Positions 1 through 64,000 of a stretch of 64,000 bases of DNA are shown here, piece after piece. This DNA comes from Nemertoderma westbladi (taxonomy: Eukaryota > Animalia > Xenacoelomorpha). Every line of letters begins with the position of its first letter. The stretch's first letter is position 1. The stretch lies in the NCBI GenBank assembly GCA_032718475.1, contig JAUCBJ010008372.1:1-64000 (forward strand), given 5' to 3'. Made by a program: the position numbers and the translations under genes. The notes under the pieces are model-generated. The model had not been told where the DNA came from. It did not search any database and saw nothing but the letters and a program-made list of their open reading frames with translations.

Positions 1-710
1 TCTTTAGCTGGGGGTTTACCTTACAGTGTTCACTGCCCCTACTGCCTAATCGTACTTAATCGGACAGATGATCTACACACGCGGCAATCCGTTCAGACTT
101 AATAACAGCCAGACAACTATCCAGCCTACAAATTATTTAAATAAAATTATACGCTACCCGTACAGACTTACACAAACAAAGTACAGACTAAACGATGGCA
201 GACTACTCTCAAGCCTAAATAAACCACAGGACATGCAGACTCCGAAATGATTAGGGAGTATGCGCTCTAACCCAGTAGTGCGACTTATTCTTTAGTTGGG
301 GGATTTACCTTACAGCGTGGCTGCCCCTACTTCCTAATCGTACTTAATCGGACAGGTGCTCTACACACACTGTAATCCGTTCGGACTTAACAGCAATCAG
401 ACAACTATCCAGCCTACAAATTATTTAAATAAAATTATACGCTACCCGTACAGACTTACACAAACAAAGTACAGACTAAACGATGGCAGACTACTCTCAA
501 GCCTAAATAAACCACAGGACATGCAGACTCCGAAATGATTAGGGAGTATGCGCTCTAACCCAGTAGTGCGACTTATTCTTTAGTTGGGGGATTTACCTTA
601 CAGCGTGGCTGCCCCTACTTCCTAATCGTACTTAATCGGACAGGTGCTCTACACACACTGTAATCCGTTCGGACTTAACAGCAATCAGACAACAGCTCAG
701 CCTACAAATT
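1..710. repeat. 288-bp tandem repeat, about 2.5 copies visible (may continue upstream of the window)
   Basis: Unit start tctttag(c/t)tggggg recurs at 1, 289 and 577. The near-identical 60-aa ORFs at 68 and 356 are exactly 288 bp apart. Confidence 0.9.
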
Positions 711-3239
711 GTCTGTCCAATCTGATCAGGTTTACACGCCTTCTGTTCAATACTGGCCTACAAACAAATAAAACTGACAGAAATAAGTAAGCTCCAAAAG
801 AAACAAGGGGTGTACAGTCCCTAATCTCTTAAACAGCCTACCGGTATACAACAATCAAATCGAATAATACTAGTGTACTTATACTGCTGTAGGTACCGGT
901 CCGGGTGGTTAGGTAGTCAGGCCTACTGGTACCGGTTCTGGCAGTTGGGCCTACTGACCTACAGATGTACCGGTTGACCGGTACTTTCAACTTTATTGCT
1001 TACTGCAATAAAGAAGCTATATCCTTTAATGTTCGCGCTTTCAGACCTTTGGCAGTTTAACCCGCCAAATTAGAATGTCTTCTAGATAATAAATCTGCTT
1101 TTTAGTCTATGACAAGTATTTGATTCACTACACTAGTCGAAACCAATCCGTGCGCGACCATTCACCCGCTGGATATTCCCGGGAGATTGGGTTCGACGGT
1201 TTAATTTTTATTGCTATGTAAGCCTAATGTATTATTCGACTGACAGTATTATATAATCTCTGACAATATTATTCACCTTCGGTAATATTAACAGTTCCTT
1301 TAGGACGTGGCGCTTTATCTACATAAACAGAGTTATGACTTAAACTACTCGCAACGATATGGCTTAATTATAATCCACATATATGGCGCATTCTTTAGGA
1401 ATTGCTTCTTTAACAGACTCACTCATACACTATGCTGCACAATACTGCACACTAATCTGCCAATCTTCACTGATTTTAGTCACATATAAAAGGAACACAG
1501 GCTGACTCATGTAGGGTCTATCAAATAACATTAGATTCGCTTCAAACCACTTTAACATAAGTCACAATCGTTATTGGTAACCTTTCTCTCTTACCTTCGG
1601 TATATCAAGAATATTGGGTTGCGGGGTGATTTATCGTTATTCCAAATATAATAATTCATCAACCATATTATGAAGAACTGACAGCAAATAGCAGTATAAA
1701 ACAACAACTGAACAGTTAGGTACATCGGTACATCAGTACCGGTATATCAGCAGTGAGATATTTACGGAGTGATATTTATCAGATGTGTTAAAGGATATAT
1801 GCCCTTTATAATTAAACCTACCAGTGTACGACTAAAAAGCAGTACAGCACAAAATATTTATAAGCCGTTCTTTCTTTGGCTCAAGACTGAATGATAAACA
1901 CTGCACATAGGCATTTCGTCATTTCTCGGAAATTCTCTGTACAAGGAGCCACAAAAACGCTCTCATTGGCTGACTGAGCTGAGAGACGCCGTAGAACAAA
2001 GGAAATCAACACGTATGAATGTCAGCTGTTAACCGTAGTCATAGTAACTACTGTTCAAGAGTAGCTATCACTCCTTTGCGTCACAAATTGCCATAGAATC
2101 ATAAAATATACCTTTCACAATACACATACGGAGGAAATAAGTCTTAGATCCTCTAAAAACACCGATACAGTAATAATACGGTCTCTTACACTTATTAAAT
2201 CAACTACAGAGTATTTTAATGTAAAAGATAATAAAAATAACGGGGCAATTCAGCAAAGGCTTTTACAGCGAGGCAGTTAGTTTTAATGTTCAAACTTAAT
2301 GATGCAAGTTTATTTTATTTTAATTAATTGAGTCCTGCGTTACTGTAACGGTACCCGTACCTACTTATTTTAATTATCCCTTTCGTTAGGCTGTAAGATT
2401 ACGTGATTCCAGAATGATAATTATGTTTTAATGGAAATTTGTATTTCTTTGTATATAGTTTGACCCCACTGTAATACGATTTTTAATATTAAATTTATTC
2501 TATTGTATAAATTCAGGTAGGCCTATTCTCCTTGCTGCTGTTCTTATAGAGTTTTAGTTAGTCCCTGATGATGCCCCTAGAGGGAGAAATGAATTGGTAA
2601 CAATACAATATAACAGATAGTTGTTGGGTGTATGAAAACTCCTTTATTTTAACAAGTTGTGAACGACGAAAACCTTGTCTGCTGAGTATGACTTGTCGCG
2701 CCCTGAAGACGGCTTGTCGTTTTTTAAATAGTTTTCCAGTTGTCAATAAATTTCCATTTTCCATTGTTAACAAATTTACTGTGGTATTATTCTTAGTGCG
2801 GCATCCTCTGTCTTACATGTAACAGCTAAGAGAGAAAGGACCTACCGATTACCTTCAGTGGTGTTTCACTCGTTCAGCGTTAACATTTATATTTACACTA
2901 AACTAATAGAAATAAAGTAATCGAACAAATATAAAGAGTCATTTAATGCTGTCCCTTCTATAAATATTCTTTTATATTAAGACGTCTTCACAAATCCACT
3001 AAATATTTAGATAATAAAGCAAGTTTTTAACAAAAAAATTCGAACAAATTCATATGTTTTGGTCGACCGATTGGTAATATTAATAGGCCACACATTAATT
3101 AATAATTTTTACTATCCAATTAGCATGAATCTTTACTGCCATTATAAAATGAAATCAACTTTTTATATAAAATTCACTTCAAACTAACAGTTATTTATTA
3201 CTTCCTTATCCAAGTTTCCCTTATCCATTCGTTTAGCCC

Positions 3240-4245
3240 ATGAGTCAACTTTGAACATTCAGCTTGACCACCCCTTTTGAACTCAAGCATCGCTACCCAT
3301 TTCTAATGGTGGCGTAGGCATGTATTGTCAGCCTTTCTGGCCTTGTCTTCGGATGCAGTCCCCTAGTGCATGCCTATTGCCATCCTTTATCTCAGACTGA
3401 GCCAACCCCCTTTATCTATCTCTATGACAGTCACTCCTCCCTCCTACTTTCCCAATCCACCAAGGCAATCCAGGGAACTGCAGCATCTAGAAAGCATGGG
3501 ACTCTACTTTCTGCAAATAAACCTTGAACTCCCTTCTTTCCTCTTCCACCACACCCAAGGAATCGGCCCGCCTTCTGGCTTCCAAGACAGTTCACCCTAG
3601 AGACTGGCTTCAGGTCATTATGATCGCAGTCCAGAACTCCACGTTAACGATGACCAGATCAGGATTGGTGCTGCAATTCGCCTTGGAGTACCCTTTTGCG
3701 TGGAATATACTTGCAGAGATTTCAATGTACTCATCGGCTCTTGTGGAACCATGGCCTTAGCTCCTTTCATAATTACAGTAAGTAAAATTATTCAAGACAA
3801 GCCGAGGCCAATGATGTCATCCATCGCGCACTAGCATCTGCTGGATATACTTTGGATCCCCGGAGCCTCTGTGACGAGAAGCGTAATCGTAAACCTGATG
3901 GAATGTCCCTTGCACATTGATCCAAATGCAAATCACTTGTCTGGGACTTCACTTTTCATGACACACTTGCACCATCAATCTCCCCACCACTGAATGAGGA
4001 GCAGCAGCTACAGTTGAGGTTCTCAAGAGCAAGAAGTATAGTGACCTTGCCCACTGCTACAACTATGTCACCGTAATTGCAGAAACCCCAGGGCCCATTG
4101 ACACTGAAGCTACAGCTCTTCTGAAAGAAATAGGGCGTAAACTATCATGGCTACTGGTGAACTGTGTGCCATCGAATTCCTCTTACAACGCCTTTCAGTG
4201 GCCATCATCTGAGGCAATACAACCGCCATCCTGAGTCTATGAAGT
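3240..4245 (+). mobile_element. Fossil non-LTR retrotransposon with restriction-like endonuclease (CRE/R2-superclade type), 3' part, many stops and frameshifts
   Basis: Manual translation gives QASLPISNGGVG (~3285), IRIGAAIRLGVPFCVEYTC..HGLS (~3655-3760), KPDGMSL...LVWDFTFHDTLAPS (~3890-3975) and LLQRLSVAII*GNTTAIL (~4180-4235). These match the RT-thumb, zinc-finger and PD-(D/E)xK C-terminal signature of this group. Confidence 0.8.
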
Positions 4246-6230
4246 TGCATTTGCATGCATTTACCCTGGCTCTAAGCCAAAACCCTCCCATTTTGCCAGT
4301 GGACCGCACTAGAAATAAGTCGTCAGTTTTTGTGCATAATGAATTCCCTTTACTTTTCACTTTTCTTTAAATACTGGTATCACAAATCAATGTTTAGCTA
4401 TAATTTTTGCCTTCATGTCCCTATCAACTATCAATCCGCACCGTTGAAAACCCATTAACACTATGAAGATAATGAGGACAAGTCAGATCTCCTAAGGATT
4501 GGATTTACAAATCATCATTCTCCGAAAAAGCAATCAGTTCGAGGATAAATGAATTTTCTCAGTGCTCTATAGCACATAGAGTTGGGTAATCTGTCAACAG
4601 TGCAACCAGTCAAACAGATTGAAAAACCAATTTATATTGTATTTCACCAAACCCTTATATTGTTGTCACTATTATTTGGCATCCGCAATATGGACTTTTT
4701 ATGAATAGTTACTGGGTCATGAAATGTCTGGATGTTGGGGCGTGAATAATGATGAAATATTGTTGGATTTTTATAAATCCGTTTATATATATTTTAACCC
4801 ACCTGTCTCATTAATAATCACCCATTCGTTTAACATCTCCTAATTCCATCACTGTGTAATGGCATTGATCCAACATGCACAGTCAGAGGGGATGTGGGAT
4901 TGCAGTGGGGAAGGCTAAGTTAAAATTCCAATCATACAAGGATGACAAACAGCTTTGTCCAGGATACAATTATTGGATTTATTAGACCAATTTTATGACA
5001 ATTTTTTACTAATTAGTTACATGATCTTAACGTGAGATATAAGCATGTTTTTTAGAAGTATTTAATATGCCAAAGCCGAGTCTGGTACAGCCCACAATGT
5101 TATGAAAGACTCATGGTGTCTTATCAAAGCAGACCAAGTGAGTTACTACTACTGCACATAACATTGGCAATGAAAAGAAAAAATCTACAAAAGAATGGCA
5201 TGGTGATTGCTTGGACTGGACGTGGGCATTGCAGATGGCTCCTTGTAATGCTGGCAGGCAGCTGTATGGACGTTTGGAACCCATAACTTAGACGCGAGGA
5301 AATCTCTGCCCTTCTATGAAAATTACTCACCTTATGATAAAGGTATTCCAGCTTAGAGAATGCTGGCGTGTTGGAAACATGTTCGTTAGGAAAGGAGGTT
5401 GGATATTGTTTCCATGACTTCATATGACATTAATGTATGTACCATGTATGTACATCCCTTGGTGTATTACAATCAACTTGACATTTATGCTAAAAGCTTT
5501 CATTAGTTAATTTTTTCCTAAAAAAACATTGTGGGTGGATGTATGGCGCTGCATTGTGTAGTATAATGGCTGGCCCACAGGGTTTGACGGTTTTGACATT
5601 ATTGATTACCTCGTTCTACAATTTATTCCTCTCGGGCATTATTCCTATACCTATTGTATCCACCATCCAGGCATGTTCCTAAGTGGATCTCCATAGACTA
5701 GACAAGTCTCAGATTAACATGGTTTCCCTTACCGTGCAATCTACTCTCACTAAAATACACATCTGGTTTTCCTTTGCCTAATCTCAACATGCCCTGTGCC
5801 TGCATATGCATGGGTTACCTGTTGATGGTTGGATATATAATGCAAGTGTTCCACTTACTTACCATATAAATGGATTAATAAAGTTAATCTGAAGATCTAT
5901 TTATAATACCAAGGTATTCAGTACCTAATATTAACCTACCATTTCAACAGATCCATAATGTCTTCTATTAAATATGCTACGTCTCGTTGATGAGTCAGAG
6001 GTTGGAGTACTGCAACAATAAAATAAAATGTTAAAAGTAACACAAATCATATGTTTCAACTGCAGGCTGAAACGTGCAGCTCACCAGCTATCTGCTATCA
6101 TCTTATGATCATTTATGGCAAGCAAAATCTGATTTTTGTTTTAGTTTAGGTAATTAAATACTTTCCGGTAATGTTTTTACTTTATTAGAATTGAAATCGT
6201 TATTTTATGCTGATTCTATTTATTACTTTA

Positions 6231-6268
<38 letters not shown>

Positions 6269-6736
6269 CTAAATCAAGTATATTTAAATTTACCAATGGA
6301 GATTAAGTATTAGTATACAGTTACCTAGAAATAATTAAAATAAAATAATAATTGTTGTATCTAGTTTTGTGTCTCTCCAGTTCTCCAAATACAATATCTT
6401 CTCATCATCTCAAGAGTCTGACACCCTCACAGTATACTTCACTATGATATGCTCTGCTTGGACGCAGCGAATTAGCGAGATTGTTGAGGTATATTATGCG
6501 GTTCCTATCCGTAGGCATCATGTCGCAGTAACGTTTCATCACCTTTCGATCGCCGCACCCCTTAAAATCATTTAGGAAAAAGAGGGGCATAGGTTGGAAG
6601 TAAGCCGCGGATCCTCTGCTGGCACGGTGGTATAGGAAAGAGGACTACGGTGACCTCGAAGGCCTCGACTTTAAATATTGCTTTTATTTTTCAAATTGAA
6701 TTGAAATCTTTTTATGAAAATAATTTGGCTTATTTA

Positions 6737-6960
6737 AGGGGGTAAACGCTATGCCTACACATAAACCTACTTGTAGACAGGTTAGTAAATAAGCAGGTGA
6801 CAGAGGCAGAAAGAAACAAAAACAATAAACGAGAGATATAAAACATAATTTAATTGAGAATCAACAGTTTGACGCTCAACAGTGAGATGTATTAGCTTAC
6901 CGGCAGGCTGGTACGAGTGTTTGTAGGCGTGTGTACGAGTAGGCGTAACGTTTACCCCCC
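6737..6960. mobile_element. 224-bp MITE, probably PIF/Harbinger type
   Basis: ~22-bp terminal inverted repeats (agggggtaaacgctatgcctac ... gtaggcgtaacgtttacccccc), flanked by a TTA direct repeat at 6734-6736 and 6961-6963. Confidence 0.7.
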
Positions 6961-7374
6961 TTATTGAATTTAATTGGACGCGCAGGGAGTAGGTAGGTAA
7001 CCTTACCAGAGATATATATCCGGAAGTACAATAGGATCATTGTGCAACATGCAGCAGTCATGCACTATGGGTTTCGCTACACATTGGGGCTTTGCGCTAA
7101 AGGGCGACAGACAATATACGTTTTAATTGAATGTGAATTTTTTGTATTCTTCACGTTTTAATTAACAAAATAAACTAAACTAACTAAAGATTTCGCCGAA
7201 ATATGGCAGTGATGGGTTTTCAACATTTTGGAAATACGGAAAAATAGAAAAATTTATCAACATGTTGAATCGCAAAATAAAAAATATCTGTGAATCCTGA
7301 AATTTGTTATCCAGTTTTTAAAAGTTTTAGTTGACCACTAAGCAATTTGTTTAAAAATAACATTAAACCTCGAC

Positions 7375-7849
7375 TAACCTAGGTACATAGGTTACCTAGG
7401 TACATAGGTTACCTAGTTACATAGGTTACCTAGGTACATAGGTTACCTAGGTACATAGGTTACCTAGTTACATAGGTTACCTAGTTACATAGGTTACCTA
7501 GTTACATAGGTTACCTAGTTACATAGGTTACCTAGTTACATAGGTTACCTAGGTACATAGGTTACCTAGTTACATAGGTTACCTAGGTACATAGGTTACC
7601 TAGTTACATAGGTTACCTAGGTACATAGGTTACCTAGGTACATAGGTTACCTAGTTACATAGGTTACCTAGTTACATAGGTTACCTAGTTACATAGGTTA
7701 CCTAGTTACATAGGTTACCTAGTTACATAGGTTACCTAGGTACATAGGTTACCTAGTTACATAGGTTACCTAGGTACATAGGTTACCTAGTTACATAGGT
7801 TACCTAGGTACATAGGTTACCTAGTTACATAGGTTACCTAGGTACATAG
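7375..7849. repeat. 17-bp minisatellite tag(g/t)tacataggttacc, about 28 copies
   Basis: Directly visible tandem array with two unit variants. It ends exactly at the 5' LTR boundary. Confidence 0.97.
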
Positions 7850-9434
7850 TGTTCGCGGTATTTCAACTTTCCATAACGCGAGTTGAATATTTTTGTATTT
7901 TATTAAAATTGATTATTCCGATATTACTACTGGGTGCGGGACCATGGGTTTTGGGCACATTCAATAAACTGGGGGCGATTTATGGGCGAACTTTGGGGCA
8001 ACTTACAGGGTACGGGAATAATTTCATAGTTATAAGGGCCAGGGGGGATGGAAAATGCAAGCAGTATTCAGGTTAGCCTGAGTACTATTAGGCCCTGGCC
8101 AACTTCCTGCTGCCTGTAGGGGTGGATTTGGTAATGTGCCAGGCCTAAAGGACAAGGACTGCCCTTAGCGGTCCCTGGCCAACGGCAGCTACTACGAGCC
8201 TGAAAAGGACTCGGAACGCTGACTGCTTGTGTCAGGGATTTGCGACGGGCACCGACGGCCCCTTAGTAGCCAAGCCGTTCTGGGTCTCAATGATCGAACC
8301 CCGGGGTTCGTGAGGGGTGGAGCGGACACGCGAACAGGTGGCCAACTTAAGACTGCCCCCTGACCTAAGCCGTACTGGTTCTCGATGACCGATCCCTTTG
8401 GGGTTCGTGAGGGGTGGGACGGACATGCGAAAGGGCTGGCCACAGGACTGGTTTGACAAGGACTGCCCTTAGCGGTCTCGGGTCAACTGCGGCTACTACG
8501 AGCCTGAAAAGGACTCGGAACGCTGACTGCTTGACTGTGATTTGCGACGGGAACCGACGACAGACCCCTTAGCCAAGCCGTTCTGGTTCTCGATGATCGT
8601 TCCCTTCGGGGTTCGTGAGGGGTGGAACGGACACGCGATGGGGTCGAAAGACAAAGGACTAGACTCGACTAGACTCTACTGGCCTACCGACTGTTCGGAG
8701 CAGTTTCTCGGCTGCCGAAGCGACTACGAGCCTGAAAAGGACTCGGAAAGCCTAGGTGGTTGGGTTTCTGTGATGAACTGACGGACCCCTAGCCAAGCCG
8801 TTCTGGTTCTCGATGATCGAACCCTTCCGGGTTCGTGAGGGGTGGAACGGACACGCGAACGGGTCCACCGACACGACAGACTCCTAGCCAAGCCGTACTG
8901 GTTCTCGATGACCGAACCCTTCGGGGTTCGAGAGGGGTGGTACGGATACGCGACAGAGTCTACCGACTGGACCGACCCTTAGCCAAGCCGTGCTGGTTCT
9001 CGATGATCGTTCCCTTCGGGGTTCGTGAGGGGTGGAACGGACACGCGACAGGGTCGACCGACACCGACACTACGGCACTAAGACTGGGACTGAGGGAAAA
9101 TCTGGGGAACATTAGGTAGGCTAAAATTCTGAGCGAACAGTGGGTTATTAAATAATATACCGTAGGGATTTATATTATCGTGTATACTTATTGTGAATAT
9201 TTGGTGTATATTGATTTGGGGAAGCCCAAAATTATTCTTAATCAAGGTTCAACAGAGTTCAGTTACATTAAAGAGTATATCCAACTAATGCAGCTTTTCT
9301 CAACCGCAAACTTGCATCTTAGAAATATTCCCTCCCCACAATCAATATCCGGTGACTGGCCGGGGCTCGGTGGTCTGTTAAGTCACGTCTCCAGCATCGG
9401 CGTTTTTCCCCCTGGTGTAGGAATAACGGCAACA
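7850..9434 (+). repeat. 5' LTR (1585 bp)
   Basis: Starts tgttcgcggtatttcaac and ends ataacggcaaca. Colinear with 18243-19854. Confidence 0.93.
8258..9056 (+). ncRNA. Array of six ~85-nt structured RNA units (kink-turn-like core, C(UUCG)G apical hairpin) in the 5' LTR
   Basis: Consensus core ccgttc-tggttctc-gat-ga-t-cgaaccc-ttcg-gggttcg-t-ga-ggggtg-gaacgg at about 8258, 8353, 8563, 8783, 8878 and 8973, with compensatory changes in two stems. The repeat is directly visible; RNA function is inferred. Confidence 0.6.
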
Positions 9435-9455
9435 AAATTAAGAATAATTATATGG

Positions 9456-9602
9456 TTAATTTTGAACGGGTGTCAAAATTAAGAATAATTCACGTGGTTA
9501 ATTTTGACGGGGTGTCAAAATTAAGAATAATTAATGCGGTTAATTTTGACACGGTGTCAAAATTAAGGATAATTACGGTCAACTTCAACTGGTGGAAGTT
9601 GA
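9456..9602 (+). repeat. 42-bp-period palindromic repeats (three copies plus a fourth unrelated hairpin) at the position of the primer-binding site
   Basis: ttaattttga(c)...(g)tcaaaattaa at 9456-9482, 9498-9524 and 9540-9566; tcaacttc...gaagttga at 9579-9602. Confidence 0.85.
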
Positions 9603-9768
9603 GAATCCTTCAATACTCTTCAAAAACTCTCTATGTGCTTGCCAGCACCCACTACGAGGAAACTCTGGTATTTGAGTTGAGACAAAGTCGTGGTTTAATT
9701 AAACAACAAACTCGATCTAACCAACTCGTAGTCGGCAGATCACAATTCGGGAGAGTTGTTAACAGGGA

Positions 9769-9960
9769 ATGGAAGTATCGATCACACCCATTGATATAAT
9801 TCAAGTTGAGCCAGGAATCTGGCACGTCGAAGTTGAGGTACAAGGAACGAACGTTGGACGATTCAGGATTACTGTTCGGGTGGTCCAAGCTGAGTACAAT
9901 ACCTACGAGGAACTGTTTTACGACATCGCGTATCTCGCCATCGACGAGGCGTTACAATGA
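9769..9960 (+). CDS. Small upstream ORF (63 aa) overlapping the gag start, unknown function
   Basis: ATG start, protein-like alternating hydrophobic pattern, and its stop overlaps the gag ATG as ATGA (9957-9960). Confidence 0.4.
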   Translation: MEVSITPIDIIQVEPGIWHVEVEVQGTNVGRFRITVRVVQAEYNTYEELFYDIAYLAIDEALQ

Positions 9961-12900
9961 CCACAAATAACGTATCCGATACCGACGAGATGGATCACCA
10001 CACAGACTCGGAAGCCGACGAGGTACCAAACGTCAAGAACATGACCCGTCGGTTAGGGGCTCTTAAAGGCGGAGTAACCCGAGTGTATCAACGGATGGAG
10101 AAACAACTCAAGGGAGTCAAAACCCCCCTCAATGAGGTACAAACTCAGCTTCAAAGTATCCGAAATATCCTACAGCGGTACGAAAGAATGATACAGGCGT
10201 ACCAAGAGCTCGTTCCCCCCACCGATCTGGAAAACTACCCCAAGTTGGAAGAACACGTTGTACATCTAGATGGGTTCCGCAAACAACACCGGAGGACCCT
10301 CAGCCTTGTGAGAGGCTATGAGGAACAGTATTACAAGAGGGCCGAAAGAACAGACGCGGAATCAGTACGATCCTCCAGCATCAGGACAGCAGTACATCGA
10401 AAGAGAACGGGGTCCGTTAGAGATCAGCACTCCAGCGCTAGGAGCGAAATATCCGGCTCAGCGCGCAGTTCTCAAGGGGCGCCGCCACTCCGAGACCAAC
10501 TGCGAGAACGGAAGGCATTAGCCCTCAAAGCTCGGATGGAAGATGAGTATATTCAACTGCAAGCCGAGCAAGATGTATTAGCCGCCGAAACACAAAAGCG
10601 AGAGGCCGAACAAGAGGTCGAACGACGGGTCGAACAACGCAGACAGGAGGTCAGACAGGAGATCGAACAACGTGAACGAGAGGCCAAACGAGAGATCGAA
10701 CAACATGAACGGGAGGCCAAACAAGAGATCGAACAACGTAAATGGGAAGCAGAAATGCGTAAACAACACGCCGAGGCCCAAGCGATTCTCACTCACAAAA
10801 AGAATGCAGATATTGCGAAACTGGCGGAATACGAGGCCGCACTTATAGAACGAGATATTCAACTCTACGAGGACTGGGAAAGGGATATAGATCAGGAATA
10901 TGAACCAATTCCGATACCGGAGTTAGAAAAGTCATTTACACCAACAGCGACGAAACCTCCGAAACTCGAGATCCCGCCTACCAAACAGTCTACGCTATCG
11001 GCACAAGCTCCGGTGTTTCATCCCCCACCGGCTACGCTAAAGAATGAGGAACCCTATTTCCCATCCAACACCACGACAGCGAGTGTACCCAAGTACGAGC
11101 CTGAAAAGGACTCGGAACGGGACGCCACTCCCCGATCAAACAACCCATTTACATCAACACCACAAACTCGCAGCCGCGTCATTATTAAAACTCCACCTAC
11201 TATTGATCCATCAAGTATGGGAGTGAGTGCCAATAACTATAACCCTCCGAGTCACTCTAGTTCAGACGACGTCAGCATCATCCGGGCGTTGGAGAACCGC
11301 CTTGCCATGCCAAAGATGGAGATTCGCACCTTCGAAGGAGATCCCGTCGATTACCTCAGATTCAAGAAACGGTTCTTTGCGCAGATCGGATCAACGGACA
11401 TAGCCGACGCACAGAAATTGGTATATTTATCGCAATACCTGGGTGACAAGCCACGCAGAATTGTTGCATGTTTTGAGGGAGGTTCTCATGAGGCATACTA
11501 TGACGCATGGAAAACTCTAGATAAAAGATACGGAAATACCGGAACTATAATTAATAAAACTCTAGAGAAACTGATACAAGACGCGGGATCACTAGGGGAC
11601 CCACAGAACCTCCAGGAATTCTCAGATTCCATGAAGGATGCCTACTACACTCTGAAACCCTTAAATAAGGAGGACCAGGTGAACAACATTCTAAACCTCC
11701 GACAGATCGCCCGGAAGTTCCCCGGATGGCTGCAAAGTAAGTGGGCCTATAAATGCGTAGATCTCCGGCGCAGACATCCAGATCAAGATCCCAGCTTCCT
11801 CGAAATGTCGGCATTCCTGGACGATATCTCCGAAGCCATGAATGACTCGATGTTCTCGAAACAAAGTCTCGCCAAGTTGGACGCAATGGAGAGCAATTAC
11901 CAGAGCAGGGCACCCACTCCAAACCCAAGATTCCGCCCTACTCCTGTGAGTGCGATGGCCATCAGTATGGCTGAGGACTCGGATGACGAGGATTACGAGG
12001 AACCGACCTCAGCAGAAGAATGGGCATGCTACCTAGCGAATTGGGCACCCGAAAGGGAAGGCACCACAGCCTCCCCTATATGTCTCTTCTGTGGGGAGAA
12101 ACACAAAGTGGAATTCTGCAGAAAGTTTCAGTTCGCCGAACTCGTCCCACGCTTCGAGGCGATAATGAAACACCGAGGATGCTTCCGGTGTCTTGGAACA
12201 GGTCACTATGTTCGGGAGTGCGACCAAAGATCATGCTGTACTGTCTGTAACGACCAACGCCATCACACGCTCCTCCACATCCCCGCGAACTTCGATTTTA
12301 CTACCCTCCCCTTTCGGATCGAAGCCAGGCGAAGAGGAGAAACAAACCACATCTTCAAAGGAACCCGGACAACCCAACGGAGAGAAACCAACCCGTTTAA
12401 GATCTCCACCAATACACCACAAGTAACCAATATTTCGGCCACGATTAATCTTATAAATCGCCGCTACATGGTTTTCGCAAAGGTAATCCCAGTGAGGATC
12501 CAAGGAGTCGGCAAATCTTTGACGACACTCGCGTTCCTCGATAACGGGTCTGACGGAACCATCATCGACCGGGATTTCCTCGAGCAACTCGGCCTAGAAT
12601 ATGAACCTTGTAAACGGCCCATACAAACCATCACCGATAACAGAGAGGTAGAGTCCGGGGAGGTGCAACTCCAGATGGAAGGAGTGATGAAGGGCTACGA
12701 AACGGCTAAGTTAACCATAAAGAACGCCTTGGTACACACAGACCTCCGGGTGCGGTTCCGACAATCAGCCGAGTACGCCCCCCTCATACAATTGGACCGG
12801 GACGATGTAGACCTGAGGTGTCCGCAGTTGGACGTAAACCGTATCACCCTACTGATCGGACTTGATACACCGGAACTACACATCCCCACAGGAGATATCG

Positions 12901-13817
12901 CCCGATCTATAAACCAGGATGACGGATTTTATGCTGAACGAACAATAATGGGATGGACACTCTGCGGCATTAAGGAGGAAACTACGGACACCTATACCTA
13001 CCTTCCTAAATGTCAGATTAAAGAGAATGTAACCTCTGTGGGTTATTGCTCAGTTTCGGATCTTGACGAGGATTTGTTTCTGGAAACAGAGAAAACCCAA
13101 CGAGAGATGACGAAATATTTTAATTTGGAGACCCAGGAGTTCGCGGAAAAGGACGAAAACCCATCCGAAGAGGACCAATATTGTATGGACGTTCTCGACC
13201 AGGCCACGTTTAAAGACGGACATTGGCGCGTACCCATGCTTTGGTGGATAATAAGGTTATTGATGATAATAATGATGTTGATAACATTGACACCATTAAT
13301 TGGAGAGCACGGACTAATCTGCCGTAATACCCGGATGGCGAACGCCTCAGTTGAGTCCCTCACTCCTAACCACTTACTGGGGAGACCCAAAACCCACCTC
13401 CTCCCGGAAACCATGTTCCCGGATCCCAACGAGATCGCGAAACATACAAACTGGAAAAAGGCCCAAGCGTTGGCAGCGCATTGGTGGAGGATTTGGGCCC
13501 AGGAATATCTCATAACCCTCCGGACCAGGAGGAAATGGAACAACACCCACCGGAACGTCGCAGTTGGCGACATGGTACTAGTTAGAGAAGATCTCAAAGA
13601 CCGCGTTCACTGGCCTGTGGCGCGGGTCGTGACCATACACCCAAGCAAAGACGGACTTGCGAGGACTGTGACGATACGAACGAAAGCGGGCCACTACCAA
13701 CGCCCCATCCAGAAGCTGTGCCTTCTTGAAGGCAATGACAGTGGTGATTCTACAAGAGGTGATAAGTTCCCTACGGATCCTACTGCAGACATTGGTGACA
13801 ATTACAAATGCGTTTAA
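9957..13817 (+). CDS. gag-pol: BEL/Pao Gag-protease polyprotein fused in frame to the integrase C-terminal tail (RT, RNase H and integrase core missing)
   Basis: Coiled-coil N-terminus; capsid-like FEGDPVDYLRF..YLSQYL..LDKRYG; knuckles CLFCGEKHKVEFC, CFRCLGTGHYVREC and CTVCNDQRHHTLLH; protease LAFLDNGSDGT. DGHWRVPMLW is followed within ~40 aa by LTPNHLL..WWRIWAQEYL..VGDMVLV..WPVARV..RPIQKLCLL. No RT catalytic or DDE motifs. Confidence 0.92.
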   Translation: MTTNNVSDTDEMDHHTDSEADEVPNVKNMTRRLGALKGGVTRVYQRMEKQLKGVKTPLNEVQTQLQSIRNILQRYERMIQAYQELVPPTDLENYPKLEEHVVHLDGFRKQHRRTLSLVRGYEEQYYKRAERTDAESVRSSSIRTAVHRKRTGSVRDQHSSARSEISGSARSSQGAPPLRDQLRERKALALKARMEDEYIQLQAEQDVLAAETQKREAEQEVERRVEQRRQEVRQEIEQREREAKREIEQHEREAKQEIEQRKWEAEMRKQHAEAQAILTHKKNADIAKLAEYEAALIERDIQLYEDWERDIDQEYEPIPIPELEKSFTPTATKPPKLEIPPTKQSTLSAQAPVFHPPPATLKNEEPYFPSNTTTASVPKYEPEKDSERDATPRSNNPFTSTPQTRSRVIIKTPPTIDPSSMGVSANNYNPPSHSSSDDVSIIRALENRLAMPKMEIRTFEGDPVDYLRFKKRFFAQIGSTDIADAQKLVYLSQYLGDKPRRIVACFEGGSHEAYYDAWKTLDKRYGNTGTIINKTLEKLIQDAGSLGDPQNLQEFSDSMKDAYYTLKPLNKEDQVNNILNLRQIARKFPGWLQSKWAYKCVDLRRRHPDQDPSFLEMSAFLDDISEAMNDSMFSKQSLAKLDAMESNYQSRAPTPNPRFRPTPVSAMAISMAEDSDDEDYEEPTSAEEWACYLANWAPEREGTTASPICLFCGEKHKVEFCRKFQFAELVPRFEAIMKHRGCFRCLGTGHYVRECDQRSCCTVCNDQRHHTLLHIPANFDFTTLPFRIEARRRGETNHIFKGTRTTQRRETNPFKISTNTPQVTNISATINLINRRYMVFAKVIPVRIQGVGKSLTTLAFLDNGSDGTIIDRDFLEQLGLEYEPCKRPIQTITDNREVESGEVQLQMEGVMKGYETAKLTIKNALVHTDLRVRFRQSAEYAPLIQLDRDDVDLRCPQLDVNRITLLIGLDTPELHIPTGDIARSINQDDGFYAERTIMGWTLCGIKEETTDTYTYLPKCQIKENVTSVGYCSVSDLDEDLFLETEKTQREMTKYFNLETQEFAEKDENPSEEDQYCMDVLDQATFKDGHWRVPMLWWIIRLLMIIMMLITLTPLIGEHGLICRNTRMANASVESLTPNHLLGRPKTHLLPETMFPDPNEIAKHTNWKKAQALAAHWWRIWAQEYLITLRTRRKWNNTHRNVAVGDMVLVREDLKDRVHWPVARVVTIHPSKDGLARTVTIRTKAGHYQRPIQKLCLLEGNDSGDSTRGDKFPTDPTADIGDNYKCV

Positions 13818-14426
13818 ACCCTTCTCATCATGTTGACAAACTCTTATTAAACTGTGATTTATCGACAATGAGTTATGGACCCCCCTTAAACCAACTGTAA
13901 CCACGCAATGGTATTTGTGTTTCCTCGTGTGTTATGTGGAGTCCAGCATCACCCTGCAGATGTTTCGACTGACGCAGGGTCGTTTATGCATTGTTTACCC
14001 TGATTTTGGTCACCGCGTTCACTGGCCTGTGGCGCGGGTCGTGACCATACACCCAAGCAAAGACGGACTTGCGAGGACTGTGACGATACGAACGAAATCG
14101 GGCCACTACCAACGCCCCATCTAGAAGCTGTGCCTTCTTGAAGGCAATGACAGTGGTGATTCTACAAGAGGTGATAAGTTCCCTACTACGGATCCTGCTG
14201 CAGACATTGGTGACAATTACAAATGCGTGTAACCCTTCTCATCATGTTGACAAACTCTTTTAAAACTGTGATTTATCGACAACGAGTTATGGACCCCCCT
14301 TAAACCAACTGTAACCACGCAATGGTATTTGTGTTTCCTCGTGTGTTATGTGGAGTCCAGCATCACCCTGCAGATGTTTCGGCTGACGCAGGGTCGTTTA
14401 TGTATTGTTTACCCTGATTTTGGTCA
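13601..14426 (+). repeat. Tandem duplication (~412 bp x2) of the pol 3' end and downstream sequence
   Basis: ccgcgttcactggcctgtgg...ctgattttggtca occurs at 13601-14012 and 14013-14426. Confidence 0.95.
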
Positions 14427-14514
14427 TCAGGACCTACGATATTGGATTATTGGAAATGGAAAAGATTTGAAGTGGAATTCATTGTATTCATTGCAGTATG
14501 TTATGTTGTCCGTT

Positions 14515-14930
14515 GCGTGCGCAGTTCGGGGCGTAGGCGGTGTAACGAGTCCAGCTGTAGATCCCGGATTGCCGCGCAACACCCCCTCTATCCCGTTATT
14601 CTGGTGGGTCCATGGTGCATCCACATGACTTCGACGATAGAGGGTTTTATGTTTCTCAGTCGCGTTATTCTGGTGGGACCGTTGTGTGGATTTTAGGGCG
14701 TAGGCGGTGTAACGAGTCCAGCTGTAGATCCCAGAATGTTGCGTAACCCCATCCCACATGACTTCGTCGACTGAGCTTTATGTTGTTGGGAGTGTTATTC
14801 TGGTGGGTCCCTGGTGCATTCCACGTGACTTCACTCCCAGCGTCTTCATTGTCCGTTACGTGCGCAGTTTGGGGCGTAGGCGGTGTAACGAGTCCAGCTG
14901 TAGATCCCAGATTGCCGCGTAACACCCCTT
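14515..14930 (+). repeat. Two interleaved GC-rich motifs, three copies each, in the pol-ORF3 spacer
   Basis: gggcgtaggcggtgtaacgagtccagctgtagatccc at about 14530, 14696 and 14872; gttattctggtggg(t/a)cc at about 14595, 14664 and 14794. Confidence 0.85.
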
Positions 14931-15477
14931 CCACGACAAAGATTAGCCAAAGAAAATGATTGAATATAGTTGGAAACGATGAAAAGGATCAGACAACTCT
15001 ACTATAAACCTGAATGATGACGCGTATGCTGATGAAAATGAAATGATGCGCACCCTGGTGCTGCGCTTATAACCAATGATGATAGCCGGGGGGCTATAAA
15101 CCCAATGATGATGTGGAAATAAATAAATGTGAAATAAATGGTGGAACTAAATGTTGAAATATATGTGGAAATAAATGAAATGAGATGAAATAATAATGAA
15201 ATGAAAAAAGACAAAAAAAAGGCATAAAAAAGGTCAAAGAAAAGAATTGGAAAAAAGAAAGGACAAAAAAGTCATAAAAAACTGGTTGGATATTATGTAT
15301 AGCTATAGTAACTGTAAATGCTGAATGTATTAGCAATAAGATGATAGATGTCTATATAGCAATATTATTTAATAAACTGAATTGAATAAAAACTGAATTA
15401 TTCTGCTATCGCTATAGATTCAGACTTTCTGGACTTACAATTAACTGAACTAATTTGTAACGGATATAATCGTAAAT

Positions 15478-18078
15478 ATGGACCCAAATCGCCAAATTAT
15501 CGGCGAATTACGTAACACGATAGATCTACTGGAATATTCGCAACCCGGATCCCCTGACTTCGATACAAATTGGAGCACCCTGCTAAATGAGAACGTGCGA
15601 GTCATTAAATTCACCGGGCGAGAGGGACCGGATTCTAAGAATCTACGAGCCCTCCGGTTAGCTGATGCTAGTACGAGACTGAAAAGAACTCGGAACGCAA
15701 AGGCAACCGGAGGGGACGATTCGTCGTTTTGGGAAACGTTCCAGCAGAGCGTCTACAGATCCCGATGTTTGATCTACGACAACGAGGGAAACGCGACGCC
15801 CACCTCGAAAGCGATTACGTTGGCGAGATGTCAAAGTTTCGTCGACGACAAGAGTACGTACCTCGCCCACTGGGGAAACCTGTCGGAGTGTACGGCGACG
15901 CTTCGAGAGGAACGCGTATCGATTATCCAAAACCGCGACGACTACCAGGAAAAGTACGGGGCGAAAGAATACGGTCGATCCTTAGTCGTCGTCCTCGGAA
16001 CCCTGGACGGTTTGGTACTGGTGTGCCGAATATTCCCGACACCCAGACAGGAAGTGCAGGCAGCCGGAGCGATCTGGTTGCTGCCTCCGGAAATCCAAAA
16101 GATCCTCTTCGACTTTGACGTCATTAAAATCGGGTCGGATATCAAGGCGGACGTCCGGAACGACTACGCGAACGCTCCTACAGGATGAAACCGACGAGAC
16201 GACCTCAACGCCCTTGGCCATTGCATCGACACTCAAACGTTACTAGCCTGGTTACGATTCGCCGAGTTCATGCGAGGATTCCAAGAGGTGAGACCGACGA
16301 AATCCGGGATCGGCTACCTCGCTGTGCTAAACGGCGGTATCGACTTCAAACCCCAGAAATTCCGGGACTATAATAAAATATACAGTGGATACCCGGGATT
16401 GGAAATAAAGAGCGAGCGAGAGGGTCGATGGAAGGACGTTGATCGGAAGTGGACGATACACCAAAGATGGGAGAATCCCGATCGACGGAACTACGTTTAC
16501 GTCGTTATGGAATGCTACACCGTCGCTAAGTTTATCTGTAAAACTCTCGATAACCTTATTACGGCGGTCCCCCTTTCCTTCGTCGACTACGACTGGAACG
16601 AGGTTATAAACCACGCGTTTAAAGCGGTCGAGAACATTACACCGGGAGAATCGAAAACACCCGCCGTTATCGATTCCTGGGACGAGAGCGGACCTTACGA
16701 CATCCCTACGATTACCGAACTTCTCGGTGCGGAGGAGCCTCTGATCTCTTCGGAAGGGGAAGAGATATGGCTAAACGAGGGTGTTCTACTCTCCACCCCG
16801 AAGTGACAACTAGAGCCGGAGGCCGCGTATGGACCGGCCGCCAAACGGGTTGCCTCGACCGAATCGATGAAGAGAGCAGGCGTTTACACTCCACGCGGCT
16901 CCGGTAGCCCCGCGAGGGAGGTGGCTACTACAGCTGCATTGAGCGACTTCGGCGACATATGCCAACGGTTATCCCCGTATCCTTTCCCGGGTGGCGAAGA
17001 TTGGTCGTCGGAGATTCCGAGTACCAGCCACCAACGGACCCGCGCAGCGATACTGATCGAGGAGGGCCCCAGCGACGCGCCGACCCCCGACGATCTCCTC
17101 GGTATCCCTCCGTCGAAAACCCCGGCACCTCTTCGCCGACCAGTGGTGGCTACTACACCCGCCGTTCCTCAGGACCCTATGCGACTAACCCGTTGGTACG
17201 CCGAGCAAACTGAATGGATCCACCGCCAGAAACGGTCATCCGAGTTGAGACCAGCGGGACACAAAGAAGGTTATCGGAGCGAGAACCTATTACGCAAAAG
17301 CCTAGCATTCCGCGGGCTACCGACCACCGAGAATATTCCGAAGAGCGACCGACGACTCGAATACTACGTCGGCGTCCCGATTCCGATATTCCCCGGTCGA
17401 GAGATGCAGTTGGAGGTATGCGGCGACTGCGGCTCGGAGCAGTGCCCACGCGGCAGAAGGAATCGGGTTACCGATTCTTGCCTCCAGCTCCTCGGGATAC
17501 TCTATTGCCCATACTGCGCGACATCGGGCCACGACGTTTCCGTCTGCCCGATCCTTTATAACCTCTGCACCACGTGCGGTTTCCGTGGACATTCCTCTAG
17601 CCCCCGCTGCTATATCAAATGTCCAACCAAAGACGTTACCGCTATGGGCAATATGGTCATGTTTGAAACATACGCAAACAGCCATTTAAAGACCAAGGTT
17701 CGGAGAAACGCTCGGAATATCGCGCAGGAGATGGCGTGCGGATATTTCTCCTTCCTGGAACGCCTCCACACGTCGGCCACGCTACCTTTCCATTACGTGG
17801 ATCTACTACTGAGCGCCGGATTATTCGGTCCATTTGAAGTCATTAGACAATTATACTCGTATAAAGAGGAGTTCGGTGATGGAGAATGGTTCCTAGAGGC
17901 ACGCAAATCTGAGTTGGAAAGACGAACCGACATGATCCCGATGCCTTCGAAAGGAAGAGCCGCCAGGAGACAAGCCGAAGCGTTACTCACGATGGACGTT
18001 GATGCTCCTCTACCAGCCATAGCGATCGATGAGAGTCGACGGGCGAAGAGACGAAAGGCGTATCAGAGAAAGAAATAG
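15478..18078 (+). CDS. Retrotransposon accessory ORF: DEDDy-like (WRN/EXD/RNase D-type) 3'-5' exonuclease plus C-terminal Cys/His zinc knuckles; one frame of ~866 codons interrupted by two in-frame TGA
   Basis: ORFs 15478, 16270 and 16867 are in the same frame and separated only by TGA at 16186 and 16804. Motifs: ExoI-like LIYDNEG; LPPEIQKILFDFDVIKIGSDIKAD (ExoII); CIDTQTL; SGIGYL; W...YVYVVMEC (ExoIII-like YxxxE); CPYCATSGHDVSVC; CTTCGFRGHSSSPRC. Confidence 0.7.
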
Positions 18079-18230
18079 TGGATCGGGATATTCCAGGAAC
18101 ATTTATCGAACATTTATTTTTTATACAAACTCTAGGCCAAATTAATTAAAAACTATGCAATATTAAATTTGGGTTTTTTATTGGGAATGACCTACGCAAA
18201 CTCAATCGACCGACAGACTTCACGAAGGTC

Positions 18231-18242
18231 ATTGGGGGGGAC
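18231..18242 (+). promoter_or_regulatory. Polypurine tract
   Basis: attgggggggac immediately before the 3' LTR TGTT. Confidence 0.75.
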
Positions 18243-19854
18243 TGTTCGCGGTATTTCAACTTTCCATAACGCGAGTTGAATATTTTTGTATTTTATTTAA
18301 AATTGATTATTCCGATATTACTACTGGGTGCGGGACCATGGGTTTTGGGCACATTCAATAAACTGGGGGCGATTTATGGGCGAACTTTGGGGCAACTTAC
18401 AGGGTACGGGAATAATTTCATAGTTATAAGGGCCAGGGGGGGATGGAAAATGCAAGCAGTATTCAGGTTAGCCTGAGTACTATTAGGCCCTGGCCAACTT
18501 CCTGCTGCCTGTAGGGGTGGATTTGGTAATGCGCCAGGCCTAAAGGACAAGGACTGCCCTTAGCGGTCCCTGGCCAACAGCAGCCATTACGAGACTGAAA
18601 AGAACTCGGACCGCTGACTGCTTGTGTCAGGGATTTGCGACGGGCACCGTAGTAGCTTAGTAGCCAAGCCGTTCTGGTTCTCGATGATCGTTCCCTTCAG
18701 GGTTCGTGAGGGGTGGAGCGGACACGCGAACGGGTGGCCAACTAACGACTGCCCCCTGACCTAAGCCGTACTGGTTCTCGATGACCGATCCCTTCGGGGT
18801 TCGTGAGGGGTGGGACGGACATGCGAAAGGGCTGGCCACAGGACGGGTTTGACGAGAACTGCCCTTAGCGGTCTCTGGTCAACGGCAGCTACTACGAGAC
18901 TGAAAAGAACTCGGAACGCTGACTGCTTGTACTGGGATTTGTGACGGGAACCGACGACAGACCCCTTAGCCAAGCCGTACTGGTTCTCAATGATCGTTCC
19001 CTTCGGGGTTCGTGAGGGGTGGAACGGACACGCGATGGGGTCGAAAGACAAAGGACTAGACTCGACTAGACTCTACTGGCCTACCGACTGTTCGGAGCAG
19101 TTTCTCGGCTGCCGAAGCGACTACGAGCCTGAAACGGACTCGGAAAGCCTAGGTGGTTGGGTTTCTGTGATGAACCGACGGACCCCTAGCCAAGCCGTTC
19201 TGGTTCTCGATGATCGAACCCTTCGGGGTTCGTGAGGGGTGGAACGGACACGCGAACGGGTCCACCGACACGACAGACTCCTAGCCAAGCCGTACTGGTT
19301 CTCGATGACCGAACCCTTCGGGGTTCGAGAGGGGTGGTACGGATACGCGACAGAGTCTACCGACTGGACCGACCCTTAGCCAAGCCGTGCTGGTTCTCGA
19401 TGATCGTTCCCTTCGGGGTTCGTGAGGGGTGGAACGGACACGCGACAGGGTCGACCGACACCGACACTACGGCACTAAGACTGGGACCGAGGGAAAATCT
19501 GGGGAACATTAGGTAGGCTAAAATTCTGAGCGAACAGTGGGTAATTAAATAATATACCGTAGGGATTTATATTATCGTGTATAATTATTGTGAATATTTG
19601 GTGTATATTGATTTGGGGAAGCCCAAAATTATTCTTAATCAAGTTTCAATGATGTTGAACGGGTTTCAACTATAGGAAGTTACATTAAAGAGTATATCCA
19701 ACTAATGCAGCTTTTTATCAACCGCAAACTTGCATCTCAGAAAATATTCCCTCCCCACAATCAATATCCGGTGACTGGCCGGGGCTCGGTGGTCTGTTAA
19801 GTCACGTCTCCAGCATCGGCGTTTTTCCCCCCTGGTGTAGGGATAACGGCAACA
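18243..19854 (+). repeat. 3' LTR (1612 bp), with the same six-unit hairpin array
   Basis: tgttcgcggta...ataacggcaaca. Similar but not identical to the 5' LTR (indel near 19645-19680, substitutions in 18580-18960). Confidence 0.93.
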
Positions 19855-22281
19855 AGTATTGATACAGAATATGATACCCTGACCTTTTTGAAATTTCCCA
19901 CCACCACAAACAAACAAACATACTTTCCCACAAACAGAGAAATGTATCATTGGATTTGGTAGGTTTTCTCATGTTACAATAAGTGTGGAATTATTGTACT
20001 GTTTATAGCAGAGTAAGTGTCTTATTCAAAAATTACGAGTGTACAGAACAGTGAGTGTGGAAAAATAGTAATGTAAGTTCAAATAAGTACTGTATATAAG
20101 TGCCACTCATCAAAGAAAGTATAATTTTTAATGTCGTTTTATTCCTGGTAAAATAAATTATTATAAAAATATATGTATATAAATTAGTTCGTATTTGAAT
20201 AGTTTCGTGAGTTGCCAAATCGGTTGGATCTATATATGGGAGTCTAGAACTGACACGTTATATTCGTCGAATAAGTGGCCATTGTCGATACAGTGTTGTG
20301 TTATTCCAAAACGTTTATAGCCATTATATAAGACCGCATATAACTGTAAATCGATACTTTTCATTTACCAATTACCATTATTTACATTCAAATTTTAAGC
20401 CCACCACCAACACTGTCAGTAAAAACTCTAACACTCTCCATAAATAATGTTCGTTGTGGTGTTTTATATGTTTTAGTTTAAGTTTCCCAATGCAATTATG
20501 GTCAGTTCAGGCATTACAGTCTATTTTACATAATGCATGCATGAGTTTAACCTTCTTTCCCAACCATCTTTAAATCGGAGCAAACAGTAGTTGTTTATAT
20601 TAACAGTATACTGTATCGCGGGTAGTTGTTTATATTAACAGTATACAGTATCGCGGGTAGTTGTATATATTAACAGTATACAGTATCATGGGTAGTTGTT
20701 TATATTAACAGTATACAGTATCATGGGTAGTTGTATATATTAACAGTATCGCGGGTAGTTGTTTATATTAACAGTATACAGGATCGCGGGTAGTTGTTTA
20801 TATTAACAGTATACAGTATCGCGGGTAGTTGTTTATATTAACAGTATACAGTATCGCGGGTAGTTGTTTATATTAACAGTATTCAGTATCGCGGGTAGTT
20901 GTTTATATTAACAGTATACAGTATCGCGGGTAGTTGTTTATACTAACAGTATCGCAGGTAGTTGTTTATATTAACAGTATCGCAGGTAGTTGTTTATATT
21001 AACAGTATCGCAGGTAGTTGTTTATATTAACAGTATACAGTATCGCGGGTAGTTGCTTATATTAACAGTATACAGTATCGTGGGTAGTTGTTTATATTAA
21101 CAGTACAGTATCACGGGTAGTTGTTTATATTAACAGTATCGCGGGTAGTTGTTTATATTAACAGTATAAAGTATCGTGGGTAGTGGTTTATATTAACAGT
21201 ATCGCAGGTAGTTGTTTATATTAAAAGTATACAGTATCGCGGGTAGTTGTTTATATTAACAGTATACAATATCGCAGGTAGTTGTTTATATTAACAGTAT
21301 CGCAGGTAGTTGTTTATATTAACAGTATACAGTATCGCGGGTAGTTGTTTATATTAACAGTATACAGTATCGTGGGTAGTTGTTTATATTAACAGTACAG
21401 TATCGCAGGTAGTTGTTTATATTAACAGTATCGCAGGTAGTTGTTTATATTAACAGTATACAGTATAGCGGGTAGTTGTATATATTAACAGTATACAGTA
21501 TCACGGGTAGTTGTTTATATTAACAGTACAGTATCGCGGGTAGTTGTTTATATTAACAGTATACACTATCGCGGGTAGTTGTTTATATTAACAGTACAGT
21601 ATCGCGGGTAGTTGTTTATATTAACAGTATACAGTATCGTGGGTAGTGGTTTATATTAACAGTATCGCAGGTAGTTGTTTATATTAACAGTATACAGTAT
21701 CGCGGGTAGTTGTTTATATTAACAGTATACAGTATCGCAGGTAGTTGTTTATATTAACAGTATCGCAGGTAGTTGTTTATATTAACAGTATACAGTATCG
21801 CGGGTAGTTGTTTATATTAACAGTATACACTATCGCGGGTAGTTGTTTATATTAACAGTACAGTATCGCGGGTAGTTGTATATATTAACAGTATCGCGGG
21901 TAGTTGTTTATATTAACAGTACAGTATCGCAGGTAGTTGTTTATATTAACAGTATTGCAGGTAGTTGTTTATATTAACATTATACAGTATCGCGGGTAGT
22001 TGATTATATTAACAGTATACAGTATTGCGGGTAGTTGTTTATATTAACAGTACAGTATCGCAGGTAGTTGTTTATATTAACAGTATTGCAGGTAGTTGTT
22101 TATATTAACAGTATACAGTATCGCGGGTAGTTGTTTATATTAACAGTATACAGTATCGCAGGTAGTTGTTTATATTAACAGTATACAGTATCGCGGGTAG
22201 TTGTTTATATTAACAGTATACAGTATCGTGGGTAGTTGTTTATATTAACAGTACAGTATCGCAGGTAGTTGTTTATATTAA

Positions 22282-23838
22282 CCCTATTAGTACCGGGCTA
22301 TAAAATGTTGTACAAATACCGGGGAGGGGTCATATTGACCCCCCCCCCCTCTAAAATCTACAAATTTTTACGAAAACGTCTGATTTTTTGTTTGTACGTA
22401 GGTATCACAAGTCAGGATCCGACCGAAAAAAAAAATTTTCGAAAAAATGTACTGGGGTGGTTATATTGCAGCACCAAAATTACAAGTAGTGCACAATTTT
22501 CAGAAAATTTGAAACTTACATTTTTCGTCTAATTGTTTTTCAATACAGGTTTTCTGGGGCGCAAAATACATTGGAAAATATTTAAAAATGATTTGATTAC
22601 TATAAGTGGCTGTTTAGTCCTCTCTGCGTCGGAAAAAAATGAAAAAAACAAGTAACCAGCACTTTTCAGTTAGAACACAAAATTTTTAATTCACTTATAC
22701 GATGCTATAAATTCACATTTTCAGGCTTTCTAGGGCGCTGATTCTAATGGAATACATTTCTAAAATGCCCCATCATTGCTACTTGTATTTTTCGACGTAA
22801 TTTTGCAAATTTTGGTGCTAGGACCAAATTTCGTACCCATCACCAAAAAGTAAAAGTTTGCGATGTCCAGTGCTGTTTTTATTGATTCCATCGGATTCAG
22901 GACCCTCATAAACCCGTATAACGCAATAAACAAGATGATACTATCTACTGATCAATTTGCTTATTTTCCAAAATTTGGTGCTGGCACAACAATTTTCACC
23001 CACCGGCGAAAAATACAAGTTTGAAAACTCTCATGAAATTTTTACTGATTCCATTGAATTCAGAACCCTCACAAACCCGTATAACACAAGAAACAAGGTG
23101 ACACAATCAATTTATATATTTGATGGTTTTCAAAATTTGGTGCTAGCACCACATTTTGCACCCACTTCCGAAAAATACAAGTTTGAGATGTCTAGATCGA
23201 AAAATATATATTCCATTCAATTCAGAATAGCCATAAACCTCTAAAACGCAAGAAATAAATTGTCACAAACAATTTTATCAATTGATTGGATTTTCAAAAT
23301 TTTGTGCTAGCACCAAAATTTGCACCCACCACCGAAAAATACAAGTTTGATACGCTTGGTGCAACTCGTATATATTTCATCGAAACCAGAACCCCAAAAA
23401 ACCCCAATTGCGTAAAAAACAAGTTTCACACAATCAATTTACAAAATTGACATATTTCAAAATTTGGTGCTGGCACCAAAAATTGGCACCCGCCGAAAAA
23501 AACAAGTTTGAAATTTCTAAATCAATTTATATGAATTCCATCCAATTTCTAACTCCAAAAAACCGGTGTAAATCAATAATAGAGATGTTACAATTCATAT
23601 TTAATGAAATGTAATTTTCAAAAAACGTCTCAAAAAAAGTGCCAAAAGTAGGGTTAAAAAATGGTGCTATAACTCGAAAACTACCCAATATTTTTAAAAA
23701 CGGTTTTTACTACTAGGAAGACAAAAGATGTTTAGGAAAAGTCATAAAATTTCAGATTGCCAACTGCGTTTGTTTCAGAATTATAATAAAAAAACCACGG
23801 GGGGGGGGGTCATATTGACCCCCCCGGGTTTAATAGGG
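22282..23838. mobile_element. piggyBac-type non-autonomous element, copy 1 (1557 bp)
   Basis: TTAA target duplication (22278-22281 and 23839-23842), TIR ccctatta...taataggg, subterminal palindrome ggggtcatattgacccc at both ends. No transposase ORF. Confidence 0.92.
22800..23620. repeat. Internal ~163-bp diverged tandem repeat (5 units) inside the piggyBac-type element
   Basis: caaaatttggtgct(a/g)gcacc-like motif at about 22806, 22968, 23131, 23295 and 23458; also present in copy 2. Confidence 0.8.
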
Positions 23839-26800
23839 TTAACAGTATCGCAGGTAGTTGTTTATATTAACAGTATACAGTATCGCGGGTAGTTGTTTAT
23901 ATTAACAGTATACAGTATCGCGGGTAGTTGTTTATATTAACAGTACAGTATCGCGGGTAGTTGTTTATATTAACAGTATACACTATCGCGGGTAGTTGTT
24001 TATATTAACAGTATACAGTATCGTGGGTAGTGGTTTATATTAACAGTACAGTATCGCGGGTAGTTGTTTATATTAACAGTATACACTATCGCGGGTAGTT
24101 GTTTATATTAACAGTATACAGTATCGTGGGTAGTGGTTTATATTAACAGTATACAGTATCGCTGGTAGTTGTTTATATTAACAGTATACAGTATCATGGG
24201 TAGTTGTTTATATTAACAGTATACAGTATCGCGGGTATTTGTTTATATTAACAGTATCGCTGGTAGTTGTTTATATTAACAGTATACAATATCATGGGTA
24301 GTTGTTTATATTAACAGTATAAAGTATCGCGAGTAGTAGTTTATTATTAACAGTATACAGTATCATGGGTAGTTTTTTATATTAACAGTATACAGTATCG
24401 CGGGTAGTTGTTTATAGTAACACCATACAGTATCATGTATAGTTGTTTATATTAACAGTATACAGTATCGCGGGTAGTTGTTTATAGTAACAGCATACAG
24501 TATCATGGGTAGTTGTTTATATTAACAGTATACAGTATCATGGGTAGTTATTTATATTAACAGTATACAGTATCGCGGGTAGTTGTTTATATTAACAGTA
24601 TACAGTATTGCGGGTAGTTGTTTATATTAACAGTATACAGTATCATGGGTAGTTGTTTATATTAACAGTCTACAGTATCGCGGGTAGTTGTTTATAGTAA
24701 CAGCATACAGTATCATGGGTAGTTGTTTATATTAACAGTATACAGTATCATGGGTAGTTGTTTATATTAACAGTATACAGTATTGCGGGTATAGTTGTTT
24801 ATATTAACAGTATCGCAGGTAGTTGTTTATATTAACAGTATCGCAGGTAGTTGTTTATATTAACAGTATACAGTATCGCGGGTAGTTGTTTATATTAACA
24901 GTATACAGTATCGTGGGTAGTTGTTTATATTAACAGTACAGTATCGCGGGTAGTTGTTTATATTAACAGTATCGCGGGTAGTTGTTTATATTAACAGTAT
25001 ACAGTATCGTGGGTAGTGGTTTATATTAACAGTATCGCAGGTAGTTGTTTATATTAACAGTATTGCAGGTAGTTGTTTATATTAACAGTATCGCAGGTAG
25101 TTGTTTATATTAACAGTATACAGTATCGCGGGTAGTTGTTTATATTAACAGTATACAGTATCGTGGGTAGTTGTTTATATTAACAGTACAGTATCGCAGG
25201 TAGTTGTTTATATTAACAGTATCGCAGGTAGTTGTTTATATTAACAGTATACAGTATCGCGGGTAGTTGTTTATATTAACAGTATACAGTATCGTGGGTA
25301 GTTGTTTATATTAACAGTACAGTATCGCAGGTAGTTGTTTATATTAACAGTATCGCAGGTAGTTGTTTATATTAACAGTATACAGTATCGCGGGTAGTTG
25401 TTTATATTAACAGTATACAGTATCGCGGGTAGTTGTTTATATTAACAGTATATAGTATCGCGGGTAGTTGTTTATATTAACAGTATATAGTATCGCGGGT
25501 AGTTGTTTATATTAACAGTATATAGTATCGCGGGTAGTTGTTTATATTAACAGTATATAGTATCGCGGGTAGTTGTTTATATTAACAGTATATAGTATCG
25601 CGGGTAGTTGTTTATATTAACAGTATACAGTATCGCGGGTAGTTGTTTATATTAACAGTATACAGTATCGCGGGTAGTTGTTTATATTAACAATATACAG
25701 TATCGCGGGCAGTTGTTTATATTAACAGTATACAGTATCGCGGGTAGTTGTTTATATTAACAGTATACAGTATCGCGGGTACAGTAGTTGTTTATATTAA
25801 CAGTATACAGTATCGCGGGTAGTTGTTTATATTAACAGTATACAGTATCGTGGGTAGTTGTTTATATCAACAGTACAGTATCGCGGGTAGTTGTTTATAT
25901 TAACAGTATACAGTATCGCGGGTAGTTGTTTATATTAACAGTATACAGTATCGCGGGTAGTTGTTTATATTAACAGTATACAGTATCGTGGGTAGTGGTT
26001 TATACTAACAGTATCGCAGGTAGTTGTTTATATTAACAGTATCGCAGGTAGTTGTTTATATTAACAGTATCGCAGGTAGTTGTTTATATTAACAGTATAC
26101 AGTATCGCGGGTAGTTGCTTATATTAACAGTATACAGTATCGTGGGTAGTTGTTTATATTAACAGTACAGTATCACGGGTAGTTGTTTATATTAACAGTA
26201 TCGCGGGTAGTTGTTTATATTAACAGTATAAAGTATCGTGGGTAGTGGTTTATATTAACAGTATCGCAGGTAGTTGTTTATATTAAAAGTATACAGTATC
26301 GCGGGTAGTTGTTTATATTAACAGTATACAATATCGCAGGTAGTTGTTTATATTAACAGTATCACAGGTAGTTGTTTATATTAACAGTATACAGTATCGT
26401 GGGTAGTTGTTTATATTAACAGTACAGTATCGCAGGTAGTTGTTTATATTAACAGTATCGCAGGTAGTTGTTTATATTAACAGTATACAGTATAGCGGGT
26501 AGTTGTATATATTAACAGTATACAGTATCACGGGTAGTTGTTTATATTAACAGTACAGTATCGCGGGTAGTTGTTTATATTAACAGTATACACTATCGCG
26601 GGTAGTTGTTTATATTAACAGTACAGTATCGCGGGTAGTTGTATATATTAACAGTATCGCGGGTAGTTGTTTATATTAACAGTATACAGTATCGTGGGTA
26701 GTGGTTTATATTAACAGTATCGCAGGTAGTTGTTTATATTAACAGTATACAGTATCGCGGGTAGTTGTTTATATTAACAGTATACAGTATCGCAGGTAGT

Positions 26801-29800
26801 TGTTTATATTAACAGTATCGCAGGTAGTTGTTTATATTAACAGTATACAGTATCGCGGGTAGTTGTTTATATTAACAGTATACACTATCGCGGGTAGTTG
26901 TTTATATTAACAGTACAGTATCGCGGGTAGTTGTATATATTAACAGTATCGCGGGTAGTTGTTTATATTAACAGTACAGTATCGCAGGTAGTTGTTTATA
27001 TTAACAGTATTGCAGGTAGTTGTTTATATTAACATTATACAGTATCGCGGGTAGTTGTTTATATTAACAGTATACAGTATTGTGGGTAGTTGTTTATATT
27101 AACAGTACAGTATCGCAGGTAGTTGTTTATATTAACAGTATTGCAGGTAGTTGTTTATATTAACAGTATACAGTATCGCGGGTAGTTGTTTATATTAACA
27201 GTATACAGTATCGCGGGTAGTTGTTTATAGTAACACCATACAGTATCATGTATAGTTGTTTATATTAACAGTATACAGTATCGCGGGTAGTTGTTTATAG
27301 TAACAGCATACAGTATCATGGGTAGTTGTTTATATTAACAGTATACAGTATCATGGGTAGTTATTTATATTAACAGTATACAGTATCGCGGGTAGTTGTT
27401 TATATTAACAGTATACAGTATTGCGGGTAGTTGTTTATATTAACAGTATACAGTATCATGGGTAGTTGTTTATATTAACAGTCTACAGTATCGCGGGTAG
27501 TTGTTTATAGTAACAGCATACAGTATCATGGGTAGTTGTTTATATTAACAGTATACAGTATCATGGGTAGTTGTTTATATTAACAGTATACAGTATTGCG
27601 GGTATAGTTGTTTATATTAACAGTATCACAGGTAGTTGTTTATATTAACAGTATCGCAGGTAGTTGATTATATTAACAGTATACAGTATCGCGGGTAGTT
27701 GTTTATATTAACAGTATACAGTATCGTGGGTAGTTGTTTATATTAACAGTACAGTATCGCGGGTAGTTGTTTATATTAACAGTATCGCGGGTAGTTGTTT
27801 ATATTAACAGTATACAGTATCGTGGGTAGTGGTTTATATTAACAGTATCGCAGGTAGTTGTTTATATTAACAGTATTGCAGGTAGTTGTTTATATTAACA
27901 GTATCGCAGGTAGTTGTTTATATTAACAGTATACAGTATCGCGGGTAGTTGTTTATATTAACAGTATACAGTATCGTGGGTAGTTGTTTATATTAACAGT
28001 ACAGTATCGCAGGTAGTTGTTTATATTAACAGTATCGCAGGTAGTTGTTTATATTAACAGTATACAGTATCGCGGGTAGTTGTTTATATTAACAGTATAC
28101 AGTATCGTGGGTAGTTGTTTATATTAACAGTACAGTATCGCAGGTAGTTGTTTATATTAACAGTATCGCAGGTAGTTGTTTATATTAACAGTATACAGTA
28201 TCGCGGGTAGTTGTTTATATTAACAGTATACAGTATCGCGGGTAGTTGTTTATATTAACAGTATATAGTATCGCGGGTAGTTGTTTATATTAACAGTATA
28301 TAGTATCGCGGGTAGTTGTTTATATTAACAGTATATAGTATCGCGGGTAGTTGTTTATATTAACAGTATATAGTATCGCGGGTAGTTGTTTATATTAACA
28401 GTATATAGTATCGCGGGTAGTTGTTTATATTAACAGTATACAGTATCGCGGGTAGTTGTTTATATTAACAGTATACAGTATCGCGGGTAGTTGTTTATAT
28501 TAACAGTATACAGTATCGCGGGTAGTTGTTTATATTAACAGTATACAGTATCGCGGGTAGTTGTTTATATTAACAGTATACAGTATCGCGGGTACAGTAG
28601 TTGTTTATATTAACAGTATACAGTATCGCGGGTAGTTGTTTATATTAACAGTATACAGTATCGTGGGTAGTTGTTTATATCAACAGTACAGTATCGCGGG
28701 TAGTTGTTTATATTAACAGTATACAGTATCGCGGGTAGTTGTTTATATTAACAGTATACAGTATCGCGGGTAGTTGTTTATATTAACAGTATACAGTATC
28801 GTGGGTAGTGGTTTATACTAACAGTATCGCAGGTAGTTGTTTATATTAACAGTATCGCAGGTAGTTGTTTATATTAACAGTATCGCAGGTAGTTGTTTAT
28901 ATTAACAGTATACAGTATCGCGGGTAGTTGCTTATATTAACAGTATACAGTATCGTGGGTAGTTGTTTATATTAACAGTACAGTATCACGGGTAGTTGTT
29001 TATATTAACAGTATCGCGGGTAGTTGTTTATATTAACAGTATAAAGTATCGTGGGTAGTGGTTTATATTAACAGTATCGCAGGTAGTTGTTTATATTAAA
29101 AGTATACAGTATCGCGGGTAGTTGTTTATATTAACAGTATACAATATCGCAGGTAGTTGTTTATATTAACAGTATCACAGGTAGTTGTTTATATTAACAG
29201 TATACAGTATCGCGGGTAGTTGTTTATATTAACAGTATACAGTATCGTGGGTAGTTGTTTATATTAACAGTACAGTATCGCAGGTAGTTGTTTATATTAA
29301 CAGTATCGCAGGTAGTTGTTTATATTAACAGTATACAGTATAGCGGGTAGTTGTATATATTAACAGTATACAGTATCACGGGTAGTTGTTTATATTAACA
29401 GTACAGTATCGCGGGTAGTTGTTTATATTAACAGTATACACTATCGCGGGTAGTTGTTTATATTAACAGTACAGTATCGCGGGTAGTTGTATATATTAAC
29501 AGTATCGCGGGTAGTTGTTTATATTAACAGTATACAGTATCGTGGGTAGTGGTTTATATTAACAGTATCGCAGGTAGTTGTTTATATTAACAGTATACAG
29601 TATCGCAGGTAGTTGTTTATATTAACAGTATACAGTATCGCAGGTAGTTGTTTATAATAACAGTATCGCAGGTAGTTGTTTATATTAACAGTATACAGTA
29701 TCGCGGGTAGTTGTTTATATTAACAGTATACACTATCGCGGGTAGTTGTTTATATTAACAGTACAGTATCGCGGGTAGTTGTATATATTAACAGTATCGC

Positions 29801-30184
29801 GGGTAGTTGTTTATATTAACAGTACAGTATCGCAGGTAGTTGTTTATATTAACAGTATTGCAGGTAGTTGTTTATATTAACATTATACAGTATCGCGGGT
29901 TGTTGTTTATATTAACAGTATACAGTATTGCGGGTAGTTGTTTATATTAACAGTACAGTATCGCAGGTAGTTGTTTATATTAACAGTATTGCAGGTAGTT
30001 GTTTATATTAACAGTATACAGTATCGCGGGTAGTTGTTTATATTAACAGTATACAGTATCGCAGGTAGTTGTTTATATTAACAGTATACAGTATCGCGGG
30101 TAGTTGTTTATATTAACAGTATACAGTATCGTGGGTAGTTGTTTATATTAACAGTACAGTATCGCAGGTAGTTGTTTATATTAA

Positions 30185-31743
30185 CCCTATTAGTACCGGG
30201 CTATAAAATGTTGTACAAATACCGGGGAGGGGTCATATTGACCCCCCCCCCCCTCTAAAATCTACAAATTTTTACGAAAACGTCTGATTTTTTGTTTGTA
30301 CGTAGGTATCACAAGTCAGGATCCATCCGACCGAAAAAAAAAATTTTCGAAAAAATGTACTGGGGTGGTTATATTGCAGCACCAAAATTACAAGTAGTGC
30401 ACAATTTTCAGAAAATTTGAAACTTACATTTTTCGTCTAATTGTTTTTCAATACAGGTTTTCTGGGGCGCAAAATACATTGGAAAATATTTAAAAATGAT
30501 TTGATTACTATAAGTGGCTGTTTAGTCCTCTCTGCGTCGGAAAAAAATGAAATAAACAAGTAACCAGCACTTTTCAGTTAGAACACAAAATTTTTAATTC
30601 ACTTATACGATGCTATAAATTCACATTTTCAGGCTTTCTAGGGCGCTGATTCTAATGGAATACATTTCTAAAATGCCCCATCATTGCTACTTGTATTTTT
30701 CGACGTAATTTTGCAAATTTTGGTGCTAGGACCAAATTTCGTACCCATCACCAAAAAGTAAAAGTTTGCGATGTCCAGTGCTGTTTTTATAGATTCCATC
30801 GGATTCAGGACCCTCATAAACCCGTATAACGCAATAAACAAGATGATACTATCTACTGATCAATTTGCTTATTTTCCAAAATTTGGTGCTGGCACAACAA
30901 TTTTCACCCACCGGCGCAAAATACAAGTTTGAAAACTCTCATGAAATTTTTACTGATTCCATTGAATTCAGAACCCTCACAAACCCGTATAACACAAGAA
31001 ACAAGGTGACACAATCAATTTATATATTTGATGGTTTTCAAAATTTGGTGCTAGCACCACATTTTGCACCCACTTCCGAAAAATACAAGTTTGAGATGTC
31101 TAGATCGAAAAATATATATTCCATTCAATTCAGAATAGCCATAAACCTCTAAAACGCAAGAAATAAATTGTCACAAACAATTTTATCAATTGAATGGATT
31201 TTCAAAATTTTGTGCTAGCACCAAAATTTGCACCCACCACCGAAAAATACAAGTTTGATACGCTTGGTGCAACTCGTATATATTTCATCGAAACCAGAAC
31301 CCCAAAAAACCCCAATTGCGTAAAAAACAAGTTTCACACAATCAATTTACAAAATTGACATATTTCAAAATTTGGTGCTGGCACCAAAAATTGGCACCCG
31401 CCGAAAAAAACAAGTTTGAAATTTCTAAATCAATTTATATGAATTCCATCCAATTTCTAACTCCAAAAAACCGGTGTAAATCAATAATAGAGATGTTACA
31501 ATTCATATTTAATGAAATGTAATTTTCAAAAAACGTCTCAAAAAAAGTGCCAAAAGTAGGGTTAAAAAAGGGTGCTATAACTCGAAAACTACCCAATATT
31601 TTTAAAAACGGTTTTTACTACTAGGAAGACAAAAGATGTTTAGGAAAAGTCATAAAATTTCAGATTCCCAACTGCGTTTGTTTCAGAATTATAATAAAAA
31701 AACCACGGGGGGGGTCATATTGACCCCCCCGGGTTTAATAGGG
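30185..31743. mobile_element. piggyBac-type non-autonomous element, copy 2
   Basis: TTAA at 30181-30184 and 31744-31747. Nearly identical to copy 1, same orientation. Confidence 0.92.
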
Positions 31744-34700
31744 TTAACAGTATCGCAGGTAGTTGTTTATATTAACAGTATACAGTATCGCGGGTAGTTG
31801 TTTATATTAACAGTATACAGTATCGCGGGTAGTTGTTTATATTAACAGTACAGTATCGCGGGTAGTTGTTTATATTAACAGTATACACTATCGCGGGTAG
31901 TTGTTTATATTAACAGTATACAGTATCGTGGGTAGTGGTTTATATTAACAGTACAGTATCGCGGGTAGTTGTTTATATTAACAGTATACACTATCGCGGG
32001 TAGTTGTTTATATTAACAGTATACAGTATCGTGGGTAGTGGTTTATATTAACAGTATCGCAGGTAGTTGTTTATATTAACAGTATCGCAGGTAGTTGTTT
32101 ATATTAACAGTATCGCAGGTAGTTGTTTATATTAACAGTATACAGTATCGCGGGTAGTTGTTTATATTAACAGTATACAGTATCGTGGATAGTTGTTTAT
32201 ATTAACAGTACAGTATCGCGGGTAGTTGTTTATATTAACAGTATACAGTATCGCGGGTAGTTGTTTATATTAACAGTATACAGTATCGCGGGTAGTTGTT
32301 TATATTAACAGTATACACTATCGCGGGTAGTTGTTTATATTAACAGTACAGTATCGCGGGTAGTTGTTTATATTAACAGTATCGCGGGTAGTTGTTTATA
32401 TTAACAGTATACAGTATCGTGGGTAGTGGTTTATATTAACAGTATCGCAGGTAGTTGTTTATATTAACAGTATACAGTATCGCGGGTAGTTGTTTATATT
32501 AACAGTATACAGTATCGCAGGTAGTTGTTTATATTAACAGTATCGCAGGTAGTTGTTTATATTAACAGTATACAGTATCGCGGGTAGTTGTTTATATTAA
32601 CAGTATACAGTATCGTGGGTAGTTGTTTATATTAACAGTACAGTATCGCGGGTAGTTGTTTATATTAACAGTATACACTATCGCGGGTAGTTGTTTATAT
32701 TAACAGTATACAGTATCGTGGGTAGTGGTTTATATTAACAGTATCGCAGGTAGTTGTTTATATTAACAGTATCGCAAGTAGTTGTTTATATTAACAGTAT
32801 CGCAGGTAGTTGTTTATATTAACAGTATACAGTATCGCGGGTAGTTGTTTATATTAACAGTATACAGTATCGTGGGTAGTTGTTTATATTAACAGTACAG
32901 TATCGCGGGTAGTTGTTTATATTAACAGTATACAGTATCGCGGGTAGTTGTTTATATTAACAGTATACAGTATCGCGGGTAGTTGTTTATATTAACAGTA
33001 TACAGTATCGCGGGTAGTTGTTTATATTAACAGTATACAGTATCGCGGGTAGTTGTTTATATTAACAGTACAGTATCGCGGGTAGTTGTTTATATTAACA
33101 GTATACAGTATCGTGGGTAGTTGTTTATATTAACAGTATACAGTATCGCGGGTAGTTGTTTATAGTAACAGTATACAATATCGTGGGTAGTTGTTTATAT
33201 TAACAGTATACAGTATCGCGGGTAATTGTTTATAGTAACAGTACAGTATCGTGGGTAATTGTTTATATTAACAGTACAGTATCGCGGGTAGTTGTTTATA
33301 GTAACAGTATACAGTATCGCGGGTAGTTGTTTATATTAACAGTATACAGTATCGCGGGTAGTTGTTTATAGTAACAGTACAGTATCGCGGGTAGTTGTTT
33401 ATATTAACAGTATACAGTATCGTGGGTAGTTGTTTATATTAACAGTATACAGTATCGCGGGTAGTTGTTTATAGTAACAGTATACAGTATCGTGGGTAGT
33501 TGTTTATATTAACAGTATACAGTATCGCGGGTAGTTGTTTATATTAACAGCATACAGTATCGTGGGTAGTTGTTTATATTAACAGTATACAGTATCGCGG
33601 GTAGTTGTTTATATTAACAGCATACAGTATCGTGGGTAGTTGTTTATATTAACAGTATACAGTATCGTGGGTAGTTGTTTATATTAACAGTACAGTATCG
33701 CGGGTAGTTGTTTATAGTAACAGTATACAGTATCGTGGGTAGTTGTTTATATTAACAGTATACAGTATCGCGGGTAGTTGTTTATATTAACAGTATACAG
33801 TATCGCGGGTAGTTGTTTATATTAACAGTATACAGTATCGCGGGTAGTTGTTTATATTAACAGTACAGTATCGCGGGTAGTTGTTTATAGTAACAGTATA
33901 CAGTATCGTGGGTAGTTGTTTATATTAACAGTATACAGTATCGCGGGTAGTTGTTTATATTAACAGTACAGTATCGCGGGTAGTTGTTTATAGTAACAGT
34001 ATACAGTATCGTGGGTAGTTGTTTATATTAACAGTATACAGTATCGCGGGTAGTTGTTTATATTAACAGTACAGTATCGCGGGTAGTTGTTTATAGTAAC
34101 AGTATACAGTATCGCGGGTAGTTGTTTATATTAACAGTATACAGTATCGTGGGTAGTTGTTTATATTAACAGTACAGTATCGCGGGTAGTTGTGTATAGT
34201 AACAGTATATGTACAGTATCGTGGGTAGTTGTTTATATTAACAGTATACACTATCGCGGGTAGTAGTTTATATTAACAGTATACACTATCGCGGGTAGTT
34301 GTTTATATTAACAGTATACAGTATCGTGGGTAGTCGTTTATATTAACAGTACAGTATTGCGGGTAGTTGTTTATATTAACAGTATACAGTATCGCGGGTA
34401 GTTGTTTATATTAACAGTATACAGTATCGTGGGTAGTTGTTTATATTAACAGTACAGTATCGCGGGTAGTTGTTTATAGTAACAGTATACAGTATCGTGG
34501 GTATTTGTTTATATTAACAGTATACAGTATCGCGGGTAGTTGTTTATATTAACAGTACAGTATCGCGGGTAGTTGTTTATATTAACAGTATACACTATCG
34601 CGGGTAGTTTTTTATATTAACAGTATACAGTATCGTGGGTAGTGGTTTATATTAACAGTATCGCAGGTAGTTGTTTATATTAACAGTATCGCAGGTAGTT

Positions 34701-37600
34701 GTTTATATTAACAGTATCGCAGGTAGTTGTTTATATTAACAGTATACAGTATCGCGGGTAGTTGTTTATATTAACAGTATACAGTATCGTGGGTAGTTGT
34801 TTATATTAACAGTACAGTATCGCGGGTAGTTGTTTATATTAACAGTATACAGTATCGCGGGTAGTTGTTTATATTAACAGTATACAGTATCGCGGGTAGT
34901 TGTTTATATTAACAGTATACAGTATCGCGGGTAGTTGTTTTATTAACAGTATACAGTATCGCGGGTAGTTGTTTATATTAACAGTACAGTATCGCGGGTA
35001 GTTGTTTATATTAACAGTATACAGTATCGTGGGTAGTTGTTTATATTAACAGTATACAGTATCGCGGGTAGTTGTTTATAGTAACAGTATACAGTATCGC
35101 GGGTAGTTGTTTTATTAACAGTATACAGTATCGCGGGTAGTTGTTTATATTAACAGTACAGTATCGCGGGTAGTTGTTTATATTAACAGTATACAGTATC
35201 GTGGGTAGTTGTTTATATTAACAGTATACAGTATCGCGGGTAGTTGTTTATATTAACAGTATACAGTATCGCGGGTAGTTGTTTATAGTAACAGTACAGT
35301 ATCGCGGGTAGTTGTTTATATTAACAGTATACAGTATCGTGGGTAGTTGTTTATAGTAACAGTATACAGTATCGCGGGTAGTTGTTTATATTAACAGTAT
35401 ACAGTATCGCGGGTAGTTGTTTATATTAACAGTATACAGTATCGCGGGTAGTTGTTTATATTAACAGTATACAGTATCGTGGGTAGTTGTTTATATTAAC
35501 AGTATACAGTATCGCGGGTAGTTGTTTATAGTAACAGTATACAGTATCGCGGGTAGTTGTTTATATTAACAGTATACAGTATCGTGGGTAGTTGTTTATA
35601 TTAACAGTATACAGTATCGCGGGTAGTTGTTTATAGTAACAGTATACAGTATCGTGGGTAGTTGTTTATATTAACAGTATACAGTATCGCGGGTAGTTGT
35701 TTATATTAACAGTATACAGTATCGCGGGTAGTTGTTTATATTAACAGTATACAGTATCGTGGGTAGTTGTTTATATTAACAGTATACAGTATCGCGGGTA
35801 GTTGTTTATAGTAACAGTATACAGTATCGCGGGTAGTTGTTTATATTAACAGTATACAGTATCGTGGGTAGTTGTTTATATTAACAGTATACAGTATCGC
35901 GGGTAGTTGTTTATAGTAACAGTATACAGTATCGTGGGTAGTTGTTTATATTAACAGTATACAGTATCGCGGGTAGTTGTTTATATTAACAGCATACAGT
36001 ATCGTGGGTAGTTGTTTATATTAACAGTATACAGTATCGCGGGTAGTTGTTTATATTAACAGCATACAGTATTGTGGGTAGTTGTTTATATTAACAATAT
36101 ACAGTATCGTGGGTAGTTGTTTATATTAACAGTACAGTATCGCGGGTAGTTGTTTATAGTAACAGTATACAGTATCGTGGGTAGTTGTTTATATTAACAG
36201 TATACAGTATTGCGGGTAGTTGTTTATATTAACAGTATACAGTATCGCGGGTAGTTGTTTATATTAACAGTATACAGTATCGCGGGTAGTTGTTTATATT
36301 AACAGTACAGTATCGCGGGTAGTTGTTTACAGTAACAGTATACAGTATCGTGGGTAGTTGTTTATATTAACAGTATACAGTATCGCGGGTAGTTGTTTAT
36401 ATAAACAGTACAGTATCGCAGGTAGTTGTTTATAGTAACAGTATACAGTATCGTGGGTAGTTGTTTATATTAACAGTATACAGTATCGCGGGTAGTTGTT
36501 TATATTAACAGTACAGTATCGCGGGTAGTTGTTTATAGTAACAGTATACAGTATCGCGGGTAGTTGTTTATATTAACAGTATACAGTATCGTGGGTAGTT
36601 GTTTATATTAACAGTACAGTATCGCGGGTAGTTGTTTATAGTAACAGTATATGTACAGTATCGTGGGTAGTTGTTTATATTAACAGTATACACTATCGCG
36701 GGTAGTTGTTTATATTAACAGTATATACTATCGCGGGTAGTTGTTTATATTAACAGTATACAGTATCGTGGGTAGTCGTTTATATTAACAGTACAGTATC
36801 GCGGGTAGTTGTTTATATTAACAGTATACAGTATCGCGGGTAGTTGTTTATATTAACAGTATACAGTATCGTGGGTAGTTGTTTATATTAACAGTACAGT
36901 ATCGCGGGTAGTTGTTTATAGTAACAGTATACAGTATCGTGGGTATTTGTTTATATTAACAGTATACAGTATCGCGGGTAGTTGTTTATAGTAACAGTAT
37001 ACAGTATCGCGGGTAGTTGTTTATATTAACAGTATACAGTATCGCGGGTAGTTGTTTATATTAACAGTATACAGTATCGCGGGTAGTTGTTTATATTAAC
37101 AGTATACAGTATTGCGGGTAGTTGTTTATAGTAACAGTATACAGTATCGCGGGTAGTTGTTTATATTAACAGTATACACTATCGCGGGTGGTTGTTTATA
37201 TTAACAGTATACAGTATTGCGGGTAGTTGTTTATATTAACAGTATACAGTATCGCGGGTAGTTGTTTATAGTAACAGTATTCAGTATCGCAGGTAGTTGT
37301 TTATATTAACAGTATACACTATCGCGGGTAGTTGTTTATATTAACAGTATACAGTATCGCGGGTAGTTGTTTATATTAACAGTATACAGTATCGCGGGTA
37401 GTTGTTTATATTAACAGTATACAGTATCACGGGTAGTTGTTTATATTAACAGTATACACTATCGCGGGTAGTTGTTTATATTAACAGTATACACTATCGC
37501 GGGTAGTTGTTTATAGTTGCTCCAACCCAGAATTTTTCATCGTAATATTGGATGTCAACTGTGTGGAAAGACAGCTTAACAATAATTATACTTTATGCAG

Positions 37601-40600
37601 GAGATGGTCACGGCACAATTATAGTAATTGATACGTTCAGTAAAGATCAAACTGAAAGAAAGAAAAGTATCAAACAGGTGGAAAGTATATTGGAGAAAAC
37701 TGAAGAATTAAAGGAAATCGTTGAGTATATTGGATGGGTTGGTCCCATAAATAAACCACTCCAGGGTAAGATAACTGATATAATTATATCTACTGTTGAT
37801 GTTCTTTCAGATAAAGAGAAAGAACTTTACTTTAGACTGGATGCAGATATTTCTGAGTTAACAACCCAGAATCTGGTTAGTATTTGGGGTTTAAATGAAG
37901 TTTCAACAATAGAAATTGTTAATAAATTCAAAGACATGGGACTTATGATTATGAATATAAGTGGATCAAATACACTGAAACTTCCAAAATTTTTAATTAA
38001 TTATATAAAAGAACAAAAACTGCCCATAGAGATACTGGCGAGAGGCCCAGAAGCATTGGCTGCTTATAAAGCAGCTCTTTCTAAAGGGACTACATGGATA
38101 CTGAAAACCCGGTTAATGTTAGTGGGACAAGAGAGGGCTGGTAAAACTAGTTTGAAGAAGTCCCTTATTGGTCAACCGTTTGATATAAATGAACCAATAA
38201 CTGATGGTATTGACTCATCTGCTAACTGTATTATAAATACCGGACAAAACACAGATTGGACCAACATGAAAGAAGAGCCTGAGACAGCTGTTGATGTCGT
38301 CATTACTAAGGAAATTGCAAAAACAGTTCTAGAAAGAAAACAAGTTGCAGGTGATGAGTCTGATATTTCTGGAACTTCAGCAATGGGTATTGGTATTGCG
38401 ACACCCTCAGTTGCAACATCTTCATCTTCTACTGATGATCAACCTAAGATTGCTACTTCAACTCCAAGTTATGGTGCTGAGAAAGTTCAAAAGGATAGTT
38501 TGTGGAGGCGGGTAGTTTCAGTATTACCTGGTTTAAAGTCAAAATATAATAGAAGTAAAATAAATATAAAATCTAGTACAACTTTATTAACTGGTGAGAA
38601 TGAAAGTAAACCTATTGAAGAAAATCTTTCTAGGCAACCCATAAGGGGAGCTATGGGAAATGATATTCCTGGCAACATCACAAAGGGAGTAGAGGATATA
38701 TTGTTATCTGGTAAACCTCAAGATATTCTGGCTAAATTTAATGAGGAAGACAGTCGCTTTTCTCTACAGATAGTCGATTTTGGTGGCCAATGTATTTATT
38801 ACACAACCCATCAGATATTTTTGAGTAGACGAGCTATTTATATAATTGTATTTAATCTCTTGGAAAATCTTGAAAAAACTCCTAATATTATTTTCAGATC
38901 TGATGAAAACAATATTAATGAGTTTGTTTTCGGTGAGATTAAGAATATTGAGTTTATTGAATTTTGGTTAAAAAATATTTATTCGTTTGGTACAAAACTA
39001 GAAGTAAATTCTTGTCCACCTGTTTTTGTAGTTGGAACTCATAAAGGCAGCTTACATGCTGATCCTGATACTCAATCTGTAATAGCAAGTAAAATATTTG
39101 AAAAGATTAAGACCCATTTGGGTAAATCTTCATATACAGATAATCTAATTAAAGATTACTTTGCTATAGAGAATAATAGAGAAATTATATATGGTGGAGA
39201 GAAAGGACTTGAAAATTTACAGGCCGATATTGTCAAGGAAATGGTAAATTTTAAGGAGGAAATACCTTTGCAATATCTAAAATTTGACCAACTTGTGTCT
39301 CAATTAATCAAGGATGGTAAAGTTTATATTGACATTGACTTGCTAGAGATTAAATTAAAGGATATTGATGTAGAAATGGATAACATTGGTTTGAAAACCA
39401 TGTTAGAATTTTACCACGATTTGGGTACAATAATTTACTTTGACGATGAATCTCTAAGAGATACTGTTATACTGAGCCCAGAATGGTTGAGTGGAATGTT
39501 TACCAAAATAATAACTGTAAAAGACAAAATAAAGAAACAACATTTTACATTCTGGAAGAACCTGGATGACAATGGTATATTACATGAAGAACTCCTTGAT
39601 TATCTGTGGGAAGGCGTTCTTGATAAAAAACAATTTATGTTGAATATTCTAGAACGTTTTGATTTATTATGTGAACGAGTTTTACCAAGAACCGAAAGAA
39701 CATTGCAAGATGATGTAAAGTTGGCTTATTATGTACCTTGCCGCCTTAAATCTGTTAGATATACTCCATTCACACCAAGACAATGTAAAGTTGAATTTTA
39801 TATTACATTCAAGAGTTTCTTACCGCAAGGATTGTACTACCGTTTAATTAAGAGAACTATAGATTTGTCCTACATTGTAGGTAATAGAGTAATTCAACCT
39901 AAACTTTACCACAGAGTTGCTCAAATATTTTTAGATTTTAATCATCAGGTAATTTTGGAAAGATCTTCTATTTCATTAAATTGGATTAAAGTTCAGGTAA
40001 TTAGATCTGAGATGTTTAGTTCGGGCGATGAACAAACTGAAAGTAAACTTGCACCAGATCCGGATATTGTTAATAAAGTAAATCATTTTATTAATACTTC
40101 ATTGAAGGAAATTATTACCCAAATGAGATTTAAAAATATTTCATTTGATTTCGAAATAAAATGTGAATGTAATGCTAAATGCGATCAACATAGATTACTT
40201 GACTGCAATGAAGAAGGATGTTTTCACTTTGTTAAACTGGCAGATATTCTATCAAATGATTTTGTTCAATGTAAATTTAATAACTCTGTTAGAAGTCGAT
40301 ATATTAGTGGAAAATTCCCTGTTGTTGGGAGATTTAGCTCACATTGGTTAAACATTACAACTAACCAAGATGACCTTATTGATAGACTGGAAATCTCAGA
40401 GTTACTTGTATACTTAGCAAGTAAGGGGGCTATATCAAAGGAAGTTTTAGCTGTTATTGAATCTAAGTCGAATTTGTTGAGTAAGAATAAGATTTTGTTG
40501 GAGTCAATAAAATGGGGATCAGAAAATAATTACAAAGTATTTATTGAAGCATTATATGTAACCAATCAACCGCTTTTGGTTGAAATTTTGCATGAAAAAA

Positions 40601-41022
40601 TCAAAATGGAAGACCAAATGTTCCCTGATATTCTAACAAAGTATAAATATATGTTAATGAAAAATTTAGAACAAACTAAATTTGTTGCACAACTTCTTAT
40701 TATCAGAAAAGTTATAAGTAAATCTATCCTAGAAATAATAGAATGCAAAGAATCCATAGATAGTAAGAATGTTGTACTTATAAACGCAGTAATGAAAAGA
40801 TCTTATAAGGATTTTCTATCTTTTTGTAAATGTCTCAGGGTCACCAACCAACATCATTTAGCTGATACTCTAGAGGAAGCTACCAAAGGTTATGATGCTG
40901 ATATTGTAGACATTACCAATCAAGCTGATGAAGTTGCTGATATAGATAATACTAATCAAGGTGGAGAGGCCGCTGGGGTTATAGACGTTACCAATCAACC
41001 GGTGGAGAGGCTGCTGTTATAG
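37601..41022 (+). CDS. Large exon of a Roco-family protein: Apaf-1-like winged helix, Roc GTPase, COR, CARD, CARD
   Basis: The ORF opens at 37552, with a likely acceptor ctttatgcag at 37600. PIEILARGPEALAAY pre-Roc motif; G1 GQERAGKTS; G2 TDGID; G3 DFGGQ then YYTTHQIFLSRRAIYIIVFNL; G4 VGTHKG; COR LEFYHDLGTIIYF..VILSPEWL. Two ~85-aa death-fold repeats end FIEALYVTNQPLLVEIL and FCKCLRVTNQHHLADTL. Confidence 0.88.
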
Positions 41023-44000
41023 ACGTTACCAATCAACCGGTGGAGAGGCTGCTGTTATAGACATTGCCAATCAATGTAATGTAGCTGTTGTTATAGATGT
41101 TACCAATCAACCGGTGGAGAGGCTGCTGTTATAGATAGATATTGCCAATTAATGTAATGTAGCTGTTGCTATAGATGTTACCAATCAACCGGTGGAGAGG
41201 CTGCTGGGGTTATAGACTTTACCAATCAAGGTGAAGAGGCTGCTGTTATAAACATTACCAATCAAGGTGAAGAGGATGCTGTTATAAACATTACCAATCA
41301 AGGCAGAGAGATTGCTGTTGTAGACGTTACCAATCAAGGCAGAGAGACTGCTGTTATAGACGATACCAATCAAGGTAGAGGGGCTGCTGTAATAGACGAT
41401 ACCAATGAAGGTGGAGAGGCTGCTGTTATAGACGTTACCAATGAAGGTGGAGAGGCTGCTGTTATAGACGTTACGAATGAAGGTAGAGAGGCTGTTGTTA
41501 TAAACGTTACCAATCAAGGTAGAGAGGCTGCTGTAATAGACGATACCAATCAAGGTAGAGGGGCTGCTGTTATAGACATTACCAATCAAGGTAGAGAGGC
41601 TGCTGTAATAGACGATACCAATCAAGGTAGAGAGGCTGCTGTTATAGACATTACCAATCAAGGTAGAGGGGCTGCTGTTATAGACATTACCAATGAAGCT
41701 AGAGAGTCTGCTGTTATAGACATTACCAATCAAGGTAGAGAGGCTGCTGTAATAGACGATACCAATCAAGGTAGAGAGGCTGCTGTAATAGACGATACCA
41801 ATCAAGGTAGAGGGGCTGCTGTTATAGACATTACCAATCAAGGTAGAGAGGCTGCTGTAATAGACGATACCAATCAAGGTAGAGAGGCTGCTGTTATAGA
41901 CATTACCAATCAAGGTAGAGGGGCTGCTGTAATAGACGATACCAATCAAGGTAGAGAGGCTGCTGTAATAGACATTACAAATGAAGGAGGAGAGGCTGCT
42001 GTTATAGACATTACCAATCAAGGATGAGAGGCTGCTGTTATAGACATTACCAATCAAGGTAGAGAGGCTGCTGTAATAGACGATACCAATCAAGGTAGAG
42101 AGGCTGCTGTAATAGACGATACCAATCAAGGTAGAGAGGCTGCTGTTATAGACATTACCAATCGAGGTAGAGGGGCTGCTGTTATAGACATTACCAATCA
42201 AGGTAGAGAGGCTGCTGTAATAGACGATACCAATCAAGGTAGAGAGGCTGCTGTTATAGACATTACCAATCAAGGTAGAGGGGCTGCTGTTATAGACATT
42301 ACCAATCAAGGTAGAGAGGCTGCTGTAATAGACGATACCAATCAAGGTAGAGAGGCTGCTGTTATAGACATTACCAATCAAGGTAGAGGGGCTGCTGTTA
42401 TAGACATTACCAATGAAGCTAGAGAGTCTGCTGTTATAGACATTACCAATCAAGGTAGAGAGGCTGCTGTTATAGACATTACCACTGAAGGTGGAGAGGC
42501 TGCTGTTATAGACATTACCAATCAAGGTATAGAAGAGAGGCTGCTGTAATAGACGATACCAATCAAGGTAGAGAGGCTGCTGTAATAGACGATACCAATC
42601 AAGGTAGAGGGGCTGCTGTTATAGACATTACCAATCAAGGTAGAGAGGCTGCTGTAATAGACGATACCAATCAAGGTAGAGAGGCTGCTGTTATAGACAT
42701 TACCAATCAAGGTAGAGGGGCTGCTGTAATAGACGATACCAATCAAGGTAGAGAGGCTGCTGTAATAGACATTACAAATGAAGGAGGAGAGGCTGCTGTT
42801 ATAGACATTACCAATCAAGGATGAGAGGCTGCTGTTATAGACATTACCAATCAAGGTAGAGAGGCTGCTGTAATAGACGATACCAATCAAGGTAGAGAGG
42901 CTGCTGTAATAGACGATACCAATCAAGGTAGAGAGGCTGCTGTAATAGACGATACCAATCAAGGTAGAGGGGCTGCTGTTATAGACATTACCAATCAAGG
43001 TAGAGATGCTGCTGTAATAGACGATACCAATCAAGGTAGAGAGGCTGCTGTTATAGACATTACCAATCAAGGTAGAGGGGCTGCTGTTATAGACATTACC
43101 AATGAAGCTAGAGAGTCTGCTGTTATAGACATTACCAATCAAGGTAGAGAGGCTGCTGTTATAGACATTACCAATCAAGGTAGAGAGGCTGCTGTTATAG
43201 ACATTACCAATCAAGGTAGAGGGGCTGCTGTTATAGACATTACCAATCAAGGTAGAGAGGCTGCTGTAATAGACGATACCAATCAAGGTAGAGAGGCTGC
43301 TGTAATAGACGATACCAATCAAGGTAGAGAGGCTGCTATGATAGACATTACCAATCAAGGTAGAGGGGCTGCTGTTATAGACATTACCAATGAAGCTAGA
43401 GAGTCTGCTGTTATAGACATTACCAATCAAGGTAGAGAGGCTGCTGTTATAGACATTACCAATCAAGGATGAGAGGCTGCTGTTATAGACATTACCAATG
43501 AAGGTGGAGAGGCTGCTGTTATAGACATTACCAATGAAGGTGGAGAGGCTGCTGTTATAGACATTACCAATCAAGGTAGAGAGGCTGCTGTAATAGACGA
43601 TACCAATCAAGGTAGAGAGGTTGCTGTAATAGACGATACCACTCAAGGTAGAGGGGCTGCTGTTATAGACGTTACCAATCAAGGATGAGAGGCTGCCGTT
43701 ATAGACATTACCAATCAAGGATGAGAGGCTGCTGTTATAGACATTACCAATCAAGGTAGAGGGGCTGCTGTTATAGACATTACCAATCAAGGATGAGAGG
43801 CTGCTGTTATAGACATTACCAATCAAGGTAGAGAGGCTGCTGTAATAGACGATACCAATCAAGGTAGAGAGGTTGCTGTAATAGACGATACCACTCAAGG
43901 TAGAGGGGCTGCTGTTATAGACGTTACCAATCAAGGATGAGAGGCTGCTGTTATAAACGTTACCAATCAATGTAGAGAGGCTGCTGTAATAGACGATACC

Positions 44001-47000
44001 AATCAAGGTAGAGAGGCTGCTGTTATAGACGTTACCAATCAAGGTAGAGAGGCTGCTGTAATAGACATTACCAATCAAGGTAGAGAGGCTGCTGTTATAG
44101 ACATTACCAATGAAGGTGGAGAGGCTGCTGTTATAGACGTTACCAATCAAGGTAGAGAGGCTGCTGTAATAGACGATACCAATCAAGGTAGAGAGGCTGC
44201 TGTAATAGACATTACCAATCAAGGTAGAGAGGCTGCTGTTCTAGACGTTACCAATCAAGGTAGAGAGGCTGCTGTAATAGACATTACCAATCAAGGTAGA
44301 GAGGCTGCTGTTATAGACATTACCAATGAAGGTGGAGAGACTGCTGTTATAGACATTACCAATGAAGGTGGAGAGGCTGCTGTTATAGACATTACCAATC
44401 AAGGTAGAGAGGCTGCTGTAATAGACATTACCAATCAAGGTAGAGAGGCTGCTGTTATAGACATTACCAATGAAGGTGGAGAGGCTGCTGTTATAGACGT
44501 TACCAATCAAGGATGAGAGGCTGCTGTAATAGACGTTACCAATCAAGGTAGAGAGGCTGCTGTTATAGACATTACCAATCAAGGTAGAGAGGCTGCTGTT
44601 ATAGACATTACCAATCAAGGTAGAGAGGCTGCTGTTATAGACATTACCAATCAAGGTAGAGGGGCTGCTGTTATAGACATTACCAATCAAGGTAGAGAGG
44701 CTGCTGTAATAGACGATACCAATCAAGGTAGAGAGGCTGCTGTTATAGACATTACCAATCAAGGTAGAGAGGCTGCTATGATAGACATTACCAATCAAGG
44801 TAGAGGGGCTGCTGTTATAGACATTACCAATGAAGCTAGAGAGTCTGCTGTTATAGACATTACCAATCAAGGTAGAGAGGCTGCTGTTATAGACATTACC
44901 AATCAAGGATGAGAGGCTGCTGTTATAGACATTACCAATGAAGGTGGAGAGGCTGCTGTTATAGACATTACCAATGAAGGTGGAGAGGCTGCTGTTATAG
45001 ACATTACCAATCAAGGATGAGAGGTTGCTGTAATAGATGATACCAATCAAGGTAGAGGGGCTGCTGTTATAGACATTACCAATGAAGGTGGAGAGGCTGC
45101 TGTAATAGACGTTACCAATCAAGGTAGAGAGTCTGCTGTTATAGACATTACCAATCAAGGTAGAGGGGCTGCTGTTATAGACATTACCAATGAAGGTGGA
45201 GAGGCTGCTGTAATAGATGTTACCAATCAAGGTAGAGAGTCTGCTGTTATAGACATTACCAATCAAGGATGAGAGGCTGCTGTTATAGACATTACCAATC
45301 AAGGTAGAGAGGCTGCTGTAATAGACGATACCAATCAAGGTAGAGAGGCTGCTGTAATAGACGATACCAATCAAGGTAGAGGGGCTGCTGTTATAGACAT
45401 TACCAATCAAGGTAGAGAGGCTGCTGTAATAGACGATACCAATCAAGGTAGAGAGGCTGCTGTTATAGACATTACCAATCAAGGTAGAGGGGCTGCTGTT
45501 ATAGACATTACCAATGAAGCTAGAGAGTCTGCTGTTATAGACATTACCAATCAAGGTAGAGAGGCTGCTGTTATAGACATTACCAATCAAGGTAGAGAGG
45601 CTGCTGTTATAGACATTACCAATCAAGGTAGAGGGGCTGCTGTTATAGACATTACCAATCAAGGATGAGAGGCTGCTGTTATAGACATTACCAATGAAGG
45701 TGGAGAGGCTGCTGTTATAGACATTACCAATCAAGGTAGAGGGGCTGCTGTTATAGACATTACCAATCAAGGTAGAGAGGCTGCTGTAATAGACGATACC
45801 AATGAAGGTGGAGAGGCTGCTGTTATAGACATTACCAATCAAGGTTGAGAGGCTGCTGTTATAGACATTACCAATCAAGGTAGAGAGGCTGCTGTTATAG
45901 ACATTACCAATCAAGGTAGAGGGGCTGCTGTTATAGACATTACCAATCAAGGTAGAGAGGCTGCTGTAATAGACGATACCAATGAAGGTGGAGAGGCTGC
46001 TGTTATAGACATTACCAATCAAGGTTGAGAGGCTGCTGTTATAGACATTACCAATCAAGGATGAGAGGCTGCTGTTATAGACATTACCAATCAAGGTTGA
46101 GAGGCTGCTGTTATAGACATTACCAATGAAGGTGGAGAGGCTGCTGTTATAGACATTACCAATCAAGGTAGAGGGGCTGCTGTTATAGACATTACCAATC
46201 AAGGTAGAGAGGCTGCTGTAATAGACGATACCAATGAAGGTGGAGAGGCTGCTGTTATAGACATTACCAATCAAGGTTGAGAGGCTGCTGTTATAGACAT
46301 TACCAATCAAGGTAGAGAGGCTGCTGTTATAGACATTACCAATCAAGGTAGAGGGGCTGCTGTTATAGACATTACCAATGAAGGTGGAGAGGCTGCTGTA
46401 ATAGACGTTACCAATCAAGGTAGAGAGTCTGCTGTTATAGACATTACCAATCAAGGATGAGAGGCTGCTGTTATAGACATTACCAATCAAGGATGAGAGG
46501 CTGCTGTTATAGACATTACCAATCAAGGATGAGAGGCTGCTGTTATAGACATTACCAATGAAGGTGGAGAGGCTGCTGTTATAGACATTACCAATCAAGG
46601 TTGAGAGGCTGCTGTAATAGACGATACCAATGAAGGTGGAGAGGCTGCTGTTATAGACATTACCAATCAAGGTTGAGAGGCTGCTGTTATAGACATTACC
46701 AATCAAGGTAGAGAGGCTGCTGTAATAGACGATACCAATCAAGGTTGAGAGGCTGCTGTTATAGACATTACCAATCAAGGTTGAGAGGCTGCTGTTATAG
46801 ACATTACCAATCGAGGTAGAGAGGCTGCTGTTATAGACATTACCAATCAAGGTAGAGGGGCTGCTGTTATAGACATTACCAATGAAGGTGGAGAGGCTGC
46901 TGTAATAGACATTACCAATCAAGGTAGAGGGGCTGCTGTTATAGACGTTACCAATCAAGGTTGAGAGGCTGCTGTTATAGACATTACCAATCAAGGATGA

Positions 47001-50000
47001 GAGGCTGCTGTTATAGACATTACCAATGAAGGATGAGAGGCTGCTGTAATAGACGATACCAATCAATGTAGAGGGGCTGCTGTTATAGACGTTACCAATC
47101 AAGGATGAGAGGCTGCTGTTATAGACATTACCAATCAAGGTAGAGGGGCTGCTGTTATAGACATTGCCAATGAAGGAGGAGAGGCTGCTGTTATAGACAT
47201 TACCAATGAAGGTGGAGAGGCTGCTGTTATAGACGTTACCAATCAAGGTAGAGGGGGTGCTGTTATAGACGTTACCATGAAGGTGAAAAGGCTGCTGTTA
47301 TAGACATTACCAATCAAGGTAGAGGGGCTGCTGTTATAGACATTGCCAATGAAGGTGGAGAGGCTGCTGTTATAGACGTTACCAATCAAGGTAGAGGGGG
47401 TGCTGTTATAGACGTTACCATGAAGGTGAAAAGGCTGCTGTTATAGACATTACCAATCAAGGTAGAGGGGCTGCTGTTATAGACATTGCCAATGAAGGAG
47501 GAGAGGCTGCTGTTATAGACATTACCAATGAAGGTGAAGAGGCTGCTGTTATAGACGTTACCAATCAAGGATGAGAGGCTGCTGTTATAGACGTTACCAA
47601 TCAAGGATGAGAGGCTGCTGTTATAGACATTACCAATAAAGGTGGAGAGGCTGCTGTTATAGACATTACCAATCAAGGTAGAGGGGGTGCTGTTATAGAC
47701 ATTACCAATCAAGGTAGAGGGGCTGCTGTTATAGACGATACCAATCAAGGTAGAGAGGCTGCTGTTATAGACATTACCAATCAAGGTAGAGGGGGTGCTG
47801 TTATAGACATTACCAATGAAGGTGAAGAGGCTGCTGTTATAGACGTTACCAATCAAGGATGAGAGGCTGCTGTTATAGACATTACCAATAAAGGTGGAGA
47901 GGCTGCTGTTATAGACATTACCAATCAAGGTAGAGGGGGTGCTGTTATAGACATTACCAATCAAGGTAGAGGGGCTGCTGTTATAGACGATACCAATCAA
48001 GGTAGAGAGGCTGCTGTTATAGACATTACCAATCAAGGTAGAGGGGGTGCTGTTATAGACATTACCAATCAAGGTAGAGGGGCTGCTGTTATAGACGATA
48101 CCAATCAAGGTAGAGAGGCTGCTGTTATAGACATTACCAATGAAGGTAGAGAGGCTGCTGTTATATACGTTACCAATGAAGGTGGAGAGGCTGTTGTTAT
48201 AAACGTTACCAATCAAGGATGAGAGGCTGCTGTAATAGACGATACCAATCAAGGTAGAGGGGCTGCTGTTATAGACGTTACCAATCAAGGATGAGAGGCT
48301 GCTGTTATAGACATTACCAATCAAGGTAGAGGGGCTGCTGTTATAGACATTACCAATGAAGGTGGAGAGGCTGCTGTTATTGACGTTACCAATCAAGGAT
48401 GAGAGGCTGCTGTTATAGACATTACCAATCAAGGTAGAGGGGCTGCTGTTATAGACATTACCAATGAAGGTGGAGAGGCTACTGTTATGGACGTTACCAA
48501 TCAAGGATGAGAGGCTGCTGTTATAGACATTACCAATCAAGGTAGAGGGGCTGTTGTTATAGACGTTACCAATCAAGGTAGAGAGGCTGCAGTTATAGAC
48601 ATTGCCAATGAAGGAGGAGAGGCTGCTGTTATAGACGTTACCAATCAAGGATGAGAGGCTGCTGTAATAGACGATACCAATCAAGATAGAGGGGCTGCTG
48701 TTATAGACATTACCAATGAAGGTGGAGAGGCTGCTGTTATAGACATTACCAATCAAGGTAGAGAGGCTGCTGTTATAGACGTTACCATGAAGGTGGAGAG
48801 GCTGCTGTTATAAACGTTACCAATCAAGGTAGAGGGGGTGCTGTTATAGACATTACCAATGAAGGTGGAGAGGCTGCTGTTATAGACTTTACCAATCAAG
48901 GATGAGAGGCTGCTGTTATAAACGTTACCAATCAAGGATGAGAGGCTGCTGTTATAGACATTACCAATCAAGGTAGAGAGGCTGCTGTAATAGACGTTAC
49001 CAATCAAGGTAGAGAGGCTGCTGTAATAGACGTTACCAATCAAGGTAGAGAGGCTGCTGTTATAAACGTTACCAATCAAGGATGAGAGGCTGCTGTTATA
49101 AACGTTACCAATCAAGGATGAGAGGCTGCTGTTATAGACATTACCAATCAAGGTAGAGAGGCTGCTGTAATAGACGTTACCAATCAAGGTAGAGAGGCTG
49201 CTGTAATAGACGTTACCAATCAAGGTAGAGAGGCTGCTGTTATAAACGTTACCAATCAAGGATGAGAGGCTGCTGTTATAAACGTTACCAATCAAGGATG
49301 AGAGGCTGCTGTTATAAACGTTACCAATCAAGGTAGAGGGGGTGCTGTTATAGACATTACCAATGAAGGTGGAGAGGCTGCTGTTATAGACTTTACCAAT
49401 CAAGGATGAGAGGCTGCTGTTATAAACGTTACCAATCAAGGATGAGAGGCTGCTGTTATAGACATTACCAATCAAGGTAGAGAGGCTGCTGTAATAGACG
49501 TTACCAATCAAGGTAGAGAGGCTGCTGTAATAGACGTTACCAATCAAGGTAGAGAGGCTGCTGTTATAAACGTTACCAATCAAGGATGAGAGGCTGCTGT
49601 TATAAACGTTACCAATCAAGGATGAGAGGCTGCTGTTATAGACATTACCAATCAAGGTAGAGAGGCTGCTGTAATAGACGTTACCAATCAAGGTAGAGAG
49701 GCTGCTGTAATAGACGTTACCAATCAAGGTAGAGAGGCTGCTGTTATAAACGTTACCAATCAAGGATGAGAGGCTGCTGTTATAGACATTACCAATCAAG
49801 GTAGAGAGGCTGCTGTAATAGACGTTACCAATCAAGGTAGAGAGGCTGCTGTAATAGACGTTACCAATCAAGGTAGAGGGGGTGCTGTTATAAACGTTAC
49901 CAATCAAGGTAGAGAGGCTGCTGTTATAGACATTACCAATGAAGGTGGAGAGGCTGCTGTTATAGACATTACCAATGAAGGTGGAGAGGCTGCTGTTATA

Positions 50001-53000
50001 GACGTTACCAATCAAGGATGAGAGGCTGCTGTTATAGACGTTACCAATCAAGGATGAGAGGCTGCTATAATAGACGATACCAATCAAGGTAGAGAGGCTG
50101 CTGTAATAGACGTTACCAATCAAGGTAGAGAGGCTGCTGTAATAGACGTTACCAATCAAGGTAGAGAGTCTGCTGTAATAGACGATACCAATCAAGGTAG
50201 AGAGGCTGCTGTTATAGACATTACCAATGAAGGTGAAGAGGCTGCTGTTATAAACGTTACCAATCAAGGTAGAGAGGCTGCTGTAATAGACATTGCCAAT
50301 GAAGGAGGAGAGGCTGCTGTTATAGACATTACCAATGAAGGTGGAGAGGCTGCTGTTATAGACATTACCAATGAAGGTGGAGAGGCTGCTGTTATAAACG
50401 TTACCAATCAAGGTAGAGAGGCTGCTGTAATAGACATTGCCAATGAAGGAGGAGAGGCTGCTGTTATAGACATTACCAATGAAGGTGGAGAGGCTGCTGT
50501 TATAGACATTACCAATGAAGGTGGAGAGGCTGCTGTTATAGACGTTACCAATCAAGGATGAGAGGCTGCTGTAATAGACGATACCAATCAAGATAGAGGG
50601 GCTGCTGTTATAAACATTACCAATCAAGGTAGAGAGGCTGCTGTAATAGACGTTACCAATCAATATAGAGGGGCTGCTGTTATAAACATTACCAATCAAG
50701 GTAGAGAGGCTGCTGTTATAGACATTGCCAATGAAGGAGGAGAGGCTGCTGTTATAGACATTACCAATGAAGGTGGAGAGGCTGCTGTTATAGACATTAC
50801 CAATGAAGGTGGAGAGGCTGCTGTTATAGACGTTACCAATCAAGGATGAGAGGCTGCTGTTATAGACGTTACCAATCAAGGATGAGAGGCTGCTGTAATA
50901 GACGATACCAATCAAGATAGAGGGGCTGCTGTTATAAACATTACCAATCAAGGTAGAGAGGCTGCTGTAATAGACGTTACCAATCAAGATAGAGGGGCTG
51001 CTGTTATAAACATTACCAATCAAGGTAGAGAGGCTGCTGTAATAGACGTTACCAATCAAGGTAGAGAGGCTGCTGTTATAAACGTTACCAATCAAGGTAG
51101 AGAGGCTGCTGTTATAAACGTTACCAATCAAGGTAGAGGGGCTGCTGTTATAGACGTTACCAATGAAGGTGGAGAGGCTGCTGTTATAGACGTTACCAAT
51201 GAAGGTGGAGAGGCTGCTGTTATAGACGTTACCAATCAAGGATGATAGGCTGCTGTAATAGACGTTACCAATCAAGGTAGAGAGGCTGCTGTAATAGACG
51301 ATAGCAATGAAGGTGGAGAGGCTGCTGTTATAGACGTTACCAATCAAGGATGAGAGGCTGCTGTAATAGATGTTACCAATCAAGGTAGAGAGGCTGCTGT
51401 AATAGACGTTACCAATGAAGGTGGAGAGGCTGCTGTTATAGACGTTACCAATCAAGGATGAGAGGCTGCTGTAATAGACGTTACCAATCAAGGATGAGAG
51501 GCTGCTGTAATAGACGATACCAATCAAGATAGAGGGGCTGCTGTTATAGACATTACCAATCAAGGTAGAGGGGCTGCTGTTATAGACATTACCAATGAAG
51601 GTGGAGAGGCTGCTGTTATAGACGTTACCAATCAAGGATGAGAGTCTGCTGTTATAGAAATTACCAATCAAGGTAGAGGGGCTGCTGTTATAGACATTAC
51701 CAATGAAGGTGGAGAGTCTGCTGTTATAGACGTTACCAATCAAGGATGAGAGGCTGCTGTTATAGACGTTATCAATCAAGGTAGAGGGGGTGCTGTTATA
51801 GACGTTACCAATCAAGGTAGAGGGGGTGCTGTTATAGACGTTACCAATCAAGGTAGAGGGGTGCTGTTATAGACATTACCAATGAAGGTGGAGAGGCTGC
51901 TGTTATAGACGTTACCAATCAAGGTAGAGGGGGTGCTGTTATAGACGTTACCAATCAAGGTAGAGGGGGTGCTGTTATAGACGTTACCAATCAAGGTAGA
52001 GGGGGTGCTGTTATAGACATTACCAATGAAGGTGGAGAGGCTGCTGTTATAGACGTTACCAATCAAGGTAGAGGGAGTGCTGTTATAGACATTACCAATG
52101 AAGGTAGAGAGGTTGCTGTTATAGACGTTACCAATCAAGGTTGAGAGGCTGCTGTTATAGACGTTACCAACCAAGGTAGAGAGGCTGATGTAATAGACGA
52201 TACCAATCAAGGTAGAGGGGGTGCTGTTATAAACGTTACCAATCAAGGTAGAGCGGGTGCTGTTATAGAAATTACCAATGATGGTAGAGAGGCTGCTGTT
52301 ATAGACGTTACCAATCAAGGTTGAGAGGCTGCTGTAATAGACGATACCAATCAACGTAGAGGGGGTGCTGTTATAGACATTACCAATGAAGGTGGAGAGG
52401 CTGCTGTTATAGACGTTACCAATCAAGGTAGAGAGGCTGCTGTTATAGACATTACCAATCAAGGTAGAGGGGGTGCTGTTATAGACGTTACCAATCAAGC
52501 TAGAGGGAGTGCTGTTATAAACGTTACCAATCAAGGTAGAGGGGGTGCTGTTATAGACATTACCAATGAAGGTGGAGAGGCTGCTGTTATAGACGTTACC
52601 AATCAAGGTAGAGGGAGTGCTGTTATAGACATTACCAATGAAGGTAGAGAGGTTGCTGTTATAGACGTTACCAATCAAGGTTGAGAGGCTGCTGTAATAG
52701 ATGATACCAATCAAGGGAGAGGGGCTGCTGTTATAGACATTACCAATGAAGGTGGAGAGGCTGCTGTTATAGACGTTACCAATCAAGGTAGAGGGAGTGC
52801 TGTTATAGACATTACCAATGAAGGTAGAGAGGTTGCTGTTATAGACGTTACCAATCAAGGTTGAGAGGCTGCTGTTATAGACGTTACCAATCAAGGTAGA
52901 GAGGCTGATGTAATAGACGATACCAATCAAGGTAGAGGGGGTGCTGTTATAAACGTTACCAATCAAGGTAGAGGGAGTGCTGTTATAGACATTACCAATG

Positions 53001-53320
53001 AAGGTAGAGAGGTTGCTGTTATAGACGTTACCAATCAAGGTTGAGAGGCTGCTGTTATAGACGTTACCAATCAAGGTTGAGAGGCTGCTGTAATAGATGA
53101 TACCAATCAAGGGAGAGGGGCTGCTGTTATAGACATTACCAATGAAGGTGGAGAGGCTGCTGTTATAGACGTTACCAATCAAGGTTGAGAGGCTGCTGTT
53201 ATAAACGTTACCAATCAAGGTAGAGAGGCTGCAGTTATAGACATTACCAATCAAGATAGAGAGTCTGCTGTTATTGACATTACCAATCAAGGTGGAGAGG
53301 CTGCTGTTATTAACATTACC
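40900..53320 (+). repeat. 36-bp minisatellite (gttatagacattaccaatcaaggtagagaggctgct; VIDITNQGREAA in the Roco frame), roughly 340 units
   Basis: Directly visible. It begins in frame within the Roco ORF (IVDITNQADEVA, IDNTNQGGEAA). Later units contain frameshifts and TGA variants. Confidence 0.97.
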
Positions 53321-54180
53321 CGGATCCACAGCTGGTCAATAAAGTGAAGTGTTATCTTAATAATTCATTGCAGGAATTCCTTAAACAAATTCGAATAAAA
53401 AACATTTCGTTTAGTTTTCATTTAAAATGTCAATGTAATTCAAAATGCGAACAGCACAATGAAATTAACTGTAGAGAAGAAATTGGTTTCCATTTTATTA
53501 AAATATTTAAAAAATTATGAAAATATTTCAGATAATAAAGTCAAATGTAAGTTTCATAAACATATGGAAAGCAACTTAATAAGAGAAAAATATACAGGTG
53601 ATTTAAGTTCACATTGGAAGAAAATAACGTCTAAGGAGAATGAACTTCTAGATAAACTAGAAATATTAGAACTAAACTTATAATTTTCTTAGAAGCTAAG
53701 CGAACTTTGTCTCGGGATGTTTTATCTATAATTAACTCGAAACCAAATGTATTCAGTAAAATAAAGACTTTATTGGAGGCAATAAAATGGGGTACAGAAA
53801 ATAATTACGGAATATTTATTGAAGGATTAAAGGAAACATATCAAACTCATATAGTAAATATTTTAGAGGATAAAACAACAGATGATGATAAAAAGTTTCC
53901 GTTGATACTAACTAAATATAAGTTTGTTTTAGTTAATAGAATCGAACCAAACTTGGTAATAAAATTACTTTGTAGGAAACAAGTGTTTAGGGATTCTATA
54001 GCTGAATCAATCAATAGTAAAGAATCCACATTGGCAAAGAATAATGAACTGGTCAACGCGATAATTAGAAGGTCATTCAACGATTTTCTTACATTCTGTC
54101 AATGTCTGAGAGACACAAATCAGGTTCAAATAGCTGATATCCTGACTACAGCTGTACATAATTTAGATGATTTAGTCTAA
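53320..54180 (+). pseudogene. Diverged duplicate of the Roco COR-end plus CARD-CARD module, frameshifted
   Basis: PDPQLVNKVKCYLNNSLQEFLKQIRIKNISFSFHLKCQCNSKCEQH parallels PDPDIVNKVNHFINTSLKEIITQMRFKNISFDFEIKCECNAKCDQH. Also SSHW, IKWGTENNY, ILTKYK and FCQCLRDTNQ. Frame changes near 53510 and 53680. Confidence 0.85.
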
Positions 54181-54950
54181 ATATAAAAATAATTATATAC
54201 AATTTTCAATGTTTAATTTTGTTACCAACCAGAGATAAATAATGTATTGGATATGATGGGAATATATCCCATAATAATGTTATTTAGCAAGAATGGTAAG
54301 GATAATATTTCATAATTATTTTTTACTTATAATGCCAGTCAGGGCCGGACACACAATTTCTACTAGCATTTTATAGCTATTCGTGTCCGACCTACCATCC
54401 ACTATATTAAATATATAAAATTTAGTGCAATTTCTATTATATTATGGTAAATATACATTCAAGTTAAAGTTTAATGATTATTTTATTAAGTTTTCTCTTT
54501 TATAGATGGAAATACGAATATCTCCTGATCTCGGAATCGTAAACCAGTAAACTGTCAGGCTCTGAACCAAATCAAACAACCGCCTAAATTATAAAACAGA
54601 CTTGAAATCTTTTAGTATCGCCGATCCGATAAGATAACCCCGATTCTGGACTGTAATGAACCGACATGATTTGTTCCTTATCAGATATTCGTCGTAGTCT
54701 GGGAAACCAGGAAATCTGGAAACACAAACCTGGAATCTACTGGAACTCAAATATTAGTGGCTTAAAACGGAGATGTTGGAACCAAATTACTTGGAACACA
54801 ATTATCGAAAACTTCAGAATAAGTTAGTAATAAATTGTTACATGGAATATATCCTACAGTCGGTGTCTCAAAGTGTAATCTGGTATTACCGTTATTTTGA
54901 ATACATTATTAATAAATTATATTATTTCTACTTATTTTATAGGTAGAGCT

Positions 54951-57125
54951 CATAAACTCTATCCACCAACCCATCGGAACCATAATCTCTATTCACCCAC
55001 CCATCAGAACCATAAACTCTATTCACCAACCCATCAGAACCATAAACTCTATCCACCAACCCATCGGAACCATAAACTCTATCCACCAACCCATCGGAAC
55101 CATAAACTCTATCCACGAGCCCATCGGAACTATAAACTCTATCCACCAACCCATCGGAACCATAAACTCTATCCACCAACCCATCGGAACCATAAACTCT
55201 ATCCACGAGCCCATCGGAACTATAAACTCTATCCACCAACCCATCGGAACCATAAACTCTATCCACCAACCCATCGGAACCATAAACTCTATCCACCAAC
55301 CCATCGGAACCATAAACTCTATCCACCAACCCATCGGAAACATAAACTCTATCCACCAACCCATCGGAACCATAAACTCTATCCACCAACCCATCAGAAC
55401 CATAAACTCTATCCACCAACCCATCGGAACCATAAACTCTATCCACCAACCCATCGGAACTATAAACTCTATCCACCAACCCATCGGAACCATAAACTCT
55501 ATCCACTAACCCATCGGAACCATAAACTCTATTCACCAACCCATCAGAACCATAAACTCTATCCACCAACCCATCGGAACCATAAACTCTATCCACCAAC
55601 CCATCGGAACCATAAACTCTATCCACCAACCCATCGGAACGTTAAACTCTATCCACCAACCCATCGGAACCATAATCTCTATTCACCAACCCATCAGAAC
55701 CATAAACTCTATCCACCAACCCATCAGAACCATAAACTCTATTCACCAACCCATCAGAACCATAAACTCTATCCACCAACCCATCGGAACCATAAACTCT
55801 ATCCACCAACCCATCGGAACCATAAACTCTATCCACCAACCCATCGGAACTATAAACTCTATCCACCAACCCATCGGAACCATAAACTCTATCCACCAAC
55901 CCATCGGAACCAAAAACTATATCCACCAACCCATCGGAACCATAAACTCTATCCACCAACCCATCGGAAACATAAACTCTATCCACCAACCCATCGGAAC
56001 CATAAACTCTATCCACCAACCCATCGGAACCATAAACTCTATCCACCAACCCATCGGAACCATAAACTCTATCCACCAACCCATCGGAACTATAAACTCT
56101 ATCCACTAACCCATCGGAACCATAAACTCTATCCACTAACCCATCGGAACCATAAACTCTATCCACCAACCCATCGGAACCATAAACTCTATCCACCAAC
56201 CCATCGGAACCATAAACTCTATCCACCAACCCATCGGAACCATAAACTCTATCCACCAACCCATCGGAACCATAAACTCTATCCACCAACCCATCAGAAC
56301 CATAAACTCTCCCGTAACCCATCGGAACGTTAAACTCTATCCACCAACCCATCGGATCCATAAACTCTATCCACCAACCCATCGGATCCATAAACTCTAT
56401 CCACCAACCCATCAGAACCATAAACTCTATCATCCAACCCATCAGAACCATAAACTCTCCAGTAACCCATCGGAACGTTAAACTCTATCCACCAACCCAT
56501 CGGATCCATAAACTCTATCCACCAACCCATCGGAACCATAAACTCTATCCACCAACCCATCGGAACCATAAACTCTATCCACCAACCCATTGGAACAATA
56601 CACTCTATCCACCAACCCATCGGAACCATAAACTCTATCCACCAACCGATCGGAACCATAAACTCTATCCACCAACCCATCGGAACCATAAACTCTATCC
56701 ACCAACCCATCGGAACCATAAACTCTATCCACCAACCCATCAGAACCATAAAATCTCCAGTAACCCATCGGAACGTTAAACTCTATCCACCAACCCATCG
56801 GATCCATAAACTCTATCCACCAACCCATTGGAACCATAAACTCTATTCACCAACCCATCAGAACCATAAACTCTATCCACAAACCCATCAGAACCATAAA
56901 CTATATTCACCAACCCATCGGAACCATAAACTCTATCCACCAACCCATCGGGAACCATAAACTCTATCCACCAATCCATCGGACTCATAAACTCTGTCCA
57001 GTAACCCATCGGAACCATAAACTCTATCCACCAACCCATCGGAACCATAACCTCTCTCCACCAACCCATCGGAACCATAAACTCTATCCACCAACCCATC
57101 CGAACCATAAACTCTGTCCACTAAA
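54951..57125. repeat. 30-bp minisatellite cataaactctatccaccaacccatcggaac, about 72 units
   Basis: Directly visible. In perfect register to ~56310, more degenerate afterwards. Confidence 0.97.
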
Positions 57126-58214
57126 CCATCTGAGTTATAAGATTCGGCAACTGAACTGGATCTTAATTACTGGTAAGTAATAATTATATGATCTTTTTGC
57201 CTTTGCTTGGTCACAGTGCAAACCTATCATCGAACATTCGTCAATAAACATATTTCTATACATTAAACTATGATATACTAGATATATAGTATATTGCATG
57301 TCACAGTTATATAAATTAAATGAAACTAAAACATGAGTAGACTAGTCTATGTCACTAATACACGTTGTGGGGTCTTCGAGCAGCACGTGTTCAAATGTTC
57401 AATGACTGAACAGCGAATAATTAACAAATTTATGAGAGAATCATTGACCAGCTACCGACAGACCAATATTGTGACATATATTTTAGTTTAATGTTTGATT
57501 CAATTAAAGGCACAAATTAAAAAGGCTACAAATATATAGGGTTGAATAATTAAATTAGTCACCCATTAAAAGGTAGCCAAATATAAGTTGCAATCTATAT
57601 AAATTTTTTAATTCAGTAGTGTGCGTGTGTTGTGTATTGATTCCGTAGATTTCATGTTGAAATAGCGTTCATTAATTTAATTTCTATTTAATTATTCAGG
57701 CATACTAATACACACATTAAATTAGTTCGTGTGTGTTAAGTGTGTAAGATTTGATTGTTTCGTCACGAAACCATTAGGGCTCAGAAACTGACGAATTCTT
57801 TGCGAATTTCGCAAACGTCGCAAACTTCGGGAATTTGTTCTACAATTTTGACTCCTTAAGCAAAAGTGTCCCGAATGAGTTTGTTAACTTTTATTTTTTT
57901 GTGATTTTGAGTGCTTTTTTATATTAGTGAATGTTCTAGAACCGTAGTATTTTTTACTAGCTAGTAATTTTTGGAAATTATTTTGGTCATTAATATATTC
58001 TTCAACAGTTTAACCTGAAATATCATGGACTTTCACATTTTTTATAGTTTCAAAAAAAACTAGCTAGCAAAAAAACACTAGCTATCATAAAAAACATATC
58101 TACTAATGTTGTAGAACTTTCACCAATACCAAAAAAATTAAAAAACTCTAAAAAAAGGATTGGTGAAAAATGGCTGGGGTGTCGACAGGGCGAAGTAGGG
58201 ACCGTCTTGCTTAA

Positions 58215-59399
58215 CCCCTTAGAGCCTAATGACGTCCACTGCACGTCACCATGGACATCACGAGGACGTGCAGTGGACGTCATGCTGGAATACATGTTTT
58301 ATTGGAAGGCTCTTGGAGTAGGTATACTGGTGGATAGTATTAATGACATTTATTGCTCTTCATGGCAAAAAATCCATTCTGTACTGTAGATAGGCTGTAT
58401 TGTAGACTGTATTATTAGTGTTAGGTATATGGCGTAATGCCAACCACAGTACAGTAGTTCAGACTGACAGAGAGACCGACAGACAGACAGAATAGATTTA
58501 TGTAAACGTGTAAACTGACATCAGAAATGAAATCAGCAACCCTTAAAACCCCCATAGCGAGAATGTTGATTAGTTAGTATACTTTCTTAAGTTTTCACAG
58601 ACTGTCTGACAGAAAGACCGACAGCCAGACAGACTAGATTTTATTAAACGTGAAAACTGACATCTAAAATAAAATCAGCACCCATTAAAACCCCCATAAC
58701 GAGAATGTTAGTTAGTTTGTATTCTTTTTTAAGTTTTGACAAACTGACTGGCTGACAGAAAGACCGACAAACAGACAGACTAGATTTATGTAAACCTGAA
58801 AACTGACATCAGAAATGAAATCAGCACCCCTTAAAACCCCCATAGCGAGGATGTTAGTTAATTTGAATTATCTTTTAAGTTTTGACAGACTGACTGACAG
58901 AATGACCGACAGACAGACAGACTAGATTTATGTAAACGTGAAAACTGACATCAGAAATGTAATCAGCACTCCTTAAAACCCCCATAGCGAGAATGTTAGC
59001 GACAAGTTTTTATTAACCATATTTCGTAAGATATATTTTAAAACATTTATTTATTAATAATGCAGATGTATACTGAATAAATGTAAACTGAATAACCAGA
59101 TAACGGAAAGACAAACCGAATTGAAACTTTTAATTACTAATAATAATAATTGTGGTGAGAGGTGATGGAAATCAAGAATATATGTTATGTTATAGAGCAC
59201 GCGTTGGTAGGCACAGGCAAATGAATTGATGTCTGTTGAGATGTATTGAAGGAGCACTATTCCTTCTACTGCACTACTATGTCCTTGTGTACTAGCCTAG
59301 GCACTGGCTTGGTCAAAGACTTTAGCTTGCAGTAATGTAAAACTTCAAGAAAAATTATTGGGCACGGCTGCCCTTGCCATGCCTTAGGCTCTATGGGGG
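58215..59399. mobile_element. Probable degenerate piggyBac-type MITE with internal repeats
   Basis: Left end ttaa|ccccttagagcctaa; right end ttaggctctatgggg(g) is its imperfect reverse complement. The right TTAA is missing. Confidence 0.5.
58460..59000. repeat. ~143-bp tandem repeat, 4 units
   Basis: ctgacaga..gaccgacagacagac..tagattt..aaactgacatcagaaat..aaaacccccatagcgag at about 58464, 58606, 58752 and 58894. Confidence 0.9.
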
Positions 59400-59667
59400 A
59401 GAATGGAATCAGCGTATGAATTTACAATGTTAATTATGTTTAAATCAATTAAAAATACATTTATTAACGCAAATCACTTGAAAAAATAAAAAACTATAAT
59501 GGGATGGGGTACATGGATTCCAGATATCTAATTTCTGTGCAAAATAACTTTAATCGTATGGTGCTAAACAATTAATTTCCATGGAGAGATCGTTCAAAAT
59601 GACCCAACCATACAATTTAGCTGAAGATATTAACTTCGATTATGGCTTCCGACATTCATGGCTTCCG

Positions 59668-59709
59668 ACACACACACACACACACCCCATCACACACACA
59701 CACACACAG
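59668..59709. repeat. Interrupted (CA)n microsatellite
   Basis: Directly visible. Confidence 0.9.
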
Positions 59710-59819
59710 ACTTTTGAGAAACGGCCATAGTATAATTATATCAGTTCGCTGATGGCTCGCCATACGTGTCTCGCCCCACATACTACTAGGACGAGAGAGA
59801 ATGGACTGGACAGTTGAAA

Positions 59820-60012
59820 TGAGATTTTTTCATAGTTGTCGCAATTTCGTTTCTCTCAAGTTCAGTATCCCTTTCAAGTTGGTCTTTATATGTTATAGCC
59901 GGTCGTCCACGCCTACACTTTCCTTGTGATGGTTGCCAGAAAAGCAGATCTGGTATTAAGACCTCATGTTTACTTCTCCAGCAGTGCCCACTGAATCTTA
60001 ATCTGCATTCAC
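59820..60012 (-). mobile_element. RTE-like LINE 3' fragment
   Basis: The minus strand translates as RLRFSGHCWRSKHEVLIPDLLFWQPSQGKCRRGRPAITYKDQLERDT, the typical RTE-clade C-terminus. Confidence 0.8.
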
Positions 60013-60689
60013 GGGGGTTGTGTGTTTGATCAATGTGTTATATGTCATATTGTTGACATATGTTCGTATTGTCATATTGTTGTCCCCAGATGTTATGTTT
60101 ATCATTAATGTTTCATTTTTCTGTTAGAACGACATTTTATTATTCCTTATTTATTTATAGATTAAGAATTTAACCGCAAAAAGAAACACAATTTAGTAAA
60201 TTTAACGAAGGAACTGAGCGATTTTGTGTAACTTAGATGATGATTCGCCATTTACAAACTCCAGTTGGTCGCCACTATCTCAATAAACATTAAAGTAAGT
60301 GTAGCATCCATTCATAAAATAAACACTGACTTTTTTACTTACATCTTTATCTTACAGCACCGGTATTGGTTTCTTCTATTAAATAACAACAGCAGACTAG
60401 TTAGTGTTTATTAAGTTGCACAGAGTTTGTTAAGCTAAGCTGTTAGTTGGATAGCACGCGAACACGAATCTGGGCCGAACTGAACCGAACTGATCGAAAG
60501 TGTGGCGAAATGGACCAAGTGTCTATAGCGATAGTGTTAACCGAAATTCTGTCCATCTTCAGGATTTTATCTCTGTAAATGGATTGTTTTCGGCTGGAAC
60601 TTAGTTCAAGAAGGGGCTGGAAAGCTATGGACTCATAGTGGACCCAGTGGTCACAAGCCCCAGATAGACCATTTTCTGTTTCGTAGGAA

Positions 60690-61620
60690 ATAAAGGAGCT
60701 CTATAAAAGACTGTAATGCTTTTACACTTCGACCCTTCTCCAGTGATCACCGCCTTATTGTGGCTAAGGTAAGACTTAGTCTGCGTGCTAGCAGAACAAC
60801 GAAATCTGCCTTGCCGCGGCATGACTGGTCCTCTCAGTTGCAACAGCCAAGTGTGAGATACAGCTTCACACTACAGCTGAGCAACAGGTATGAGGTTCTT
60901 TCCTCTGAGGCGGCAGATCACTGTGAGGGCTATACTGCCTACACAGAAGCAGTTAAGTTAGCAGCTGCAGAAAAAGTTGCTGTATACCCTCGAAACAGGA
61001 AAAGGGCCCCCTGGACTGACCACAAAATTCAGAAGTGCCGATATGACCTCTATAAGGCGCCGAAAGAGTCCCGACTCAAACAGACAACAGCGGCCAAGAA
61101 TGCAGTTAAGGCTGCATCTAGATCCCCGAACAGGCAGTACTCTGTTAATATGCAGGAGCTAATAAACCAACAGGTTGATGCCATCAATGATTCTGACAAC
61201 AGCAGGCAATCATCCCAGGCATAAAAATTGATCAACTTGCTTACTGGGCGGAAAAGCCAACCAACCACCAAGGTTAATACAGAATCACCAGCCGATCGCC
61301 TCAATGGTTGGAAGGCCCACTTTGAAAAGCTCCTCAATAATGACAGGGTATTGCCTGATAACTTTATAGAAGTAAAAGTGTTTGAGTCTGTACTCCCAGA
61401 TATTCCCATTGGCGATATCTCCTTTGCAGAAGTGAAGGCTGCTGCAAAGAGAAGACAGGCATCTGGCTGTTATCTTTGTTGACTTCTTCAAGGCCTTTGA
61501 TTCAGTCTCTCGCCTATGTATCTTCAGCATACTTTCATTATATGGGATTCCTGATGAAATTATTGCAGCAATCAGATCAGTATACGATGGTTCGACAACG
61601 TTTGTGTCGATCGAGGACCA
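60690..61620 (+). mobile_element. Degraded RTE-like LINE fragment (end of AP endonuclease, linker, partial RT, internal deletion)
   Basis: SDHRLIVAKVRLSL...LSNRYEVL; WKAHFEKLLN; VIFVDFFKAFDSVSR..YGIPDEIIAAIRSVY. Contains stops and frameshifts. Confidence 0.82.
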
Positions 61621-63064
61621 AGGAATATGAGGTGATGCAAGGGCTGAGGGAACATGGGGTGACAGAAGTGGGGGAAAAACCAACAAATGGGGGGGGGGGG
61701 GGGCAGCTGGCAAGTATAACGTGTATCCTTTGGTCAGTCGCCATGTAGGTAGGACTGTGTAATAAGTTTCCCCATAGTTTCCATATATCTGTTGGACAAT
61801 ATTAACTGTGTTCAGTTGGCTATTAATTACTGTGGATGTCGGACGGTATACCACCGTCGAGGTATCTTCTATTGATTGTGCTGTAATTTGTCTACTGGTA
61901 CTTATATATTTATCAGCTATTATTAACAACGATAAACCAATAACTCTTGCATTTTACCAGCCTACGGCCTTCAGCCTTCATAGTCATTATAAACACGGCG
62001 ATGCGTAGGAAACACGACAAGAGATTTACCCGGTCGGGATCCCACGCCAACTCGGATCCCATCACATATTATTATATTATTTATTTATTTACAGAATAAC
62101 CGCGAATCAAAAAAGAAATCCTAATAAAGTAATCCAACCCTCTACAGAAAGAAGTTCAGATGTTGGAACGTCAAACTGTCCTAATTATTCCATTGAAGAT
62201 CAGATCAAATGATTGAATAACATCAGTTCAATTCCGTATCTTACAGAATATTACATTTAGTTACAAAAAATAATTTAGAGTATTTTGTATTAATTTTAAT
62301 TTATGGAATTTTCTAACTCTATTTATATAAAAAATAATAACAAAGATTTATTAGTATTTTCCATAGGGAGAGCTCGCAATGTTTGCTAAAATTAGATATA
62401 AAATAATTAATTTATATCAGATGTAAATACAATAATGATATAAATTTCTTTCAATTTATTTCCATTTTAATTCGTTCTTGGTCGATATTATTCCCATATT
62501 ATCTGTATTGTGTATTCGAGTAATACCTGTGTATCTCCTACGTGTCCCTTTGGTAGACACAAACCTGGACCATCTACTAATAAAACGTTTTAATTATAAC
62601 TCAGAGGTTCCCATTGGTTATATTATTAACCAATCGGTTCTTTAACCAATAATACATTGGTTTACAATGAGTGTAACGGAGTTGGTTCCCATTCAGAACT
62701 ACTATAATGTTATATGTTTATCTAATCTATTCTAATTATCTCGGTCCCACTGTGGCTGGTTGTGGTTTCCCTAAAGTTACCCGACAACCCTATGTCATTG
62801 TACGTCCGTCCGTGTTACTAAACTATCAACTCTGTTTGGACAATCGCACTCCATTCTGCACCCAAAATCACCAGTTCAGCTATTTATATCCTTATAAAGG
62901 TTATATTTAGCATTAATTAATTACAGCGATCAGTGGATTGGTTACAGACTTGTTCAGTAAACCCAGGGGGGTCTGTATTGGATACACAGGGTTCCTTCTC
63001 TATATACTTACATTCCTATATGGAACACTGACATGAAACCAAATCAGATTTTCAGCTGTTGTAA

Positions 63065-63634
63065 TTATTGAAGGATCATTATTGTGAGCTAACCCTATTC
63101 CTTTATATTAATTATTTGTATTTATTGAAGGATCATTATTGTGAGCTAACCCTATTCCTTTATATTAATTATTTGTATTTATTGAAGGATCATTATTGTG
63201 AGCTAACCCTATTCCTTTATATTAATTATTTGTATTTATTGAAGGATCATTATTGTGAGCTAACCCTATTCCTTTATATTAATTATTTGTATTTATTGAA
63301 GGATCATTATTGTGAGCTAACCCTATTCCTTTATATTAATTATTTGTATTTATTGAAGGATCATTATTGTGAGCTAACCCTATTCCTTTATATTAATTAT
63401 TTGTATTTATTGAAGGATCATTATTGTGAGCTAACCCTATTCCTTTATATTAATTATTTGTATTTATTGAAGGATCATTATTGTGAGCTAACCCTATTCC
63501 TTTATATTAATTATTTGTATTTATTGAAGGATCATTATTGTGAGCTAACCCTATTCCTTTATATTAATTATTTGTATTTATTGAAGGATCATTATTGTGA
63601 GCTAACCCTATTCCTTTATATTAATTATTTGTAA
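63065..63634. repeat. 57-bp tandem repeat, 10 essentially identical copies
   Basis: ttattgaaggatcattattgtgagctaaccctattcctttatattaattatttgtat repeated. Confidence 0.97.
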
Positions 63635-63869
63635 TTATTCGGTTTAATTGATGCGATTTAATTGGATTGTGTCCCAGTTATTTATATTTAGTCATAATAA
63701 AGAAATTATGTAAATATTAATAACATCTTAATATATAGAAAGCTATGGGGAGGGGGGGGGGGGGGTGTGGGGTGTAAGTTAGTCTGTTTCATTGGGGAGG
63801 GAGAGGGGGGGGGGGGGGGTACTAAAGACCATAGACCACCCCGTAGAGTCCCTTGTTGTTAGTGAGTGA

Positions 63870-64000
63870 GGGGTCCATGGTCCCCATAATGGAGGCCGCA
63901 TTTCCGACCAGTTTCGGTGGAAGGGTGAGAGCGGGGCTCCTGTGTAACAGAGTGGAGTCTTGCCCCGATCTCCTTCATGAATTCGGATGTTTCAGGGCCG
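63870..64000 (-). mobile_element. 3' end of a second CRE/REL-type non-LTR element (continues beyond the window)
   Basis: The minus strand reads GPETSEFMKEIGARLHSVTQEPRS...GNAASIMGT, the same C-terminal motif family as 3240-4245. Confidence 0.7.

Follow-up and report, generated by a model that had tools for sequence, protein, structure and literature searches.

Two repeated hairpin modules in the LTRs of a non-autonomous BEL/Pao retrotransposon likely fold in RNA and resemble k-turn and loop-E type motifs

Export elements of the RcRE and CTE type, such as the 433-nt RcRE of HERV-K, are long structured RNAs in U3 or near the 3' end, within the 3' UTR of an element with an accessory protein, and show that a U3 region can harbor a structured element for RNA export (PMC11379458). 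These elements are vertebrate retroviral and, in the accessible text of that source, are not described as tandem arrays of k-turn and loop-E modules. At the level of individual motifs, the k-turn of box C/D snoRNAs and U4 snRNA belongs to the standard type, in which two helices are separated by a 3-nt bulge and, next to it, a tandem of G-A and A-G pairs (PMC8191799, PMC5689011); a second motif of relevance here is the 11-nt receptor of GAAA tetraloops (treated also in PMC2615604). In self-priming elements, the primer site is complementary to a stretch inside the LTR (PMC4600332), and this applies, as far as available descriptions go, to the LTR retrotransposons Tf1 and Tj1. Retrozymes and other retroelements with structured LTR RNA are, in the accounts at hand, non-autonomous and carry structured RNA in their repeats. 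BEL/Pao elements are reported from animals only (PMC3601003), and their cis-acting RNA elements appear to be little studied.

Here we analyze a BEL/Pao retrotransposon, the LTRs of which carry two repeated hairpin modules, denoted A and B, that likely fold in the RNA of the element, where the array probably lies in the 3' UTR. The array is real and represents a modular RNA element that has not been described before; its putative function is of a known kind, and all copies come from one insertion. All positions given are those of the window, that is, the whole 64-kb stretch of DNA that was analyzed, on its plus strand; the features are listed in Table 1.

Table 1. Features of the BEL/Pao element and of its hairpin array
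Feature	Position	Strand	Remarks
5' LTR	7850..9434	+	1585 nt; ends TGTT...AACA
B hairpin 1	8160..8251	+	basal loop, long stem, loop-E-type motif, GAAA-capped head
A unit 1	8258..8344	+	outer stem irregular; apical loop deleted in 5' LTR
A unit 2	8355..8440	+	most diverged; outer stem irregular
B hairpin 2	8466..8551	+	weaker stem
A unit 3	8563..8645	+	
B hairpin 3	8693..8778	+	
A unit 4	8783..8866	+	
A unit 5	8878..8961	+	holds most compensatory changes
A unit 6	8973..9056	+	
Putative self-primer	9230..9242	+	exact reverse complement of 9437-9449; would mark start of R
Putative primer-binding site	9437..9449	+	2 nt behind LTR; lies in a 42-nt repeat (3.4 copies), of which it is the first copy
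ORF1	9894..13817	+	BEL/Pao gag (DUF1759), protease, DUF5641
B head within gag reading frame	11088..11121	+	own closing stem, short
ORF2	15454..18078	+	nuclease-like N-terminal half, Cys/His-rich C-terminal half, basic tail
B hairpin, 5' part of ORF2	15650..15714	+	own long stem; reading frame differs from gag copy
Polypurine tract (G run) 5' of 3' LTR	18234..18240	+	
3' LTR	18243..19854	+	1612 nt; ~95% identical to 5' LTR
B hairpins 1-3, 3' LTR	18555..19175	+	about 18555-18646, 18862-18948, 19090-19175
A units 1-6, 3' LTR	18652..19453	+	about 18652-18740, 18751-18836, 18960-19042, 19180-19263, 19275-19358, 19370-19453

The retrotransposon spans positions 7850-19854 (about 12 kb) and is a BEL/Pao deletion derivative. 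Its two LTRs have TG...CA ends, a polypurine tract precedes the 3' LTR, and comparison with Pfam identifies a DUF1759 gag, an aspartyl protease and DUF5641 in ORF1; among the candidate relatives of ORF1, 32 of 5943 score, nearly all with Pao-type domains and with a best whole-region identity of 21-26%. The comparison of ORF1 with Pfam yields no match to RT, RNase H or the integrase core, which indicates a non-autonomous BEL/Pao derivative with an internal deletion. Unlike retrozymes, the element contains no hammerhead or other Rfam ribozyme and retains long ORFs. No target-site duplication was found at the flanks (7850 and 19854), and the differences between the 5' and 3' LTRs are clustered in patches (the linker of unit 1 and positions 9246-9260); given these two observations, the element is possibly a recombinant of two copies. 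A 414-nt tandem duplication (13600-14426) covers the last part of ORF1 along with adjacent downstream sequence. Between ORF1 and ORF2, the region 14500-14930 contains three copies of a G+C-rich word of about 40 nt along with other short repeats, and is a possible internal promoter or further RNA element. A 17-nt satellite (7377-7849) adjoins the element on the left and a 35-nt satellite (20587-21500) is located nearby on the right.

Module A corresponds to the hairpin array of the original prediction, according to which each LTR contains six units, several of them spaced exactly 95 nt apart. We recovered 6 + 6 units, all on the plus strand and none on the minus strand, with spacings of 95, 208, 220, 95 and 95 nt in the 5' LTR and 97, 209, 220, 95 and 95 nt in the 3' LTR; three of the units form a plain 95-nt tandem array. 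The four outer-stem pairs on which the claim of covariation was based (8563/8640, 8783/8861, 8878/8956 and 8973/9050) are all present, and the outer stem indeed changes in sequence and keeps its pairing in units 3-6 of both LTRs, that is, in the 8 of the 12 units in which it is superior to flank shuffles with a fixed core (p 0.003-0.013). The claim does not extend to units 1 and 2, the outer stems of which are no better than flank shuffles (p 0.13-0.50). The middle stem shows the predicted changes in units 1, 2, 5 and 6, but the position described as compensatory is mismatched in 4 of the 10 distinct rows of the alignment and compensated in 1. In the apical part, the UUCG tetraloop is intact in 8 of the 12 units and a U-U follows the GA pairs in 8 (C-U in 2 and C-A in 2), but the exact apical stem that had been quoted, UUCG included, is found in only 3 of the 12; two apical pairs are unpaired in 4/10 and 6/10 distinct rows, often as U-U. 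The near invariance of the loop strands (the "pocket") holds across the units. Each of four damaged tetraloops is private to one LTR, as is expected of decay after insertion. The regularity of the A units had been overstated.

In the alignment of the A units, 4 of the 27 pairs are changed on both sides; one of these (columns 6-88), which derives from the irregular stem of unit 1, is probably an alignment artefact. The covariation score of the alignment was reached by none of 500 column shuffles and the four double-change pairs by 15 of 500, with a control that ignores the relatedness of the copies, and slid pairing partners score worse than the true ones. Because all A copies come from one insertion, the case for this module is carried by about four independent compensatory events. 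When the predicted folds are compared with those of shuffled sequences, only 5 of the 12 single units reach z <= -2, and 6 of 12, with z between -0.6 and +0.9, do no better than the shuffles. The arrays as a whole are in keeping with the plus-strand reading that had been proposed from the tetraloop, with z scores of -2.7 and -2.4 on the plus strand against -0.7 and -0.1 on the minus strand (12 shuffles each); for units 4 and 5, z is -3.1 and -3.6 when folded as RNA and -0.8 and -1.7 when folded as DNA.

Module B, which was missed in the original prediction, is present in 8 copies, namely three per LTR, one in gag and one in ORF2, so that the order of modules in the LTR is B-A-A-B-A-B-A-A-A. 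The A and B hairpins of the LTR have in common a basal 3x3 loop above a short stem. The B head of about 26 nt hardly varies, despite the different reading frames that its gag and ORF2 copies occupy, and in the closing stem 3 of the 4 pairs are changed on both sides with pairing kept across the 8 copies. The head is built from a loop-E-type motif, four pairs, a bulge and a GAAA loop, the latter found in 8/8 copies and closed by U-A in 7/8. In the loop E or bulged-G pattern, AGUA lies opposite GAA between helices. With its GAAA cap, the B head resembles a sarcin-ricin/loop E motif with a GNRA loop, but differs from it in that seven pairs and a bulge separate the motif from the tetraloop and in that all six copies in the LTRs carry a pyrimidine where the strict loop E has its bulged G. 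A descriptor modeled on this pattern, and written after the units had been seen, matches in its strict form 2 of the 8 copies, those of gag and ORF2, which are the only strict matches in the window, and in its loose form all 8, with one chance match on the minus strand. The z scores of the predicted folds are -5.6 for hairpin B1 and -5.0 for the ORF2 copy; B hairpins fold well as DNA, too (z -2.9 and -5.6), the long B stem is superior to flank shuffles in no more than 4 of 8 copies, and in the predicted optimum the flanks of the gag copy are unpaired. A covariance model of the B head recovers the 8 copies on which it was trained, with no further match below E 2.

These observations bear on the question whether the modules function in DNA or in RNA. 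The units might be enhancer or promoter repeats of U3, or else neutral tandem duplications of one old hairpin in which paired changes arose by template switching between the arms; tandem repeats with a role in transcription are common in U3 (PMC3601003), and such an origin is compatible with the plain 95-nt spacing of three units as well as with the fact that most positions of the A units are invariant and several of the changes break pairs. It would, however, leave unexplained the strand bias with G-U pairs, the k-turn pattern described below, and the presence of B heads with new, paired flanks 1.6 and 6 kb inside the element, and we consider it quite unlikely. Our analysis supports the claim that the units are selected RNA modules on the plus strand, as opposed to plain DNA repeats, and the occurrence of module B in two coding frames with covarying closing pairs adds to its strength; we hold selection at the RNA level to be highly probable.

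All 12 A units contain a 3-nt bulge, a G-A/A-G tandem, C-G at position -1 and a non-Watson-Crick 3b:3n, and share these features, along with the U at the end of the bulge, with the k-turns of box C/D snoRNAs and U4 snRNA. A k-turn descriptor, written after the units had been seen, has 12 matches in the window, all of them A units, and none elsewhere on either strand; the strict form is matched by 2 of 20,000 shuffles of unit 4, and a loose form by one extra site in the window and by 66 of 20,000 such shuffles. Among the 17 columns of the junction, only 3b and 3n vary between units and never to a Watson-Crick pair, and the published k-turn rules leave 3b:3n free (PMC8191799, PMC5689011). The helices of the k-turn itself show no compensatory change, being invariant or containing U-U mismatches, and for the 11 of 12 units that are scorable ViennaRNA, the model of which gives k-turns no credit, predicts a shifted pairing, with the GA pairs buried, to be more stable than the k-turn register by 4.0-7.1 kcal/mol. 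Thus, the k-turn that had been read from the core fits the published consensus at every tested position, but is not backed by covariation and faces a more stable predicted pairing. There is precedent for a k-turn formed only upon protein binding (PMC6298567), and we somewhat favor formation of this kind for the A units. A closed 3-nt bulge, a protruding U and a U-U correspond to the preference of Snu13/15.5K, whereas the U in the pocket speaks against L30 (PMC1874613); the A units combine a closed bulge and a protruding U with U-U in 8 of 12, and Snu13/15.5K is their best-fitting binder. Unlike their counterparts in box C/D and U4 RNAs, the k-turns of the A units each lie inside a single LTR hairpin that is repeated six times, have C-G at position 4 and a predicted rival pairing, and come without a guide region and without a box pair at the RNA ends.

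The SECIS core is a k-turn-like motif of 3' UTRs as well (PMC1874613), and the A heads could thus be conceived as SECIS-like signals that recode two in-frame UGA codons of ORF2 (TGA at 16186 and 16804). The G-A/A-G tandem with a non-Watson-Crick neighbor is present in module A, but A has a short apical helix and a closed bulge and lacks the apical AAR loop, the long helix II and the large internal loop of SECIS; furthermore, it has C-G at helix position 4 instead of the purine-pyrimidine pair associated with SBP2 (PMC1874613). Two ORF2 relatives that could be aligned in full contain neither a stop nor a Cys at the places of the UGA codons. The context of the second of these codons is one that we take to be prone to read-through, but taken together, the evidence makes a SECIS function extremely improbable.

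Several features of the units also recall RNA polymerase III or guide-RNA cassettes, be they tRNA-derived, H/ACA-like or C/D-like, carried by the LTR. In the 5' LTR, 5 of the 6 units contain an A-box-like word, which a B-box-like word follows at a distance of about 40 nt, and ACA follows the stem in 4 of 6. The B-box-like word, however, misses conserved letters, there is no T run before 9295, and no tRNA is called by ARAGORN. In archaeal-type H/ACA RNAs, ACA is located 14-16 nt below the top of a variable pocket; here, it is found 20-21 nt from the pocket top in 4 of 6 units and the pocket is nearly invariant, so that the H/ACA likeness, doubted from the outset, fails, and the cassette reading as a whole is very unlikely. 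A box C/D snoRNA was rejected as a candidate, given that only a 7-bp stem-loop lies between the strands and that the Rfam C/D match is at chance level (13.6 bits against a cut-off of 55). Possible likenesses to HCV IRES loops, twister, the MPMV CTE loop and lambda boxB were set aside for lack of Rfam support.

The 4x4 internal loop of module A is laid out like the 11-nt GAAA receptor, with the core C-G pair and the AA platform in 12/12 units, and each of three changes in the loop (two in unit 2 and one in unit 5) restores the canonical receptor letter. The loop differs from the receptor in the core U of the Hoogsteen U-A pair, which is retained in 2 of the 12 units and replaced by C in the other 10, in the inverted flanking pair and in an extra bulged A beside the loop; unit 2, which has the core U, contains a C-C mismatch at the flanking pair. 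Changes of the core U pair mostly weaken GAAA binding beyond detection (bioRxiv 10.1101/2022.12.15.518780), and with C in 10 of 12 units the docking of B on A is a lead rather than a result. Such docking is at the heart of an alternative in which the modules pack against one another and no host protein is involved, with the GAAA loops of B docked on the A loops and the k-turns setting the angles, to yield a compact or multimeric RNA that might serve genome dimerisation, block a nuclease and leave a stable 3' fragment, or act as a ribozyme of a new kind. This scheme accommodates the receptor layout, the three restoring changes and the GAAA caps closed by U-A, and C at position 3b, found in 4 of 12 units, predicts folding in ions alone (PMC8191799, PMC5689011); it conflicts with the core C, with the C-C mismatch of unit 2 and with the bulged A, and Rfam ribozymes give no match up to E 10. 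We rate self-assembly as unlikely, and neither the ribozyme option nor the processed small RNAs that had been entertained for the units find any support.

The location of the array in the transcript depends on where transcription starts. The sequence behind the 5' LTR has no evident primer site of the tRNA type, and it is complementary to positions 9230-9242 of the LTR over 13/13 nt (Table 1), a complement that none of 2,000 LTR shuffles attains. The match suggests self-priming, which in this BEL/Pao element would be similar to that of Tf1 and Tj1. With a start near 9230, as inferred from this complement, the array would belong to U3 and would be read once, from the 3' LTR, behind ORF2, as part of the 3' UTR. 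A poly(A) word is found at 9267; a TATA-like word at 8031 marks an alternative start that would put the array in the leader. Every LTR part occurs at least once in full-length genomic RNA, and the array of an active element therefore cannot be a never-transcribed part of the LTR. A sequencing run the RNA status of which is a guess (X1) contains 0.41 of the LTR words, with 14 contigs over 7850-18240 and two over 8690-8880, and two further runs (X2, X3) contain no contigs over these regions. One contig of run X1 spans the LTR and, at 8279-8993, skips 713 nt of the array, with one B and one A unit remaining; it may represent a true short LTR or an assembly collapse.

Under the reading that we tentatively put forward, with a probability just short of even, the array would be a multivalent platform that loads proteins onto the element RNA and so serves the export, stabilisation or packaging of this RNA. 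A host L7Ae-family protein, with Snu13/15.5K as the best fit, would bind each A head and convert the shifted pairing to the kinked form, whereas the B heads would be bound by the element's zinc-knuckle protein, either Gag or the product of ORF2, which would explain why copies of this module are spread along the genomic RNA. The copy number of the modules would raise avidity. The likeness of such a platform to RcRE and CTE is one of placement and putative export role. In a bolder and rather doubtful version, the 3' UTR is assembled from 3D motifs of ribosomal and snoRNP type and the genomic RNA is dressed as a snoRNP-like particle: the six k-turns would recruit Snu13 together with its assembly and transport machinery, the GAAA/loop-E hairpins would have as docking partners either the A loops or the nuclease-zinc-knuckle protein of the element itself, and reverse transcription would be primed by the 5' end of the element RNA. 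Should Snu13 bind the k-turns, a mobile element would use an assembly protein of snoRNPs and U4 as a host factor, a link that was not found in the literature searched. The B head is a candidate packaging or export signal for BEL/Pao elements, and the primer-site complement is a candidate for self-priming outside the groups in which it is documented. The array is well suited to experimental study, with modules of 85-95 nt, natural variants at informative positions and standard L7Ae assays.

ORF2, which is broken by the two in-frame TGA codons, has 7 distant relatives among 1.8 billion representatives, and the family is unnamed: comparison of ORF2 pieces and the 7 relatives with Pfam names none above the cut-off, and a word search with the C-terminal piece finds no relatives. 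Judged by motifs in the alignments, the N-terminal half resembles a DEDDy-type 3'-5' nuclease; the stretch that carries the first acidic motif in the relatives is missing in this ORF2. The Cys-rich part of one relative shows a weak match to retroviral zinc knuckles (E 1e-4). Rotifer LTR elements of other clades are known to carry DEDDy ORFs, and such ORFs of LTR retrotransposons have been discussed in connection with silencing (PMC5408684). The array could be viewed as a decoy that, together with the nuclease-like ORF2 product, either titrates Snu13 or another host factor that binds RNA or protects the 3' end against silencing by small RNAs, in line with the six k-turn patterns per LTR and with the nuclease-like and zinc-knuckle-like parts of the ORF2 relatives. 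However, titration of an abundant protein would demand high expression, and the B copies inside the ORFs look like cis signals, so that we assign the decoy a low probability.

Searches for relatives of the array were negative. Rfam yields one chance-level match for positions 7800-9500 (E <= 10) and none for 9400-20000 (E <= 5), and hence no described family for the A/B array, a match to which would have removed its novelty. Exact A patterns are found in 0 stretches of viral, metagenome and genome contigs, and exact B patterns in none of the viral contigs. A looser A pattern, which matches 8 of the 12 units of the element itself, gave 1 viral and 6 genome matches, none of the 7 with both flanking stems, and these were dismissed as chance. 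The search for a sister LTR through a single protein related to ORF2 produced 347 pattern matches, 0 of them confirmed. In the literature searched, for the most part outside the subscription journals, we found neither an array of k-turns or loop-E motifs in a retrotransposon LTR nor a self-priming BEL/Pao element.

Elsewhere in the window, positions 37546-41022 contain an uninterrupted reading frame of 1158 aa with Roc, COR-A and CARD domains, located between satellite blocks. Finally, a 36-nt minisatellite, the minus strand of which contains long open frames, takes up about 12 kb (41081-53300).

Follow-up and report, generated by a model that had tools for sequence, protein, structure and literature searches.

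A BEL/Pao element with an additional reading frame

The window analysed here, a 64,000-nt stretch of DNA from Nemertoderma westbladi, contains on its + strand an LTR retrotransposon of the BEL/Pao type. Its 5' LTR (7850..9434, with TG...CA ends) and its 3' LTR (18243..19854, with a G-rich polypurine tract upstream) share 95.4% identity by blastn, and the 48 substitutions between them are clustered at 8150-8550 and 9250-9350. Each LTR holds three copies of a short module, A, and six of a longer one, B. A TATA-like box at 8031 and ATTAAA at 9147 and 9267 would, if used, place every LTR module within the R region. The gag-protease ORF (9894..13817, +) codes for DUF1759 (E 4e-15), an aspartic protease (E 6e-5) and a CCHC knuckle, and continues without a change of frame into DUF5641 (E 1e-28), the C-terminal domain of integrase; PF03564 was carried by 8/8 hits. 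Three 83-nt repeats (module C, 14506..14931, +) lie upstream of an additional frame, ORF3 (15478..18078, +). Long hairpins are predicted for two of these repeats (z about -2.4) but not for the third. No tRNAs were found with ARAGORN.

The element shares DUF1759, the aspartic protease, the CCHC knuckle, DUF5641, TG...CA LTRs and the polypurine tract with BEL/Pao elements. It differs from typical members in its 1.6-kb LTRs, which are made of structured modules, in its extra ORF3, and in the absence of RT and RNase H from this copy. Judged from its sequence, the copy is a BEL/Pao deletion derivative, since a domain search gave no match to RT or RNase H and the family contigs continue with other sequence from 13226. 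The two flanks differ and no target-site duplication was found, so the two halves of the element may stem from different insertions. Many variant copies of the family are present in the host: 13,338 and 5,804 contigs were matched in two runs, figures that do not represent copy number. Variants in module number among the family contigs mark the LTR as recombinogenic.

A module repeated in the LTRs and in both ORFs

Module A occurs eight times, always on the + strand. Six copies lie in the LTRs, three in the 5' LTR (L5a, 8189..8218; L5b, 8493..8522; L5c, 8721..8750) and three in the 3' LTR (L3a, 18584..18613; L3b, 18889..18918; L3c, 19118..19147), and two lie within protein-coding ORFs, in gag (11090..11119) and in ORF3 (15668..15697). 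A degenerate 23-nt pattern matches the window at 8193, 8497, 8725, 11094, 15672, 18588, 18893 and 19122, and none of 100 shuffles contained a match; the eight copies claimed in the sequence-only reading are thus borne out, at the same coordinates. Over 26/26 nt no difference separates the copies at 8193, 8497 and 11094, and the one at 8725 matches them over 24 nt. The LTR copies alternate between the letters of the gag copy and those of the ORF3 copy. As had also been claimed, the two coding copies are read in different frames, as YEPEKDSER in gag and TRLKRTRN in ORF3.

Covariance models built from the copies revealed no ninth member on either strand of the 64-kb window, so that the motif was not found outside the element in this stretch; beyond the eight, the scan returned two hits with E=4.7, at the level of noise. 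Motif scans of a viral-contig collection and of a genome-contig collection gave no matches, and related-locus scans found no relatives of the locus among viral contigs. Four hits in metagenome contigs (13-22 bits, where true copies score 55-62) are attributed to chance, because of their low scores and because they have nothing else in common with the window. Rfam covariance models, among them those for ribozymes, 5S rRNA, snoRNA and SECIS, gave no matches over 7800-19900 at E<=5. The lambda boxB and the hammerhead, twister, HDV and hairpin ribozymes presumably have no core that matches the module.

The predicted fold and its likeness to the sarcin-ricin motif

The module had been described as a 26-nt hairpin, folded as cgag-cct-GAAA-agg-a-ctcg. 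The hairpin is present, but the true unit is larger and extends on both sides into a sarcin-ricin-type loop and a closing helix. This loop, which was overlooked in the sequence-only reading, accounts for the boundaries of the motif and for its pattern of variation. The predicted fold of the 30-nt module comprises the loop (A-N-U-A / G-A-A), a 4-bp stem (CGAG/CUCG in L5a), a bulged A and a hairpin with a GAAA tetraloop, the last being invariant in 8/8 copies. The stem as first drawn holds in four of the eight; in the ORF3 copy and those at 18588 and 18893 a C-G pair beside the bulge is replaced by A·A, which breaks a pair, and in the copy at 19122 the loop-closing pair is broken. In folding of the surrounding sequence the hairpin forms the tip of a longer stem, atop a 5x4 internal loop, with z between -1.5 and -4.9 (L5a, -4.9; ORF3, -4.5; L5c, -3.7). 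The ORF3 copy is the tip of a predicted hairpin of ~100 nt, at 15633-15734.

When set in register, the internal loop reads C-x-A-N-U-A-C opposite G-G-A-(A/C)-y-G, the 7x6 form of the sarcin-ricin motif. Canonical AGUA/GAA with Watson-Crick closing pairs is found in the two coding copies, as CUAGUAC/GGAACG in ORF3 and with CCC/GGG closing in gag. The remaining six lack the bulged G: five carry a bulged C (L5a, L5b, L5c, L3b and L3c), and L3a combines a bulged U with A·C. The lower (x·y) pair is never Watson-Crick; it is U·C in four copies (L5a, L5b and L3b among them), G·A in L5c and L3c, A·C in gag and C·C in L3a. All of these differences, whether in the A·A or A·C pair or in the bulged G, C or U, are known from real sarcin-ricin motifs, whose variants cover 4/4 of the lower-pair types and 2/2 of the tHH types. 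In the available part of the principal source (PMC8450098), the measured stability of lower pairs is highest for U·C, A·C, G·A and C·C, A·C is reported to replace A·A in bacterial 23S rRNA, and helix h27 of 16S rRNA has a conserved bulged C. L3a carries AUUA, a variant described for RT-10, where a protein arginine stands in place of the G (PMC13085918, in part). A bulged C or A is nevertheless rare and ~5 kcal/mol less stable (PMC8450098, in part), and the LTR copies may thus fold less well than the two with the bulged G.

The loop can also be recovered independently of the stem. A loop pattern blind to stem sequence, drawn up after the motif had been seen, matched the eight sites on the + strand, none on the - strand and none in 20 shuffles. 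The closing helix below the loop occurs in four contexts with unrelated arms (7-14 of 30 letters in common; the arms of L5c are different), yet their duplex energies fall within the best 0.2%, 0.6%, 2.1% and 7.4% of 5000 random flank pairs. For three of the four 5' arms the own 3' arm is the best partner in a cross-pairing table, and L5a prefers the arm of L5c. Directly below the loop, double-sided changes occur at 2/3 pairs. Over all eight copies, 92.5% of the cells are paired, with double-sided changes at 2/10 pairs, counts whose controls are inflated by the relatedness of the copies. The two letters that separate the gag type from the ORF3 type are each other's pairing partners beside the bulge (C-G or A·A), a relation that, as read from the letters, is more readily explained by the geometry of an RNA than by a site in DNA.

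Variation among family copies

The nature of the constraint on the gag copy was assessed by aligning contigs of three public runs, from three studies, on 11010-11200, which gave 26 variant rows at a frequency of at least 1%. In the flanks between the listed sites (11042-11168), 22 of 99 positions vary, 16 of them third positions of codons. Within the motif (11092-11119), 0/9 third positions vary, compared with 16/34 in the flanks (p 0.008), in a comparison where sites are not independent owing to subfamilies, contig depth is a crude weight and motif depth reaches up to 2.5x that of the flanks. When flank variants were held to the higher depth of the motif, the contrast was 12/34 against 0/9 (p 0.036), and matching for codon degeneracy gave P 0.008, or 0.052 under the strict threshold. 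Narrower or wider definitions of the motif gave p 0.015-0.11, and the strict threshold combined with the 26-nt or helix-extended definition gave p 0.054-0.11. The dependence among sites and the crude weighting render the evidence for selection moderate. It is in line with the constraint on nucleotides that had been proposed for the coding copies, here seen for gag at p 0.008 (strict, 0.036-0.052).

The few variants that occur are largely of a kind the fold tolerates. A single motif site out of 28 varies, at 21-28% of depth and also in the single X4 contig spanning the stretch; the change is non-synonymous (Lys to Arg), but the loop-closing pair is kept, as U·G in place of U-A. A flank variant at 11091 converts the lower A·C pair to C·C, another permitted pair, and the synonymous third position within GAAA is invariant in gag across the family contigs. 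In the ORF3 arm, position 15663 forms C-G in most family contigs and U·G in the present copy. Counting against the fold, a variant at 11120, present at 1-3%, would break a closing pair. The A·A variant of the ORF3 type was not seen in the gag copy among the family contigs. The number of copies, the pairing of unrelated arms, the known loop variants and the suppressed synonymous variation at the gag copy together make it very probable that module A is a selected RNA structure.

The ORF3 protein

ORF3 contains a putative 3'-5' exonuclease-like domain, together with a tandem array of Cys/His knuckles resembling those of nucleocapsid, and a tail of basic residues. It is interrupted by two in-frame TGA stops, at 16186 and 16804, of which the first is absent from the family contigs that cover that site. 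A readthrough signal at the second is not supported, since almost all family contigs of X1 and X3 have a different letter at 16812, the sixth position past the stop. The search for homologs yielded seven distant ones, and in four of them a single protein spans both the knuckles and an exonuclease-like region. The exonuclease label is based on motifs read by eye and on a language-model lead for the homolog P0010, which scores 0.94 against a cluster shared by 25/30 hits, 34% of whose members carry PF01612; Pfam gave no match for the domain in ORF3. A word-based protein search with the N-terminal half of ORF3 retained 0 of 5658 candidates, and AlphaFold models of four ORF3 homologs had a pLDDT of 35.

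The first catalytic motif, D-x-E, is kept in homologs P0010 and P0012 and is missing from ORF3, and no insertion able to hold it is present in the X4 contig that covers 15078-16178. Judging by its residues, ORF3 looks catalytically dead. The knuckles of the family, as represented by P0010, match HIV nucleocapsid (E 1e-4). The absence of the D-x-E motif, together with these knuckles, makes ORF3 a candidate RNA-binding protein encoded on the same element as the module.

Candidate partners and alternative readings

The repeated module is borne out, is very probably under selection and is now more fully defined than in the sequence-only reading, and its partner is a candidate only. The eight copies would represent one sense-strand RNA module, predicted to consist of a sarcin-ricin loop, a bulged stem and a GAAA tetraloop, which likely provides repeated high-specificity sites at which a zinc-knuckle protein of the element itself, ORF3 or Gag, would bind. 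Such a protein would coat the RNA of the element for packaging or transport. The presence of a site in both ORFs would space several sites along an RNA that would also include the LTR copies, and the site within ORF3 would equip any shorter ORF3 message. There is about an even chance that the partner is indeed a knuckle protein of the element that marks its RNA for particle assembly or transport. Among the candidates ORF3 would rank ahead of Gag, since it looks catalytically dead, has nucleocapsid-like knuckles and itself holds a copy of the site. The dispersed protein operator of the sequence-only reading is therefore retained as our best reading, one that we infer and whose partner is a candidate, and its suggestion that the LTR copies act as decoys is without support.

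Nothing in the evidence favours a protein of the element over one of the host, and the same fold could mimic loop E of 5S rRNA or the sarcin-ricin loop of the ribosome, or recruit an Egalitarian-type host adaptor for export or transport. Loop E of 5S rRNA is itself a sarcin-ricin motif (PMC8450098, in part), the loop of the ORF3 copy matches the prototype in sequence, and the I-factor employs a host adaptor (PMC13186709, in part). Nevertheless, the bulged G deviates in 6/8 copies, the Rfam search of 7800-19900 at E<=5 gave no matches, and the GC-rich stem lacks the U-A pairs preferred by Egl in the available part of PMC13186709. A partner of this kind is unlikely. In overall shape the module may resemble 5S helix IV/loop D.

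The B modules bear on a third reading, in which the GAAA loops dock into them as RNA receptors, compacting or dimerising the RNA, with the coding copies reaching spare receptors in the LTRs. These 95-nt units begin in the 5' LTR at 8257, 8352, 8560, 8780, 8875 and 8970 (span 8257..9060, +) and are predicted stem-loops, mostly with a cUUCGg apex and with outer stems that covary. All 12 lie in the LTRs, six in each, and none within ORFs. For module B, a candidate K-turn (GAUGA/UGA) and a register of 8 bp are competing folds. SECIS elements are recognised by the length of the upper helix and by apical As, and such a reading of module B was rejected on account of its short upper helix and its lack of apical As. 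The lower loop (GCCAAG/CACGC or CCUAAG/CAUGC) resembles the 11-nt receptor, whose core C2-G10, A4-A5 and A8 are present in 12/12 copies. Docking also accords with the invariance of GAAA, including its synonymous third position in gag, and with the shortened LTR variants, in which a single A still precedes a B (joined at 18644/19176 and at 8262/19282; X5 record 24). Two core features of the receptor are nevertheless lacking in this sole receptor-like loop: U3, required for U3·A8, occurs in 2/12 copies, the other ten having C, and the G6·U7 wobble is replaced by a Watson-Crick G-C in 12/12. Most changes at the 3-8 step abolish GAAA binding and Watson-Crick 6-7 pairs are deleterious (PMC10243134 and PMC2275092, both in part). 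In addition, the coding copies have no B module nearby. The GNRA docking element that had been offered as an alternative is thereby weakened, and docking is quite unlikely.

Neutral copying, by template switching or gene conversion from an LTR into both ORFs, or a transcription-factor site at the DNA level, is improbable. The LTRs are recombinogenic, their copies carry now the letters of the gag type and now those of the ORF3 type, and the element lacks a target-site duplication. Yet identity ends at the loop boundaries while the unrelated arms beyond still pair, the tolerated changes are wobble or isosteric on the + strand, and loose ends flank the motif, at 11080 or 11137, in a number of contigs from diverged subfamilies. 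The suppression of synonymous change at the gag copy largely refutes the neutral reading. A small-RNA precursor or piRNA target site is extremely unlikely: several copies do sit on long hairpins, and the 26-nt length and first U of the motif fit piRNA size, but conservation of the apex with divergence of the arms is the opposite of what microRNAs show, all copies are on the sense strand, and a wobble variant is common.

Comparison with known systems

In loop sequence, size, closing pairs and tolerated variants, module A is like the 7x6 sarcin-ricin (bulged-G, loop E) motif, as described in the available parts of PMC8450098 and PMC13085918. It differs in adding 7 bp and a bulge up to the GAAA loop, in its eightfold repetition in a retrotransposon, twice within ORFs, in the lack of the bulged G in 6/8 copies, and in having a fold that is predicted only. 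No report of a sarcin-ricin module repeated in a retrotransposon was found in the literature searched, whose coverage excluded most subscription journals.

Exonuclease ORF3s are known from LTR elements of rotifers (PMC5408684 in part, with a mention in PMC6338049). The bdelloid Juno and Vesta retrotransposons have a third ORF with a DEDDy 3'-5' exonuclease domain, which keeps its catalytic residues, whereas the present ORF3, likewise an extra frame with a putative exonuclease-like domain, lacks the first motif, carries tandem knuckles and belongs to a BEL/Pao element (PMC5408684, in part). The role of such captured ORF3s is stated as open in the available part of that paper, and the word 'hairpin' is absent from its main text. 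The selection of their own RNA by BEL/Pao elements is not addressed in the literature that was found.

Module A is a sequence-defined 30-nt unit with a predicted three-dimensional fold. Since it occurs in natural variants and its candidate partner is encoded alongside it, RNA selection by BEL/Pao elements and the role of ORF3 can both be tested with short RNAs and single domains. Rev/RRE and the retroviral export and packaging signals are single, large structured cis-acting RNA elements. It is conceivable, and more tentative than the binding of a knuckle protein as such, that the BEL/Pao family has a Rev/RRE-like system of its own, in which a dead exonuclease-knuckle ORF3 reads a sarcin-ricin-plus-GAAA operator in the LTRs and both ORFs, with the LTR as an RNA scaffold of A and B modules. 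The MusD transport element is, like module A, a structured cis-acting RNA of an LTR element, yet it is single and large (PMC3362945, in part), while module A is small and dispersed over the LTRs and both ORFs. In the I-factor, a stem-loop transport signal lies in coding sequence, and bulges on the 3' strand and the presence of two stem-loops per transcript matter (PMC13186709, in part). The stem-loops of the I-factor/Egl-BicD system thus share with module A a position in retrotransposon coding sequence, a 3'-strand bulge and the occurrence of more than one element per transcript. Their signals have little sequence in common and favour U-A pairs, and the I-factor is a LINE (PMC13186709, in part), whereas module A is sequence-conserved and GC-rich, has a non-canonical loop and resides in a BEL/Pao LTR element. 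By analogy, module A resembles dispersed cis-acting RNA signals in its mode, and belongs to neither the I-factor signal nor the MusD element.

Internal repeats and the site of the pol deletion

At rows 13248-13301, contig depth is about 3-7% of neighbouring depth in X1 and 5-30% in X3, two sets of family records compared with the window. A short filler (13226-13300) occupies the site of the pol deletion, the window copy having no RT/RNase H match. Downstream, a 414-nt tandem duplication (13600-14426) comprises the integrase end and the sequence following it, and an 83-nt repeat occurs three times 5' of ORF3 (14506-14931); two of these three repeats are predicted to form long hairpins, the outer stem of which exhibits compensatory change. 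Directly 3' of the 5' LTR lie 3.4 copies of a 42-nt repeat (9433-9575), a stretch from which about 128 nt are missing in other contigs of the family.

Element boundaries and LTR modules

Comparison of the two flanks (7844-7849 vs 19855-19860) revealed no target-site duplication, and the element may be recombinant. Its 5' end adjoins a 17-nt tandem array (7377-7849), and large satellite arrays with 35-nt, 36-nt and 30-nt units extend downstream (20587-57130).

Length variants of the family LTR have lost whole modules (18644-19377; contig joints and X5 record 24). The 95-nt B modules number 12 in the window (8257-9060 and 18651-19457), and their stems covary among these copies from both LTRs. 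Most copies carry a cUUCGg apex, and the basal loop is of the UA/GA type, reading AGUA/GAA in the first B copy of each LTR. GAUGA/UGA could represent a kink-turn.

Follow-up and report, generated by a model that had tools for sequence, protein, structure and literature searches.

What does a BEL/Pao retrotransposon carry in the place where others of its superfamily carry an envelope gene? Several BEL/Pao elements, namely roo, Cer7, and Tas, have env as a third ORF. In the stretch of 64,000 nucleotides analyzed here (hereafter, the window), the third ORF of such an element, ORF3, had been read in an earlier note as a gene for a DEDDy-like exonuclease with zinc knuckles. The questions are what ORF3 encodes, whether it serves the element, and on what its product may act.

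The element is bounded by two LTRs of ~1.6 kb (7850–9436 and 18243–19856), differing by 49 substitutions, and the BEL/Pao marks, namely a DUF1759 gag, a protease, and a DUF5641 tail, are present between them. Its main features are as follows.

7850–9436, + strand: 5′ LTR (TG...CA) with hairpin array, 95.4% identical to 18243–19856
9957–13817, + strand: gag-protease ORF in fusion with the 3′-terminal piece of pol (DUF1759, zf-CCHC, aspartyl protease, and DUF5641 by Pfam)
13600–14426, + strand: tandem duplication of the 3′ end of pol, two copies of ~415 bp, 96.9% identical
15478–18078, + strand: ORF3, a reading frame of 866 codons, broken in this copy
18234–18242, + strand: purine tract preceding the 3′ LTR
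18243–19856, + strand: 3′ LTR with three hairpins A (18588, 18893, and 19122) and six hairpins B

The Pao-type reverse transcriptase (RT), the Peptidase_A17 region, and integrase were absent from the window copy and present in the relative locus L003. Because a complete BEL pol from a relative aligned only to 13359–13640, corresponding to the last 95 residues of the upstream ORF, we conclude that the RT, RNase H, and integrase core was deleted. The window copy is dead and non-autonomous. No matching target-site duplication was seen in the flanks (7839–7849 and 19857–19866), and the LTRs, ~5% apart, differ by patterned changes; recombination between two elements, or a join made in assembly, may account for this copy. 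A 17-bp satellite forms the 5′ flank. At 9437–9575, where one would expect a primer-binding site immediately behind the 5′ LTR, there are short AT-rich tandem repeats, partly inverted. Between pol and ORF3, the spacer contains three related repeats of 55–83 bp (14506–14934), followed by an A-rich stretch (15180–15290). Large satellite blocks, in which one 36-bp unit occurs 329 times, were also present in the window at 20600–37000 and 41081–53000.

ORF3 is located between the pol remnant on one side and the purine tract with the 3′ LTR on the other. The frame of ~866 codons previously described was found at 15478–18078, but it is not open in the window copy, where two in-frame TGA stops leave segments of 236, 205, and 423 codons.

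16186–16188, + strand: in-frame stop 1, copy-specific damage; a sense codon in all covering contig depth (X1, X2, and X3)
16804–16806, + strand: in-frame stop 2, copy-specific damage; a sense codon in other-copy contigs

The other copies of ORF3 were contigs from three studies (X1 and X4 are from the same sample), and their depth is contig depth, not copy number. By this measure, stop 2 was a sense codon in >99.8% of the depth in X1, X3, and X4 and in 81.6 of 107.9 in X2. Since nearly all other copies have sense codons at these positions, the stops represent damage of the window copy; the ORF3 family has one open frame, and therefore no read-through model is needed. The protein was accordingly read with X at both positions. 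Programmed read-through of stop 2, whose 3′ context we take to resemble a leaky-stop motif, and its decoding as selenocysteine were both rejected on account of the sense codon in nearly all other copies. One diverged X2 contig had no listed difference at the stop-2 codon and may share this stop. Around stop 2 (16790–16830), 9 of 11 variable places were third codon positions (p 0.0014). Among the 36 ORF3 places listed in the wider comparison (40 of 389 rows), the bias was weak, with 17 third, 10 first, and 9 second positions. A diverged X2 copy aligned at ~80% over the nuclease and knuckle regions, and much of the linker between them (16863–17249) was unalignable.

An N-terminal part of the ORF3 product was modeled with AlphaFold. 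The features of the predicted domain are as follows.

15718–16632, + strand: predicted DEDDy 3′–5′ exonuclease domain, aa 81–385 (model pLDDT 62, pTM 0.65; Nibbler match)
15778–15786, + strand: ExoI motif D101-x-E103, aligned with the DxE of homologues, at the end of the first strand in the model
15790–15963, + strand: insertion of ~55 residues after ExoI, missing in all six aligned homologues and spanned by two X2 contigs
16150–16152, + strand: ExoII D225, invariant in the homologue alignment and aligned with the Asp of WRN/EXD2
16498–16512, + strand: ExoIII Y341-xxx-E345 with E replacing D; E in P0002 and P0004, D in P0012–P0014

The model covered aa 78–385, was built from seven aligned sequences, and, with a pLDDT of 62, is of middling confidence; it has the five-strand core of the RNase H-like fold. 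The best match in VIA-align was the EXO domain of Nibbler (7JW2; Z 11.0, rmsd 4.1, 186 aligned residues), followed among the matches listed by NrnC-like nucleases, RNase D (Z 9.7), EXD1 (9.6), WRN (8.9), Trypanosoma brucei RNase D (8.8), and Egalitarian (8.7). All 50 matches listed were DEDD-superfamily nucleases or polymerase proofreading domains, and at least 25 chains among them had Z ≥ 8. With Mut-7/Nibbler and EXD1, only the nuclease fold is shared, at 12–13% identity. EXD2 ranked first in Foldseek (E 0.009, probability 0.98), in which no match reached E ≤ 0.001. The first fold, from five sequences, was poor (pLDDT 39), yet its top nine matches were all DEDDy entries. Profile matches to WRN and EXD2 were weak (E about 0.1), and homologue P0002 scored 11.9 bits against PF01612 (gathering score 23.6). 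A segment of homologue P0004, aa 100–370, scored 0.95 against a PF01612 cluster in the Atlas. A Pfam scan of the ORF3 protein gave no family match, neither PF01612 nor a cellular partner domain, and a PDB sequence search with this protein gave nothing useful.

The DEDDy assignment, made earlier from motifs, was thus supported: a DEDD fold, whose absence had been named as the point to check, was found in the VIA comparison, and the motifs align with those of homologues. Based on the model, the ORF3 domain is predicted to have a DEDDy fold with a D-E-D-Y-E site. The earlier note's argument against an envelope function is supported as well. No env-family match was obtained with Pfam, and the model folds the sole hydrophobic stretch, 19 residues at aa 168–186 (Kyte–Doolittle 2.08), into the two-strand hairpin that belongs to the nuclease; the statement that the protein has no transmembrane segment therefore holds. 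By eye, its N-terminus has no hydrophobic core.

All motifs named earlier were present, namely YDNEG (aa 100–104), KIGSDIKAD, IDTQ, and YVVME (aa 341–345), as were the Pro-rich linker and the basic tail. Alignment with homologues placed acidic residues at all four catalytic positions together with the Tyr. Relative to the YxxxD of DEDDy enzymes, the Tyr is present and the Asp is replaced by Glu in the window protein, a substitution that had been pointed out before and that proved to be common to P0002 and P0004. ExoI placement is the weak point of this assignment: no other site in the protein scores better than D101-x-E103, yet it was equalled by 43 of 500 shuffles, moderate support in a test on sequence only. 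The ~55-residue insertion beside it belongs to the ORF3 family of the window element, because the two X2 contigs, one of them 83% identical, cover it without a large gap. Within it, aa 139–156 resemble the segment preceding ExoI in P0004 (score 33, against 16 for the runner-up), which suggests that the nuclease domain was rearranged and may be impaired.

These features bear on the reading that ORF3 encodes a dead or crippled nuclease, serving like Egalitarian or EXD1 as an RNA-binding adaptor for transport or packaging of the element RNA. The signs of rearrangement at ExoI, the D-to-E change at ExoIII, the degenerate homologues P0003 and P0006, and the presence of Egalitarian and EXD1 among the structure matches agree with it, and the hairpins repeated in the element RNA (see below) would suit such a protein. 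However, the full set of acidic residues and the Tyr was kept in five of seven homologues, and the model places the DxE strand within the core sheet. We regard the adaptor function as rather unlikely; the product of intact ORF3 copies is probably an active RNase.

Downstream of the nuclease, the following features were found.

16648–17397, + strand: Pro-rich, poorly conserved linker (12% Pro over aa 391–640; unalignable stretch in the diverged copy)
17419–17625, + strand: three tandem zinc-knuckle-type units, aa 648–716 (invariant C, H, Y, and RGH columns; weak zf-CCHC matches)
17650–17847, + strand: conserved region 3′ of the knuckles, FE.yA...T..R...G.f...F.Y..LL
18025–18075, + strand: basic tail (27% K+R over aa 811–866)

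A CxxC cluster and two knuckles had been reported; the Cys/His cluster exists, but it consists of three tandem knuckle-type units. Unit 2 (C677–C690) has the exact CX2CX4HX4C spacing, unit 3 has CX2CX4H with a late last ligand, and unit 1, a normal CCHC in most homologues, has lost its His in the window protein. The Pfam zf-CCHC matches were below the cut-off. The module does not resemble the gag knuckles, as neither of two gag proteins matched it. When a profile of the homologue alignment was searched, its best match was T. brucei RNase D (TbRND; E 0.017, a match made by way of its knuckles), and knuckles of HIV NC were also among the profile matches.

The HIV NC match bears on another reading, in which ORF3 encodes an enzyme on DNA that polishes or proofreads the 3′ ends of reverse-transcription products, its knuckles binding single-stranded nucleic acid as in a nucleocapsid. 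WRN also scores close in structure, as do Pol I proofreading domains and diDNases, and the fold lacks the power to separate RNA from DNA substrates because the latter two lie within 1.5 Z of Nibbler. On the other hand, ORF3 is a separate frame that begins 1.66 kb downstream of pol, no way for its product to enter the particle is known, and both the best matches and the only protein of the same architecture are RNases. A DNA substrate is therefore considered improbable.

To place ORF3 among its relatives, we used seven proteins with E ≤ 0.001 from a search among 1.84 billion protein representatives and six metagenome loci found by a knuckle pattern scan. The nuclease and the knuckle module occurred in one frame in nine of 14 ORF3-like proteins tested, that is, in eight besides the window protein, although the nuclease profile was built from seven of the 14 and its independent matches were P0001 and P0021 only. 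The other five had the knuckle module only and may be cut short. When the window protein was left out of the profiles, its ORF3 was matched by the nuclease profile at E 9e-13 (single-sequence search) and by the knuckle profile at E 2e-12 (16 sequences searched). Among the seven homologues with a whole nuclease domain, DxE, D, and YxxxD/E were kept in five, and the catalytic residues were lost in P0003 and P0006. P0003 (L005:124-2022) combines its degenerate nuclease with the knuckle module in duplicate, both copies being complete. In a seven-sequence tree, the YxxxD homologues split from the others, and the window row was long and unplaced; an independent comparison of the YxxxD and YxxxE sub-groups gave a probability of 65 and an E of 6e-5. 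Members of the YxxxD sub-group (L003:6155-10264, L002:116-3118, and L006:3-3485) have long N-terminal extensions with a Cys-x4-Cys-x2-Arg-Asn motif ahead of the nuclease. A word-based search gave no matches for aa 1–442, and with aa 40–260 of P0002 it found only P0002 itself. Viral contigs gave no match to the knuckle pattern or to hairpin A, and no rotifer sequences were returned by the homologue searches.

In L003, a complete BEL pol is immediately followed by the same nuclease-knuckle gene and then by a purine tract. A BEL host element is established for the genes of L003 and the window, and the other homologues are known as genes alone; the ORFs behind the gene in L004 and L005 were not recognizable as gag. 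What is observed for ORF3 thus comprises its position, its domain order, its conservation in distant relatives, the copy-specific nature of its damage, and the third-codon bias. It is very probably a conserved DEDDy-knuckle accessory gene of BEL/Pao elements. That it is instead a captured host fragment, passive and without function for the element, would fit the decay of the window copy and the lack of a clear departure from neutrality described for rotifer ORF3s in PMC5408684. This reading is highly improbable, given that a distantly related BEL element has the same two-domain gene downstream of its pol, that the catalytic and Cys/His residues are kept among relatives at 15–30% identity, and that the copies show an open frame with third-position bias.

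The earlier note had further tied ORF3 to a hairpin array in the LTRs. Each LTR contains three GAAA-capped hairpins (A) and six kink-turn-like hairpins (B). The 26-nt cores of hairpin A are at 8193, 8497, 8725, 11094, 15672, 18588, 18893, and 19122, two of them outside the LTRs.

11094–11119, + strand: hairpin A copy in the gag coding sequence (0 mismatches in 26 to the LTR core)
15672–15697, + strand: hairpin A copy in the ORF3 coding sequence, aa 65–74 (2 mismatches to the LTR core)

In hairpin A, the stem ends in a GAAA cap and contains a single bulged A; below this lies an internal loop that resembles loop E. The gag and ORF3 copies are in different reading frames, and the best of 200 shuffles had seven mismatches. 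Two of the ten base-stem pairs changed on both sides; this is a weak test, as eight related sequences were compared and the structure was drawn from the same sequences. The different frames and the paired stem changes suggest that hairpin A is kept at the nucleic-acid level, and the copy inside the ORF3 gene is a candidate RNA ligand. The ORF3 variant is common to two copies of the 3′ LTR, and the gag variant to copies of the 5′ LTR. Hairpin B, at 8270–9060 and 18664–19460, is mostly UUCG-capped, and we take it to follow a box C/D-like kink-turn pattern; kink-turn-like UUCG hairpins numbered 6–7 per LTR, whereas shuffled sequences had 0.46 on average. Its basal loop is loosely like the 11-nt GAAA receptor, the signature of which is CCUAaG/U_AaGG (PMC2615604), with the signature U replaced by C in five of six copies. 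Rfam gave no matches at E ≤ 1 within 7800–20000, and no report of kink-turn arrays in LTRs was found among the papers searched.

These hairpins raise the possibility that ORF3 encodes an active RNase for the element's own RNA, which would trim 3′ ends back to the LTR hairpins, acting as roadblocks or binding sites, and thereby mature or regulate LTR-derived RNAs. Besides the array itself, the recurrence of hairpin A in gag and ORF3 in different frames and with paired base-stem changes is consistent with this, as is the processing of structured RNA ends by RNase D-type enzymes, mentioned in PMC5408684. However, hairpin A was absent from all six relative loci (best, eight mismatches), mostly short loci of which four have <500 bases downstream. 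In L004, no array, repeats, or kink-turn-like hairpin was found in the 1,479 non-coding bases from the knuckle gene to a primer-site-like motif, TGGCGCCC. The array test is weak, as the nuclease part of L004 is off the contig and in most relative loci the sequence ends before an LTR could be seen. The ORF3 protein family is also far older than the hairpins. Own-RNA trimming is thus a possible but doubtful reading. The array looks like a feature of the window element's lineage, added to an older ORF3 gene, and an obligatory link between ORF3 and the LTR array as a rule, which the earlier idea of an array-dedicated module implied, is not supported. It is also unlikely, though conceivable, that the element forms a self-contained RNA–protein system, in which the receptor-like loops of the kink-turn/UUCG hairpins would dock with the GAAA-loop hairpins of the LTRs, gag, and ORF3, folding the genomic RNA, and the ORF3 protein would bind the hairpins and trim LTR transcripts into structured RNAs that steer packaging or disarm silencing.

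Our preferred, still tentative, explanation is that ORF3 is a DEDDy-knuckle accessory protein that over-trims host silencing RNAs or their precursors. Intact copies would make a DEDDy-type 3′–5′ exonuclease tethered to three zinc knuckles; the knuckles would hold single-stranded RNA and pass its 3′ end into the active site. The analogy of T. brucei RNase D leads us to infer knuckle-assisted RNA binding combined with two-metal trimming. The target, most likely host small silencing RNAs or precursors, is the least certain part. Silencing RNAs are favored because a separate ORF would act in trans, because Nibbler, which trims small RNAs, is the nearest structural match, and because several unrelated retroelements picked up such nucleases. 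Counting against this target, 3′ methylation usually protects mature piRNAs. In the two sub-groups YxxxD and YxxxE, there are five natural homologues that are unbroken and keep the full catalytic set (P0002, P0004, and P0012–P0014); with these, a direct test could decide between counter-silencing through small RNAs and processing of RNA from the element itself.

The closest known counterparts among mobile elements are the DEDDy ORF3s of the bdelloid rotifer elements Juno, Vesta, and Athena/Terminon, described by Rodriguez et al. 2017 (PMC5408684) and mentioned again in two reviews (PMC6431247 and PMC5718144) and in PMC6338049. The earlier note's statement that DEDDy cargo had been seen before therefore holds for rotifers, but the nematode precedent that it also named was not found among the papers searched, and nematodes are not mentioned in PMC5408684. 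Like the ORF3s of Juno and Vesta, window ORF3 is a non-envelope third ORF after pol, of DEDDy type, without a transmembrane segment and with an altered acidic motif. The change affects the last position here (DEDE), whereas the rotifer proteins, for which PMC5408684 gives no demonstrated activity, have DEED. The host element also differs, being BEL/Pao here and of the four lineages Juno, Vesta, TelKA, and Mag in the rotifer study (PMC5408684), and window ORF3 has a long linker, three knuckles, and an extra conserved region, compared with only a Cys-His-Cys motif, in the Vesta2 and Vesta5 ORF3s, in the same text. A nuclease ORF3 in BEL/Pao elements was not found in a search covering mainly open papers and their main texts, and an earlier annotation of one may exist. 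The present gene adds a second retrotransposon superfamily to the carriers of exonuclease ORF3s, beyond the rotifer retroelements.

Among cellular proteins, the closest predicted fold and motif order are those of the PF01612 group (Nibbler/Mut-7, EXD2, WRN-exo, EXD1, and Egalitarian), from which window ORF3 differs in its 10–17% identity, the lack of detected partner domains, the insertion after ExoI, and YxxxE. The fusion to knuckles that the earlier note had stressed is real and conserved, but as a design it has a cellular precedent in TbRND (7C42 and 7C45), which likewise joins a DEDDy nuclease to tandem CCHC knuckles downstream of it within a single polypeptide. According to PMC7797062, the CCHC domain of TbRND binds the RNA body and strongly raises nuclease trimming, and the enzyme is cellular and mitochondrial, with four knuckles, a 28-residue linker, and specificity for U-tails. 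Window ORF3, at 14% identity, has three knuckles, a 250-residue linker, and an extra C-terminal region, and is on a retrotransposon; the shared architecture is likely convergent. ORF3 represents a protein family that is old and in which the combination of nuclease and knuckles is fixed, resembling the design of the trypanosome enzyme. With other BEL/Pao elements, the window element shares the DUF1759 gag, the aspartyl protease, the DUF5641 tail, and TG...CA LTRs; it differs from the env-bearing members in its 1.6-kb LTRs with a hairpin array and in a third ORF that encodes a predicted nuclease rather than a fusion glycoprotein.
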